Below, one piece after another: positions 1-64,000 of a stretch of DNA of 64,000 nucleotides; within the stretch, counting starts at the first letter, position 1, and each line of letters starts with the position of its first letter. The notes below the pieces were generated by a model, which was not told the origin of the DNA, made no database searches, and worked only from the letters and a program-made list of their open reading frames with translations. The position numbers were made by a program, and so were the translations under genes. Source of the stretch: Chloroflexia bacterium (GTDB lineage: Bacteria; Chloroflexota; Chloroflexia; QHBQ01; JADMIH01); the NCBI GenBank assembly GCA_036388595.1, contig DASVRN010000110.1, positions 8,953 to 72,952 on the forward strand, written 5' to 3'.

Positions 1-750
1 ACGGTGCTTTACGCAAACGTCGGGCGAATCTTCCCTTTCCTGCTGGACGCGATCTCCTATACTCTCTCGGTTTTCGCCCTGTTATTCGTGCGGACCAATT
101 TCAAGAGGGAGCCTGTGCTTAAGAAGCGTCACCTGGGGCGCGAGATCAAAGAGGGCGTGGCCTGGCTGTGGAACCAGCCTCTGGTGCGGTTCATGTCGTT
201 CCTGACCGGCGGCCTCAACTTCGCCAATGCCGCGTTGACCCTCATCATCCTCGCCAAGGTTAAAGAGCTAAATATACCTGAGGAGCAACTGGGTATCATC
301 TTCAGCATCGCGGCCGTGGGCGGCATAGTCGGCTCCATCGTGGGGGGCAAGATCGGCAAGCAGCTCAAGTTCGGACCGGCGATTATCACCCTCACCTGGC
401 TTCAGACGCTGCTCTTTCCCTTCTACGCCCTGGCACCCAACCTGGTGGTGCTGGGCATCATCTCCGCGTTAATGTTCGTGCTCGCCCCTATCTATAACGT
501 CGTGCAGTTCAGCTACCGCCTCGCACTCATTCCCGACGAGCTACAGGGCCGCGTCAACAGTTCCTTCCGAATGATCGCGTACGGCTTCATGCCGCTGGGA
601 CAGACGCTGGTGGGCTTCCTGCTCGTCTGGTTCAGCATCACCACGTCGGTGCTGGTGGTGACCGCATGGCTGGTGGTCTTCGCCATCCTCGCCACTATCA
701 ACTCGCACGTGCGCAATGCGAAGCAGATCGAGCAGGTGGCCGGAGGTTAG
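1..750 (+). CDS. MFS transporter, C-terminal portion (5' end lies outside the window)
   Basis: ORF 4..750 runs in frame from the window edge. It encodes multiple hydrophobic TM helices with MFS-like loop motifs and has no start codon inside the window. Confidence 0.6.
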   Translation, partial: TVLYANVGRIFPFLLDAISYTLSVFALLFVRTNFKREPVLKKRHLGREIKEGVAWLWNQPLVRFMSFLTGGLNFANAALTLIILAKVKELNIPEEQLGIIFSIAAVGGIVGSIVGGKIGKQLKFGPAIITLTWLQTLLFPFYALAPNLVVLGIISALMFVLAPIYNVVQFSYRLALIPDELQGRVNSSFRMIAYGFMPLGQTLVGFLLVWFSITTSVLVVTAWLVVFAILATINSHVRNAKQIEQVAGG

Positions 751-771
751 CGGGGTGGGAAGCCTGGGAGG

Positions 772-1080
772 CTAAGGGGCATCGTCGTAATCGCGCAGGT
801 CATGCAGCGGTTGGGTCATCAGGTGCGTTTCTTCCTGTTCCAGCAAGCGCTCGATCCGTTGGACCTCTTCCTCGAGCTTCAGGATAAGCTCGGTTCGGGT
901 TGGGGTGCCCGCCGTTACGGCCTTGAACCGCGCCACCAAAGCCCGCATGCGCGCCTCGCTAGCCATCAGGCGCAACCGCCCGGCCTCGTCGGTGGTGGGT
1001 TCGGCTTGCAGCCTGTGGAGTTCGTCAAAGGCCTGGCTCAGCGCGCTACGTATCTTCCAGAGCTTGTCGAAGTCGAACAT
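772..1080 (-). CDS. hypothetical alpha-helical/coiled-coil protein encoded downstream of an XRE regulator
   Basis: 102-aa ORF 37 bp downstream of, and co-oriented with, the 1117..1383 gene. The sequence is charged and helical with no recognisable family. Confidence 0.35.
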   Translation of the reverse strand: MFDFDKLWKIRSALSQAFDELHRLQAEPTTDEAGRLRLMASEARMRALVARFKAVTAGTPTRTELILKLEEEVQRIERLLEQEETHLMTQPLHDLRDYDDAP

Positions 1081-1116
1081 GGGTCTCTATTCCAATTGCA
1101 GGCCGTGACATTAATT

Positions 1117-1383
1117 TCACGAGCTGACAGTAGCGGTGTCTTTCTTGTTGTGATGCCCGGCGCGGTGCTCGGCCAGCACGTCCAGCACCTCGTTCCTTAA
1201 CTCGCCGAACTCCCGTACTACACCCGCGAGCAGGCTGATGCCGACAGGGACATCCCCCTGCCGCGTCATAATCCACAATGCTTTGCTGATACCCAGCTTG
1301 CTGGCGAAGGCCCGGTCGCTCATGCGGAGCGTGCGCTGTTGATTGACGAGCGCGTCCAATAGCACAGTAGTAGCGGTACCCAT
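1117..1383 (-). CDS. XRE-family helix-turn-helix transcriptional regulator
   Basis: 88-aa protein with an HTH_XRE-like core (RTLRMSDRAFASKLGISKALWIMTRQG). Its ATG abuts a 15-bp inverted-repeat arm. Confidence 0.6.
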   Translation of the reverse strand: MGTATTVLLDALVNQQRTLRMSDRAFASKLGISKALWIMTRQGDVPVGISLLAGVVREFGELRNEVLDVLAEHRAGHHNKKDTATVSS

Positions 1384-1481
1384 GTCAATATTCTAACCAG
1401 TACGGCAATCGCTTGTCAACATCCTGACCGGGGCCGCAACCGCTTATTGGAAAACCTGGAATTATCGGTTAGAATATTGAC
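1384..1481. promoter_or_regulatory. mirror-symmetric divergent promoter/operator region containing a perfect 15-bp inverted repeat, GTCAATATTCTAACC at 1384-1398 and GGTTAGAATATTGAC at 1467-1481
   Basis: Each repeat arm sits directly against the ATG of one of the two divergent XRE genes. Each arm contains a TAGAAT -10-like hexamer 6-7 nt before the ATG, which implies leaderless transcripts. TTGACA (rc of 1414-1419) and TTGGAA -35-like hexamers lie 17-18 nt upstream. Confidence 0.5.
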
Positions 1482-1482
1482 C

Positions 1483-1941
1483 ATGCAAGGCGATACAATC
1501 GGGGCGCGAGTAAAACGGATACGGACGCAAAAGCGTTGGTCGATGCACCAGTTGGCGGAGAGGATAGGGACCACCCATTCCTACATCAGCCAGCTTGAGC
1601 ACGACCGCATCCGGCCAGGCATAGACCTGGTGACACGGCTGGCCGAGGTGTTCGAGGTATCCATTGACCACCTGGTGGGGCGAGGGGAGACTGGCAGTGG
1701 CGTCGCTGTGGGCAACGTCCTGTCAGAGGGGCGCGTTGATTACCAGGCTGGGGAAGGTGAGCGCGCAGGCACGTCCGGCGCAAGCACTGAGTATCCGCTA
1801 CTCACCGAAATCCAGGCCGATCTCCTGGCGATTGCCGCCCACGACCCCGGTGCTTTGGAGTACATCGCCTCGATGATACGGGCGATCAAAGACAAAGCTG
1901 TAAAGGACCACCAGGCACAACCAGGCACCGAAGGCGACTAA
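1483..1941 (+). CDS. XRE-family HTH transcriptional regulator with a C-terminal extension
   Basis: The N-terminus MQGDTIGARVKRIRTQKRWSMHQLAERIGTTHSYISQLE is a classic HTH_XRE. The start is called at ATG 1483 because the upstream ATG at 1447 would place the inverted repeat inside coding sequence. Confidence 0.6.
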   Translation: MQGDTIGARVKRIRTQKRWSMHQLAERIGTTHSYISQLEHDRIRPGIDLVTRLAEVFEVSIDHLVGRGETGSGVAVGNVLSEGRVDYQAGEGERAGTSGASTEYPLLTEIQADLLAIAAHDPGALEYIASMIRAIKDKAVKDHQAQPGTEGD

Positions 1942-2190
1942 GAAAGCAAGCCGCAGGTGCAAGACTACCGCAAAGCTGCACACAAGTGGAAAGGGGAGGA
2001 GCGGAACCATGTGGCCCGCTCCTCCCCCTTTCTGTTGCCTTATGACAGAAACCCTTTAGAAGCCGCAGCGCAACCCCATCCCCGCGCCACTTCCAACCCT
2101 CACCGCATCACGTTTCACGTTTCACGTTTCAGAACTTCCGTGCTACAAACAAGTGCAAAACCATGCACAATGTGGTATAATTACTGGTAG

Positions 2191-4146
<1,956 letters not shown>

Positions 4147-4160
4147 GTGGGGCCGCAACT

Positions 4161-4451
4161 ATGGACATTCGCGAGCGGGTAGATTCACTACGAGAGGAAA
4201 TCCTAGCGATAGCCACCCAACATGGCGCACGTAATGTGCGCCTTTTTGGTTCGGTAGCGCGCGGCGAAGCAAACACAGACAGCGATATAGATATATTGGT
4301 GGAGATGGAGCCTGGACGGAGTCTCCTTGACCTGAGTGGTTTGCTGCTCGACCTGGAGGATCTATTAGGCCGTTCGGTGGATGTAGTAACCGACGACAGT
4401 CTTCACTGGTACATCAAGGACAAAGTTCTGCGTGAGGCAGTGCCGCTGTGA
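4161..4451 (+). CDS. MntA-like minimal nucleotidyltransferase (type II/VII antitoxin of a HepT/MntA pair)
   Basis: 96-aa protein with a GS...DxD nucleotidyltransferase motif (GSVARGEANTDSDIDILVE). It overlaps the next gene by 4 bp. Confidence 0.8.
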   Translation: MDIRERVDSLREEILAIATQHGARNVRLFGSVARGEANTDSDIDILVEMEPGRSLLDLSGLLLDLEDLLGRSVDVVTDDSLHWYIKDKVLREAVPL

Positions 4452-4801
4452 GGGACGATAAGCTCTACCTGATACATATCAGTGAGTGCATAGAGCGTGT
4501 AGAGTCCTACGTGGCCGGTGGCAAGGCCGAGTTCATGTCTTCCTCTTTGATTCAAGATGCCGTTGCTCGCAACTTGCAAGTGATGGCCGAATCTACCCAA
4601 CGTCTGTCTGATGGTGCAAAGATGGCACACCCTGAGATCGACTGGCGCGAGATTGCTGGATTTCGTAATGTTCTGGTGCATGACTATCTTGATACGGATA
4701 GGGAAATCCTCTGGCAGGTGATAGAACGCGATCTACCACCCCTGAAGGCTGCGATGCATGCTATGCTTACTTCCGCACATGCAAATGGTCCTGCATCATG
4801 A
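4448..4801 (+). CDS. HepT-like HEPN (DUF86) toxin
   Basis: 117-aa protein with the HEPN Rx4-6H motif (FRNVLVHDY). It is translationally coupled to the upstream nucleotidyltransferase gene. Confidence 0.8.
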
Positions 4802-4810
4802 CGATACTGA

Positions 4811-4908
4811 CCGACGAGACGTTCGACATGCTGATGGGCAACCAGGTCGCCCCCAGGAAGAAGTTCATCCAAACGCACGCTAAGAACGTGAGGAACTTGG
4901 ATATCTAA
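4811..4908 (+). repeat. 98-bp duplicate of the gyrB 3' terminus (copy of 4049-4146) ending in TAA
   Basis: Near-identical to gyrB codons [31 protein letters not shown]. The three differences are all synonymous. Together with the genuine gyrB end it brackets the MntA/HepT cassette. Confidence 0.9.
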
Positions 4909-4924
4909 GGGGATGTAAATTACC

Positions 4925-4988
4925 ACAGTTATTGAGGCTGGTACCATAATACTTGAGGGTGTACTTACCACAATAATTGAGGGTAAAG
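4925..4988. repeat. three tandem ~21-bp repeats (TTACCACAGTTATTGAGGCTG-like)
   Basis: Direct repeats visible between the duplicated gyrB end and the terminator. Confidence 0.5.
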
Positions 4989-4992
4989 TGAA

Positions 4993-5028
4993 AAGAGGTC
5001 CACATGAAATTGTGGACCTCTTTTCTTA
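4993..5028 (+). terminator. Rho-independent terminator (probably the original gyrB terminator)
   Basis: 12-bp stem AAGAGGTCCACA/TGTGGACCTCTT with a 6-nt loop, followed by TTTTCTT. Confidence 0.6.
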
Positions 5029-5318
5029 TAAACTGAAGTATTACCCCCAGCTCTTATGCAGTTTGTGAATGGCAGCAATCTTCAGATGAGCCATGGCTAT
5101 AGAGGGCGTGCTTGGACCGTTGCTCCTCTTCTGTCGCGAAGTTATTCTGAGCTATAATTCGGTAAGCGTGGGAAACTGCCTCACGTCACATGGCAGGTGC
5201 GGGGAACGAATGCCGAGGGTTCCGGTGCCGAAATGCTAGCCTAGGGACCACCCCTCCGTGCTGGTCTACACTATCTATGGGGTGAACGCCAAAGAATAGG
5301 CTGAGGTCCCTGAGAAGG

Positions 5319-6248
5319 CTAGCGCGAGCACCCCAAAGAGTCAGCACACCACACCTGAACCAGTATTAGGTTGTTTGGGAAGCCAAATGAGTTGATAACA
5401 AAGTCCGGGTCCGAAGGCACGCTGGTCTGCAACGAAAAAGCACCTGCTTCATCTGTGGTAAAGGTGCCGATGGATTGCAGGGTCGCGTTGGTCCCGGCAT
5501 TTTGCCACAGTACTTCCCCAGACGTGTTGGGGCGCAACCCGCTCCCCCACACGCGAATCTTCTGCCCTGGCGTAACTTCCGTTGATGATGCGAACGCGTG
5601 CACCTTGAATGTTGGAACGTTCGAGTCGGAGTCGCCCCACTCGCCGGACTTCTGTTGGGCGCTCGGTCTCAACTCATCCTGAAAAGTTGCCTCCTGGTTC
5701 TGGGCAGGAGGGTTCTCAACTCCAGTGATTGAGATAGATACTGAGAGCCTAAGCTGCCCATTAGCTCCCTTCGCTACACTACCCCTGTCGAAGGCCAGAA
5801 GTGCGCCTCCTTCTGAAGTGAGATTCATGCGACTCCCATCATCGCTCATCGTAATTGTATATATGAATTTGGGACTAGCGTATATGGCGGGGCTGTAATC
5901 GACCTCGACGCTATCCTGACCAAACCACCGCCAATGAGAGAGCAGGGGATCACCACCTCCCTGCACTATTACCATGGTCCCCGTCTCTTTGAATTCCACT
6001 GTGTCACCATACTTCATAAGGCCTAACGGGTAGTTGCTGGTGGTGTCTCGTGACGAAGTTTGACCTGAGTATGCCCACTTACCAACGAGCGACGGATGCG
6101 ATGCAGCCGAATCATTGTTGACGACCGGTGCCGCTATTGGTGGCGTGGACGCCGCCATCGGTGACGGCGTGGCCTCGACACCTCCACAACCTGACAAGCA
6201 CGCGAGGAACAGAGCGAGCGACAGCAGAATAGTAATAAACCGTTTCAT
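5319..6248 (-). CDS. secreted lipoprotein, function unknown
   Basis: The N-terminus MKRFITILLSLALFLACLSGCGG carries a lipobox. No family was recognised. Confidence 0.55.
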   Translation of the reverse strand: MKRFITILLSLALFLACLSGCGGVEATPSPMAASTPPIAAPVVNNDSAASHPSLVGKWAYSGQTSSRDTTSNYPLGLMKYGDTVEFKETGTMVIVQGGGDPLLSHWRWFGQDSVEVDYSPAIYASPKFIYTITMSDDGSRMNLTSEGGALLAFDRGSVAKGANGQLRLSVSISITGVENPPAQNQEATFQDELRPSAQQKSGEWGDSDSNVPTFKVHAFASSTEVTPGQKIRVWGSGLRPNTSGEVLWQNAGTNATLQSIGTFTTDEAGAFSLQTSVPSDPDFVINSFGFPNNLILVQVWCADSLGCSR

Positions 6249-6356
6249 CTGTAACCCTCCGGTGCAAGTAGATAGTAGTTTCGCCAGTCCGCCAATGGGT
6301 AGATCTCCCCGCAGTGTGCTTCCGCGGCGCTAATTTGTAATATATCCAAGGCTCGA

Positions 6357-6403
6357 CACGAGTACAGATACCTGCGTCATAGCTACAGGTATCTGTACTC
6401 GTG
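6357..6403. promoter_or_regulatory. perfect 18-bp palindrome (CACGAGTACAGATACCTG / CAGGTATCTGTACTCGTG) about 110 bp upstream of the lipoprotein gene
   Basis: Read directly from the sequence. No U-run follows the stem, so a terminator role is unlikely; an operator role is possible. Confidence 0.4.
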
Positions 6404-6999
6404 CCCGCATTATCCCACTGTGTGCTGAACGCGTCAAGCAGTATTTGCACTAAGCACTGGATTCAAGACCGCCTCGACATACCGTGCAGCATACACTGCA
6501 TTACGGCACAGGCTCTGTGAGGCGCTAGACAGGTAGCCCGCGACATGGTAAATACCCGCTACTCTTGATAGCGGCTGTGTCATCGGGTCTTTTCTTCTAC
6601 CTGGACCGCTGCCCGAGCTGCCACCGCTTCATAAATGTGCGAGGTTCCCATAATTTCTGCCCGTAGTGCCAGGGCCCATTGAGGCGGAAGGCTATAGGTC
6701 GGAAGCCGCCACAATCAGTTTAGTACCTACAATGCTTGAGAAGTTCATCCAGGCGCACGCCGCTTGCCTGCCCCGGACACCCCGGCAAATATTCACCTGA
6801 TATTCACCCGCATATACCGCCCCTACAACCCCCCTGCCGTAAATTGATATTGCCGGACAGAACAGTGACGCCAAACGACGCGAAGCAAATCACCTTCACA
6901 GTTTCACTGTTCTGCACAGGCCACACAAAGCTAATGCTTATTGCGTGCGGCGAGTTGTCAATCGAAACCAGGCAATGCAACACAGAGGAGAATAAAACA

Positions 7000-7605
7000 A
7001 TGACACGAGATCTTCGTTGGCGCATCATCAGCCTTCAAGTATTGATGATAGTAGTTTTGGGCTTTGGCGCAGGGGCCATGTTTTTCGCGAACAATTTCAC
7101 TAACAGCCAGATCAAGGGTCAGCTTGCCCCTCAGCAGATCTCCTTCCCTAAGGACGTAGAGCCTACCATAGCAGAGATCAACGCCAAGTACCCTGATCTG
7201 CAAGGCTACATCGCTGACCTGCGCAACTATCAGGGCCAGCCGGTCATGAGTGGCAACCAGGCTCATGTATTCGCCGAGGCATACCTTGGAGTTCACGTCC
7301 GCGACATCGACAACGGCAAGCCTTATTCCGTGCTGTCCAGCGAGGCTCGCGTCGAGAAGGACCCCGAGTTGAAGGCCAAGAAGGATGCGATGGTGCAGAC
7401 AGCCTTCCGCGGCGAGACGCTCAGGTCGATCTTGAACCAGGCATGGGCATTCTCGGTGATGGGCGACATCGCACTGTACCTGGCTCTTGGCCTGATAGCC
7501 GCCACGCTCCTGGTCACCGCCGCCCTCGTCTTCGAACTGTTCTTCGCACCGAAGCGTGAAACCCAGGCCGTGCGGCTAGGCTCACTCGCCACCAACCGGG
7601 CGTAA
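7000..7605 (+). CDS. small membrane protein (two TM helices), function unknown
   Basis: ATG at 7000 is preceded by GAGGAG. There is an N-terminal TM helix and a C-terminal TM helix. Confidence 0.5.
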   Translation: MTRDLRWRIISLQVLMIVVLGFGAGAMFFANNFTNSQIKGQLAPQQISFPKDVEPTIAEINAKYPDLQGYIADLRNYQGQPVMSGNQAHVFAEAYLGVHVRDIDNGKPYSVLSSEARVEKDPELKAKKDAMVQTAFRGETLRSILNQAWAFSVMGDIALYLALGLIAATLLVTAALVFELFFAPKRETQAVRLGSLATNRA

Positions 7606-7634
7606 GACAACCGCGTAATACAACTCGGCACCTG

Positions 7635-7685
7635 CAAAGACGAAGACCGCCCTAGCACTAAGCAGCCAGGGCGGCCTTCGTCTTT
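7635..7685 (+). terminator. candidate stem-loop terminator after the 7000..7605 gene
   Basis: 19-bp stem with one mismatch and a 13-nt loop. The T-tract is weak. Confidence 0.3.
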
Positions 7686-7804
7686 GTCTGCCCACCGGGA
7701 GTCGCATGTAACAAGGCGATTATACCTTTCGCAAACCCAAGGGGATGCAAGATATGAATAGCCCGCCTGAAAGGATGGGTCTGCCTATAAGAAAGTGCCC
7801 CAAG

Positions 7805-7840
7805 CATGTGGGGCATGTGGGGCATGTGGGGCATGTGGGG
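7805..7840. repeat. (CATGTGGGG)x4 tandem repeat
   Basis: Four exact 9-bp units. Confidence 0.8.
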
Positions 7841-7872
7841 CACCCGGCGTACCGGTAAACTCTCCAGCCTTC

Positions 7873-8313
7873 TTATACAGTCTGTTCTTCCAGGACCTGC
7901 TTCAACCTTTGCAAATGCGCTCCGTCCTCCTTCTTCAAAATGAGTGCAACCAGGGGAAGCATTAGCTTCTTGATCCCCGCGGCTTTGATTTTGCAAACCA
8001 GGTCAATGCGCGTGCCGTCCCTTTCAGGGTGTAGTTTGTACCGGTAGACCGTCTCGACCCCATCAGTCACGTTTCGCATGGCGTATAGCTTAGGCTCGGC
8101 GTATTCGCTCACTTCCAACTCGGCCTGCTGTTCTTTGCCGCCCATCAAGCGGGTCTCGCGGTAGCGGGTGCCCACCTTCGTAGCCCCTTCCGTCAGCTTG
8201 ACCGAGCTTTTTACCGAGGGGACAATTTTGGGGGCGTTCTTCGAGTCAGTAATAAACTCGAAAACGCGCTCTGGGGTGCAGGCGATCCACTCACTCTTTT
8301 GAAATCCAGACAT
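7873..8313 (-). CDS. SRPBCC-superfamily (polyketide cyclase/AHSA1-like) protein
   Basis: 146-aa protein starting MSGFQKSEWIACTPERVFEFITD. It sits adjacent to an AraC/GyrI-like regulator, as is typical for this family. Confidence 0.55.
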   Translation of the reverse strand: MSGFQKSEWIACTPERVFEFITDSKNAPKIVPSVKSSVKLTEGATKVGTRYRETRLMGGKEQQAELEVSEYAEPKLYAMRNVTDGVETVYRYKLHPERDGTRIDLVCKIKAAGIKKLMLPLVALILKKEDGAHLQRLKQVLEEQTV

Positions 8314-8332
8314 TTTAGTCTCCTCGATAAAG

Positions 8333-9289
8333 TTACCGTTCTTTGGTTTGTTTTTCCGTGTCGGCCGGCTCGATAGCCAGATAGACGTCCGTAAAATGGA
8401 TTCGGATGTCGTCCTTGACATGCGAATGACTGTAGACCTCGAAAGGTATTTGTTCTCGGAGCCGGTATTTGCCCGTCGTGACCAGCGAGTCATACACGTG
8501 CATGTACGTCTCTGCCAGGTTATCGAAAGAACCGTAATGCCTGCCCACCCCAAAGGTCCCCGCCGAAATCGTCTGGCAGCCAATGTGGCCCGAGGGGTTG
8601 CGGAATTCGGGGATCTGTACGCACACATCAAAGCGTTGCTTTTCAGGAGGTGTGACCGACGGGTCGTCCTGGGGCAGGCCGATTAGCAACGAAGCGGCGT
8701 CGATCAATTTGTTTTCATTCCCCCAGTGGAATAACTCATCCCAGAGCGGGGACATGGGAGAGCCTTTTTCCAGCAGCTTGTCATACGGGCCGACATGACG
8801 GACAAAAGCGACGATGATTGGGCGCACCTGTTCCACCCGGACTTGCGCGGAGGTGGAACGGTTCGGGAGCAAACCCGATTCACCCTGCATGTTGTAATCA
8901 GAGATATATTTGGGCTGCACATGTTTTTTGTGTTCGCGCGATATGCGGAGGAAATTACTGCGGAACTCACTCGGCGTAATGCCAAATTGCCTCTTGAATG
9001 CGCGTGTGAAGGATTCATGCGTCTTGAACCCGGCATCGAGCGCAATTTGCAGGACCGTCTGTTCGCTGACCTTCAGGCGATATGCGCCTCTTTCGATCCG
9101 CAGACGGCGGATATATTCCTTCACGGCTTCACCGATGGTCTCGCGAAATATGCGGTGAAAGTGAAAAGCGGAAAACCCGACACGTTCTGCCAGCACACCC
9201 AGACTTAAGTCCTGTTCGAGGTGAGTCTGGATGTACAGAAGGGTCGAGAGCAGCGCCTGCTCGTATTTTTGATTGGTCTTGAAGACCAA
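8333..9289 (-). CDS. AraC-family transcriptional regulator with a C-terminal GyrI-like effector-binding domain
   Basis: The N-terminal region has a double HTH_AraC signature (FHFHRIFRETIG; ESFTRAFKRQFGITPSEF). The C-terminal half is GyrI-like. Confidence 0.8.
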   Translation of the reverse strand: MVFKTNQKYEQALLSTLLYIQTHLEQDLSLGVLAERVGFSAFHFHRIFRETIGEAVKEYIRRLRIERGAYRLKVSEQTVLQIALDAGFKTHESFTRAFKRQFGITPSEFRSNFLRISREHKKHVQPKYISDYNMQGESGLLPNRSTSAQVRVEQVRPIIVAFVRHVGPYDKLLEKGSPMSPLWDELFHWGNENKLIDAASLLIGLPQDDPSVTPPEKQRFDVCVQIPEFRNPSGHIGCQTISAGTFGVGRHYGSFDNLAETYMHVYDSLVTTGKYRLREQIPFEVYSHSHVKDDIRIHFTDVYLAIEPADTEKQTKER

Positions 9290-9719
9290 TCTGCCTCTTG
9301 GCTCAAACTATACAACAAACACAGAGGCGCTTCTTGACTTTTCTTGCTATTGTTGGAAAGTAATTATATGTTTGAAAAACGAACGAGACGAAAGACGAGT
9401 TCACCCACGATGAATGGGGATTAACAGAGATAAGAAACGTTTCATCCTCGTTTATCTCCGTTCATCTTCGGCAGAAACAGGGGTGATGCCGCTTGTGGTC
9501 ACGGGCCGTTTGGATACACCAGACCGGGTAAGTGCCCATGCAACGTAAGTTACGACGAGCCACCTGCGCGGTACCCGGTACGCAGACGCTTGGAGGGGCA
9601 GCTTGGTCATTCAGGTGGCTTGCTCAGAAGCGGCATGAAGGAAGGTTCGGCATATAAACGGGTGAGAAAGAGAGTAATGGAGGGTAAGAGGATGAGTTAC
9701 GCAAGTTCTTCCTAATCGC

Positions 9720-10026
9720 CTGCTATCGTGGCGGAGCGGCTGACCAAGTTCTATGGCAGTTCTCATGCATCGAGGAACTGGATATCACGGTCTATGAAGG
9801 GGAGGTGCTTGGCTTCCTCGGCCCCAACGGCGCAGGCAAGACCACCACGATACGCGTGCTGATGGACCTCATCCGTCCTAACGCCGGTCATGCCCACATT
9901 TTCGGCAAGGACGTACCGCGCGGCGGCCGCATGTGGGAAGAGTCTACGGAGGGCGTGGGTAGCACCTTTAGTTTCGTGCCGGTCAGGGGCCGCGCGGGCG
10001 GCATTACGCACGCACAACCTGGTTAG
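9720..10026 (+). pseudogene. frameshifted fragment of an ABC-transporter ATP-binding protein
   Basis: An N-terminal piece ([10 protein letters not shown]) is in one frame and Walker A ([22 protein letters not shown]) is in another. The ORF then ends after about 70 aa with no Walker B or signature motif. Confidence 0.5.
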
Positions 10027-10027
10027 T

Positions 10028-10399
10028 CTACCAGTTCAGCGCGGGGGCTTGAAGAGGGCGGGTGCGATTACGCTGGCGGGTCTTGTAGTGCGCGAGGGCT
10101 GTAGAGTAGCGTCGCCATGCAGCATCTTTGTTTTGCAACAGGGCACTTGTGAGCGCATCCATATCCGGTGCTCCGGGGTCATGGTAGCGTGCCAGGTTAT
10201 CGGTGGTGGCTTCCAGGCGGCAGCGCGCCTCAGTGTAATCGAGGGCTGCATACACCAGCTCGGTGACGAGATCATACCCTCCACACCGGCGCAGCATATC
10301 CTCCACAAGATGATTGATGTAGTTGCGGTAGAGGACGGGGCTGTCCTCCAGGTAGGTCTCCAATAAGGAGACGTCTGTGTCTATTTGAGCGTGGGACAT
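10028..10399 (-). CDS. hypothetical protein
   Basis: 123-aa ORF with no recognised motifs. Confidence 0.4.
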   Translation of the reverse strand: MSHAQIDTDVSLLETYLEDSPVLYRNYINHLVEDMLRRCGGYDLVTELVYAALDYTEARCRLEATTDNLARYHDPGAPDMDALTSALLQNKDAAWRRYSTALAHYKTRQRNRTRPLQAPALNW

Positions 10400-10532
10400 G
10401 ATAATTCCTGTGCCGTTCTAGATTGATGGGCTAGATGATGTGCACCCAGGTAAATTATAGCCTCGTGGTTGGTGGCTGTGAATAGTACCCCGTGGTGTGC
10501 TGCCTCAGGCCAGAGGTACTATGGTTGTACGG

Positions 10533-10560
10533 GTAAAGAAAAGGCCCCAAAAGGGGCCTT
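10533..10560 (-). terminator. Rho-independent terminator for the BNR/MoaD-like gene pair
   Basis: On the minus strand: AAGGCCCC-TTTT-GGGGCCTT followed by TTCTTT. Confidence 0.55.
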
Positions 10561-10695
10561 GAATCAGGAGGAGAAAATTTGTCGTGGTGCCGCACACTTC
10601 TGCTGTCTCTATCTTAGACTAGTCCATAACACACGCACATAGGGCAAAGGTACTCAGTGCGACTCCTGGATGTACTACACTCGGACAACTCCCTG

Positions 10696-10989
10696 TTAGC
10701 CGCCGGACACAGCTTGTAGGATTTCGAGGCGATCTCCCGGCTGTAGAGGCACGTCGAGGTGCTGGAGCCAACGGGTGCTTTCTTCGTTGTAGAAGATGAG
10801 CACGTGCGGGCGCAACTGCGAAGTCTCGTCGTACAGGTGCACGCGCAGCAACGGGTAAGTCTCGCATAGCTTATCAAGCGCCTCGGCAAGGGTGCTCGCT
10901 TCAATATCGGTGGTGTTGCGGCCCCCGATGCAGTCGCTCAGTATCGTGGGGACGCGGACGTGGATGCTTGCGGTTGCTCTCTCCTGCAT
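10696..10989 (-). CDS. MoaD/ThiS-family sulfur-carrier-like protein (C-terminal GG)
   Basis: Ubiquitin-like beta-grasp pattern ending in ...LEILQAVSGG. The start is called at MQER; the ORF could extend to 11034. Confidence 0.55.
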   Translation of the reverse strand: MQERATASIHVRVPTILSDCIGGRNTTDIEASTLAEALDKLCETYPLLRVHLYDETSQLRPHVLIFYNEESTRWLQHLDVPLQPGDRLEILQAVSGG

Positions 10990-11060
10990 GTTGCTCCTGT
11001 TGACCGTCTGAGGCCGCTCAATCATCCAGGGCATCTTAGACGGCTTGACATCTTAGGTGT

Positions 11061-12203
11061 CTAGCGTACCCAGGCTTTGATAAAAGTGATACGCGGGAAC
11101 TGGCCGGGCAGACGGCTCCAGTTCTCCCCCGCATCGGCAGAGTAGAAGAGTTCGCCCATGCTCGTGCCGAAGTATACGCCCGCAGGCTCCATGCTATCCA
11201 CCGCCAGCGCGTCGCGAAGCACACCCACATAGTGCGGCTGCTCGGGCAGGCCATGCTCGGTGAGTTCCCAGTTCTCCCCGCGGTCCTGCGAGCGATATAC
11301 GCGCAGCCGTCCATCTTTCATGTGCCGTTGCATGTCACTCTCAAGTGGGATCACAAAGAGGTCGCCGCGCCCGGTGATGCCCATCGGGAAGCCGAAGTTA
11401 CCGGGTAGGCCGTTCTCGATAGGTTGCCACGAGTCGGCGGCATCGGTCGATTTGAACACCCCGCCATGAAACTGGCAGTAGAGCGTATTTGAGTCGCTCG
11501 GGTCGAGGACCAGCTTGTGCACGCACCGTCCCACGTCATGGTTGCGTATGCCCGTCGCCACCTGTGGCAGCCCGTTGTTGCAGATCTGCCAGGTTTCGCC
11601 GCCATCCTGGGTGCGGAACACGCCCACCGCCGAGATACCTACCCACATGCGCCGGGCGTTGTCGGGGTCAACCAGGATGGTGTGCAGGCAAAGACCGCCG
11701 TTGCCCGGCCCCCAATCTTCCCTGGAGGGATGTCCTGTAAGGCCCGTTACCTCGTCCCATGTTATACCACCATCGCGGCTGGCAAACAGCCCGGCCTCGT
11801 CCACGCCCGCGTAGAGGGTGCCTGGGTGGTCCGTGTGCCCCGGCACAATCTGCCAGATACGGTTGAGCTTGAAGCCGCTCTCCTGGCTATAGCGCGGCCC
11901 GGTCTCGACTTGCGTCCAGTTAGCGCCCATGTCATCACTTACCCGGATGGTGGGGCCATACACGAAGTGCGAGGTGCCAGCATATATGCGGTCGCCACCC
12001 CGGCCATCCCCATTCACACCGCACAGGCTGTAAATCTCCCAGCCGTCGAGGTGAGGTCCTGTCATCTCCCAGTTCTGTCTAGCTCCGTCGGAATGAAAGA
12101 AGAACGCACCTTTCGCCGTGCCGACCAGCACAGTCACAGCAGATGCTTTACCGTTGCCCCCACTGCTCTCATTGCCGGTGTTCCCGTTGCCGCTACTTGC
12201 CAT
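11061..12203 (-). CDS. BNR/Asp-box repeat beta-propeller protein (Ycf48/sialidase-like fold), apparently cytoplasmic
   Basis: Six S-x-D-x-G-x-T/W-W Asp-box motifs (SDDMGANW, SRDGGITW, TQDGGETW, STDAADSW, SQDRGENW, SADAGENW). No signal peptide. Confidence 0.65.
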   Translation of the reverse strand: MASSGNGNTGNESSGGNGKASAVTVLVGTAKGAFFFHSDGARQNWEMTGPHLDGWEIYSLCGVNGDGRGGDRIYAGTSHFVYGPTIRVSDDMGANWTQVETGPRYSQESGFKLNRIWQIVPGHTDHPGTLYAGVDEAGLFASRDGGITWDEVTGLTGHPSREDWGPGNGGLCLHTILVDPDNARRMWVGISAVGVFRTQDGGETWQICNNGLPQVATGIRNHDVGRCVHKLVLDPSDSNTLYCQFHGGVFKSTDAADSWQPIENGLPGNFGFPMGITGRGDLFVIPLESDMQRHMKDGRLRVYRSQDRGENWELTEHGLPEQPHYVGVLRDALAVDSMEPAGVYFGTSMGELFYSADAGENWSRLPGQFPRITFIKAWVR

Positions 12204-12483
12204 AAATTTTTGCCCCCTGTAGAAAGTGATGCCTCGCGGGGGATGCCGCGAATGGCCGGATTATAGCACTGATGTTCTGCTGAGTCAAGAAGTGCAACTG
12301 CTTATACACGGCCTTATCAACTCTGAAGTCGCGCGCGAAACCGTTGTGCTCTTCAAGCAGCGTCACAGGAATGCCCAGGTGTTCGGGCAGCGCCAATACA
12401 GTGCCCCCAGATGCAGCGCCCCAGGTTCAATAGAAGCCCAATCGCAAAAAGGGATGAGGGGATGAGCACCCAAAGCCCCGCCT

Positions 12484-12619
12484 TTGTCATTCTGAGCGTA
12501 GCGAAGAATCTCGTCCTCTACCGGGATGGTTCCACTTTCGTTTGGGACTCTGTTGCTGAAGGAAAGGTGGTATTTGGGTGCTGAAGGACGAGATTCTTCA
12601 CTGCGTTCAGAATGACAAG
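12484..12619. repeat. REP/BIME-like inverted-hairpin element, copy A (type 1 arms TGTCATTCTGAGCGTAGCGAAGAATCTCGTCC)
   Basis: About 32-bp arms in inverted orientation with a ~70-bp spacer. It belongs to the same family as the copies at 21968, 22907, 24623, 27480 and 63174. Confidence 0.8.
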
Positions 12620-13162
12620 GGCAGACTTTGTCGCCAGTGATCGGGCTGCTTTTTGTGTGATGGCTTCTACGCGGTACACAATGCTTTCCTCCAGTCCCTC
12701 AGAGCAAGCGCATTCAACCTGCGCCATATGCTCTATTTGCGTTCTGCCGGACTCGTTGCCCTCGTATTTGCTCCTGCACGTAGAGCCTGGATTCCCGTGG
12801 TGGAGAGGGTTAGCTCTTTATTCGTTCGGGACCACCTACCAGCATGAGAAAGAGCAAAATAACAACATTTCTACTGGTGAGTGTTGAGGGTACTCTTGCC
12901 ATGCGTAGTACCTCTATCTGTATGACCATCATACCCCTGGTGGATATCCGTACGGCCTCGACAAACTTATACTATTCGTATGCACCTGACTGGGAACATC
13001 TACCGGCTCACCATTGGCAAGCCAGCAGCGGCAAGGCACCGGGCGTGGGTAGCGGGTAGTGTGCATCGTAACTGGAAAGTAGGACCAGGAACGCGTTCCA
13101 TCTTCCGCGTAGGTTTCGTCTCACAGTTGAGAGCAGATAGTAGGGAGTAGGTCGAAGCAGCC

Positions 13163-13597
13163 ATGTATACTATGCCAGCGGTACAGACGATTCAGCATCA
13201 GGAGTCTCCGCCACAACCAGACCGCAGGGCTTGTGAGCCTCAGCCGGGCGGCCCAATTTTGGTAGTTGAAGATGATGCCCTCATTCGCGAGATAGTCTGC
13301 GAAGTTTTAGAAGGTGCCGGTTACGAGGTGGTGAGTGCAACGGGTGGGTACGACGGGCTTCTGAAATTATCCGGTATACATCCCGCTTTAGTGCTCCTGG
13401 ACATGCGAATGCCTGACCTGGATGGGGATGCGTTTGCGGATACGATGAAAGTTTCACACGCACACGTTCCCATCGTTGCCATGACCGCAGCAAGCGACCT
13501 CAAGAGTTGGGTAGCCAGCATCCAGGCACAGGCTTACATTGCCAAGCCCTTCGACGTGGATGATTTGTTGGCGGTTGTCGGGCGATTTGCTAGCTGA
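13163..13597 (+). CDS. stand-alone CheY-like response-regulator receiver protein
   Basis: Receiver-domain motifs are present (ILVVEDD; LVLLDMRMPDLDG; KPF). The exact start is uncertain. Confidence 0.65.
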   Translation: MYTMPAVQTIQHQESPPQPDRRACEPQPGGPILVVEDDALIREIVCEVLEGAGYEVVSATGGYDGLLKLSGIHPALVLLDMRMPDLDGDAFADTMKVSHAHVPIVAMTAASDLKSWVASIQAQAYIAKPFDVDDLLAVVGRFAS

Positions 13598-13718
13598 TCT
13601 CTGGCCTATGGACCTCTAAGAGGACTTGCACAGCCACAGCCTGGTTGCGCATCCCGGAGACTACGGCATAGCAGGCAAAGAGCTGCCCGCGCGATGTTTG
13701 CGAAACGCTTTCTGGGTC

Positions 13719-15683
13719 TCAGTCCTGGCGACCGCTCGCCTCACCCGTGCCTGGCACCTCTGCTGGGTCGTGGACCGGCTCAGCGGGCGTGGGGGTGTCC
13801 GGCGCTGTAACGTAGATGACAGTGGGGAACCAGAACCGCCGGCAGCTAACCGCGCCCACCAGCGCGAGCACGGCACACAGCGTTGAGAGTAGCCCCCACT
13901 CAAAGCTCAATAGCCACGTGCTGGTTTGCGCGTCGGCATTCCCCACAGCACTGTGGATCGCGTTCGTTTCCTGCTCGGTCGCTTGTGAGTTCCCCCCCAG
14001 GCGCGTATCGCCGGACGCAGGGATTGTCGTCTTCGCCGCACTGTGCGACTGCCTGGAGGAGGTGGTGCCACTCGCAGTTCCACCGAAGGAGTCACTGCCC
14101 GTGTCTTCATGCCGCACACTCTGTGACGTTGGCTGCCTGGGAGCCGCGGAATCCCGAAGGGGGGCCTGTTCTGCCTGGGAGGCGGGGTCCGGGGTTGGCG
14201 GTTGGGGTGCCGGAGGTACTGCGGTCGTGGTTGCCGTCTGTGTGCCGGTCGCGCTCGCACGCGGAGGGGGAGGGTACTCGCCTATCACTTCCAGGGCGGT
14301 CCTTACCCTGGCGCAGTCCCAGGGGTAGAGCAAACCTTGCCCGTTCGTGCTGCCATAGCCTGGGGCGAAGCGGTTACCGTAAGGGTCGTTGACGAGCAGG
14401 TGACCGTTCCTGGTGTACCCTGTAGCTACGAGCACATGCCCCGAAGCCGTAAGGTCGTTACCAAGTACCACAGGGTGGCCGCGGTCGAGCGCCCCCGCCA
14501 CCGCGTCCCAGTTTGCGCCTATGTACCTGCTTTGCAATCCGTGCTGCCGGAGTACGGTAGCCATCCTCGTCCAATCCGCGAAACCTGTTGCACAGATCGC
14601 TCCATACAGGCCGGCTACGGGGTCGCCCTGTGGGTCTCGTGCCAGGGCATCATACGTGTAGCCATTATTTGAGTATTCGCTGGTGACGTAGGGCGCGAAG
14701 TTGCGGCCACCCACTATAGTACCGGGGGTGGCGACCCTGGTGCCGGTCACCCTGGCGGGTGTTACCTGGGACGAACTGCCAGGTATCCGGGTGACTGTAG
14801 GTAGGATCGTAGCCGTAGTCGTGACTGTGCCTTGCTGAGCCATGTAGTCCGACCACACATCGAGCTTGCCGTAGTAAGCCAGCACCATCACCAGGCTGGT
14901 GGGACCACAGGCCCAGTTACCGTCGGCACCTCCGATATCGAGTACCTGGTGCACGTAGGGTACCGGCAGTTGCACGATGACCTCGCCGGGCACAGGCTTA
15001 CACTCAGGACCGGGAGGTAACCAGTCGGGTGTGGCAGTGGGAGTCATGGTGGGCGTGGAAGTAATGGTAGCCGTGCCTGTAGCCGTGCTGGTCTGGGACG
15101 GCGTGGGAGTGCCGGTCAATGTAGCGGTGTAAAGGGCAGGTTCACCGGTTGGCGTCGCAGCAGGGTCTCCGTCGCCAGGCCCGGCCCCAGGCTCCGTGGG
15201 CACGGGTTCGATGGTAGAGGGGACCAGACCAGGCAGAGGAGTGCTGGGATAACTCCTCGGCACCGGCGTGGCGGAGGGTGCTAGCTGAGTGGGCACCTCC
15301 GTAGGGACCTGCGCAGGGCTGGGTGACTCTATAGGTACGGTCGCGGTTTCCGTGCTAGGTGGCAGTGCTGTGTCGGTGGGCGGTGCAGACGGCGGTTCGG
15401 TTGCTGGCGGTTCCGTCCCTAGCCATTCCAGGGTCGGAACGGCTAGTGTCTCCGTGGGGAGAGGCGGGGTAGCATCATCCGCGTAGGACCTGCCGGTGAG
15501 GGCGAACGAGGCAAGGAGCAGCAAGCAAGAGGCCCACAATACCAGGACGGCACGAATCCACCTGTGAGTAGGTAGGGGTAGACGCGACCGAGATCGCGGA
15601 TATTGGTCGCAGTCGGGTTGTTGTCTGGGGGGCACAACTCGTAGGGTGGACGATAGTAGGATATGGGCGGAAGAGTTTAACAT
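13719..15683 (-). CDS. membrane-anchored Pro/Thr-rich protein with a peptidase C39-like (papain-fold) domain
   Basis: N-terminal signal/TM helix and long P/T-rich linkers. The C39_2-like core is NWACGPTSLVMVLAYYG...GHVLVATGY...NDPYG. A TM helix lies near the C-terminus. Confidence 0.65.
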   Translation of the reverse strand: MLNSSAHILLSSTLRVVPPRQQPDCDQYPRSRSRLPLPTHRWIRAVLVLWASCLLLLASFALTGRSYADDATPPLPTETLAVPTLEWLGTEPPATEPPSAPPTDTALPPSTETATVPIESPSPAQVPTEVPTQLAPSATPVPRSYPSTPLPGLVPSTIEPVPTEPGAGPGDGDPAATPTGEPALYTATLTGTPTPSQTSTATGTATITSTPTMTPTATPDWLPPGPECKPVPGEVIVQLPVPYVHQVLDIGGADGNWACGPTSLVMVLAYYGKLDVWSDYMAQQGTVTTTATILPTVTRIPGSSSQVTPARVTGTRVATPGTIVGGRNFAPYVTSEYSNNGYTYDALARDPQGDPVAGLYGAICATGFADWTRMATVLRQHGLQSRYIGANWDAVAGALDRGHPVVLGNDLTASGHVLVATGYTRNGHLLVNDPYGNRFAPGYGSTNGQGLLYPWDCARVRTALEVIGEYPPPPRASATGTQTATTTAVPPAPQPPTPDPASQAEQAPLRDSAAPRQPTSQSVRHEDTGSDSFGGTASGTTSSRQSHSAAKTTIPASGDTRLGGNSQATEQETNAIHSAVGNADAQTSTWLLSFEWGLLSTLCAVLALVGAVSCRRFWFPTVIYVTAPDTPTPAEPVHDPAEVPGTGEASGRQD

Positions 15684-15930
15684 GGGGGTTCAATCCCACG
15701 GACCCGCGCCCAGGCTACATGATTAGAACGTAACGCTACCTGTAGGTTGCGCTGGTGACATTACATTGGAGAGAGTACGACTGCCTCCGGAAGCCTGGAA
15801 GCAACAGGGAACTACATCTTGCCGGGTTACAGGTCGGACCTCACTATTGCCCAGGGCGTTATCAACGCGCTCAAAGAATATCCTCCACAGGAGGGTAATA
15901 CATGGGGTCCTCTCATATTACCCGGTGCTG

Positions 15931-16527
15931 TCAGAATGAGCCTGTTTTGACTTCCCCCGCACGTTTGAATGTAGCAATTATCACCCCACTTGGTGAAGAC
16001 TTAGCTTCAACCAGCGTATGAGAGGCAGGAATAGTACCTTTATCAAACAAGCGTTTGCCCATACCGAGTACCACAGGGAATATTTTGAGCCAGAATTCAT
16101 CAACCAGATCATGCTGCAACAATGTCTGAATGAGATTGCCACTGCCATGCACCTGCAGGTCGGGTCCCTCTTGTTGCTTGAGCTTTTTTATTTCCTCGGC
16201 AACGTCACCATTCAAAAAGATCGACTTACCCCACTCATGGCTGGTAAGCGTATGCGAAGCCACATACTTTGTTGCCTCGTTTATCGGGTTCTCCCCGCCC
16301 TCTTCTTGAGGCCAGTATGCTGCAAATATCTCAAACGTTTTCCTCCCGAGCAATAGATCAAATGGGCTGCTCATCTGCTCGGTCATTTCCTCGCCAAGGA
16401 ATTCGTCAAAATACGGGACCGACCACCCACCATAGGTAAAGTCACCGCTGGGGTCTTCAGTGGGTCCACCGGGCGCCTGCATGACGCCATCGAGCGTAAT
16501 AAAGGATAGCACAATAATCTTTCGCAT
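15931..16527 (-). CDS. dihydrofolate-reductase-like (RibD C-terminal/YyaP family) protein
   Basis: Full-length 198 aa starting MRKIIVLSFITLDGVMQAPGGP with GRKTFE and VHGSGNL motifs. GC content is clearly below that of the neighbouring genes. Confidence 0.75.
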   Translation of the reverse strand: MRKIIVLSFITLDGVMQAPGGPTEDPSGDFTYGGWSVPYFDEFLGEEMTEQMSSPFDLLLGRKTFEIFAAYWPQEEGGENPINEATKYVASHTLTSHEWGKSIFLNGDVAEEIKKLKQQEGPDLQVHGSGNLIQTLLQHDLVDEFWLKIFPVVLGMGKRLFDKGTIPASHTLVEAKSSPSGVIIATFKRAGEVKTGSF

Positions 16528-16678
16528 AAAGTCATTCTACCACATTGAGCATTCATAAAGCCTGCCCACAATGGTGCTGGGACAGGCTCTTTGTTTTCAT
16601 GGGGTCGCTCAGGTCCAGTCTATATGCGAACTACTACTTTCATTTCTCATCATCCGCCGCTGCTTCTGCGTCACCTAC

Positions 16679-16833
16679 CTTCTCCGGCTCTTTAGTCGCC
16701 ACGCTTTCCTCCCCGGCCAGGAACTCGTCCAGTCCACATAAATAGGGGGTACCGCCGGGTCGGGTTCCCTCTTTTCGCCCGCGGGATAGACGTTCACCAT
16801 ACGGCCCTCTTTGTCGTACTCGTAAATGTAACC
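16679..16833 (-). pseudogene. frameshifted copy of the small gene at 18886..19074 (direct repeat 1 of 2, ~155 bp)
   Basis: About 90% identical to 18913-19068. A 1-bp deletion breaks the frame and the RBS is lost. Confidence 0.6.
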
Positions 16834-17218
16834 CCACCTTGTCACCCACGCTTATTGCCAGCACCCTCCTTTCACTTATCTGCCTGCCCCCAACGCTCCA
16901 TCACCACATTCCCCTTTAACTCCTTCTCTCTACCACCGGCAACCCGCTATTCTTCCATTCCGTAACGACAACTTACCTCAACTGGCACAGACATTGCTTC
17001 CCTACAACTGGGTAGGGCGAGAAACTATTTTCGCGCGTATATTTAGCGTGCTGTGGAGGTCATATGAGAGTACAGGGTGGCGGCAACAATGGCCTGATGA
17101 TGATTGTTATTGGAGTGGTGGTCTTACTGCTCATCGCGCTCGTAATCTGGTTCCTATTCCTGCAACCGCGCTAGCATTGCGTTATGTTGCACTAAAGATA
17201 AGCACAGGAGGCAAAACC

Positions 17219-18814
17219 ATGAGAAAAGGTAAATCTGTAATCGGGCAGGGCATTTTAAGCTACAACGAAGGGGCAAAAGTAGGCTCTGTGAAGGACCTGC
17301 TTATCGGCATGAACAACGACCGCGTAGTGGCATTGCTGGTGGAGGAAGGCGGGCTACTAAGTAGCCCCAAGGTAGTTCCGTTCGAGTTCGTAACTAGCTT
17401 CGGTAAGGACGCCGTGGTAATGACCGATTTGAAGGGCATTATCGCGGTGGACAACTACCCTGAGGCCGACGAAATACTAGCCCGCAACGACAAGCTCCTC
17501 GACAAGAAGGTCTTCACCGAAACGGGTGAGGATTACGGTAAGATAACCGACGTATTCTTCAGCGAGCAGGGTGGCCGGGTGGTCGGCTACGAGGTGTCCG
17601 GCGGCCTAATCGAGAACGTAAAGTCCGGCACTTCCTACCTGCCCCTCGAGGACATTGTGAACATCGGTCCCGACGTGATCCTGATCCGCCCCGACGCGGG
17701 GGATGCTCTCGACGCGCAGGTTGGTGGCATTCAGGGTGCGGTCCAGCAAGCGGGCGACAAGCTCGGCAGCGCGGCTACTCAGGCCAAAGACAAGGCCGGT
17801 GAGGTCGCGGGCAACGTGCGCGAGGCCGCTTCTGCTGCTACCCAGAGTCCCGAACAGGCTGTGATCGGTAAGCGTGCCGCGCAAACGGTCGAGACCAACA
17901 CAGGCAGGATTATCGTAGCTACGGGACAGCGCATCCGGCAGGAGCACCTCCAGCAGGCGCAACAGGAAGACAAGCAGGCCGAGCTTTACGCGGCGGCAGG
18001 TGTCGGCCAGGCGCAGGCGGCGGGTGCCCAGGCAGGCGCGACCCTCCAGCAGGCGGGCGACAATGTGGGCCAGGTAGCCGGCCAGGCCGCCGATACAGCC
18101 CAGGACTGGTGGCACACCTTCACCGCCAAGATTTCCCAGATAACCGACGCCTCGGGCAAGAAGGTCGACGAAGAGCGCACCAAGCAGCGCCTCTCCACCA
18201 TCCAGGATGCGGTCGGCCGCCCTGTAACCAAAGTCATCCTCGACCGCCAGGACAACGTCATCCTCAACCTGGGCGACATCATCACCCACGAAGCGGTGCA
18301 GCGCTCCTACGACGCGGGCATGCTCGACAGTATGCTGGAGAACGTCTATAAGGGCGAGGTTGAGTTCAGCAAGGAAGAGATGCGCGCCCCCGTCGAGGCC
18401 GAGGCTACCGTCGACAAGGCGAGCGGCCAGGCTCAGGTAGTAGACGATCTGGAGCAGAAGGTCGACCAGCTAAAGCAGGAGCGCCAGGATGTCATGGCGC
18501 AGCCCGCCACTGCCTACAAGGAGCAGCAAGACCAGCAGAGCGGCCAGGGGCAAGATGGGCAGCCGCAGGACCAGCAGGACCAGCAGACCCAGCAGTCGCA
18601 GGGCGGCTCACAGGGCGGTAACGGACAAGAGCAACAAGAGCAACAAGAGCAACAATCGGCCAAGCAGTCCCAGGGTAGCAAGCAGAGCCAGCAGAAGAGT
18701 GCGCCACAAATGAACGCTTCGGACGGCGGAAGCGGTGGCACCCTCGCAGCTACCGAGACGGAGACGCACGAGCAAGCCAGCATCCCGAATGAGCAGTTCC
18801 ACCAGGGCGCATAG
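17219..18814 (+). CDS. PRC-barrel domain protein (two PRC barrels) with a long Gln/Ala-rich low-complexity tail
   Basis: ATG at 17219 follows AGGAGG. PRC-barrel-like segments (VIGQGILSYNEGAKVGSVKDLLI; KVFTETGEDYGKITDVFF) are present. The tail contains QQEQQEQQ with (GAGCAACAA)3. Confidence 0.7.
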   Translation: MRKGKSVIGQGILSYNEGAKVGSVKDLLIGMNNDRVVALLVEEGGLLSSPKVVPFEFVTSFGKDAVVMTDLKGIIAVDNYPEADEILARNDKLLDKKVFTETGEDYGKITDVFFSEQGGRVVGYEVSGGLIENVKSGTSYLPLEDIVNIGPDVILIRPDAGDALDAQVGGIQGAVQQAGDKLGSAATQAKDKAGEVAGNVREAASAATQSPEQAVIGKRAAQTVETNTGRIIVATGQRIRQEHLQQAQQEDKQAELYAAAGVGQAQAAGAQAGATLQQAGDNVGQVAGQAADTAQDWWHTFTAKISQITDASGKKVDEERTKQRLSTIQDAVGRPVTKVILDRQDNVILNLGDIITHEAVQRSYDAGMLDSMLENVYKGEVEFSKEEMRAPVEAEATVDKASGQAQVVDDLEQKVDQLKQERQDVMAQPATAYKEQQDQQSGQGQDGQPQDQQDQQTQQSQGGSQGGNGQEQQEQQEQQSAKQSQGSKQSQQKSAPQMNASDGGSGGTLAATETETHEQASIPNEQFHQGA

Positions 18815-18851
18815 TCCAAGTAGTGTAGACCTGTCTCAGAGTGATACCGCG

Positions 18852-18893
18852 GACAGAGATGCCGTCTAGACGGCATCTCTGTCTTTCATTTTT
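18852..18893 (+). terminator. Rho-independent terminator after the PRC-barrel gene
   Basis: 14-bp perfect stem GACAGAGATGCCGT/ACGGCATCTCTGTC with loop CTAG, followed by TTTCATTTTT. Confidence 0.55.
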
Positions 18894-19074
18894 CACCCTC
18901 TGCCTCTCCTATCTTCTCCGGCTCTTTAGTCGCCACGCTTTCCTCCCCGGCCAGGAACTCGTCCAGTCCCCGGTACACAGGAGGTGCCGCCGGGTCGGGT
19001 TCCCTCTTTTCGCCCGCGGGATAGACGTTCACCAGGCGGCCCTCTTTGTCGTACTCGTAAATGTAACCTCCCAC
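18886..19074 (-). CDS. small conserved-looking protein (62 aa; YIYEYDKEGRLVNVYPAGEK...GLDEFLAGEE), intact copy
   Basis: GTG start 10 nt after AGGAGG. A degenerate duplicate lies at 16679-16833. Confidence 0.4.
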   Translation of the reverse strand: MGGYIYEYDKEGRLVNVYPAGEKREPDPAAPPVYRGLDEFLAGEESVATKEPEKIGEAEGEK

Positions 19075-19123
19075 GGATGTAGTTCCTCCTGTGTGGCGGG
19101 ACGGCCCGATAGCGCCCGGCAAG

Positions 19124-19576
19124 CTAAGGTTCCGGCGTGAGCTCGTAGCCTTTGTCCCGCCAGGACACAAAGCCGCCCTTGAGGTTGTGCACGTTGCTGT
19201 AGCCAAGGTCGGCCAGCGTCTGCGCGGCGGCGGTGCTCATGCCGCCACCCTCGCAGGTCAGCACGATTTTGGCGGACTTCTCAGCGGGTAGCTTGTCCAG
19301 GTTGTCCGCGATTTGGTTGTAGGGGATGCGGGCGTCGAGCTGTGGGAGCTTGCCTTCGTTGGGCACGTGCACGTCCACCAGGAAGAAGTCCTTCTTGTCC
19401 ATCATGGCCTTCAACTCGCCGGCGGTCACGTCCCTGTACTGGTTGCCTGATTCAGTCTTCACAACGTCGCCGGTCACCGGGGCCTGGGTCTCGGTAGCCG
19501 TGCCGCACGCCGCGAGCAGTAGAATGAGGCATGTGCCGGTTAGCAGGATCGCGAGGCGGGAAAAGCGTTTGGTCAT
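19124..19576 (-). CDS. rhodanese-domain lipoprotein (sulfurtransferase-like)
   Basis: Signal/lipobox LLLAACG and a rhodanese fold with an active-site Cys loop (LTCEGGGMS). Confidence 0.7.
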   Translation of the reverse strand: MTKRFSRLAILLTGTCLILLLAACGTATETQAPVTGDVVKTESGNQYRDVTAGELKAMMDKKDFFLVDVHVPNEGKLPQLDARIPYNQIADNLDKLPAEKSAKIVLTCEGGGMSTAAAQTLADLGYSNVHNLKGGFVSWRDKGYELTPEP

Positions 19577-19699
19577 GGGTAGGGGTCCTTTCCTGGGCAA
19601 ATGTAAGCTCTATAACCCCATCCTACCTCACGCAGTGAACAGCCGGGTAAACTCGGGTAAGCGGCCGGTGAACGTTTGCACCGGGTACTAAGCGCGCCG

Positions 19700-20677
19700 C
19701 TAATCTTCTACCGAGTGGCTGCCGAGAGGCTGGGTGCTGAACTTGCTGCCATTGTACATGATGGTGCGGTTGCGGCCCTCGTCCTTGGCATTGTAGAGCG
19801 CCTGGTCCGCCGCCACGATGAGGGCGTCCTGGCTGTCGCCGTCACTCGGAAAGCAGCCTATCCCGGTGCTGATGGTCATGCGCACGGGGAGGGTCCGGGT
19901 GCCGCCATGGGGCCTGGCGAAGGGACGTGCGGCTACGGCCTGGCGGATGCGCTCCGCGACCTTGAACGCCCCGCTGGCGGTGGTTTCGGGCAAAATAACG
20001 GCCAACTCCTCGCCACCGTAGCGGGCCGCGCTGTCACCCGCGCGTATGTTCTCCTGCACCAGCTGAGCCACCTCGCGCAACACCTCGTCGCCCACCTGGT
20101 GGCCGTAGGTGTCGTTTACGGCTTTGAAGCGGTCGAGGTCGATTATCATCACCGATAGGAAATGGTGGTAGCGCCGCGACCTTGCCAGCTCGGCCTGGAG
20201 CAGGAAGTCCATCTCGCGGCGGTTGTACAGGCCGGTAAGCTCGTCCCGCGTGGCAAGGTGTCTCAGCGACTCCTCGGTGCGCTTGCGGTCGGTGAGGTCC
20301 GTCACTACGGTGACCAGAAACTCCTCGCCCTCGATGTGGATTCGTTGCGCCGAAAAGAGGTTGACGCGAATCTCCCCCGCACTGGTAAGGAACTTTACCT
20401 CTCGTTGGACAGAGCCTTGTTCCTGGACGGCGCGCACCATTTCGGCCCTCTCCTCCGGGTTTGCCCACATGCCGAGTTCCAGCGCGGTCGCGCCGATAAC
20501 GTCGTCCCTGGAGTAGCCGTAGAAGCTCAGGAAGTTGTCGTTGACCTCCAGGAACCTCCCGTCGCTAAGCCGGGTGATAGCCATCGCTACCGGGCTGGAA
20601 CAGAAAGCTCTTGCAAGTAATTCGTTGGAGATACGCGGGGTAAGAATTTCGTCCGCGGGGACACGGTTCGCCGTCAA
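19700..20677 (-). CDS. PAS-domain diguanylate cyclase (GGDEF)
   Basis: N-terminal PAS domain. GGDEF domain with RYGGEEL active-site motif and an upstream RxxD I-site-like region. Confidence 0.85.
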   Translation of the reverse strand: MTANRVPADEILTPRISNELLARAFCSSPVAMAITRLSDGRFLEVNDNFLSFYGYSRDDVIGATALELGMWANPEERAEMVRAVQEQGSVQREVKFLTSAGEIRVNLFSAQRIHIEGEEFLVTVVTDLTDRKRTEESLRHLATRDELTGLYNRREMDFLLQAELARSRRYHHFLSVMIIDLDRFKAVNDTYGHQVGDEVLREVAQLVQENIRAGDSAARYGGEELAVILPETTASGAFKVAERIRQAVAARPFARPHGGTRTLPVRMTISTGIGCFPSDGDSQDALIVAADQALYNAKDEGRNRTIMYNGSKFSTQPLGSHSVED

Positions 20678-21068
20678 AGGCAGGCCCTCCCTGGTTGGCT
20701 CGTCGCATGTTGCTGGAGTTTAATTACGAACGGCAGCCTTGCCAGCACGATTCGGACCTCTGTTCAACCACATTGGACCAGTCGGAATGGGGCGGCGCGC
20801 TGTAGCCCCCTGGTCGCAGGTGTTTACGCATGTTAGTAGTACAGATGAAGCCATGATGTCGCATATTTGCGGGAGCGAACGACAAGAGAGTCATTACAGC
20901 ATTTGGGACCGCGGCCCCACGGCAAAGGCAACCTGGCCGAGGCAGTTTTCCTCGCACCCTGTTGTATATATTAGCTGACACAGGATGTCAGGTATGATGT
21001 GCTATTGTTGCAGAACGTGGTGTTTCCGGCACATAGTTTCACAAAGTGGGTGAAGGAGGTGAAAGTTC

Positions 21069-21899
21069 ATGCGTTGCGGTTTCGTGATCCCCGGCGGTGA
21101 CGTGGGCACGCTGGTAGAGGTCGCGGTGGAAATCGAAGCGGCGGGGTGGGACGCTGTGTTCGTAGCCGATATGGTCTACGGCACCGATCCCTGGGTGTCG
21201 CTGGGGGCTATTGGCGCTCGCACAAGCCGGGTCAAGCTGGGTACGCTGCTTACCCCGGTGTCCCGCAGGCGGCCCTGGAAGCTGGCGAGCGAGCTTGCGA
21301 CCCTCGACAGGCTCACCAACGGCCGCGCTCTGCTAGTGGCGGGGCTGGGGGCTATCGACACCGGCTTCGACAGAGTAGGTGAGGCTACCGACCGCAAGGT
21401 GCGCGCCCAACTGCTCGACGAGGGATTGGACCTGCTGGCACACTTCTGGAGTGGCAAGCCGTTCAAGTACGAAGGCGAGCACTACAAGGTGGACTGGGGC
21501 AGCGACTGGCTTTATACCCCGGTGCAACAACCACGAGTGCCCATCTGGGTAGTCGGGGCGTGGCCGAAGCTAGCCACGATGCGCAGGGCGGCGCGCTGGG
21601 ATGGCGTTGTAGCCAGTACGGTGACCGAGGACAGCTCTTTTGTACAGCCCTCGCCCCAGGAAATCAGGGCGTTGAAGTCGTTCATCGAGGAGGCGCGTGA
21701 TGGCAACGGCCGGACCGGCCCATTCGACATTGTAGTGGAAGGTCTGACGCCCGGTGACGATCCGGACAAAGCAGCCGAGGTCCTGGGGCCGCTGTCCGAG
21801 GCCGGGGCCACCTGGTGGATAGAGAGCATGTGGACCGCGCCGGGCGGCATGGAGGCGGTGCTAGAACGAATCCGGCAAGGCCCGCCGCAGGTCAGGTAA
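21069..21899 (+). CDS. LLM-class (luciferase-like) flavin/F420-dependent oxidoreductase
   Basis: Luciferase-like monooxygenase TIM-barrel pattern (AAGWDAVFVADM...SRVKLGT...GRALLVAGLG). Confidence 0.8.
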   Translation: MRCGFVIPGGDVGTLVEVAVEIEAAGWDAVFVADMVYGTDPWVSLGAIGARTSRVKLGTLLTPVSRRRPWKLASELATLDRLTNGRALLVAGLGAIDTGFDRVGEATDRKVRAQLLDEGLDLLAHFWSGKPFKYEGEHYKVDWGSDWLYTPVQQPRVPIWVVGAWPKLATMRRAARWDGVVASTVTEDSSFVQPSPQEIRALKSFIEEARDGNGRTGPFDIVVEGLTPGDDPDKAAEVLGPLSEAGATWWIESMWTAPGGMEAVLERIRQGPPQVR

Positions 21900-21967
21900 T
21901 ACGGGGTAGCTCGCTAGCAACTGGGGCCTACGTGCAAACTGCTACGTCTGCGGGATACTATCCCCTT

Positions 21968-22184
21968 TGTCATTCTGAGCGTAGCGAAGAATCTCGTCCT
22001 CCAGCACCCAAATAGCCCCTTTCCTTTTGCCAGCAACGTACTGTGGTGCTACACTGCCTCACTGCCTCACTGTTGCAGTGTAGCACTGCTGTAAGGGTGC
22101 TATGGTGCTACGGTGCTGTGGTGCAATAGAAAGGGGTAACATCTAGGTGTAGGGCGAGATTCTTCGCTGCGCTCAGAATGACAA
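21968..22184. repeat. REP/BIME-like inverted-hairpin element, copy B (type 1 arms) with nested internal inverted repeats
   Basis: The arms TGTCATTCTGAGCGTAGCGAAGAATCTCGTCC and GGGCGAGATTCTTCGCTGCGCTCAGAATGACA lie between convergent genes. Confidence 0.8.
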
Positions 22185-22238
22185 GGTCCACCTTTGGCTC
22201 CTTGTTTCTACACCTTGCAGATAATGCCTAGCCGGGTA

Positions 22239-22727
22239 TCAAGTACCGGGGTGGTGATTTTGCCTGTGACTTTCTATGTCAGCTAGCAGGCCCGTATTGC
22301 GCTCGATGAGGTCGTTAGCGATGCGGCGGAACGTCTCACGGCGCTCGGTTTCGTCCCTTATGCTTGATGGGTCGGGGTAGCTCCAGTGGAGTTGTGCCGG
22401 TTTGCCCGGAAAGACGGGACATGCCTCCCGCGCCTGGTCGCAGAGGGTCACAATGTAGTCGAAGTCTTGCCCCAGGAACTCCTTCAGGTGCTTTGATGTG
22501 AGGCCCTCCGTGCTGATGCCCAGGCTCTCTAGAGTGCTGATAGCCTCAGGGTGCACGCGCCCTGGCTCGCTGCCCGCGCTGTAAGCCCTCACCCTGTCGC
22601 CAGCCAGGTGCCGCAAGGTCGCCTCGGCCAGTTGCGACCGCGCGCTGTTGTGGGTGCATAGGAAGAGCACTGTAGCCGGGGCCTCACGGTGCGGTGGTTG
22701 GCTATCCTGTTCCGCGTTGCTGTTCAT
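22239..22727 (-). CDS. arsC: arsenate reductase of the LMW-PTP family (thioredoxin-coupled ArsC)
   Basis: CX5R P-loop LFLCTHNSARSQ, a distal Cys pair and a DPS motif. Confidence 0.75.
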   Translation of the reverse strand: MNSNAEQDSQPPHREAPATVLFLCTHNSARSQLAEATLRHLAGDRVRAYSAGSEPGRVHPEAISTLESLGISTEGLTSKHLKEFLGQDFDYIVTLCDQAREACPVFPGKPAQLHWSYPDPSSIRDETERRETFRRIANDLIERNTGLLADIESHRQNHHPGT

Positions 22728-22906
22728 GTTGTGGGCCCTCCTGTGCCGGCCTTCTTATCATCTTAGCCTGAGCCAGTACACATGCCTTGCCAGACCCATT
22801 TTAGGACTGGCGCTTGCGGTGGTCAAGTCAGCCTCTCTGTCCTCTTTGTGGCTAGAGGTCATCTCACAGAAAGGGATGAGGAGATGAGCACCCAAAGTCT
22901 GCCTCT

Positions 22907-23362
22907 TGTCATTTCGAACGTAGTGAGAAATCTCGTCCCTTATCAGGATGTTACAGCTTTCCTATGGGACTCTGTTGCTGAAGGACGAGATTCTTCGCTA
23001 CGCTCAGTACCTAGCTAACGAAGGAATGTCAGCTAATACAGGCACATCAGGTGGCAGCCGACGCCCCACGATTGAAATCGGGGGCTACACTTTACCAAGT
23101 CCCACAAGGGGACTCTCCTCTACCCACCTACTCTCTAGAAAGCGGTCCTGATGCATGAAGGCAGTCCCGTAGGGACTTTGCAACGTGTGTAGCCCCCGAT
23201 TTCAATCGTGGGGCGTCGCCTGGCACCACACGTGGCTTCATGGGGCTTCTCACACGCATGGTGCCCTGTTGGCTGACATTCCTTCATTAGCATGGTACTC
23301 AGAATGACAAGATGGGTTTTGGGTGCTGAGGAGCGAGATTTCTCACTGCGTTCGAAATGACA
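22907..23362. repeat. composite REP/BIME-like element (type 2 outer arms) interrupted by a nested ~290-bp MITE
   Basis: Outer arms TGTCATTTCGAACGTAGTGAGAAATCTCGTCC and GAGCGAGATTTCTCACTGCGTTCGAAATGACA. The inner type 1 arm is split into CGCTCAG|...|TCAGAATGACA by an insertion. Confidence 0.7.
23008..23295. mobile_element. nested MITE-like insertion with ~25-bp terminal inverted repeats (TACCTAGCTAACGAAGGAATGTCAG / CTGACATTCCTTCATTAGCATGGTA) and a probable TCAG target duplication
   Basis: It interrupts a REP-like arm. The flanks reconstitute the uninterrupted arm sequence. There is no coding capacity. Confidence 0.5.
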
Positions 23363-23495
23363 ACGGCGGGGCTTTGTCGCCCGTTGTTGCGGCGGATATT
23401 TATGAGATGGCTTCTGGTGTCACTTTGCGCCATACCTATTGACAAGCCAGAGAAAGCGCGCTATTATTTAGCCAGCTAAGTATATTGGGTGGGAG

Positions 23496-23924
23496 ATGAA
23501 GCAGTTCGAGGACAAAGTAGGGTATCTGCTCGCGCAGGTGTGCAAGGCTCACAGGCAATGCGCTGGTGTGGCCCTCAACGAGCATGGCGTGCACGTGGGC
23601 CAGGAAATGATCCTCATGCAGCTTTATTGCCAGGAGGGCATGCCGCAGTCCCAGCTTGTGGAGGCGCTTGGGGTGGAGCCGCCAACCGTGACCAAGATGC
23701 TGCAACGGATGGAGGCGGCAGGGTTGGTCGCGCGGAGGTCGGACCCCGAAGACGCTCGCGTATCGCTGGTCTACCTGACGGAACAGGGCAGGCAAACCGA
23801 GCTTCCCGTGACTCGCTCCTGGGAGCAACTGGAAGAGCGATTTGTCGCCGGTCTCACCGACATGGAAAAGGCCTTGCTGCGCCGTCTGCTGATGCAGGTC
23901 CTGAACAACCTCAACTCACAATAA
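23496..23924 (+). CDS. MarR-family transcriptional regulator
   Basis: Winged-HTH MarR pattern (QEMILMQLYCQEGMPQSQLVEALGVEPPTVTKMLQRMEAAGLVAR...DARV). Confidence 0.8.
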   Translation: MKQFEDKVGYLLAQVCKAHRQCAGVALNEHGVHVGQEMILMQLYCQEGMPQSQLVEALGVEPPTVTKMLQRMEAAGLVARRSDPEDARVSLVYLTEQGRQTELPVTRSWEQLEERFVAGLTDMEKALLRRLLMQVLNNLNSQ

Positions 23925-24019
23925 CATCCCGGCACTCCCTCGCGGAAGGCAAACTCGTGAGGGCTTCTTATTACCTTATAGTTTGCCGACTAAGCAATAT
24001 ACAACAAGGAGAACGTGAA

Positions 24020-24463
24020 ATGGCAACTCAAAATATGACCCTCGACAGGCAGACATACTCGATAGCGGATATATTCAAGGCGGCCCTGGTGGCGGTGGCG
24101 GTCGGTTCGGCGGCGAACATTGTGTTGTGGCTGCTGGCGGTAGGGTTGGGGCTGGTGCCCGGCGACTTCTGGGTGTTGCAGCCGGTCTCAATCGTCGCCT
24201 CGACCCTGGCATTCACTTTGGTTGGCGCGGTCGTGCTGGCGGTGCTGACACGGGTCAGCCGCAACCCTATGCGCACCTGGCGGATAGTAGCAATAGTGGG
24301 GCTGGTCCTATCCTTCTCCAACCCCTTCATGCTTCTCACAGGCAGCATGCCCGGCTTCCCGGTGCCCACCGCCTCGACTGTGGCCGTCATGCTCCTCATG
24401 CATGTCATAGCGGGGATTTCGGCCATCTACTTCATGACCAATATGCCGAAGCCACGAAGCTAG
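24020..24463 (+). CDS. four-TM membrane protein (DUF6069-like), co-transcribed with marR
   Basis: ATG at 24020. Four hydrophobic helices. Confidence 0.5.
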   Translation: MATQNMTLDRQTYSIADIFKAALVAVAVGSAANIVLWLLAVGLGLVPGDFWVLQPVSIVASTLAFTLVGAVVLAVLTRVSRNPMRTWRIVAIVGLVLSFSNPFMLLTGSMPGFPVPTASTVAVMLLMHVIAGISAIYFMTNMPKPRS

Positions 24464-24622
24464 GTCTTGGGTCGTAACACCGCACAGATACGACACTGGC
24501 AACTTGCACCGCAGAGACGCAGAGAGCCTGCCCTGAGCGAAACCGAAGGGACGCAGAGGGTGCGCAGAGATAAGGTAAGGGTTTAGCGGCTCTATTAGGA
24601 TGCGTGGTACCCTATTCCCCTT

Positions 24623-24756
24623 GTCATCCTGAGCCGTTGCGAAGGATCTCAGATGCCACGCCCACCGCTATTTGGAACCTTCCGCACCAGTGTGCCTCAC
24701 GCTCAACAGCACCCCTCCCCAACTTCTTGAGATCCTTCGCTGCGCTCAGGATGACA
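24623..24756. repeat. REP/BIME-like inverted-hairpin element, copy E (type 3 arms TGTCATCCTGAGCC...GAAGGATCTC)
   Basis: Inverted arms. It is itself flanked by inverted GCAGAGA-type heptamer arrays at 24508-24578 and 24836-24862. Confidence 0.75.
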
Positions 24757-24979
24757 GGGGGTGGGTTGATCCCTGGTAATGGCACATAGGTGCAAGCCTC
24801 CGCTTCCTCCACAAACCCACATCAACTCTGCGTAACCTCTACGCTCTCTGCGTCTCTGCGGTGAATAATCTTTTCCCGCTCCCGTGTCTATACCGACCCA
24901 CTATATGTGCTGACACGTGTTGGCCCAGCATGTATAATAGGGCGGCATGTAGGGTACGTACTAGTGGAGGCCTGAACCC

Positions 24980-25495
24980 TTGGACGTCGCTTCAGTTGTG
25001 ATACGTGAAGCTCGCACCTCAGATGCTGCGGGGTGCCTTGATTTCCTGCGCGAGATTACCGCCGAACCTGACATCCTGATTCCTGCCTACCCGGACGAGT
25101 GGGACTTCCCTGTGCAGGATGAAGAGGCTTTTATCCAGGACATGCTGGCTACGCCCAATTGCCTGATGCTGGTCGTGGAAGCCGAGGGGAGGATAGCGGG
25201 CATCCTGACCTGTCACGGCGGCAAGCGGCGCGCTGTGCAACATGCAGTGATGCTCGGTATCTCGCTACACAAGGACTACCGCGACCGTGGACTGGGCCAC
25301 CAGTTGATGCAACGCGCTATAGATTGGGCCGGGGCTACCGGCATCACACGTATCGAGCTATTTGTTTACGTCGAGAATGCAAAGGGCATCCACCTGTATG
25401 AGAAGTTCGGCTTCAAGGTCGAAGGCCGCCGCACCCGTGCCTACTACCATCATGGTAGGTACATAGACGACCTGGTTATGGCGCTGTTGCTTTAG
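24980..25495 (+). CDS. GNAT-family N-acetyltransferase
   Basis: The acetyl-CoA-binding motif region (RGLGHQLM...GITRIELFVYVENAKGIHLYEKFGF) is present. Confidence 0.8.
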   Translation: MDVASVVIREARTSDAAGCLDFLREITAEPDILIPAYPDEWDFPVQDEEAFIQDMLATPNCLMLVVEAEGRIAGILTCHGGKRRAVQHAVMLGISLHKDYRDRGLGHQLMQRAIDWAGATGITRIELFVYVENAKGIHLYEKFGFKVEGRRTRAYYHHGRYIDDLVMALLL

Positions 25496-25660
25496 ACGAT
25501 GGACGATAGACGATGGACGATGGGAGACCAAAACGCAAAGACGCAAAGAACGCAAAGGACGCGCAAAGAGGATTGTTGTTGGGAAGGGTGCTGACCTCTA
25601 CTCAGTCCTCAGTCCTCAGTCCTCAGTCCCATCGTCCATCGTCCATCGTCCATCGTCCCC
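25496..25660. repeat. STRR-like heptamer tandem-repeat hairpin array: (GACGATG)n ... (CCTCAGT)4 (CCATCGT)4
   Basis: Tandem 7-mers. The outer arrays are inverted complements. A conserved core GGATTGTTGTTGG sits between them. Confidence 0.85.
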
Positions 25661-25676
25661 AAAGGAGACTTACTAG

Positions 25677-26678
25677 ATGAGAATTGCCCTGGATGCAATG
25701 GGGGGCGACCACGCTCCGCTCGAGACGGTGAAGGGGGCTATCGAGGCCGCGCGGGAGTACGGCATCGAGGTGGTGCTGGTGGGGCAGGAGGCCGCTATCC
25801 AGGCTGAGCTTGCTAAGGTCGATACATCGGGTCTCAAGCTCACGATTGAGCCTGCCGCCTCCGTCATCCCGATGGACGAGCACCAGCCCTCTACGGCGTG
25901 GCGGCGGCAGCGCGATTCGTCTCTCACCGTGGGTTTGCAGTTGCTGGCCGACCGCAAGGTGGACGCGCTCGTGTCGGCGGGCAACACCGGCGCTGTGGTG
26001 TCGGGGGGCACGTTCGTGCTGCGGCGCATCGAGGGCATAGACCGTCCCGCGCTGGGGGTGCCGTTCCCGGCGATGGGCGATATAGGCAAGATATTCCTCG
26101 TGGACGTGGGGGCTACCCCTGACGCCAAGCCCCACTACCTGCTTCAGTGGGCGCGCCTCGCCTCCATCTACATGGAGCGCGTCTACGACGTGAAGAACCC
26201 GCGCGTGGGCCTTGTATCTAATGGTGAGGAAGAGATCAAAGGCTCGGAGTTGGTGCGCGAGACGTTTCCGTTGTTGCAAAATAGCGGCCTCAACTTCGTG
26301 GGCAACGTGGAAGGGAAGGACGTGCCCAACGGCGTGGCCGACGTGGTGGTGACCGATGGCTTCACCGGCAACGTGCTCCTCAAGACCACGGAGGGCGTCG
26401 CCAAGATGATCTTCGACCTGCTCCGCGCCGAACTGACTTCGAGCATGTTGAGCAAGCTGTTCGCCGCCGCCCTGCGTCCCAACTTCCGGCGCATAGCCTC
26501 CCGCCTGGACTACGCCGAGTATGGCGGCTCTATCGTCATGGGCGTGGACGGCCTGCTCATCAAGCCGCACGGCCGCTCCAACGCCAAGGCGATCAAGAAC
26601 GCCATCCGCGTAGCCAAAAGCGGGGTCGAGCAGGACGTGATGAGCATCTTCCGCCAGGTGGGGGCTGCTGGACGATAG
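25677..26678 (+). CDS. plsX: phosphate acyltransferase PlsX
   Basis: Full-length PlsX (MRIALDAMGGDHAP...SAGNTGA...GVDGLLIKPHGRS). Confidence 0.9.
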   Translation: MRIALDAMGGDHAPLETVKGAIEAAREYGIEVVLVGQEAAIQAELAKVDTSGLKLTIEPAASVIPMDEHQPSTAWRRQRDSSLTVGLQLLADRKVDALVSAGNTGAVVSGGTFVLRRIEGIDRPALGVPFPAMGDIGKIFLVDVGATPDAKPHYLLQWARLASIYMERVYDVKNPRVGLVSNGEEEIKGSELVRETFPLLQNSGLNFVGNVEGKDVPNGVADVVVTDGFTGNVLLKTTEGVAKMIFDLLRAELTSSMLSKLFAAALRPNFRRIASRLDYAEYGGSIVMGVDGLLIKPHGRSNAKAIKNAIRVAKSGVEQDVMSIFRQVGAAGR

Positions 26679-26825
26679 GAGACGGAAACGCCAAGACGCA
26701 GAGACGCCAAGGCCGCGCCAAGTTTAGGATTGTTGGAAAGAGTGCTGCCCTGTACCCTCTACCCACTATTCAGTCCTCATCACTGCTATCGTCCATCATC
26801 CATCGTCTGCCCTCTATCGTTCTCG
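26669..26825. repeat. STRR-like heptamer hairpin array (GACGATA/GACGCAGAGACGCCAAG ... CATCGTC) with a GGATTGTTGG core
   Basis: Same architecture as 25496-25660. The two arrays bracket plsX. Confidence 0.75.
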
Positions 26826-26947
26826 CCGCACTACGGCGATGATGTGCATGCCCCCATCTAAAGCTCCCGGCTCCTTGCAGTAGTCTAGCTCCCATGCGAG
26901 GAGAGTCTGCCATAGTTGGGGTCGTACTTCTCGGTCATATGGTGGTG

Positions 26948-27346
26948 CTACTTTACCCCAGCTTTGGCGGGCATTCGGTGGGTAGACGCGGCTTCCAACA
27001 GGCGGCGCACGGCTGGGCGGGCCAGGTCTTCGGGCGTCGTTATCTTGAGGTGCCGGAAGAGCTTGCCGGTGCCCTGTAGCAGTCCCTCCGGGTCGGGTAG
27101 CTCGCTCCCGTAGTTGAAGCCGAGGTCTATGTGGCTCTTGTGCACGCTGATGTAGCAGAAGTGCTCGGTCATCTTCTTCGGCCCCACCCCGTAGCCAGCG
27201 AGTCGCTGGCGGGGCCACGGCACCTCAACGACGTCCGGCATTACGTCTCTGATCAACTCCCTCGCTTGCAAGGCAAGGTCTCGCACTTTGGGAGTGGAAT
27301 CCCCGAGGACTTCGTTGAAACCCTCATCGGATAATGGATAGCTCAT
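26948..27346 (-). CDS. DUF1801-domain protein
   Basis: 132 aa starting MSYPLSDEGFNEVLGD, 6 nt after GGAGGG. Confidence 0.55.
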   Translation of the reverse strand: MSYPLSDEGFNEVLGDSTPKVRDLALQARELIRDVMPDVVEVPWPRQRLAGYGVGPKKMTEHFCYISVHKSHIDLGFNYGSELPDPEGLLQGTGKLFRHLKITTPEDLARPAVRRLLEAASTHRMPAKAGVK

Positions 27347-27479
27347 ATTTGTTCCCTCCATAACCTGCGTCTGCATGAACTTGCATCCCATTATAGAGGT
27401 TGCTTGCCGCCAACGCCTACAAAGTGCTACCTGCCCGCAGCAAAGTAGTGCGCCTGAACTATGAGTACCATATTCCCCC

Positions 27480-27620
27480 TGTCATCCTGAACGCAGTGAA
27501 GGATCTCAGATGTTCCTCTTATCGCTGCGGTGAACCTTCAGCACCCCACCTTTGTTGCTCAAGGTTCGACGCGATCCGTGTGCCACTTTCTTGAGATCCT
27601 TCGCTACGCTCAGGATGACA
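27480..27620. repeat. REP/BIME-like inverted-hairpin element, copy F (type 3 arms TGTCATCCTGAACGCAGTGAAGGATCTC)
   Basis: Inverted arms between divergent genes. Confidence 0.75.
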
Positions 27621-27741
27621 GGGGGGAGTTTGGTCGCTGCTATCCGACGGTGACATAGCCCTGGCTGCCTCCGTGGTGCTTTGCCTGCATCGCTTCCGGG
27701 GTGTTATAATAGCCGTTGGCTCTCCAGGAGCCTGCTCAACC

Positions 27742-28803
27742 ATGAAGATACTCTCTGTTGTAGGCGCACGGCCCCAATTTATCAAGGCTGCTCCCGTGAG
27801 CCGGGCCATGTCGAGGGCAGGGGTCGAAGAGGTGTTGTTGCACACGGGCCAGCACTACGACCCTGCGATGTCCCAGGTCTTTTTCGCGGAACTGGACATT
27901 CCGGCCCCTCGCCACAACCTGGGAGTAGGTTCCGGCTCTCATGCAGGCCAAACGGCTGCCATGCTGGTGGGCATCGAGCAAGTGCTGCTGGACGAAAGGC
28001 CTGACTACCTGCTGATATACGGCGACACCAACTCCACGCTCGCCGGGGCGTTATCGGCGGCGAAGCTGGGCGTGCCGGTGGCCCACGTCGAGGCGGGGCT
28101 GCGCTCCTACAACCGTGCCATGCCGGAGGAAATCAACCGCGTGGTGGCCGACAGCCTCTCGCACCTGCTCTTCTGCCCGACAGCCGTGGCCTCGGCCAAC
28201 CTGCAACGCGAAGGCATCACGCGCGGGGTGTTCGTGGTCGGTGACGTGATGTACGACGCTATACTCGACTCTCTGCCACGAGCCGAGGCGATTGCTCCTT
28301 CGCTCCTGTCGCGGATTGGGGTGGAGAGCGGCGGGTACTTGCTGGCGACGGTGCACCGGGCCTCTAACACCGATGACCCGCGCAACCTGGCGAGCATAGT
28401 AGGGGCGCTGAGCGACTCGGGCGGGCCTGTGGTCTTCCCGGTGCACCCACGGACCCGGAGAGCGCTGCAACAGGCAGGCGTGGTCCCCGGCGAAAACGTG
28501 CGGCAGATAGACCCGGTGTCGTACCTGGAGATGGTGGCGCTGGAGAAGCACGCCCGCAAGATACTCACCGACTCCGGAGGCGTGCAAAAAGAGGCGATGT
28601 GGCTGGCGGTGCCCTGCATCACCATGCGGGATGAAACCGAATGGGTGGAAACGGTGGAACTGGGTTGGAACACCCTCACCGGCACCGACCCCGCCCGCAT
28701 ACTGGCAGCCATCCAGGCCCCGCGCCTCCACTCTACCCCGCCCGACGTGTACGGCGATGGACACGCGGCGGAGAACATTGTGAACGTGATATGCAACGCG
28801 TAA
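27742..28803 (+). CDS. wecB: UDP-N-acetylglucosamine 2-epimerase (non-hydrolysing)
   Basis: MKILSVVGARPQFIKAAPV...HTGQHYD...HVEAGLRS. Full length. Confidence 0.85.
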   Translation: MKILSVVGARPQFIKAAPVSRAMSRAGVEEVLLHTGQHYDPAMSQVFFAELDIPAPRHNLGVGSGSHAGQTAAMLVGIEQVLLDERPDYLLIYGDTNSTLAGALSAAKLGVPVAHVEAGLRSYNRAMPEEINRVVADSLSHLLFCPTAVASANLQREGITRGVFVVGDVMYDAILDSLPRAEAIAPSLLSRIGVESGGYLLATVHRASNTDDPRNLASIVGALSDSGGPVVFPVHPRTRRALQQAGVVPGENVRQIDPVSYLEMVALEKHARKILTDSGGVQKEAMWLAVPCITMRDETEWVETVELGWNTLTGTDPARILAAIQAPRLHSTPPDVYGDGHAAENIVNVICNA

Positions 28804-28885
28804 CACGTAACACGTAACTCGTAACGCGTAACATCGAGGTGTCATTCAGGAATTACGAGTTATGCGTTACGAGTTACGAGTCACC
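28796..28885. repeat. STRR-like heptamer hairpin array: (CGTAACA)n inverted against (GTTACGA)n
   Basis: It overlaps the wecB stop codon and lies between wecB and the aminotransferase gene. Confidence 0.8.
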
Positions 28886-28902
28886 AAGGAAGGAAACAAG
28901 CC

Positions 28903-29982
28903 ATGATTAACATAGCCCGGCCCATGATAGGGGAGGAGGAGAAGGAGGCAGTGATGGCCGTGCTCGAATCGGGGCAACTCGCCCAGGGGGGCGTGGTGGC
29001 CGAGTTCGAGCGGGCCTTTGCCGAATACTGCGGGGTCAAGCACGCGATTGCCACTAGCAACGGCACTACCGCTCTGCACGTTGCCCTTCTCGCCCATGAC
29101 ATAGGGCCGAGCGATGAAGTGATCACGGTGCCGTTCACGTTTATCGCCTCGGCTAACTCCGTGCTCTACACCGGGGCAAAGCCCGTATTTGTAGACATTG
29201 AGCCGGACAGCTTCAACATCGACGTGGACCAGGTTGAGGCGGCCATTACCCCGCGCACGAAGGCGATCATGCCGGTGCATTTGTATGGCAACATGGCCGA
29301 GATGTCGCGCCTTATGGAGATAGCGGAGCGGCATGGCCTTGTCGTGATCGAGGACGCTGCCCAGGCGCACGGGGCCGAAGATGGCGGGAAGCGGGCGGGT
29401 AGCTGGGGCACGGGCTGCTTCTCCTTCTACCCGACCAAGAACATCACCACGGGCGAGGGTGGTATGATTACCACCGACGACGACTGCGTAGCCGACAAGG
29501 CCCGGCTGGTGCGCGGACATGGCATGCGCGTGCGCTACTACCATGAGATGCTCGGCTTCAACTTCCGCATGACCAACATCCACGCCGCGATAGGCATGGC
29601 CCAACTCCCCAAGCTCGAAGGCTTCAACGCCCGCCGCATGGAGAACGCCGCGTATTTGAGTGAGCACCTGCCTTCAGACAAGGTGCGCGTGCCCACGGTC
29701 CGGCCCGGCACCCGCCACGTCTTCCACCAGTACACGGTGCGCATACTTCCACCTCTGGACAGGGACGACGCCCGCAAGCAGCTTGCCGAGGCGGGGGTGG
29801 GCAGCGAAATCTACTACCCGGTACCCGTCCACCAACAGCAGTTCTACATGGAGCAGGGCGATTGGGGCACCTTCCCCGTGTCGGAGCAGGCCTGTCGGGA
29901 GGTGCTGTCCCTCCCAATTCACCCCGGCCTCAGCCAACAGGACCTTGAGACCATAGTTGACGCCGTGCGGAGCCTGGGCTAA
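28903..29982 (+). CDS. DegT/DnrJ/EryC1/StrS-family PLP-dependent sugar aminotransferase (WbpE/PglE-like)
   Basis: MINIARPMIGEEEKEAVMAVLESGQL...ATSNGTTALH...FSFYPTKNITTGEGG (the Lys in YPTK is the PLP-binding residue). Confidence 0.85.
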   Translation: MINIARPMIGEEEKEAVMAVLESGQLAQGGVVAEFERAFAEYCGVKHAIATSNGTTALHVALLAHDIGPSDEVITVPFTFIASANSVLYTGAKPVFVDIEPDSFNIDVDQVEAAITPRTKAIMPVHLYGNMAEMSRLMEIAERHGLVVIEDAAQAHGAEDGGKRAGSWGTGCFSFYPTKNITTGEGGMITTDDDCVADKARLVRGHGMRVRYYHEMLGFNFRMTNIHAAIGMAQLPKLEGFNARRMENAAYLSEHLPSDKVRVPTVRPGTRHVFHQYTVRILPPLDRDDARKQLAEAGVGSEIYYPVPVHQQQFYMEQGDWGTFPVSEQACREVLSLPIHPGLSQQDLETIVDAVRSLG

Positions 29983-29984
29983 CG

Positions 29985-31019
29985 ATGAGCAGCCTCCCTG
30001 GCACCGATTCCCGCCCTCCGAAGCTAGCCGTTATAGGCGCAGGCTCGATGGGGCGCAACCACCTGCGCGTGCTGAACGACCTGGAGTCGGTGGACCTGGT
30101 GGGTGTGGCCGATGCGGACGTTGCCACCGCCGAGCGGGTGGCGCGCCGCTTCCACATCGCGGCTTACGGCAGCTACACCGATTTGTTGGAAAGGGAGCGC
30201 CCGGACGGTGTGGTAGTGGCGGTGCCCACGGTGTTGCACCGTGAGGTGACGCTGGCAGCCATCTCTCAGGGCGTGCACGTGCTGGTGGAGAAGCCAATCG
30301 CCTTCACGGTGGCTGAGGGCCGGGAGATGATTGAGGCTGCCCGGCAGGCGGGACTGATCCTTACGGTAGGCCACATCGAGCGTTACAACCCGGCGATACT
30401 GGAGTTGCACAAGCGGCTACGAGAGCAGCAGCTTGGCCGGGTGTTCCAGATGAACGCCCGCAGGCTCGGCCCATTCCCGCCCCGCGTGCGCGACGTGGGC
30501 GTAGTGATCGACCTGGCGACCCATGATGTTGACATAATGCGCTTCTTGAGCGGCTCGGAAGTGACGCGCGTGCAGGCCGAGACCGCCCGCCGCATCCACA
30601 CCGAGCACGAGGACCTGCTGTCCGGCCTGCTCCGTTTCGCAAACGACTCGATAGGCGTGCTTGATATAAACTGGCTGACGCCCACCAAGATACGAGAGCT
30701 GATGATTACGGGGGAGCGAGGCTCGTTCCAGGTGAACTACCTGACGCAGGACCTCTACTTCTACGAGAACAACTACGCCAAGACCGACTGGGACACCATC
30801 TCGAACATCGAGGGGGTGAGCGAGGGCGACATGGTGCGCCTACGCATCGAGAAGACCGAGCCGCTACGTGTAGAGCTTGACCGCTTCGCCCGCGCCATCC
30901 GGGGCGAAGACGTGTCCATCGTGTCGGGTGAGGACGGGCTGCACGCCCTGCACGTCGCAACAAAGATTGTGGAGTCGGGGCTGGAAGGCCGGGCCATTTA
31001 TTTGAGCGAGGAAGGTTAG
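29985..31019 (+). CDS. Gfo/Idh/MocA-family NAD-dependent sugar oxidoreductase (WbpB-like UDP-sugar 3-dehydrogenase)
   Basis: Rossmann motif LAVIGAGSMGRNH and an EKP motif. Confidence 0.8.
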   Translation: MSSLPGTDSRPPKLAVIGAGSMGRNHLRVLNDLESVDLVGVADADVATAERVARRFHIAAYGSYTDLLERERPDGVVVAVPTVLHREVTLAAISQGVHVLVEKPIAFTVAEGREMIEAARQAGLILTVGHIERYNPAILELHKRLREQQLGRVFQMNARRLGPFPPRVRDVGVVIDLATHDVDIMRFLSGSEVTRVQAETARRIHTEHEDLLSGLLRFANDSIGVLDINWLTPTKIRELMITGERGSFQVNYLTQDLYFYENNYAKTDWDTISNIEGVSEGDMVRLRIEKTEPLRVELDRFARAIRGEDVSIVSGEDGLHALHVATKIVESGLEGRAIYLSEEG

Positions 31020-31022
31020 ATA

Positions 31023-32327
31023 TTGGAGAGCGTAGCGCGGAGCGGGTACAGAGTAGCGGTCGTGGGCCTGGGCAAGATTGGCCTGCCCCTGGCCGCGCAG
31101 TTCGCACGGAACGGCCTGGATGTCGTAGGCTGCGACATATCCTCAGAGGTAATTAGCATCGTCAACTCCGGGCGTTCTCACGTCAAGGAGGAGCCGGGGC
31201 TTGAAGAGATGGTAGCCGAGGCAGTGAGCGCGGGCCGCCTTACCGCCACTACCGACACGCCTGCCGCCGTCAGCCGCTGCAACGTGGTCGTAATCATCGT
31301 TCCGCTCATGGTGGACGAAGAGCGCAATATCGACTACCGCGCTATCGATTCCGCCACCCGCTCCGTGGCTGAGGGCTTGCAACGCGACACCCTGGTCATA
31401 TACGAAACGACGCTACCTGTGGGCACCACGCGCACCCGCCTCGGCCCCATGTTGGAGGAGGGTTCGGGTCTTGTCGCGGGCCGCGACTTCTGCCTGGCCT
31501 TCAGCCCTGAGCGCGTATACAGCGGCCGCATATTCAGCGACTTGCACAAGTACCCCAAGGTGGTAGGTGGGGTCGCGCCGGACTGCACAGCGGCTGCCGA
31601 GCGTTTTTACGCCGTTGCGCTGGAGGGCGCGCCCGTGCTGCCCATGCGGGACGCCGACACCGCCGAGTTCGTCAAGCTGATAGAGACCACCTACCGCGAC
31701 GTGAACATCGCCCTCGCCAACGCGTTTGCCCGGTTCGCCGCCGAGCGCGACATACCGGTGCTGGACGCTATCGCGGCGGCCAACACGCAGCCTTTCTCCC
31801 ACGTCCACAGGCCCGGCATAGCGGTGGGCGGGCACTGCATCCCGGTCTACCCCTACTTCCTGACGAACAACACTTCGGACGATGGGATGTCGCTGGTGCG
31901 CCGCGCCCGCGAGCTGAACGACAGCATGGTGCCCTGGGCGCTCGACCGCCTGGAGGAGTCGCTGGGCGGGTTGAGCGGCAAACGGGTGCTGGTGCTGGGG
32001 CTTGCCTACCGCGAGAACGTCAAGGAAACGGCTTTTTCCGGGGCCGTCCGCCTGCTGAGTGAGTTGCAGGCCCGGGGCGCGCTGCCTCTCATCAACGACC
32101 CGCTCTACAGCACGGAAGAACTGGCCCGCTATGCCGAGCCTGTGCAACTGGACGACCTGCCGGGCATAGATTGCGTTATTTTGCAGGCTCATCATAACGA
32201 GTATCGCCTCCTGGACTGGACCAGAATAGCCGGCCTGGGGTGCAAGGTCGTGCTTGACGGCCGGAATTCCCTGGACCGTGGGGTTGTTGAAGGGGCGGGT
32301 ATGCGGTACCTGGGTATCGGGTCGTAG
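31023..32327 (+). CDS. UDP-glucose/GDP-mannose dehydrogenase-family enzyme (UDP-N-acetyl-D-hexosamine 6-dehydrogenase, WbpA/WecC-like)
   Basis: VAVVGLGKIGLPLA Rossmann motif, a catalytic Cys region (GGHCIPVYPY) and a C-terminal UDP-binding domain. Confidence 0.85.
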   Translation: MESVARSGYRVAVVGLGKIGLPLAAQFARNGLDVVGCDISSEVISIVNSGRSHVKEEPGLEEMVAEAVSAGRLTATTDTPAAVSRCNVVVIIVPLMVDEERNIDYRAIDSATRSVAEGLQRDTLVIYETTLPVGTTRTRLGPMLEEGSGLVAGRDFCLAFSPERVYSGRIFSDLHKYPKVVGGVAPDCTAAAERFYAVALEGAPVLPMRDADTAEFVKLIETTYRDVNIALANAFARFAAERDIPVLDAIAAANTQPFSHVHRPGIAVGGHCIPVYPYFLTNNTSDDGMSLVRRARELNDSMVPWALDRLEESLGGLSGKRVLVLGLAYRENVKETAFSGAVRLLSELQARGALPLINDPLYSTEELARYAEPVQLDDLPGIDCVILQAHHNEYRLLDWTRIAGLGCKVVLDGRNSLDRGVVEGAGMRYLGIGS

Positions 32328-32356
32328 GACGCTGGAGCGATTCAGCTTTAGGAGGA

Positions 32357-33169
32357 TTGATGAATTACGCGGTCCGGTTGGCTGCTCATCTCGTGTCTGA
32401 GGTCTCTTCAAGGGTTCGGTTCGTACTTCGCTGCATTATGGCAGGCAAGTACGCTCGTATGCGGTGGGTTTTCGATGATACAGCCCGACCTCTGCTGGAC
32501 CTCCTTATGAGTGTTGACCCCGAGAACTTTGAGACTATAGTTGATGGGGGGGCAAATCATGGCGTCTTTTCTAGAGCGTTTCTACGAATCAGCCCTAATG
32601 CGCAGGTCATTGGTATCGAGCCTATGGTTGCATTGGCTGAAGGGAACAGAGGCTCAAAAGCTGCCAGAGCGTGTCTGAGAGATCTCAACCGCCTACGTGA
32701 TCGCTACCCTGGCCGCTTCCGCATTCTAGGTTTGGCGCTCTCCGACCGGGAGGAGACACGTCGGTTCTTTATCACTCAGGCTGATGGCTGTTCTTCTCTG
32801 TTGCAGCCCCCTGACGTATTCCTCGAATCCTTTGAAGTCATGAGCGAAGACCTGGTAACAACCACAACCCTGGATAAGCTCGTCGAGGCAGAGCAGATCG
32901 GCACCATCGATCTACTGAAGCTTGATCTACAGGGTGCTGAGATGTTGGCCTTGAGGGGCGCTGAAAAAGCTCTGGGTAATACCAAGAATGTGCTGCTCGA
33001 GCTTAACCTGCGCCGGGTATACAAGGACTCGGCTACCACTAACGAAATTACTGAGTTCCTCGCTGAACGAGGATTTCGTTTCGCAAAAATCTCCAACGTC
33101 ACAACACCCCCCGATGGGTCCATCGCTCAGTGCGACGCTTTCTTCACAAGGGCCGCCCAACCCAAGTAG
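32357..33169 (+). CDS. FkbM-family methyltransferase
   Basis: DGGANHGVFS SAM-binding region and the C-terminal FkbM pattern (DLLKLDLQGAEM). The exact start is uncertain. Confidence 0.7.
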   Translation: MMNYAVRLAAHLVSEVSSRVRFVLRCIMAGKYARMRWVFDDTARPLLDLLMSVDPENFETIVDGGANHGVFSRAFLRISPNAQVIGIEPMVALAEGNRGSKAARACLRDLNRLRDRYPGRFRILGLALSDREETRRFFITQADGCSSLLQPPDVFLESFEVMSEDLVTTTTLDKLVEAEQIGTIDLLKLDLQGAEMLALRGAEKALGNTKNVLLELNLRRVYKDSATTNEITEFLAERGFRFAKISNVTTPPDGSIAQCDAFFTRAAQPK

Positions 33170-33218
33170 TAGACCAACAAGAGCTCCGTTACGTTAGTAA
33201 TGCAGATAAAGGATCGAA

Positions 33219-34595
33219 TTGTCCACCACGAAGGTGAGTGAAGCTAAGCCCAGGCCCCTTCTTAAGTCTATCCTTCACTCCTTAGGTACGAACGTCCTCC
33301 TGGTACCGCTGGGATTTGTGTTTAGCTTTCTTGTTGCACGCACACTCGGTCCTCAGGGTAAGGGTGCAGTGGATATCTTCGTCGCAACTGCTGCTTTGCT
33401 GACGATGATAGTGGGCTTTTCTCTGCCGTCGGGCATCACCTACTTCACCGCTCAAGCTGTTGTCTCGCTACGGTCGATGCTGCGGTGGCTCCTCATCGTA
33501 GTTGTGGCACAAAGCTTACTTGCCCTGGCCCTTTTAGGCATAGCTTTCGCGCTGGGGGTTGAATCGACATTTCTTCCACAAGCTAGCGGTGGCCTTATCG
33601 TACTTGCTGTCGCCGTCTATGTGTTGTTGAACCTGGCGCTTGGGTACTGGCGGGCGATACTCATAGGCCGGCAGGAGATCATATCGGCTAACAACGTAGC
33701 CTTGATTAGCCGCATCATAGATTTGGTCCTACTCCTTGGTGTCCTGGCGGCATCTCGGGTCAGCGGCTTGCAAATAGATTTCCGGTTCCTCCTGGGCGTA
33801 TTGCTGGTAAGTGCATTGGCCGCTAATTTTCTCTTCTTAAGTAGGCTAAAGCCTATAATTAGCCTTTCTGCGGCCGCCGATGGTGCTTTCCGTAAGGTTG
33901 TAAGGTATTCCGCGCCTAGCTACCTTGCTAATTTACTCCAGTTTCTCAATTATCGCGTTGACCTCTTCCTGGTTAGCTACTTCATTGGTCAAACAGCAGT
34001 AGGGCTTTATGGCCTTGCTGTTAGTCTTGCTCAATTCACCTGGCTCCCTGCTAGTGCAGCCTCCACAGTTTTGCTTCCTCGCCTCGCCGCACACCAGGAT
34101 CTCGTGGGGGAGAATACCCAGTTGGTTGCCAGGGCCACCCGACTTTCATTTCTGGTTAGCATATTAGCTGGCTTGTCGATAGCGCTGCTTGGCCTTGTGG
34201 GCATCCCGCTACTGTATGGCGAAGCATTCCGGCCAAGTGTGCCCGCGCTGCTGTGGCTGGTGCCGGGGGTGGTCGCAATCGGCCCCACTTTTGTTCTGAC
34301 AGCCTATATTGCAGGAATCGGCAAGCCCCATATCAACCTGCTTATCTCCTTCATTACTCTCCTTGTCACTCTTACGTTCGATTTGGCGCTAATACCTGCT
34401 GGGGGCATTGTTGGGGCATCGATAGCAAGCTCAATCTCTTACCTGGCTTGCTCTTTGCTGAGCCTTTGGTTTTTCAAGCGGGAGTCGGGGCTTCCGATGT
34501 GGGCCCCGGTAATACTCACACGTGAGGATGTCGTTCTAATGCTCTCTTTACTGCGGAGGATATCCCGCAGGCTGCTGAGGCGGGGGGAGTACTAG
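33219..34595 (+). CDS. wzx: polysaccharide/oligosaccharide flippase (Wzx, MOP superfamily)
   Basis: About 12-14 TM helices with the typical polysaccharide-biosynthesis-protein (PF01943/PF13440) layout. Confidence 0.75.
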   Translation: MSTTKVSEAKPRPLLKSILHSLGTNVLLVPLGFVFSFLVARTLGPQGKGAVDIFVATAALLTMIVGFSLPSGITYFTAQAVVSLRSMLRWLLIVVVAQSLLALALLGIAFALGVESTFLPQASGGLIVLAVAVYVLLNLALGYWRAILIGRQEIISANNVALISRIIDLVLLLGVLAASRVSGLQIDFRFLLGVLLVSALAANFLFLSRLKPIISLSAAADGAFRKVVRYSAPSYLANLLQFLNYRVDLFLVSYFIGQTAVGLYGLAVSLAQFTWLPASAASTVLLPRLAAHQDLVGENTQLVARATRLSFLVSILAGLSIALLGLVGIPLLYGEAFRPSVPALLWLVPGVVAIGPTFVLTAYIAGIGKPHINLLISFITLLVTLTFDLALIPAGGIVGASIASSISYLACSLLSLWFFKRESGLPMWAPVILTREDVVLMLSLLRRISRRLLRRGEY

Positions 34596-35083
34596 AATGG
34601 GACCGGAAGGTGCTTATCACCGGTCCCTGGTACCCAAATGACGAAAGCCGGACCGAGGAGATTTTCGTCCAGAACCAGGCCAGTATACTTTCACGCCAGT
34701 ACGACGTGGTTGTGCCGACGGGCTGCCATACTTTCACCCTAAGAGTTGCCTCCCGGTATCAGGCTACTCGCTGATATATACCATGCCCGCGATCTGAACA
34801 ACCTTGAACCCACTTACAGGTTCCCTGGCACCAGGCGCACGCTCGTTGACGGGCCGCTCCACTTCGGCCTATAATCTGTAGGCGCGTACGACCCTAATGC
34901 GTGCTGTGGATTGGCTCGTCCTCTCCCTTTAGGCTGCTCACATGATGAGCCATCGAGGACTTATGTGTCCTTCCTATGCGATCTCGGAGGCGAGATACGT
35001 GCTGTCGAAGCAGTTTAGCCTCCCCACGGGTTACGCAGCCATGAGTGCCGTGCCCCCGCTAAGGCTGGGGTTCAGCCGCCCAC

Positions 35084-36307
35084 GTGAGCAACCCGGCAAC
35101 GGGCAAGCGCAGGAGATATCCGCAGGTGGATAACGCAAACGACAGGCTAAGGGTGCTCATCTTGCCCTCCTGGTACCCGACCGAGAGGTACCCGGTGGGT
35201 GGGGTCTTTATACAGGAACAGGCGCGGGCGCTGGCTCGCAGGACGGACGTTGAGGTGCGGGTGCTCTTCGTGGACGGGGTCTCCATACCGGCGTGGTTGC
35301 GCGGGCCCAAGCTGCTGACCCTGCATAGAGAGGAGGGTGTGCCCGTGTACCGGCTGTTGATGCCGAGCGTGCCGGGTGTGTGGCCGTTCCTCTACGCGGT
35401 GTGGGGTGTGTTTGCCTATATGGGAGTGCGTATGCTGAAAGTAAAGCCCACCCTGCTGCACGCGCACGTGGCCCTGCCCGCCGGGCTTTCGGGCGCTCTT
35501 ATCAAGCTGCTCTGGCGCGTGCCCCTCGTGCTCACCGAGCACATGGGCCCTTTTTCCCAGTTGATGCGCAACCGCCCGGCGGCCTTTGCTACCCGCTTCT
35601 CTATGCGCCGGGCCGACCGGGTGGTGGCCGTGAGTAGCGCACTGCGCGACCAGATTACGTCCTACCCACAGCTTCGCAGGCGCATAGAGGTGCTCCCGAA
35701 CGTCGTGAACGTGGGAGAGTTCGCCGTCAGGACCACCACTCGGCAGCCGGGCGACCCTGCCAGGTTGTTGTTCGTAGGCGAGATGATCACCAGCATCAAA
35801 GGCGTGGACTACCTGATAGGGGCCGTCTCTATTCTGAAGAAGCGCGGGATTGAAGTGACGCTGGACCTCGTGGGCGACGGCCGCAACAGGCGGGAGTACG
35901 AGACGCTGGCCCGGAGGTTGCGTGTGGCCGACCTATGCCGCTTCCACGGTACGTTGCGACATGAGGAAGTAGTCGAGCTGATGCCCCAATATGACGTGCT
36001 GGTGGTGTCCTCCCTGGCTGAGACCTTCGGGGTGGTGGTAGTAGAGGCGTTGGCTTCGGGCGCGCCTGTGGTGGCAACGCGGTGCGGCGGGCCGGAGGGC
36101 ATATTGACAGCTGACCTGGGAGTGCTGGTGCAGAAAGCCAACTCCGAGGCGCTTGCGGACGGCATCGTTGATGTGCTTAACAGACCCGACGACTTTCCTC
36201 CCCAACACCTGCGGCGAGTTGCCGAGGAGCGGTTCGGGCAGGCAAGCATATCGTCACGCCTGGTGGGGCTTTACAGGGAAGTGCTGGGCACCGGGGGTCA
36301 GAGTTAG
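35084..36307 (+). CDS. GT4-family glycosyltransferase
   Basis: C-terminal GT4 motif region (ETFGVVVVEALASGAPVVATRCGGPEGIL). The start is tentative. Confidence 0.75.
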   Translation: MSNPATGKRRRYPQVDNANDRLRVLILPSWYPTERYPVGGVFIQEQARALARRTDVEVRVLFVDGVSIPAWLRGPKLLTLHREEGVPVYRLLMPSVPGVWPFLYAVWGVFAYMGVRMLKVKPTLLHAHVALPAGLSGALIKLLWRVPLVLTEHMGPFSQLMRNRPAAFATRFSMRRADRVVAVSSALRDQITSYPQLRRRIEVLPNVVNVGEFAVRTTTRQPGDPARLLFVGEMITSIKGVDYLIGAVSILKKRGIEVTLDLVGDGRNRREYETLARRLRVADLCRFHGTLRHEEVVELMPQYDVLVVSSLAETFGVVVVEALASGAPVVATRCGGPEGILTADLGVLVQKANSEALADGIVDVLNRPDDFPPQHLRRVAEERFGQASISSRLVGLYREVLGTGGQS

Positions 36308-36308
36308 C

Positions 36309-37511
36309 ATGAAGGTGCAGATGATCGTGCAGGAGCCGGTAATTACCCGGCGCATCATACAGGAAGCCCGCAGCCTCATAGAAGCAGGGCATGACGTGAG
36401 CATCCTTTCGCGCCCGGCAGGAACCGAGGACACGGTGGGGGAGGTAGACGGCATACCTGTGGAGTGGGTGGCCGTGCGGGGCCGCGACCCTCGCTTTGGC
36501 TGGCTGTACCGCCTGGCCGGGGCCAACCACGGCAGCAACGTGGCGGCCCTGTGGAGCGTGCTGACGATGCGCCACACCTTCACCATGCGGGCTCTCGCCA
36601 GGGCTGTGGCGGCCAGGGCGGACGTGTACCACGCGCACGACTTGAACAACCTTGAGCTTGCCTGCCGGGCGGCCGCCGTGAACGGGGCGCGCGTCGTGTA
36701 CGATTCGCACGAGCTTTTCTCCGAGATCGGCAACCGTTGGATACAACTGCGGCGCAGGGCCTGGATGCGTCTGGAGGGCAAGCTCATTAAGCGGGCAAGC
36801 TTCGTGGTGACGGTGAATGAGTTCATAGGCGAAGAGCTATCGAAGCGCTACGGCATACCCGCCCCGCTCGTAGTCATGAATTGCCCCGACCCGCCTTCAG
36901 ACTTCGACCCCGCCCGGGGCTACAATATCCTTCGCGAGCGCCTGGGTCTAGCTTCCAACCGCAAGATTGTTCTTTACCAGGGCTGGATGTCGGAGGGGCG
37001 GGGCCTCGAAAACCTGGTGAGGTGCGCGCCCATGCTGGCGGGTGAGGCGGCGGTGGTCTTCATAGGCTACGGCGAGTACCAGGAGGTGCTGGCGCGCATG
37101 GCGGCTGCGGAAGCGCCTGGGCGGGTCTACTTTCTCCCCGCTGTGTCCCACCGCGAGCTGCTGCCATACTGCGCCTCCGCTGACGTGGGCCTCATCCCCT
37201 ACCAGGCGGTGGACCTGAACAACTATTACTCGTCACCCAACAAGCTCTTCGACTACATCCAGGCGGGCCTGCCCATTGTCGCCAGCGACTTCCCGTTCCT
37301 GCGCAAGGTAATAGCCACCGACAACCTGGGCGTGGCGGCCGAGTTGAGCACGCCGGAAAGCTACGCCAAAGCCATCAACCATGTGCTGACCTTACCCGAT
37401 GGCGGGGCTGAGATACGGGCCAACATGCGCCGTGTCGCCCCGCGTTACACATGGCAGGGCCAGGCGCGCGGGCTGGTCTCATCATACGAAAAGCTGTCGG
37501 CGGGCGATTGA
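36309..37511 (+). CDS. GT4-family glycosyltransferase
   Basis: ATG at 36309 lies 2 nt after the upstream stop. GT-B fold. Confidence 0.75.
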   Translation: MKVQMIVQEPVITRRIIQEARSLIEAGHDVSILSRPAGTEDTVGEVDGIPVEWVAVRGRDPRFGWLYRLAGANHGSNVAALWSVLTMRHTFTMRALARAVAARADVYHAHDLNNLELACRAAAVNGARVVYDSHELFSEIGNRWIQLRRRAWMRLEGKLIKRASFVVTVNEFIGEELSKRYGIPAPLVVMNCPDPPSDFDPARGYNILRERLGLASNRKIVLYQGWMSEGRGLENLVRCAPMLAGEAAVVFIGYGEYQEVLARMAAAEAPGRVYFLPAVSHRELLPYCASADVGLIPYQAVDLNNYYSSPNKLFDYIQAGLPIVASDFPFLRKVIATDNLGVAAELSTPESYAKAINHVLTLPDGGAEIRANMRRVAPRYTWQGQARGLVSSYEKLSAGD

Positions 37512-37626
37512 CGCTATGGCACCACCCCGCCACGTGCAAATTGGCGCTCCAACCTGCTAAGTGAAACTTTGGGGACTCGCATGCGACTGTTGGTGAACAC
37601 GAGATAGCGGCACAGGGGGAGGCAGC

Positions 37627-38925
37627 GTGCTGTCCAGGTTTGCTCTTGTAATCCGGTCGTTGTGGGGCTGGGCTTTGTCCCGGCCCGTGCTTGTGGTCGG
37701 CGCCCTGACGTTGCTGGCCTTCGCGCTGCGCATCGGCTGGCTGGTGGCGTCAGGCGGCCTATACGCCCCGCCGCAAGAAGACGAGATCGACTACAACGAG
37801 CTGGCGAAGAGCCTGCTGTCGGGCCAGGGCTACAGCCTGGAGGGCCAACCGCAGGTGAACCGCTCCCCCGGCTTCCCGGCGCTGCTCTGGCTGGTCTACA
37901 GCATCTTTGGTGTCCAGCCCATCGCGGCGCGAGTCGTACAGGCCGCACTACTGGCGGGCGCGGTGCCGCTCCTGTACTACATTGGCCGCAGGGGGTGGAG
38001 TCCGAGCGTGGGCCTACTTACGGCCCTGGTGTTCGCGCTTTACCCGTTCAGCATCTTCTGGAGCCGCTACCTGGCGACCGAGAACCTGCTGGTGGTGGTA
38101 TACGCCGCCCTGGCTGCTTTGCTGGTCTCCCCTGCGCGTGCCGGGGGGTGGAGGACTCTTGCGGGTGGGGTAGTCCTCGGCCTGGCGCTGTTGACCCGCC
38201 CGACGGCGATACTGGTGGGGCTGGGGCTTATCCTATGGCTGGTGCTGGTGCTGCCCCGCCGCGAAAAGCTGCTGAAACCGGCTTTGCTGCTGGCCGGTAC
38301 GGTTCTCGCATTGTCGCCCTGGCTCGTGCGCAACTTCGTGGAGTACAACCAGTTCATTCCGCTGACCTCGGGCTACGGTTCGTCGGCGGGCGGCTACGTC
38401 TTCTGGATAAGCAACAACGAGTACACGGCGCAGCCTGGGGAGCGGTGGGGGCGCTACGTGCCTGCTGAAATGCTGCCCGATTACCGGGAATACGTTTCGT
38501 TGGCAGACAATCCAGGTCTGCTGGACAGGAAGGGATACGAGTACGGCCTGCGCTACCTGGCATCCCACCCGCAGGACGTGCCGGTGCTGCTGCTGGGTAA
38601 GTTCTTGCGCTTCTGGAACGTCTTTCCGGGTGCCACGCTCACGACGAGAGCAGCGGGCGCGCTGACACTGGTGCTGCTCCCCTTCTTCCTGGTAGGCTTG
38701 TGGGCTTGCTGGCGCGGCAGGTACAACGGCGGCATGGTGCTGGTCTTCATTACGGGTACGATGCTCATCGGGCTGATCTTCTGGGCCGACACCCGCATCC
38801 GCGCCCCGGCGGAACCTTTCATCGCACTCGCCGCCTCAATTGGGGCCGTCCGCCTGACACAACGCGAACGGGCGGCAGAAAAAGCTCTGCCGCCCGTCAC
38901 GAATGGAGAAACGCCCGCGTCCTAG
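37627..38925 (+). CDS. ArnT/PMT-like (GT39/GT83) integral-membrane glycosyltransferase
   Basis: Multi-TM protein with an N-terminal DEIDY loop motif like those in dolichyl/undecaprenyl-phosphate-sugar transferases. It overlaps the oppF stop codon. Confidence 0.6.
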
Positions 38926-40145
38926 TGGTGCACTACCGTCGTCTCGTCCTTGCCGAGGAGCGAGCTTGTTTCGCCCGGCAGAGGCATCTTGGTGAACGGT
39001 GCGAAGTGGCAGGCGACGAAGTGCTCCAACTGGCCGGGAGGGGCCACGTTGCGCCATTCGGGCACCTGCTGCTTGCAGATGTCCTGCGCCAGCCAGCAGC
39101 GGGTGTGGAAGCGGCAGCCGGTCGGCGGGTTGAGCGGCGAAGGCACGTCACCCTTGAGGATGATGCGCTCGCGCCTGATCCTGGGATCGGGCACCGGGAT
39201 GGCCGACAGCAGCGCGTGAGTGTAGGGGTGCTGGGGGTTGGCGAAAAGCGCGGTGCGCTCCGCAAGCTCCGCCATCTTGCCCAGGTACATCACGCCCACG
39301 CGGTCGGATATGTGCTCTACCACGCTCAGGTTGTGCGCGATGAAGAGGTAGGTCAGGCCCATCTCGCCTTGCAGGTCCTTCAAGATGTTGAGCACCTGCG
39401 ATTGGATCGACACGTCGAGGGCCGACACCGGCTCGTCGCACACGATGAACTGGGGCCGCAACACCAGCGCGCGGGCGATACCGATACGCTGCCTCTGGCC
39501 GCCTGAGAACTCGTGCGGGTAGCGCTTGGCATGCTCCGGGAGCAGACCCACGTGGGCCAGCGCGTCGTACACGCGGTCCTGGCGCTCGCTCTTGGAAATG
39601 CCATGTATAATCAGGCCCTCCCCGATACTCTCGCCAATCGGCACGCGCGGGTCGAGCGAGGAGAAGGGGTCCTGGAAGATGATCTGCATGTCCTTGCGGG
39701 CCTTCTTCAGATCGTCGGCCTTGAGGTCGAACAGGTTCTTCCCCTGGAAGCGCACCTCGCCGCCGGTAGCGGGGGTGAGCCGGAGCAACGTGCGGCCAAC
39801 CGTGGTCTTGCCGCAGCCCGATTCTCCCACGAGGCCCAGCGTCTCGCCCTGGCGGATGAAGAAGCTCACGTCGTCGACCGCTTTCGTCCAGGCCACCGTG
39901 CGTTGCAGGAGGCCGCCGCGTACCGGGAAGTATTTCACCAGCCGGTCCACTTCGAGCAGCACGTCCGACTTCTTGCCGTTGGACGCCCTGGCCGCCTCAG
40001 TCGTGGCCCCGCCCATAGCTATTGTGGCAGCGCCACCCGACCCGTTGCTGCTACCCTCCAGCGAACCGTCGGCCCCCGGCTCGGTGGGAGTGGGTGAGCC
40101 GAGGTCTTCCGGCGAGTGCAGTGATGTGCTTTGCTGGTCGCTCAT
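38922..40145 (-). CDS. oppF: oligopeptide/dipeptide ABC transporter ATP-binding protein (OppF/DppF type)
   Basis: Walker [10 protein letters not shown], the LSGGQRQR signature, Walker B and a C-terminal oligopeptide_F domain with a Cys cluster. ATG at 40145. Confidence 0.85.
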
Positions 40146-40163
40146 AAGCAGTTGCTCCTTGGT

Positions 40164-40236
40164 TGGACGATAGACGATGGACGATGGACGATAGCGTATC
40201 CTACCATCGTCTACCGTCCATCGTCCGTCGTCTATA
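40164..40236. repeat. STRR-like heptamer hairpin (GGACGAT)n/(CATCGTC)n lying between oppD and oppF
   Basis: An inverted heptamer array in the 86-bp oppD-oppF spacer. Confidence 0.8.
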
Positions 40237-50900: not shown

Positions 50901-53209
50901 CTGTAGTCGTAAAAGTATTTCATGTCGTGGACTGTACTCTCTCCGGGGTTCGGAGGCACGGTACCAAGGCCGTCCTGTACCCTCTTGGCCCGGACCCTCC
51001 TGTACTGGTCGCCGGCATCTCCCCCGGCGGCATCATAGTAGAAGCCGACCGCGCCCCCGTAGCCGTTGTAAGCCCACCATAGATGACCGTGGTCCTCATG
51101 AGGGAAGGGCGTCACGGTCGCGCTGGGCGTGGGGCTTGGGGTGGGTTCACCCACCGGGTTCCCCGGCTGTACGTAGCGGAAGGTGGTCTTCGGAAGCTTC
51201 GTAACCCCGTCGCTACCTATGGGCACGATCCCGGCAAGTGTCAGGTGCGGGTACTGCACGTTGGGGCTGGCAGTACTGGTGAGCACTATGCTGTAATCTT
51301 GCTCGAACTGGTAGGCCCGCAACAGCGAGTAGGCACCGCCCGCGGTAGGGAGGCGCTTGATCTGCACACCGTCTACGCGCCGGGTCTGGTAGATACCTTC
51401 GTCCATTTCGGTGCGTCTCACATCGCTGATCGGCACGCTGTTGGTAATGATCGTCCGGTCAACGATAGAGAACGTAGCTTGAAGCTTATCGCCGTTGGCC
51501 CCCCAGGTTATCTGGTAAGGATATACGGCCTGAGTCCTGTTGTTCGGTATAGGTGTGGCCTGAAGCGTCTGTGTGCGGTCCTCATATTTGTAGGTGTAGT
51601 TGATGGCATTGCCGTGCACGTCGGTGGCTGTGGTCAACATCCAGCGGTATGTCGTGAAGGGATTAGGAGTGCCGTCGCAGGTGCTGTGTGAAGGATCGGG
51701 TGCCCAATTGTAGCGATCCTCGATGAGGGCATTGCTCTTGAACTCGTAGCGGGTGCCACTCTTGTCCCAGGCCTCCCACCAGTCAGTGGTGCGTACCGTG
51801 CCAGAGGCTGAGTTGACGCCAGCGTGGTACTGGATTCTGACGAATTGTTCCTTTTCGGTATGCCAGTAGCCATCGGTGCCCTCTATCAGATCGCCGGTGG
51901 TGCCGTCTAGGACGATGGAGGCTATCCAGGGATGATAGCCGGGATCATCCACGTTGTCCGCGCAACCCAGTCGGTCGGGGTAGTGGCGTTGGATAGCCGC
52001 AATATAGTTGGTTGACAAGGTCCAACCCCAACCAACGCTGGAAGGCCCCTGCTGGCTGATATCCACCCGGTCTATGCTACCCGAGTTGTAGCTCAACATC
52101 ACGCGCGGTCCAAAACCGCCGGGTCCAGGGGGCAACTCAATAGGGAACCCCACGTTTGCCGTGCCGCTCTGTAGGTTCGTCTCGTAGTTCTTTATCGTGG
52201 GCAGGTAGTTGCTGATGATGTCGAAGCTGTCGGTTACAGCGGCCAACCCTACCAGGCTGGTCGTTGCAATGAGCTGATTAGTATCCGAATCCCAGGTGCT
52301 GGGAATCTCCTCCCAGGATTGCTTCTTTTCGTTGTACATGTAAGCCCGCAGTGGGAAGCCTGTGACGCCCGAGAGAGCCAGCACCTGTGGGTCCACCTTC
52401 CACACCAGGACGGCCGGTTTGTTGAGTTGATCTACGTGCGCGCCTTTCTTCGTGTCCGCGCTTCCTTGGGCATGGGTAGCCACTATCTCGTAGGCATAAG
52501 CTAAACGACGACCCCCCGCAGCCGTCTTTTTAGCATTCTTTTGGCTCACATCTTTTCTTGTTCGTACCTCAACTTCGCTATCGTCTGCAAGCGCACCCGC
52601 ACGTAGCCCAACCGCAAAGGACCTATCGGAACTGACTACTTTACCGCCTGTCTTTGCCACGACTCGCGCGGTTGTAGCGTCGGGGGGCGCACCTGACGGT
52701 CCTCCAGGCGTACTGCTAGAACCCGGCGTTGCGCTCGCGGCAGGTAGTGAATTGATCTCGGCTAGGAGGGCTTTGCGCTCCCTATCAATGTTCTGGTCCT
52801 CGTAATTGGTGTCTGGAATGGGGGTGAGGGTAGGCGCAGCTGTTGGTAGTTGCTTGGTGGCCGTGTAGATGGGGCTGCCATCCGGGAGAGTAGGCTGTCG
52901 TTTGGCTTGATTGGCCTGTGCCAACGAACCTTCCAGAGACGAAACCTGCCCGGGTTGGCTCGGCTGGAGTGAGCCCCGCGCTATCGCAGTCTGGCTCCAG
53001 GTGTTGGTGAAGGGGGTGAGCACCAACGACACGACGGAGATGAGACTGAGCAGCCAGTAGTTACGCTTCCTGCGATGTCGCATCACCTGACGGAACAAGG
53101 TGAAGGGAGCGTGCCTGCGTGAGACCGCCCTTGAGGAGTGGGTGCGGGTCGCTGAGGTGATAGCCGCTGGCTGGCGATTGGAGGGGTACATTTCTAAGCT
53201 CCTTGTCAT
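44912..53209 (-). CDS. giant RHS/YD-repeat polymorphic toxin (SpvB/TcB-like N-region, YD-repeat shell, RHS core, alpha/beta-hydrolase-like C-terminal toxin domain)
   Basis: 2765 aa. N-terminal signal/TM helix. SpvB-like motif (IELPPGPGGFGPRVMLSYNSGS...GWGWTL). Dozens of YD repeats. RHS core end (ARYYDPELAHFVSADP...NRYLYAHGNPLRFIDQLG). The C-terminal tip of ~240 aa carries GHSEGG. Confidence 0.9.
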   Translation of the reverse strand: MTRSLEMYPSNRQPAAITSATRTHSSRAVSRRHAPFTLFRQVMRHRRKRNYWLLSLISVVSLVLTPFTNTWSQTAIARGSLQPSQPGQVSSLEGSLAQANQAKRQPTLPDGSPIYTATKQLPTAAPTLTPIPDTNYEDQNIDRERKALLAEINSLPAASATPGSSSTPGGPSGAPPDATTARVVAKTGGKVVSSDRSFAVGLRAGALADDSEVEVRTRKDVSQKNAKKTAAGGRRLAYAYEIVATHAQGSADTKKGAHVDQLNKPAVLVWKVDPQVLALSGVTGFPLRAYMYNEKKQSWEEIPSTWDSDTNQLIATTSLVGLAAVTDSFDIISNYLPTIKNYETNLQSGTANVGFPIELPPGPGGFGPRVMLSYNSGSIDRVDISQQGPSSVGWGWTLSTNYIAAIQRHYPDRLGCADNVDDPGYHPWIASIVLDGTTGDLIEGTDGYWHTEKEQFVRIQYHAGVNSASGTVRTTDWWEAWDKSGTRYEFKSNALIEDRYNWAPDPSHSTCDGTPNPFTTYRWMLTTATDVHGNAINYTYKYEDRTQTLQATPIPNNRTQAVYPYQITWGANGDKLQATFSIVDRTIITNSVPISDVRRTEMDEGIYQTRRVDGVQIKRLPTAGGAYSLLRAYQFEQDYSIVLTSTASPNVQYPHLTLAGIVPIGSDGVTKLPKTTFRYVQPGNPVGEPTPSPTPSATVTPFPHEDHGHLWWAYNGYGGAVGFYYDAAGGDAGDQYRRVRAKRVQDGLGTVPPNPGESTVHDMKYFYDYRGGNTNTSDLSADADLANTQPLYEPGHQFRGFAWVREQDPMGQVEDHYFTQDDTFKGPEWRVQAGKELTFTDIITGTPSSNTAWSTSAGVFAATDPYNPANGAWKIEPSGPNPTPFAKRALGVEDGTDVSARFMVRTAGGNPTVTPAPAGWISATWRLENTNGDYWGLQVYHRDIPSNEPPEAFAKVVWKRNGTIGERDLFYGQALRPRLDSPIFADNWYRLQLHTSADGRFALELYDDQVAHHKNYIQIKSGDPASTGGVNGLIPSFDARKNWTFVTRITSYDTANNNYSILLDDYTETRTVYGQSDSVYESKIPSSQTTTADKSEWRVGYANNADGMLIRFVPVTEKWTSEYVKSWPNQVAKRTRTTYTYDAYGNPKTINEYGNVDPNLDAFNNPGPADERSTVFEVYPNTTSWIVNKVGQTRTYSGTYGAPGAVWIAEVQNGYDGQTDYTLPPTKGDLTLVKQVGILNNVRNGQIASQQFGYDTYGNKTFTKDPNNNQTSVEYDTYYRSFPLTTTLPNGRTEITRYNFSTGYNISGVPLDVPTSRTDMNGTVTESRYDVFGRPLKTWIPTNNLGSQSVPNEEYTYSDVNPSTGFKAPFFVSYKRQLDGTTSSWETRWYDGIGRVFESLTPKDNGSAVLVSTTYTKTGQVESVTNPYTVTLAGPTASVTPDPNQPKTTKFYDGAGRNTMVVNPDGTNVVYDYMSNNIDRDYSCVELYDETVGLNQKELRCNDLLGRAVLVNQWDEDPTTTYYVYDMLDHLTKVKRLSAVGDVTMTYDGLGRKNQMVDSDSGTWQYDYDAAGNVTARRDAIYLANPTSPENGKHQVFMEYDSMNRIKAKYYGSAHYSNSPTVVRVPDVLYRYDNDLGDAATKYSWGRLRHVEVTVQGQGARQANGHGYEYDVRGLVVADVVTTSYGTRDYRVGYTFDTGGRITSTTYPDPETTHEQTTFLYNAQGMGLPRSIATNNTVTTAKPVYDATYNARGQLETLVQGTQFGSGDMLTTAYTYDDASTKRGWLTKTKVTTAAGATTHLELNVAYKLDGNISQISQVSGGTSANPTFTNNFTYDGLERMRSFTTNNTAVFTSEQVSFDQWPRMTSRTIGGVQYNYTYDATHVDRITAFKGNTYAYDDVGNQTSAVRGGSTQNRTYDPQNRVTRIVEGNTTTEFVYDGEGKRLVQSIITSTLAIPASKTALFVVDNPASLNTADTAIRSHLQGLGYTVTVADDDLVASSDATGKTLVFISATSLSGSINTKLRNVAVPVIVCEPYMLDDMGMTDTPSTQMGAYAHWGVRIADPSHPLAGGLTGDVTVTNNTVGGVVWGIPNANAIKAATLWDNSTLSPIFAYAAGVQMYGLTAPAKRVGFYMYNDMGAYHNENGWRLFDAAVNWAAAPVTKSALFVVDAPNSMNASDTIIRNRLRDIDYNVTVVDDDLLTSADATGKSVVFVSATSMSTAIGTKLRNVTVPVINCEPYLMDDMGMTDTPTTQMGAYGHLAVRIADPAHPVADGFTGDVTVSTNTTGGVVWGIPNANALKVATLTDNATLSPIFAYTTGAQMYGLTAPAKRVGFYLYNDAAIYQTAEGRRLFDAAVNWAAASVDVKRTLYVGNLYEEQLTGPDQSATAHPYTNFYFLGSKMVGMRRVNYPADNGQQRMVGDHLGSTTLLVDTSPTPAVLYRAYYKPYGEVAWQTGTSRTSVGFTGQRLDAGTKLMYFGARYYDPELAHFVSADPTTQNPSNAMDYNRYLYAHGNPLRFIDQLGFGPEDYYIFVQGCTSSTACDRDDPSDWGEYGEQLKKMYDEEGWGVIGTFGGQTITMPFEVWAKTHVKYVGAKTLAGGAEGIRKTIEGITDHGPGVDIHLLGHSEGGAAVAKYLLEAADGKGADSRVKSAVLIDAPLVTYQPGWVVLGGFGRKINELGSAASTLGVNVLTVDTANDWVSHPPIHGIPEVSDPRYPKGHGLAMPDHENHDRVEFPPSDAQSAWHDHTSRFMAEQTRDFLSEVWK

Positions 53210-54427
53210 AAGGTTGTGTGCCGGGACAATCGGACGTAGGCTAGATGAACTTATGTGAGATCTGGTTGACTAGCTTATAGAAAGACGAAGAACTGATGCA
53301 GACACCCGGTCATTTTGGGTGCACGAAAGCGTGCCGAGCCCGGAGCGCTGGCGGCATGACAAACCTATCGGCCACTAATGTGCGGGTGGGCTACCCAGAA
53401 TGCATGGGCAGGCCCTACCGCAAGCACGTGGCCGCTGCGACGAGTATAAGATACGAGTCTGGGACGTAGCTTATTGCTCGCGCTATGTTGTTGTTTTATA
53501 CGAGGAAAAAGATGCTAGAAGGCGATGTGGCTTCGCGCTCTCTATACGAAGCCAGCCGTGGAGCACACCAACTTCTTTGATTTAGGTGTGAGTAAAAGCA
53601 AAGGTACTACAGGCATGTGGGCTGCTGATGTGCAACGCGCCCCTCTCACCCACCAAAGGTGGGAGGCACTTAGATGTTGGGTCTGGGGTTGTATATAGTA
53701 AGGCTCCTTCCTCAACTGGCAGACACTAATCTGAGTGTGCAAATAAGCATCGCCACTCTTGCAGAATTGTGCAACAACAACAATACCATGTCTGCTAAAG
53801 CAAGGTGGCCGATGAGAAGGGATGAGAAGGGGGCCCATGTCTTAGCAATAGCCCCAATAGTCTATCCGAGGACCACGTTCGAGTCAATAGATTTTGGATG
53901 GAGTTTTTAGTTATTGTTTATTAGCAGGCTTATGCTCAAATCCCAGTAGTATTCTCCGCGATCAGGTAAACAGCGTGTGAACGCATATAGAACACCTGTC
54001 CATAGAGGAAATTGCCTCAAGACCAGGTGCTCGTCTTTATTGGGTTGTAACCGCTTACGATAGGGTACGGCTGCTACCAGAGTGGAACAGAACAGCAAAC
54101 GTAGGCTGTGACAACGACGATAAATCCCCTGACTATAGAGGTCAAGAGGCTTAACTGCCGTGGTACACATGTAATGTCGCTGCACACGCTACATGGCGAT
54201 ACAAAGCCCGTGGGCAATCAACGCGAGGTGACGGTTTGCAGCTTTGGCGAGCTTAGTTTACGAAGGCGAAGCTTACAAACAAGCTAATTGACTACGTAGT
54301 TTAGCGTAACTATCGTCTTAAGATCGTCTTAAGTTTGTAGCGATGGAAATACAGAGCGACTCCAGTTGCCACCTGCGATCTTAAGTATCCGGGCCTTACT
54401 CAGCTCATATCATCTTCTACATCGGCC

Positions 54428-54550
54428 AGTTGCAACTTTCATGTATTAGGCTCCCTAACATAGGCTAGTTGCAACCTATACGTCTGCCTTAGTTGCACCG
54501 GGTATCGGACAATAGTTGCAAACTTTACGCTCTCACTTGCAAACTTTACG
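54428..54550. promoter_or_regulatory. array of five (C/T)AGTTGCA motifs including the perfect palindrome AGTTGCAACT, upstream of the RHS island
   Basis: Copies at 54428, 54467, 54490, 54513 and 54536. Confidence 0.4.
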
Positions 54551-54594
54551 GCATACGACATCTCCTATTGTTTATTGTATGTCGTCTGAAGCCC

Positions 54595-55533
54595 CTACTT
54601 AAGCAGCGGACTCTTGCCTCCCCAGTGCTTGGAGAAGTGGTCGTAGAAGAGGAAGTTCTGGGCGTAGCCTGCATACTTGCCGAAGCGGTCGCGGAAGGCC
54701 CCGACCACGGCGTTGTAGGCGGAGGTGGTAATCGTCTTGCGGTCGGTCCAGTCGGGGAAGTAGAGGTCCTTGGCAAGCTGCCACACGTGGGTGTCTACGG
54801 GCACCGCCTCGGGCTTGTCCAGCGAGAAGAGGCACACGCAGTCGGCTATTTTGGCCCCGATGCCGTTCAGGGCCACCAGTTCGCGGTGGGCCTGTTCGTA
54901 AGGCATTCCTCGTAGGTAGTCGGCCCAGCCCGGCCCCCTCTCTACTATTTGCCTGGCGACCTTAACGATGTTGGTTGCTCTGAAGCCCAGCGAGGATATA
55001 CGCGTCAGGTGGTCCACATCGCAGCGGGCCAGGGTCTCGGCGTTGGGGAAGGAGTAGTAGCGGGCGCCGTCGAGTTCCGCGACCAGGTCTCCATACTCTC
55101 GACTGAACACGCCGATGGAGTAGGCGATACGTGGTACGCTGTTGGCGGTTGAGCAGACGAACGAGAGGATGCACTCCTCCGGCTCTTGCCGCGCCACCCT
55201 CAGGCCCGACCAACGCCGCGCTGCCTCCCCGGCAGCCGGGTCCGCCACCTCGATGAGCCGCACGATTTCTCCCATGTCCACGTCGAGTTGGAAGTAGTCG
55301 CGGATGAGCGTATCGTCGGGAGCCTGCGGGTAGGTCCACCATGTGAAGCGGTCTCCATCCTGCCGTATGCCTACCACGGTGGCACGTACCACGCCCGTCC
55401 ACCAGCCGTCCGGGTTGCGCTTCCACCGGAAGGCCTGACCGGAAGCCAATGTGTCGTCAAGAGAGAACTGTAGCGGGTCGTACGTGAACGAATTAAGTTG
55501 CAGTTGGGGAGGGGCGGGTGTGGTCATGAGCAA
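54595..55533 (-). CDS. ogg: 8-oxoguanine DNA glycosylase/AP lyase (OGG1-type, HhH-GPD family)
   Basis: HhH-GPD motif (LNGIGAKIADCVCLF...VPVDTHV). N-terminal OGG_N-like domain. Confidence 0.8.
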   Translation of the reverse strand: MLMTTPAPPQLQLNSFTYDPLQFSLDDTLASGQAFRWKRNPDGWWTGVVRATVVGIRQDGDRFTWWTYPQAPDDTLIRDYFQLDVDMGEIVRLIEVADPAAGEAARRWSGLRVARQEPEECILSFVCSTANSVPRIAYSIGVFSREYGDLVAELDGARYYSFPNAETLARCDVDHLTRISSLGFRATNIVKVARQIVERGPGWADYLRGMPYEQAHRELVALNGIGAKIADCVCLFSLDKPEAVPVDTHVWQLAKDLYFPDWTDRKTITTSAYNAVVGAFRDRFGKYAGYAQNFLFYDHFSKHWGGKSPLLK

Positions 55534-55580
55534 TTATAGTCCAGTATGATGGCGAGAGGGCAATAGGAGCAGCGTTTAAG

Positions 55581-55750
55581 GACGAAACCGCAAAGGCGCA
55601 AAGAGCGCAAAGGTACGCAGAGATTAGGTCGGTGTTCTAACAAGAGGACCGGAGTACGACATCATGTACTCTGGTCCTCTTACTACTCTCCAAACCTTAT
55701 TCTTAACCTTGGCGCGTCCTCTGCGTCTCCGCGTCCTGGCGTTTCAACTC
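55581..55750. repeat. STRR-like heptamer hairpin array (CGCAAAG)n / (CTTTGCG-like)n with a central 16-bp stem-loop
   Basis: Between the tdk 3' end and the ogg 5' end. Confidence 0.75.
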
Positions 55751-55751
55751 C

Positions 55752-56492
55752 TTACGCGCTGGCTAGGTCAGACGGCTTGCCGCCGGAGACGACCCGCAGG
55801 TGCGACGGCGGCTCTTCGTTGTTATTGGCAACGTCCCCCACCGGCGCTTCAACGACGCCCTGGTCCGGGCGGGGTACCTCGTGGCAATGTCGGCAGCGCG
55901 CTTCGTAGTTCTCTTTGGCCCCGACCATGATGATGGGGTCGTCGTAGTTGGCCGGTTGCCCGTCGATGAGGCGTTGGGTGCGGCTGGCGGGCGCTCCACA
56001 GGAGACGCAAATCGCCTGTAGCTTGTCCACCATCTCGGCCTCGGCCATGAGCAGGGGCATGGGGCCAAAGGGTTCGCCCCTGAAATCGAGGTCAAGCCCC
56101 GCGGCGATTACCCTCACGCCGTTGTGGGTCAGCCGCTTGCACAGGTCAACCACACCCTCGTCAAAGAACTGCGCTTCGTCGATGGCGACCACAGTGGTGT
56201 CAGGCTCCACAAGGCCCTCTAGCTCGGCGGAACCACCCACAGGCACCGCCGTGTGTAGCGCCCCGTTGTGCGAGGCGACCTGCACCGCTGAATAGCGCGT
56301 GTCGATGCGGGGCTTGAAGACCTGCACCTTTTGCCGGGCAATCTGCGCCCTCTTGACGCGGCGGATCAACTCCTCCGTTTTGCCGGAGAACATACTGCCG
56401 CAGACCACTTCCAGCCAGCCGCCCGCGTAGTGCTTTGGGTGTGGGCCGAGCGGCCCCTGGTCCTGCATGTAGCGTTGCACGTAATCTCCCAT
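55752..56492 (-). CDS. tdk: thymidine kinase
   Basis: P-loop [12 protein letters not shown], Zn-ribbon cysteines (CVSCG...CRHC). AAGGTGG-N5-ATG at 56492. Confidence 0.85.
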
Positions 56493-56605
56493 TTTGCCAC
56501 CTTTCGCCGGGGATAGCTGCAATCATACGGTGGAAAAGGTGGCAGGCTCTTCTTTTGCGCATCGATGCAAGGTATTGTTTTGCACAAACTGAGCCAGGTC
56601 AGGAA

Positions 56606-56712
56606 GGACGATAGACGAGTGGTTAGTGGTTAGTGGTTAGATAGTATCCAACAATCCTAACCTTGGCGCGTCCTTTGCGTTCTTTGCGTCTTTGCGGTTT
56701 CGTCTCCTACCA
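56606..56712. repeat. STRR-like heptamer hairpin array (GGTTAGT)3 ... (CTTTGCG)n
   Basis: Tandem 7-mers. It includes the CCAACAATCC core. Confidence 0.75.
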
Positions 56713-56776
56713 TGGCCCGTTAAAGCAAAAGAGACCGGACTTAATCTCCGGTCTCTTCTTCGCTAACCCAATCGAG

Positions 56777-57112
56777 TTAGGCTTCGGTCCCGACCTCTTC
56801 GGTCTCGGTAGCCTCAGCCTGGGCGGCGGGGCGGCGCTCCTGGGGAGGAGGCGGCACGTTGGCCCTGTTGCCGGACCCGCGGCGGGCGACCCGGACCTCA
56901 TTGCTGGTCACGGTGCGGTTGCCCATGCGACGCATGAAGCGCTCTACCTGGCCTGCGGTGTCCACGATGCGCTGCTCGCCGGTGTAGAATGGGTGACAAT
57001 TGCTGCAAAGGTCCGTCTTGAGGACTTCCTTGGTAGACATCGTCTGCCAGGTGTTGCCGCAAGCGCAGTGAACCGTTGCAAGTACGTACTTGGGGTGGAT
57101 TCCTGCCTTCAT
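56777..57112 (-). CDS. rpmE: 50S ribosomal protein L31
   Basis: MKAGIHPKY...CACGNT...CSNCHPFYTG with a Glu/Ala-rich C-terminal extension. Confidence 0.9.
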   Translation of the reverse strand: MKAGIHPKYVLATVHCACGNTWQTMSTKEVLKTDLCSNCHPFYTGEQRIVDTAGQVERFMRRMGNRTVTSNEVRVARRGSGNRANVPPPPQERRPAAQAEATETEEVGTEA

Positions 57113-57135
57113 TGTTGTTTTACCTCACTTGTTTA

Positions 57136-57222
57136 ATTACGAATTACCAATTATCCGTTACGAACCACTAATTACCACTTCCGAAATACCTACGTAATTC
57201 GTAATTCGTAATTAGTAATTCG
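57136..57222. repeat. STRR-like heptamer hairpin array (AATTACG)n / (CGTAATT)n
   Basis: An inverted heptamer array between rpmE and rpmA. Confidence 0.8.
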
Positions 57223-57223
57223 G

Positions 57224-57496
57224 CTACGCAGTAGCCGTAGCGCGCTCGGCGTACACGCTGACCCGCTTCCTGTCCTTGGTGGCGTTCTCGAACTTGACGT
57301 AGCCATCCACGAGCGAGAAGAGGGTGTGGTCGCGGCCGAGGCCCACGTTGTTGCCGGGGTGGATCTTGGTGCCGCGCTGGCGCACGATGATGCTGCCGGA
57401 GCGGACGGCCTGTCCATCGCCGCACTTCACGCCGAGCATCTTCGGATTGCTATCGCGGCCGTTGCGGGACGAACCTACACCTTTTTTATGAGCCAT
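57224..57496 (-). CDS. rpmA: 50S ribosomal protein L27
   Basis: [19 protein letters not shown]... Highly conserved. Confidence 0.95.
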
Positions 57497-57517
57497 TGCT
57501 TTCTCCCTTCGGGGAGA

Positions 57518-57587
57518 GTGGTTAGTGGTTAGTGGTTAGTGGTTAGCAAAGAGCTTCTAAACACTAACCACTAACCACTAACCACTC
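57518..57587. repeat. STRR-like heptamer hairpin (GGTTAGT)4 / (ACTAACC)3 between rplU and rpmA
   Basis: It is followed on the transcribed strand by a CUCCC-CGAA-GGGAG hairpin that includes the rpmA SD sequence. Confidence 0.85.
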
Positions 57588-57590
57588 CAT

Positions 57591-57905
57591 CTACAGAGCG
57601 ATTTCCTTGATCGAGAGCCTGGTGAGGCCCTGGCGGTGACCCGTCTTGCGGCGGATGCGCTTCTTCGGCTTGTACTTGAAGACAACGAGCTTGGGGCCTT
57701 TGGCCTGCCCGATGACGGTGGCGATCACGCGAGCGCCCGCGACTGTGGGTGTGCCTACTTGCACGCCATTGTCGCCCCCGCCCACCATGAGCACCTCGCC
57801 CAGCTCTACCTGGCTGCCTTTCTGGGCATCAAGCAGTTCTACCTCTATCGTATCACCGGGGGCAACCCTGAATTGGTGGCCTCCGGCCTTTATGATTGCG
57901 TACAC
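57591..57905 (-). CDS. rplU: 50S ribosomal protein L21
   Basis: MYAIIKAGGHQFRV...KKRIRRKTGHRQ. Confidence 0.95.
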   Translation of the reverse strand: MYAIIKAGGHQFRVAPGDTIEVELLDAQKGSQVELGEVLMVGGGDNGVQVGTPTVAGARVIATVIGQAKGPKLVVFKYKPKKRIRRKTGHRQGLTRLSIKEIAL

Positions 57906-57942
57906 CTAATTTCCTCCGCTACTATTTGGGTCACAGCCTCTA

Positions 57943-57971
57943 ATTATATCCGCGTTTGCGCGTGCTGTCAA
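57943..57971 (-). promoter_or_regulatory. consensus sigma-70-type promoter for rplU-rpmA (TTGACA-N17-TATAAT)
   Basis: On the minus strand: TTGACA, a 17-nt spacer, then TATAAT, about 30 nt upstream of the rplU ATG. Confidence 0.55.
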
Positions 57972-58037
57972 GCGTAAGATGAGTGCTTTTATGTTCAGAA
58001 AAGAGCCTTGCAGGTATATTGCTGTTGCCCGGGCATT

Positions 58038-58424
58038 TTAGCCCTCTCTGCCTACAACAGAATGGCTAGCGAGCCAACCCCGCCCTCTTAGCAGGAGCGC
58101 GCCACACAATAGCGCCACCAGTGCTGACATGGCGAGATACGCCCTGTGGACCCCGTACCCATCCGCGAGCAGGCCCAGCGCAGGCTCCGTCACCGTCAGA
58201 AAGATAGTCGCGAACAGGGACTGTATGGAGAGGACTGTGGCCCTCGCATCATCCGGTACGCGGCCCTGGATGACGGCAAGCAGCACAGGCTGGGTAAGCG
58301 CGAACAGAAAGGCGGCCATTGCGGCCATGATGAGGATTGGTATGACCCGAGTCGTGACTTCTCTGACGTTTGTAACTGCTCTACCGCTGGCGTCCTTCAA
58401 GGAACCTGATCCAGTGATCCACAT
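58038..58424 (-). CDS. C-terminal MFS-transporter-like fragment (probable gene remnant)
   Basis: Only about 3 TM helices. It overlaps the end of the upstream gene by 44 bp. Confidence 0.3.
   Translation of the reverse strand: MWITGSGSLKDASGRAVTNVREVTTRVIPILIMAAMAAFLFALTQPVLLAVIQGRVPDDARATVLSIQSLFATIFLTVTEPALGLLADGYGVHRAYLAMSALVALLCGALLLRGRGWLASHSVVGREG

Positions 58425-64000: not shown

Follow-up and report, generated by a model that had tools for sequence, protein, structure and literature searches.

Inverted hairpin doublets in the window

The window, by which we mean the whole 64-kb stretch of DNA that was analysed, carries six intergenic loci at which a short arm is repeated in inverted orientation: 12485-12617, 21968-22183, 22907-23362 (a composite), 24622-24756, 27480-27620 and 63173-63310. 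The arm pattern CATYYYGARCGNAGYGARRRATCTC, with up to three mismatches allowed, gave 12 matches in the window against 0.01 expected, and the terminal tag TGTCATYYYGAR gave 13 against 2.6 expected. Each locus is an inverted pair of arms with TGTCAT outermost and a spacer of 72-160 nt.

Read 5' to 3' from its outer end inward, an arm comprises an unpaired TGTC, a 5-bp stem starting A-T, T-A, a tandem G·A/A·G internal loop, an inner helix with a GNA loop, and an unpaired C, which can be written as TGTC-AT-NNN-GA-(short helix, GNA loop)-GA-NNN-AT-C. The TGTC tag and the C after the stem are present in all window arms. Three stem types occur (ATTCT/AGAAT, ATTTC/GAAAT and ATCCT/AGGAT); the inner pair covaries too, GC..GC in some arms and AC..GT in others, and the loop base is free.

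Element 1 has its left arm at 12485-12512 on the forward strand, with an ATTCT/AGAAT stem, TGTC tag, GA/GA, GC-GTA-GC and C tail, and its right arm at 12590-12617 on the reverse strand, with the same stem and AC..GT as inner pair; including the shared flanks, the doublet covers about 12471-12630. The arms of element 2 lie at 21968-21995 (forward), which matches both CATYYYGARCGNAGYGARRRATCTC and the tag, and at 22156-22183 (reverse), leaving a spacer of 160 nt. Element 4 (24622-24650, forward; 24729-24756, reverse) and element 5 (27480-27507, forward; 27593-27620, reverse) have left arms of the ATCCT/AGGAT type. The left arm of element 4 has one additional base in the inner loop, its 8-nt inner part being GCCGTTGC. 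The right arms of both elements, together with their flanks, resemble the ends of gene-bearing units found in other Chloroflexia (L101, L131 and L132 in our numbering of loci). In element 6 the left arm (63173-63200, forward) is of the ATTTC/GAAAT type, and the right arm (63283-63310, reverse) is its inverted-repeat partner and matches the tag.

The composite locus, element 3, is a single doublet with an extra solo arm. Its outer arms, both of the ATTTC/GAAAT type, are at 22907-22934 (forward) and 23335-23362 (reverse). Between them lies the solo arm, of the ATTCT type and on the reverse strand, whose inner part (22987-23007) is interrupted after CTCAG and resumes at 23303-23309; the outer part, CTCAGAATGACA, occupies 23298-23309. 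The interruption is an unrelated 290-bp MITE (23008-23297) with the terminal inverted repeat TACCWWGCTAAYGAAGGAATGTCAGC and a 5-bp duplication, CTCAG, at 23003-23007 and 23298-23302. Since the MITE splits the solo arm, the arm predates its insertion; the MITE itself belongs outside the Ssn-type element that is described below.

Genes, called or Pfam-supported, are present on both sides of every copy, and element 6 lies between a malate synthase gene and one of the isocitrate-lyase/PEP-mutase family. An initial annotation, made from the letters of this DNA and its open reading frames, had described seven copies of an inverted REP/BIME-like hairpin element. The loci that it listed were recovered, and an inverted arm pair is present at all six of them; the composite had been counted twice. 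Its three stem types with paired differences are confirmed in the window arms, all copies are indeed intergenic, and the copy that it placed in an aceB-aceA spacer is element 6. No RAYT or tnpA gene was seen in the window, a part of whose ORFs was compared with Pfam.

Covariation and folding of the arm

In order to follow the arm outside the window, one genome per species was scanned over 185,579 species with a pattern in which all variable positions were set to N. This gave at least 119 loci, with 156 matches listed. Among the matches listed, all three free stem pairs are Watson-Crick in 137 of the 156 and the inner pair in 152, while the loop base may be A, C, T or G. At least nine stem types are represented among them, and the phyla include Chloroflexota, Acidobacteriota, Bacteroidota, Nitrospirota, Saccharibacteria, Omnitrophota, Planctomycetota, Verrucomicrobiota, Bacillota, Proteobacteria, cyanobacteria and others. 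Culturable hosts with arms include Planktothrix, Hymenobacter, Pedobacter nototheniae and Silvibacterium bohemicum. A set of 48 distinct arms has 97% of its cells paired, with all four free pairs varying on both sides; none of 500 shuffles was as good, and registers slid along the arm were 11-57% paired. The compensatory changes in the 156 matches listed and in the 48 distinct arms bear out the selection for a small GA-containing hairpin that had been proposed from the window. It had been said beforehand that disappearance of the covariation in a larger set of copies would count against this proposal; with hundreds of copies it grew stronger.

The tandem G·A is itself conserved, and its replacement by Watson-Crick pairs is rare: among 265 TGTCAY hairpins near genes of the Ssn clade (see below), 233 have GA/GA and four have GA/TC. 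The internal loop sits in a Y-GA-R context. At loci fetched by means of the protein, the helix between the two GA dinucleotides ranges from 2 to about 20 bp and is of arbitrary sequence. Tag and tail frequencies were taken from 196 G·A-type hairpins that were defined by structure, with the flanks left unconstrained. In these the stem is preceded by T (77%), G (83%), T (85%) and C (85%), it is directly followed by a C in 166 (85%), and it begins with AT in 122 and with AC in 31. Upstream half-arms were observed at 49 of 461 arms, with identity stopping 10-13 nt into the arm.

Nearest-neighbour folding of a single arm as DNA gave -0.9 to -2.7 kcal/mol with z about 0. The whole doublet folds as one long hairpin of -38 to -53 kcal/mol, which in these models would compete with the small arm hairpins. 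Nearest-neighbour models give no credit to sheared G·A pairs or to GNA triloops, and GCGNAGC is a context in which DNA forms an exceptionally stable mini-hairpin. Since the calculated energies lend no support, the structure of the arm is argued here from covariation.

A GIY-YIG gene flanked by the arms in other genomes

At two of the at least 119 listed loci, one from Saccharibacteria and one from Chloroflexota, a GIY-YIG gene for a protein of 93-96 aa lies exactly between inverted arms. Among loci selected by the arm, these are the only two of the 119 listed that have the gene within 8 kb; the association of arm and gene is evident only when the search starts from the gene. In eight of eight cases checked by hand (L001, L101 and six independent look-ups) the gene is flanked by inverted arms. 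All six look-ups have arms on both sides, one of them in a variant form. A metagenome scan with protein alignment yielded 66 evaluable loci: arms are present on both sides at 33, on a single side at 26 and on neither at seven, so that 59 of the 66 have arms on at least one side; the arm detector found 245 arms at the metagenome loci against 3.7 in shuffles. One candidate for an autonomous element, bounded by distant arms at locus L050, was discarded: its arms flank groES-groEL and are therefore two separate intergenic copies.

The protein is 93-112 amino acids long, and its sole Pfam match is PF01541 (E 5e-15). Thousands of relatives at 60-90% identity are spread across phyla. In the PDB its nearest match is 1ZG2, a UPF0213 protein, and searches with the NCBIfam and PADLOC models gave no match. 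It shares 47% identity (E 3e-26) with the Neisseria gonorrhoeae orthologue of SsnA. The N. meningitidis protein, SsnA, was described by Chenal et al. (Nat Commun 2025) as a 94-aa single-domain GIY-YIG protein (cd10448) and a site-specific ssDNA endonuclease (PMC11893778). The catalytic residues Y6, Y17 and E64 of N. meningitidis SsnA, which were mutated in that study, correspond to Y10, Y20 and E67, and these three do not vary in the alignment of the clade. The partner gene flanked by the arms is thus, to judge from its sequence, that of a single-domain GIY-YIG nuclease of the Ssn family.

SsnA binds the hairpin of its NTS repeat in ssDNA form only: dsDNA, RNA and the reverse strand are not bound. 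The cut is made upstream of the hairpin, at a distance of a few nucleotides; cutting requires three bases before the palindrome, and the C that follows it is the base that matters most for binding (PMC11893778). These are the positions at which the G·A arms have their conserved tag and C. In Neisseria the SsnA system restricts transforming ssDNA. Genes for Ssn proteins are typically flanked by the related repeats named SRMs, on one side in 71% and on both in 42%, and the arrangement NTS-ssnA-NTS was likened by its authors to the domestication of REPs and their RAYT (PMC11893778). The NTS/SRM hairpin repeats contain dRS3, which Di Nocera et al. (2013) included, together with Rickettsia RPE-4/6, in a superfamily of CGTC-tagged REPs (PMC3733652).

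The type of hairpin differs among the homologues. At 43-51% identity, the homologues from Rhizobium, Neisseria, Aeromonas and Novosphingobium have classical CGTC hairpins on their flanks. In Neisseria and Aeromonas the flanking hairpin is GTCATTCCCGCGCAGGCGGGAATC, the dRS3/NTS repeat; the Rhizobium and Novosphingobium homologues have related perfect hairpins with a CGTC/GTCAT start. Canonical G·A arms flank a homologue with 66% identity, WP_083616022.1, which is encoded on plasmid p1 of Planktothrix agardhii No.66. Where identity to the Chloroflexota protein is at least 53% the homologue has G·A arms, and where it is no higher than 51% the stems are perfect; with classical CGTC hairpins beside the distant homologues, hairpin type tracks protein clade. 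The published SRM pattern, HGTCWYN(0-2)YYVSBRHN(0-5)WNVSBRGN(0-2)RNCYNB, does match the Rhizobium, Neisseria and Aeromonas flanks. It has no true match in the window or at loci L001, L101, L126, L131 and L219, and it fails on the G·A arms because of the G·A positions. Its lone match in the window, at 16440, is at chance level (0.95 expected) and was set aside.

A gene-bearing copy is syntenic in four Chloroflexia assemblies with 80-85% nucleotide identity, so in these diverged assemblies the gene is at a stable locus while the gene-less doublets are dispersed. In L131 the ssn gene has RadC on one side and a gene for 289 aa on the other. Among the window copies, elements 4 and 5 can be aligned with the two ends of the gene-bearing units L101, L131 and L132 of Chloroflexia, and the gene of roughly 290 nt is absent from them. 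Arm and flank are 86-95% identical to the ends of these units in element 4 and 92-94% in element 5, and the window copies look, on these alignments, like internally deleted derivatives of a gene-bearing unit. No ssn gene was found in the window with tblastn. The best match (20564-20776, E 0.096) contains a stop codon and 27% gaps and was dismissed as noise. The cognate enzyme of this genome is consequently inferred from related MAGs. No empty site or insertion polymorphism was found; in other assemblies that share the flanking proteins (L133-L136) the intergenic length is unchanged.

Interpretation and relation to known systems

Several other explanations of the doublets were considered. Many REPs have been argued to act as RNA elements (PMC3733652), and transcribed arms could serve as mRNA stabilisers, processing sites or terminator-like elements, the tandem G·A being a protein-binding RNA motif. 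Tandem sheared G·A is a classic motif of RNA, a single arm folds somewhat better as RNA (-3.8 to -9.2 kcal/mol) than as DNA, and the copy in the malate synthase/ICL-like operon spacer would be transcribed. Yet the RNA folding z is near 0 for three of four arms, and the GCGNAGC context is one of exceptional stability in DNA. The doublets are also strand-symmetric, lying between divergent, convergent and tandem genes alike. No Rfam family was found at the gathering threshold on the whole window or with E up to 10 on 21968-22184, where only chance miRNA-like matches in the spacer appeared. The Ssn family, with which the arms are associated, binds ssDNA but not RNA (PMC11893778). A primary function at the RNA level is regarded as improbable; a secondary RNA effect on neighbouring genes may exist. 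The possibility that the whole family consists of remnants of a degraded coding gene or repeat protein had been raised at the outset, and it is true that ORF callers translate the arms into VILSEAKNL-like peptides, e.g. VILSVAKNL, and into tails such as DSSLRSE on annotated proteins. Both orientations of the arm, however, occur within about 100 nt, the variation obeys base pairing and not codon positions, the inner segment changes length by steps that are not multiples of three, and all copies lie between genuine genes. The elements are not such fragments, and we give this origin practically no weight.

Two further explanations invoke a transposase. If the doublets were ordinary MITEs, the arms would be dsDNA terminal inverted repeats for a DDE transposase encoded elsewhere, with the GIY-YIG gene as a passenger. 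The elements are indeed short, non-coding and dispersed with terminal inverted repeats, and the genuine MITE with a 5-bp duplication nested in one of them is evidence of MITE activity in this genome. Target-site duplications, however, are lacking at 149 arm pairs, whose flanks show just short extra inverted complementarity. The 150 ORFs of at least 100 aa beside the arms encode unrelated housekeeping functions; among the best 25 of 192 Pfam families no transposase is present and none recurs more than three times. A transposase that binds dsDNA would also leave unexplained the covariation within the arm, the G·A mismatch, and the inner helix of 2 to about 20 bp, and the same arm is kept across many phyla. 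This origin is therefore considered very unlikely. The other is a classical REP/BIME mobilised by a RAYT, that is, a HUH tyrosine transposase of the IS200/IS605 type, an analogy drawn in the initial annotation, and the architecture of intergenic inverted hairpin pairs without target duplication is the same. The tag, however, is TGTC and not GTAG, no Y1 transposase is among the best 25 of the 192 neighbour Pfam families, and no RAYT flanked by CGTC-type repeats has been recorded (PMC3733652). In other genomes the arms flank a gene of the single-domain GIY-YIG Ssn family instead, and a RAYT partner appears highly implausible. Of the proposal that a dedicated enzyme binds the element as ssDNA or RNA, the first form is preferred to the second: the homologous SsnA leaves RNA and dsDNA unbound (PMC11893778), which points to ssDNA as the relevant form.

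The explanation that we prefer, and hold to be probable, is that the six loci are gene-less inverted SRM doublets (TGTC-tagged REPs), cut as ssDNA by an Ssn nuclease encoded elsewhere. An arm would fold once its strand becomes single-stranded, in replication, repair or the uptake of transforming DNA. The single-domain GIY-YIG nuclease, with its gene elsewhere in the genome, would bind the folded arm via tag, tail and hairpin, and its nick in the ssDNA would fall just beyond the doublet, a few nucleotides 5' of the tag. Given the inversion of the arms, one cut is predicted on each strand, each at an outer end of the doublet. In the form that carries the gene, ssn lies between an arm and its inverted partner; this form sits at the conserved Chloroflexia locus, the window copies being, on this reading, its internally deleted and dispersed derivatives, in an arrangement that parallels that of REPINs and their RAYT.

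The activity of N. meningitidis SsnA was abolished when the stem sequence was changed with the structure kept (PMC11893778). Set against this, the free covariation of the stem suggests that the G·A motif and its flanks, rather than the stem sequence, are recognised here. A bolder combined proposal is possible, though we hold it only tentatively and think it rather doubtful: that this is a structure-reading G·A recognition system and, in addition, that the arm-gene-arm cassette is a minimal selfish unit still moving horizontally between phyla. Recognition would then depend on the TGTC tag, on the A-T and T-A pairs at the base of the stem, on the sheared G·A tandem and on the 3' C, and the sequence of the middle stem and of the inner helix would be nearly free. 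Horizontal movement of the cassette would explain why a 27-nt motif and a 95-aa protein (at least about 60-75% identical) differ so little among Chloroflexota, Acidobacteriota, Saccharibacteria, Verrucomicrobiota and cyanobacteria.

As the SRM pattern misses the G·A subfamily entirely, the existing numbers of Ssn genes with SRMs and of SRM-rich genomes are probably too low. A large part of the Ssn world, spread over phyla that include Chloroflexota, Acidobacteriota, CPR and cyanobacteria, appears to be uncatalogued. The natural variation can be read as a mutagenesis map, in which the tag, the first two pairs, the G·A/A·G and the 3' C are fixed and three stem pairs, the inner helix and the loop base are free; such a map bears on the engineering of Ssn enzymes as ssDNA tools. 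Gene annotation also routinely translates the arms, which yields spurious ORFs of short length and false C-terminal tails; gene calls would be cleaner if the arms were masked.

By most of their defining features the window elements are SRM, or TGTC-tagged REP, doublets. Like SRM/NTS they are oriented hairpins, tagged (H)GTC on the 5' side, with a stem beginning AT and a C just past the palindrome; they too are intergenic and numerous, often form inverted pairs, and in other genomes flank on both sides a single-domain GIY-YIG gene for a protein of roughly 94 aa. They differ in that the stem of the G·A arm is broken by the conserved tandem G·A/A·G internal loop, that three middle stem pairs covary freely, and that the inner helix ranges in length from 2 bp to about 20 bp.

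CGTC-REPs have an unpaired tag that is often TGTC and a stem that starts A-T, form head-to-head dimers, are intergenic and "apparently lack a dedicated transposase", no RAYT being flanked by repeats of this type (PMC3733652). The window arms agree in the unpaired TGTC, the A-T start of the stem, the head-to-head dimers, the intergenic position and the lack of an associated transposase. Families CGTC-1 to CGTC-4 have uninterrupted stems of 8-9 bp, loops of 4-5 nt and a CCA tail (PMC3733652), whereas the window arms have 5 bp, the G·A/A·G, at least 2 bp, a 3-nt GNA loop and a CTC tail. With its broken stem, 3-nt loop and CTC tail, the window arm fits none of the four. The 2013 survey dropped repeats with more than one mismatch and listed no CGTC repeats in Chloroflexi (PMC3733652).

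The proteobacterial REP/REPIN-RAYT systems resemble the present one in their intergenic, dispersed inverted doublets, in a repeat-flanked nuclease gene at a conserved locus, and in the lack of target duplication. The enzyme here is of the GIY-YIG and not the HUH/Y1 transposase type, and the tag is TGTC instead of GTAG. REP/RAYT pairs are moreover lineage-specific, while the G·A arm and its protein (at least ~60-75% identity) change little from one phylum to another. Like MITEs derived from DDE elements, the doublets are short and non-coding, have terminal inverted repeats and resemble deleted derivatives of a gene-bearing unit. Unlike them, they have neither a target-site duplication nor a transposase, and their ends are conserved as structure and not only as sequence.

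The G·A version of the hairpin was not found in PMC3733652 or in the article text of PMC11893778, nor were later publications found that follow up the Ssn work on a G·A variant. Since the kind of system is already present in these two papers, the novelty is less than the initial annotation supposed: the kind of repeat is known since 2013 and the enzyme since 2025. What appears to be new is the G·A-bulged subfamily itself, together with the range of phyla in which it occurs and the failure of the published pattern to detect it.

A MITE nested in an arm

The extra solo arm of the composite element at 22907-23362 is interrupted by a 290-bp MITE (23008-23297; 23003-23302 with the duplication included) that is unrelated to the arms. 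This insertion carries the terminal inverted repeat TACCWWGCTAAYGAAGGAATGTCAGC and is bordered by a 5-bp duplication, CTCAG. Inside it, a 29-nt sequence, GTGTAGCCCCCGATTTCAATCGTGGGGCG, is repeated perfectly in inverted orientation, at 23062-23090 and 23187-23215. It is present as a single copy within the window.

Heptamer arrays and other repeats of the window

Many tandem arrays of heptamers lie in intergenic regions of the window, at 25493-25658, 28795-28833, 40164-40192, 41836-41960, 42033-42061 and 57193-57586. The heptamers are (GGACGAT)13, GAGTTAT, CTCAGTC, CCATCGT, AACACGT, CGTAATT, AGTGGTT and CTAACCA, and the arrays are similar to the short heptamer repeats that cyanobacteria carry in tandem. 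Repeats of the AACGCAAAGACGCAAAG type occur at 25531-25557, 26686-26712 and 55586-55612. Some of these window repeats are common to the Chloroflexota MAG 'PEA bin11' (loci L014 and L029).

The ORF at 16994-18814 is flanked by a pair of direct repeats (16665-16833 and 18899-19068; 94-96% identity across about 170 nt), and another pair, at 4040-4150 and 4802-4912, shows 93% identity. Immediately 5' of the malate synthase ORF, at 60264-61314, the window has repeated units of 54 nt and roughly 150 nt; their GC skew is very high (0.24), and they look like a repeat-protein coding region.

Arms and their neighbours in other genomes

Upstream partial arms were found at 49 of the 461 distinct arms, among them those of loci L038 (381-437), L219 (about 1100-1205), L143, L206 and L216. 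They comprise only the first 10-13 nt of the arm, GTCATYCTGA(GC), plus some 7-10 nt, and lie in tandem copies just 5' of the full arms. Their break point is constant, falling at the boundary between the G·A and the inner helix; there may be a hot spot of replication or nicking at this position.

In several unrelated genomes (L120, L121-L124, L219) the arm-bearing ssn gene, which specifies a small GIY-YIG nuclease, lies directly 3' of an MmeI-type IIL restriction-modification gene, and on a Planktothrix plasmid the ssn gene with its arms also adjoins drmA of DISARM. The gene and its arms may thus be tied to defence islands.

Locus L010 of a Bacteroidaceae MAG (3458-4240) holds at least eight head-to-tail units of 105 bp, each with one G·A-type arm (stem ATGTT/AACAT). 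Whereas arms usually face each other as an inverted doublet, those of all units in this array share one orientation.

Follow-up and report, generated by a model that had tools for sequence, protein, structure and literature searches.

Gene boundaries in the stretch of DNA analysed here, a window of 64 kb, carry tandem heptanucleotide arrays whose inverted partners can fold into long hairpins, and several of these arrays occupy spacers inside operons, among them the spacer between the ribosomal-protein genes rplU (L21) and rpmA (L27). This raises the question of what such arrays are, how they are generated and kept, and whether they serve the RNAs in which they would be embedded. Heptameric repeats have been known in cyanobacteria since 1990, and from 2007 on they have also been recognised as the long simple repeats with the strongest over-representation in bacteria. 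The host in the present case is not a cyanobacterium but an uncultured Chloroflexia lineage from soil; the genomes closest to the window are Chloroflexia MAGs and its GC content is ~59%, in agreement with the high-GC, non-cyanobacterial context that was originally predicted. Below, L002, L088, L090, L093 and similar labels denote sequences of relatives, and L098 is a phage contig, IMGVR_UViG_3300022562_001969.

Heptamer arrays and composite elements of the window

Tandem Repeats Finder and our own scan identified 13 period-7 tandem arrays (three or more copies of a unit) in the window, compared with 0.0 in 30 Markov shuffles. Only period 7 was enriched in our scan, which found no arrays of periods 4-6, 8 or 10-12; two 9-mer arrays are present, both within coding sequence. 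Inverted pairing was found for 12 of the 13 arrays, with stems of 26-33 bp, folding energies of -31 to -83 kcal/mol and z values of -4 to -10. All eight independent heptamer loci are intergenic (P ~7e-6 under a crude gene model with 77% coding). There are eight distinct canonical heptamer units in the 64 kb and at least 15 unrelated unit sequences within the clade. The trait is clade-wide: clade members have 1-8 arrays per 10 kb, whereas 1.38 Mb of other bacteria yielded 9 arrays, or 0.065 per 10 kb.

The original prediction listed ten loci as inverted heptamer pairs. Six are strict heptamer pairs and the other four are related composite or octamer elements (Table 1): the arms of elements F and D turned out to be octamers by Tandem Repeats Finder (CGCAGAGA and CGCAAAGG, respectively), element B has decayed and lacks any array of at least three units, and element E retains one heptamer array, its other arms being vestigial. 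The quoted repeat units and the shared GGATTGTTG core are present in the window sequence, Pfam confirmed the gene contexts of the spacers that had been named (rplU-rpmA, rpmE-rpmA, oppD-oppF, wecB-degT and both sides of plsX), and the arrays do give rise to spurious ORF translations, of the GRWTMDD type. Rfam returned no match on the window at gathering score; a relaxed threshold/E-value gave only sub-threshold generic hairpin (miRNA precursor) models, on both strands.

Table 1 Features of the window, with predicted folding energies where computed
Feature	Position	Strand	Composition or basis	Fold (kcal/mol; z)
Unpaired (TCACGTT)3 array, upstream of gyrB promoter	2108..2131	+	Tandem Repeats Finder	
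Element F, nested	24508..24862	.	CGCAGAGA octamer arms	
Element A, between GNAT and plsX	25495..25660	+	composite	-82.6; -8.8
Element B, immediately 3' of plsX	26669..26825	+	decayed member of element A family	
wecB-degT hairpin	28795..28884	+	(CGUAACN)5, loop, (GUUACGA)4; repeat calling, fold	-37.1; -6.8
OppD/F-type ABC ATPases flanking oppD-oppF hairpin (two)	40232-41419; 38922-40145	-	ABC_tran + oligo_HPY (Pfam)	
oppD-oppF hairpin	40166..40235	-	(GACGRUR)4, 13-nt loop, (YAUCGUC)4; repeat calling, fold	-43.4; -6.4
Element C, downstream of DUF711	41836..42066	-	composite	
Element D, between tdk and OGG	55581..55750	-	CGCAAAG-type octamer modules on both arms	
Element E, between L31 terminator and tdk (thymidine kinase)	56606..56712	-	composite	
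L31 canonical intrinsic terminator	56721..56758	-	~10-13 bp stem, then UUUUGCUUU; sequence, fold	
L31	56777-57112	-	Pfam	
L27-L31 spacer	57135..57222	-	(AAUUACG)4 + degenerate inverted partner (GUAAUUN)n; repeat calling, fold	-30.6; -4.4
L27	57224-57496	-	Pfam; ATG at 57496	
Small hairpin over L27 Shine-Dalgarno, abutting big stem	57504..57515	-	UCCC-CGAA-GGGA; fold	
L21-L27 hairpin	57516..57587	-	(GUGGUUA)4, 10-nt loop, (UAACCAC)4; repeat calling, fold	-54.9; -10
L21	57591-57905	-	Pfam	

Elements A, B, C and E form a composite family with GACGATR/YATCGTC ends and a shared module (four copies). Element A consists, in order, of (GACGATR)4, a GGAGAC/CGCAAAG module, a GGATTGTTGTTGG core, (CTCAGTC)4 and (CATCGTC)4, and is 87% identical to an element of L088 that is located on the opposite side of plsX. 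The plsX stop codon, TAG, falls within GACGATAG of element B, which has an intact orthologue in L088 and one in L090 whose inner segment is inverted between the same arms. Element C combines a 13-copy GGACGAT array, (GAGTTAT)4.6, a CGCCAAG module and a 4-copy partner arm, while element E contains a vestigial GACGAT arm, GGAGAC-GAAAC-(CGCAAAG.)3-GGACGCGCCAAGG-TTAGGATTGTTGG, (CTAACCA)3 and a YATCGTC arm. The orientation of the module relative to transcription is not fixed: all four window copies are in sense, a bias that is not significant, and the module is inverted in L090. A scan of a metagenome collection for the module (GGAGACNRAAMCGCMARGRSGCRRAGA) gave only two loci, neither with heptamers, and the module is therefore genus-restricted; in one of the two, L087, a terminator is followed by CGCAAAGG/CCTTTGCG octamer arms. 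A BLAST search of element A against plasmids yielded no match. Among the remaining elements, the octamer arms of element F enclose an inverted pair of a second repeat family, GTCATCCTGAGC...GAAGGATCTC, and the centre of element D is a 14-bp hairpin (55644-55679) with two compensatory pairs between the window and L002.

The hairpin between L21 and L27

The two arms of the L21-L27 hairpin (57516-57546 and 57557-57587) are 31 nt each and 97% complementary, and the structure begins 3 nt past the L21 stop codon. In the adjoining small hairpin, the CCCGAAGGGAGA segment is near-invariant across seven relatives, with a single G-to-A change, in the loop, in L117; this second helix is 100% paired and shows no covariation. 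L21 is preceded by a perfect TTGACA-17-TATAAT promoter, and no promoter is present between L21, L27 and L31; likewise, a promoter precedes GNAT and none precedes plsX. This layout supports the assignment of the L21-L27-L31 and GNAT-plsX junctions to predicted co-transcribed units, and the claim that arrays occur inside operons held for these promoterless junctions. At the wecB-degT junction, the wecB stop codon, TAA, sits inside the first unit of the array, which prolongs the AACGCGT 3' end of wecB itself, and the oppD-oppF hairpin ends 22 nt ahead of the oppF start codon. Stems keep a constant position, with 2-6 nt separating them from the stop codon and 18-26 nt from the next start.

Very stable stems directly past stop codons might act as U-tract-less ('I-shaped') terminators or attenuators and make expression within operons polar. 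However, the same organism has canonical terminators with a stem and a U-run, after L31 and after an HTH gene at 1990-2035, and the former (stem kept, loop different in L002) places ordinary U-tract terminators among those in use here. No T-run follows any heptamer hairpin, none of the hairpins was scored by a terminator scan, and a stop between L21 and L27 with no promoter downstream would abolish L27 expression. Because the U-tract is absent from every heptamer hairpin we rejected termination as their role, and we regard it as highly improbable.

A period-7 hairpin is found in the L21-L27 spacer of all seven clade members, each with its own unit. Four close lineages have each fixed one unit across the copies of both arms (GTGGTTA, GTGGATA, GTGGTCA and GTTGTTA); fixation is least complete in L113, whose arms are degenerate, and in L117 three different units are mirrored exactly across 33 bp. 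Among the seven sequences, 24 of the 29 stem pairs changed on both sides and only four on one side. Overall, 93.7% of cells are paired compared to 73.8% in shuffles, none of 500 shuffles reached the observed values, and slid-alignment controls gave 33-49% pairing. Taken at face value, such covariation would be the textbook mark of an RNA structure under selection, but the copying of palindromic DNA yields an identical signal and several of the sequences are probably replacements rather than descendants.

The hairpins may accordingly be read as adaptive intercistronic RNA elements, either putative RNase III-type processing sites, 3'-exonuclease barriers like the malE-malF REP, or devices that keep the stop codon close to the next ribosome-binding site; such roles would set the relative stability or the translational coupling of the cistrons, the repeats being only the mode of construction. 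The retention of structure in seven of seven lineages despite sequence turnover and 24 double changes, the constant stem placement, the location in junctions without promoters and the invariant small hairpin over the L27 Shine-Dalgarno, which would stack on the big stem, all point in this direction, and protective intercistronic structures have precedent (PMC5927463). The manner of change fits less well: among the double changes G-U intermediates are rare and transversion-type changes common, which argues for DNA templating over stepwise RNA compensation. More distant Chloroflexota, moreover, manage with a compact L21-L27 spacer of 15-40 nt and no hairpin. Together with the evidence from other spacers given below, this leads us to view an adaptive RNA function as a real possibility, albeit a rather unlikely one.

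Turnover of the arrays among relatives

Array lengths differ between the window and L002 by +14 nt, +7 nt and 6 versus 4 copies. The +14 nt corresponds to two extra units in the L27-L31 array of L002 and the +7 nt to one more CTAACCA unit in its element E. The gyrB-upstream array has three perfect units in the window and two degenerate ones at the orthologous site of L090. The expectation that copy number would vary as in VNTRs thus holds for relatives, which differ in 7-nt steps, but fails among three same-species contigs from other samples. Each of these is identical to the window in the two or three downstream spacers that it spans, so the arrays are not hypervariable at the strain level. 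All three contigs begin within the L21-L27 hairpin, and clade contigs often end within hairpins, as an artefact of short-read metagenome assembly might produce. Identical internal sequences in independent assemblies (ENA, JGI, NCBI, Logan) and orthologous hairpins in many MAGs of different projects leave an artefact with practically no credibility.

Larger changes involve the elements themselves. A hairpin loop, AAGCTCTTTG, is present as its exact reverse complement in L002. The same spacer holds different elements in relatives at 83-87% DNA identity, as in the wecB-degT spacer of L088 and L090, and identical units recur at non-orthologous sites in several genomes. Element B and the L27-L31 spacer of L116-L118, in which the array has been lost, are decayed copies, and compact junctions of ancestral type occur both in distant Chloroflexota and in L093, where the genes share an ATGA overlap. 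That other spacers drop the hairpin or take up unrelated elements weighs against an adaptive RNA role, as does the occurrence of elements in coding sequence: relatives carry an in-frame insertion of ~65 aa in lon, just ahead of the Walker A motif, and a second one in an NB-ARC/TPR gene. The predicted preference for gene boundaries is therefore borne out by the window, in which all heptamer loci are intergenic, but is not obligatory. In related species the hairpin shape is kept while the sequence is wholly rewritten, in inter-gene gaps and even in ribosomal-protein operons.

Strand comparisons revealed no sense-strand optimisation: the sense strand folded better in 8 spacers and the antisense strand in 10, which again speaks against selection on RNA. 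By contrast, the terminase-bearing phage contig L098 contains nine arrays in 10.6 kb, and every one of its GACGATR arrays lies in sense orientation immediately 5' of a ribosome-binding site, a layout that favours the adaptive RNA reading and hints at an orientation-dependent role. As for signs of mobility, no consistent target-site duplication was seen by eye in the flanks of elements A and C, element E and the oppD-oppF hairpin, with a possible TTCAA at C only, and a search of the ORFs of the 64-kb window turned up neither a transposase nor a RAYT nor any other mobilising enzyme.

The strict period of 7 across many units would also be expected of a DNA-level binding platform or cruciform on which a protein of host or phage might dock, for instance gyrase, a nucleoid protein or a regulator that reads 7-bp phased units. 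BIME/REP elements, for example, are bound by IHF and gyrase. GACGATR, TCACGTT and GGTTAGT recur across genomes and in a phage, and unpaired arrays adjoin promoters upstream of gyrB and lon; the gyrB-upstream array shares a CATCACGTTTCACGTTTCACGTTTCA string with the region downstream of lon in L094. A protein of this kind is nonetheless very unlikely to account for the arrays, since at least 15 unrelated units in one clade leave no single recognition sequence and the unit changes freely at the orthologous L21-L27 site.

Origin of the arrays and comparison with known repeats

Comparative evidence points first to selfish or mutational dynamics at the DNA level: units are replaced, loops and inner segments flip-flop, elements lie within coding sequence and in a phage, and the sense strand has no folding advantage. 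On balance, we think that the arrays are probably self-renewing palindromic heptamer-repeat elements with a REPIN/MITE-like organisation, the Chloroflexia counterpart of the cyanobacterial STRRs. From the observed anatomy, positions, comparative dynamics and structural conservation, we infer a mechanism in which replication slippage would grow and shrink arrays in 7-nt steps and an array would be copied into its own inverted complement. Intrastrand template switching or arm-to-arm recombination would then keep the arms identical, and these same processes could flip a loop or inner segment. Template switching, described for rRNA and eukaryotic mutation clusters, explains multi-base 'compensatory' changes and perfect stems by the copying of one arm from the other (PMC8794818; PMC5453318); the present hairpins share perfect stems, multi-base double changes and inverted loops with that class, which suggests a similar mechanism. 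Whole hairpin cassettes may spread or convert between sites, together with the modular composite element (heptamer arm, GGAGAC/CGCAAAG module, GGATTGTTGG core, second heptamer array and partner arm).

Selection would filter the insertions: those that fall past a stop codon and ahead of the following ribosome-binding site would survive, as would the occasional in-frame insertion into a tolerant protein loop. The hairpins may be tolerated in operons because a perfect stem without a U-tract would loop the insert out of the mRNA without terminating transcription and would leave the ribosome-binding window of 18-26 nt free. At tightly coupled junctions such as rplU-rpmA, stem integrity might then be maintained, as an insert that had half decayed would leave the stop codon and the following start far apart or the mRNA exposed; persistence of structure despite turnover of sequence would follow from that cost. 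Several findings count against self-renewing elements. Seven of seven clade members have the L21-L27 hairpin, with near-perfect stems and extensive covariation, where pure neutral decay with a deletion bias would predict some empty sites; the window ORFs revealed no mobilising enzyme and the flanks read no consistent target-site duplication; copy number did not differ among the three same-species contigs; and the GACGATR arrays of the phage share one orientation. An adaptive function of the hairpins in RNA is possible.

The resemblance to cyanobacterial STRRs that was first proposed is borne out in kind: both consist of tandem 7-nt units of several types, dispersed, mostly intergenic and also present inside operons. 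We take the units of the window to be distinct from the published STRR units, with CCTCAGT one mismatch from CCCCAGT. Three heptanucleotide families occur in Calothrix PCC 7601, and the STRR of Nostoc PCC 7120, GGGGA(T/C)T, is found among other places between pecE and pecF (both as cited in PMC4692102); the relative L093 has a Nostoc-type unit, GGGGATT/AATCCCC. Unlike STRRs, the elements described here reside in an uncultured Chloroflexia, have an inverted partner for nearly every array, the two making up a long hairpin, include a modular composite and change both arms in concert.

Other heptamer repeats are likewise related in part. The GGGAATC repeats of Xanthomonas consist of one G-rich unit with G-quadruplex potential and occasional inverted pairs, and occupy the same spacers in related species with extensive variation in length and sequence, for which polymerase slippage was proposed (Rehm et al. 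2015, PMC4692102); heptamers are also the over-represented repeat length among LSSRs (Mrazek 2007, as cited in PMC4679880 and PMC4692102). The Chloroflexia arrays share with these their heptamer length and shared spacers that vary in length and sequence between relatives, but use many units that are not G-rich and show inverted pairing as the rule rather than the exception. In marine Beggiatoaceae, TAACTGA direct repeats sit by start codons; part of them belong to ribosomal-protein operons and part lie inside ORFs, and they use a single unit, with one inverted case among 170 sets (MacGregor 2015, PMC4679880). Phage contig L098 shares this layout of sense-strand arrays just 5' of ribosome-binding sites, whereas the host elements are hairpin pairs of many units.

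Palindromic repeats provide the second set of parallels. REP, BIME and REPIN sequences are extragenic inverted doublets in many copies that form long hairpins, can be intercistronic and can stabilise upstream mRNA; REPs have a conserved sequence of 20-40 nt that bears a GTAG/CGTC tag, and a RAYT transposase is their partner (PMC3116915, PMC3184786). The present elements are also multicopy inverted doublets that form long hairpins in extragenic space, including that between cistrons. They differ in that their arms are tandem heptamers of interchangeable sequence, units vary by locus and species with no common 20-40 nt sequence, only the composite module (four copies) is shared and the 64 kb examined contain no RAYT (Y1 HUH transposase). 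The composite family A, B, C and E resembles MITEs, with terminal inverted repeats around a core and multiple copies. Rickettsia palindromic elements, which lie in frame in ORFs, and Mycobacterium MIRUs, which are direct repeats, have fixed-sequence units of 40-150 nt (PMC3184786). Like the former, the elements of relatives lie in frame in protein genes (lon and the NB-ARC/TPR gene), and like the latter, those here occupy gaps of polycistronic operons with ends that overlap flanking stop or start codons; they are, however, arrays of 7-mers and form hairpins rather than MIRU-type direct repeats.

These arrays matter for MAG annotation and for pipelines of ncRNA discovery, as they produce spurious ORFs and spurious 'covariation', and the hairpins break short-read assemblies (most clade contigs with L21 or plsX are <3 kb). 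The clade is an unusually clean natural experiment, in which one operon junction in seven lineages carries hairpins of different units. Arms visibly evolve in concert, loops flip, and copies occur within genes and in a phage, which makes both the mechanism (slippage with arm-to-arm templating versus selection) and any consequence for RNA (processing, stability or coupling) directly testable. A more far-reaching view, which we offer tentatively and consider unlikely, is that soil Chloroflexia of one family-level lineage, as well as one phage or more, carry a previously undescribed class of element: palindromic heptamer arrays, fluid in sequence and constant in structure, with arms homogenised in concert, that flip, move between sites and persist at particular operon junctions, perhaps with a dedicated enzyme behind them. 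In that event the rplU-rpmA stem, kept in seven of seven lineages and coaxial with the invariant Shine-Dalgarno hairpin, would have acquired a role in the coupling or processing of ribosomal-protein mRNA.

Heptamer hairpin arrays in the window

In the 64-kb window, Tandem Repeats Finder and an independent period scan identified 13 tandem arrays with three or more units of 7 nt; 12 of these have an inverted partner within ~250 nt, and no period-7 array appeared in 30 Markov shuffles of the window. The tandem 7-mers with inverted partner arrays described in the original prediction are thus present, its gene names were all confirmed by Pfam, and we assign next to no probability to the arrays being an artefact. 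Among the other periods from 4 to 12 there was no enrichment in the window, the exception being two 9-mer arrays, both coding. The proposed placement at gene boundaries also found support: under a crude gene model in which 77% of the sequence is coding, each of the eight independent heptamer loci lies in intergenic DNA (P about 7e-6). Of the ten loci that had been listed, the heptamer hairpins are real, but two entries have octamer arms, one is a decayed copy and one is a composite in which only one heptamer array is present (see table).

The elements are of two kinds: simple hairpins, in which a heptamer array is followed by a short loop and the inverted array, and a modular composite family with four copies in the window. 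The composite parts run in the order (GACGATR)n, GGAGAC-GAAAC-(CGCAAAG.)n-GGACGCGCCAAG, TTAGGATTGTTGG, another heptamer array of unrelated sequence and (YATCGTC)n. Element D is related to this family and carries the CGCAAAG module on both arms, flanking a small hairpin.

Placement is highly regular. The stem starts 0–6 nt past the upstream stop codon, with the wecB and plsX stop codons falling within the first repeat unit, and ends 18–26 nt ahead of the next start codon, so that the Shine-Dalgarno sequence is left outside the stem. In the window scan no heptamer hairpin was followed by a U-run or scored as a terminator, and the same organism uses ordinary terminators, for example after L31; we consider it very improbable that the hairpins serve as U-less terminators. 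Upstream of L21 there is a promoter that matches the consensus perfectly, with none between L21, L27 and L31, and GNAT-plsX likewise has an upstream promoter and none between the two genes. Given no terminators and no internal promoters, we infer that the hairpins should be transcribed within polycistronic mRNAs. In L094, a more distant clade member, heptamer hairpins occupy three spacers of the conserved rpmH-rnpA-yidD-yidC-jag cluster.

The window also holds a second dispersed repeat family, TCATYCTGARCGNAGNGARGRATC, with 11 copies against 0.01 expected. These form REPIN/MITE-like inverted pairs 100–450 nt apart, some surrounding 8-mer arrays and some sitting inside CGCAGAGA arms; the family is found too in the relative L088 and in the comparison loci L059 and L096. 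Elsewhere, a 2765-aa ORF matches SpvB weakly and an RHS repeat below threshold, which suggests a toxin-complex or polymorphic-toxin-like protein. A nucleotidyltransferase/RNase pair directly downstream of gyrB is probably a toxin-antitoxin module, and its nucleotidyltransferase gene is kept in place in the relative L090 and in the comparison locus L091.

Features of the window and of comparison loci (window positions unless a contig handle is given)
Feature	Position	Unit or composition	Fold (kcal/mol; z)
L21-L27 (rplU-rpmA), simple hairpin	57516–57546 / 57557–57587	GTGGTTA; arms 31 nt, 97% complementary, loop 10 nt	−54.9; −10 (RNA, gene strand)
L27-L31, simple hairpin		AATTACG	−30.6; −4.4
wecB-degT, simple hairpin		CGTAACN	−37.1; −6.8
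oppD-oppF, simple hairpin		GACGATR	−43.4; −6.4
Element A, GNAT-plsX	25495–25660	composite	−82.6; −8.8
Element B, after plsX	26669–26825	decayed copy	
Element C	41836–42066		
Element D, tdk-OGG	55581–55750	octamer arms	
Element E, L31 terminator-tdk	56606–56712	composite, single heptamer array	
Listed locus	24508–24862	octamer arms	
Small Shine-Dalgarno hairpin	57504–57515	CUCCC-GAA-GGGAG, 6 bp	
TCATYCTGARCGNAGNGARGRATC family	12487–12615, 21970–22181, 22909–23360, 24620–24754, 27482–27618, 63175–63308	inverted pairs	
8-mer arrays	22052–22124	CACTGCCT / GGTGCTAT	
Nested palindrome, about 450 nt	22909–23360	outer pair of TCATYCTGARCGNAGNGARGRATC family	
Nested palindrome, next pair	23003–23036 / 23269–23302	34 nt, 85%	
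Nested palindrome, inner pair	23040–23090 / 23187–23237	51 nt, 88%	
Giant ORF	44912–53209 (−)	2765 aa	
MNT-like nucleotidyltransferase and HepT-like RNase	4161–4801 (+)		
Tandem repeat in ORF 60188–61321 (weak Rax2 beta-propeller similarity)	60417–60529	54 nt, 2.1 copies, 93% identical	
rpmH-rnpA hairpin	L094 7498–7585	heptamer	
jag-yidC hairpin	L094 5366–5514	heptamer	
pfkB-jag hairpin	L094 4265–4390	heptamer	
Element in frame within lon (15334–18009)	L094 16397–16574	composite heptamer	
Hairpin in frame within NB-ARC/TPR gene (4717–8115)	L093 6167–6296	(GGGATTA)3 ... (AATCCCC)5	
Arrays flanking ordinary terminator, Clostridium sp.	L025 5740–5900	TTAGTAG/CTACTAA	
Arms after terminator, metagenome contig	L087 600–800	CGCAAAGG/CCTTTGCG octamers	

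Distribution and comparison with known repeats

Of the named genomes, the nearest to the window, itself an ENA metagenome contig, is a soil MAG that bears the label Chloroflexia bacterium, with 98% identity in L21 and about 89–93% in DNA. Among graded relatives collected via PlsX and L21 homologues, the density of period-7 arrays drops with growing distance from the window lineage, from 1–8 per 10 kb in clade members (PlsX at least about 80% identical) to 0.5 per 10 kb at 76% PlsX identity and 0 at 62%; other bacteria (78 loci, 1.38 Mb) have 0.065 per 10 kb. Isolated arrays occur in some other Chloroflexota (L029, L005) and in one Clostridium. The arrangements in this Clostridium and in contig L087 suggest that terminator hairpins may seed palindromic arrays of this sort.

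Copies are also found in coding genes. The L094 Lon aligns to Thermus Lon (PDB 7p6u) in two pieces, query residues 10–352 and 421–852, and the insert of about 65 low-complexity residues, directly ahead of the Walker A motif, lies exactly over the arrays. In the relative L093 the in-frame hairpin translates as ...TNPQSPIPNPQSPIP..., and its unit is the Nostoc GGGGATT repeat. A (GACGATG)3 scan of viral contigs returned 15 loci. One phage contig (IMGVR_UViG_3300022562_001969, 86 kb), encoding both large and small terminase subunits, a DNA methylase and ParB, carries nine heptamer arrays in 10.6 kb, its GACGATR arrays, most of them unpaired, being in sense orientation and placed immediately before the ribosome-binding sites of one gene after another. 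Two other viral contigs (L099, L112) are likewise array-rich.

Heptameric repeats are already known in several groups. PMC4692102 reports three families in Calothrix and GGGGATT heptamers in Nostoc, including within the pec operon, and according to this source and PMC4679880 heptamers are the most frequent of the long simple repeats in bacteria, with polymerase slippage the suggested cause. Xanthomonas GGGAATC repeats share spacers in related species, vary in length and sequence and occasionally form inverted pairs (PMC4692102), while the Beggiatoaceae TAACTGA repeats are direct, upstream of start codons, and inverted in one of 170 sets (PMC4679880). Even in Nostoc their function is speculative (bioRxiv 10.1101/2022.06.06.494920). 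Among the closest structural or behavioural analogues are REP/REPIN elements (PMC3116915), Rickettsia palindromic elements and MIRUs (PMC3184786), protective intercistronic structures (PMC5927463) and template-switch hairpin evolution (PMC8794818). Our search of the available literature turned up no account of paired heptamer hairpins, the composite module or concerted arm evolution in Chloroflexia.

Insertion, resizing and turnover

In more distant Chloroflexota the L21-L27 spacer is 15–40 nt, and in L093 GNAT and plsX overlap (ATGA) and wecB adjoins plsX; the hairpins are thus additions to once-compact junctions. Compared with the window, the relative L002 has 14 nt more in the L27-L31 spacer, 7 nt more in element E and six rather than four copies in the L21-L27 arms. 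The predicted VNTR-like variation is therefore seen as 7-nt steps between these lineages, but not within the species, as three same-species contigs from other samples (L083, L084, L085) are identical across the two or three downstream spacers that each spans. These independent assemblies all start inside the loop of the L21-L27 hairpin, and most clade contigs with L21 or plsX are shorter than 3 kb (0.5–3 kb); short-read metagenome assembly systematically breaks off at the hairpin arrays.

Among the four closest lineages the L21-L27 units (GTGGTTA, GTGGATA, GTGGTCA, GTTGTTA) are single-base variants, each fixed throughout one arm and, in complementary form, throughout the other, least completely in L113, where the arms are degenerate. 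The relative L117 has three different units in an exact mirror over 33 bp. L002 carries the window's 10-nt loop in exact reverse-complement form, and in the L090 plsX-downstream element the inner segment is inverted with the arms unchanged. Relatives at 83–87% DNA identity hold different elements in the same spacer: GNAT-plsX contains composite A in the window, while L088 has a GTAACAC hairpin there and L090 a degenerate one, and the wecB-degT occupant differs in all three. Element A is 87% identical to an L088 element on the opposite side of plsX, and GACGATR, GGTTAGT, TCACGTT and AACACGT units turn up again in several genomes at sites that are not orthologous.

Conservation at L21-L27 and the proposed origin

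A period-7 hairpin is present in the L21-L27 spacer of all seven clade members examined (−38 to −62 kcal/mol). In their alignment 93.7% of cells pair, compared with 73.8% in shuffles (0 of 500 reach the observed value) and 33–49% when the 3' partners are slid by 1–3 columns, and 24 of 29 stem pairs have changed on both sides. On its own, this pattern resembles a selected RNA structure, and a truly adaptive role in processing, stabilisation or coupling would account for it. However, only 4 cells show one-sided changes of the G-U type, compared with 41 that show double changes, and double changes of the transversion type occur frequently, a pattern that DNA arm-to-arm copying would fit better than stepwise RNA compensation. 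Moreover, folding of 18 spacers gave no sense-strand advantage (8 favour sense, 10 antisense, mean +2.6 kcal/mol), the L27-L31 hairpin has been lost or replaced in three lineages and element B is in visible decay. We therefore treat an adaptive RNA role with caution, as possible though rather doubtful; that the palindromes act as protein-binding DNA seems unlikely. The small hairpin that covers the L27 Shine-Dalgarno sequence and abuts the big stem shows essentially no variation across the seven clade members, is lacking in distant Chloroflexota, and might itself act as a translational control element.

With moderate confidence, we favour a reading of the observed positions, folds and comparative patterns as self-renewing palindromic heptamer repeats filtered by selection, its mechanistic steps and RNA consequences being deduced from sequence. 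Slippage would make and resize the arrays, and template switching or arm-to-arm recombination would make the inverted partner, hold the arms identical and flip the loop. Cassettes, found also in the phage contig, may spread or convert from site to site, and selection would purge all insertions but the harmless ones. Where a perfect stem separates a stop codon from the ribosome-binding site that follows, it would loop the insert out of the mRNA without terminating transcription, holding the stop codon and next start near each other spatially. In tightly coupled junctions, rplU-rpmA among them, selection would then preserve stem integrity, a constructive-neutral ratchet that would reconcile conserved structure with rapid sequence change.
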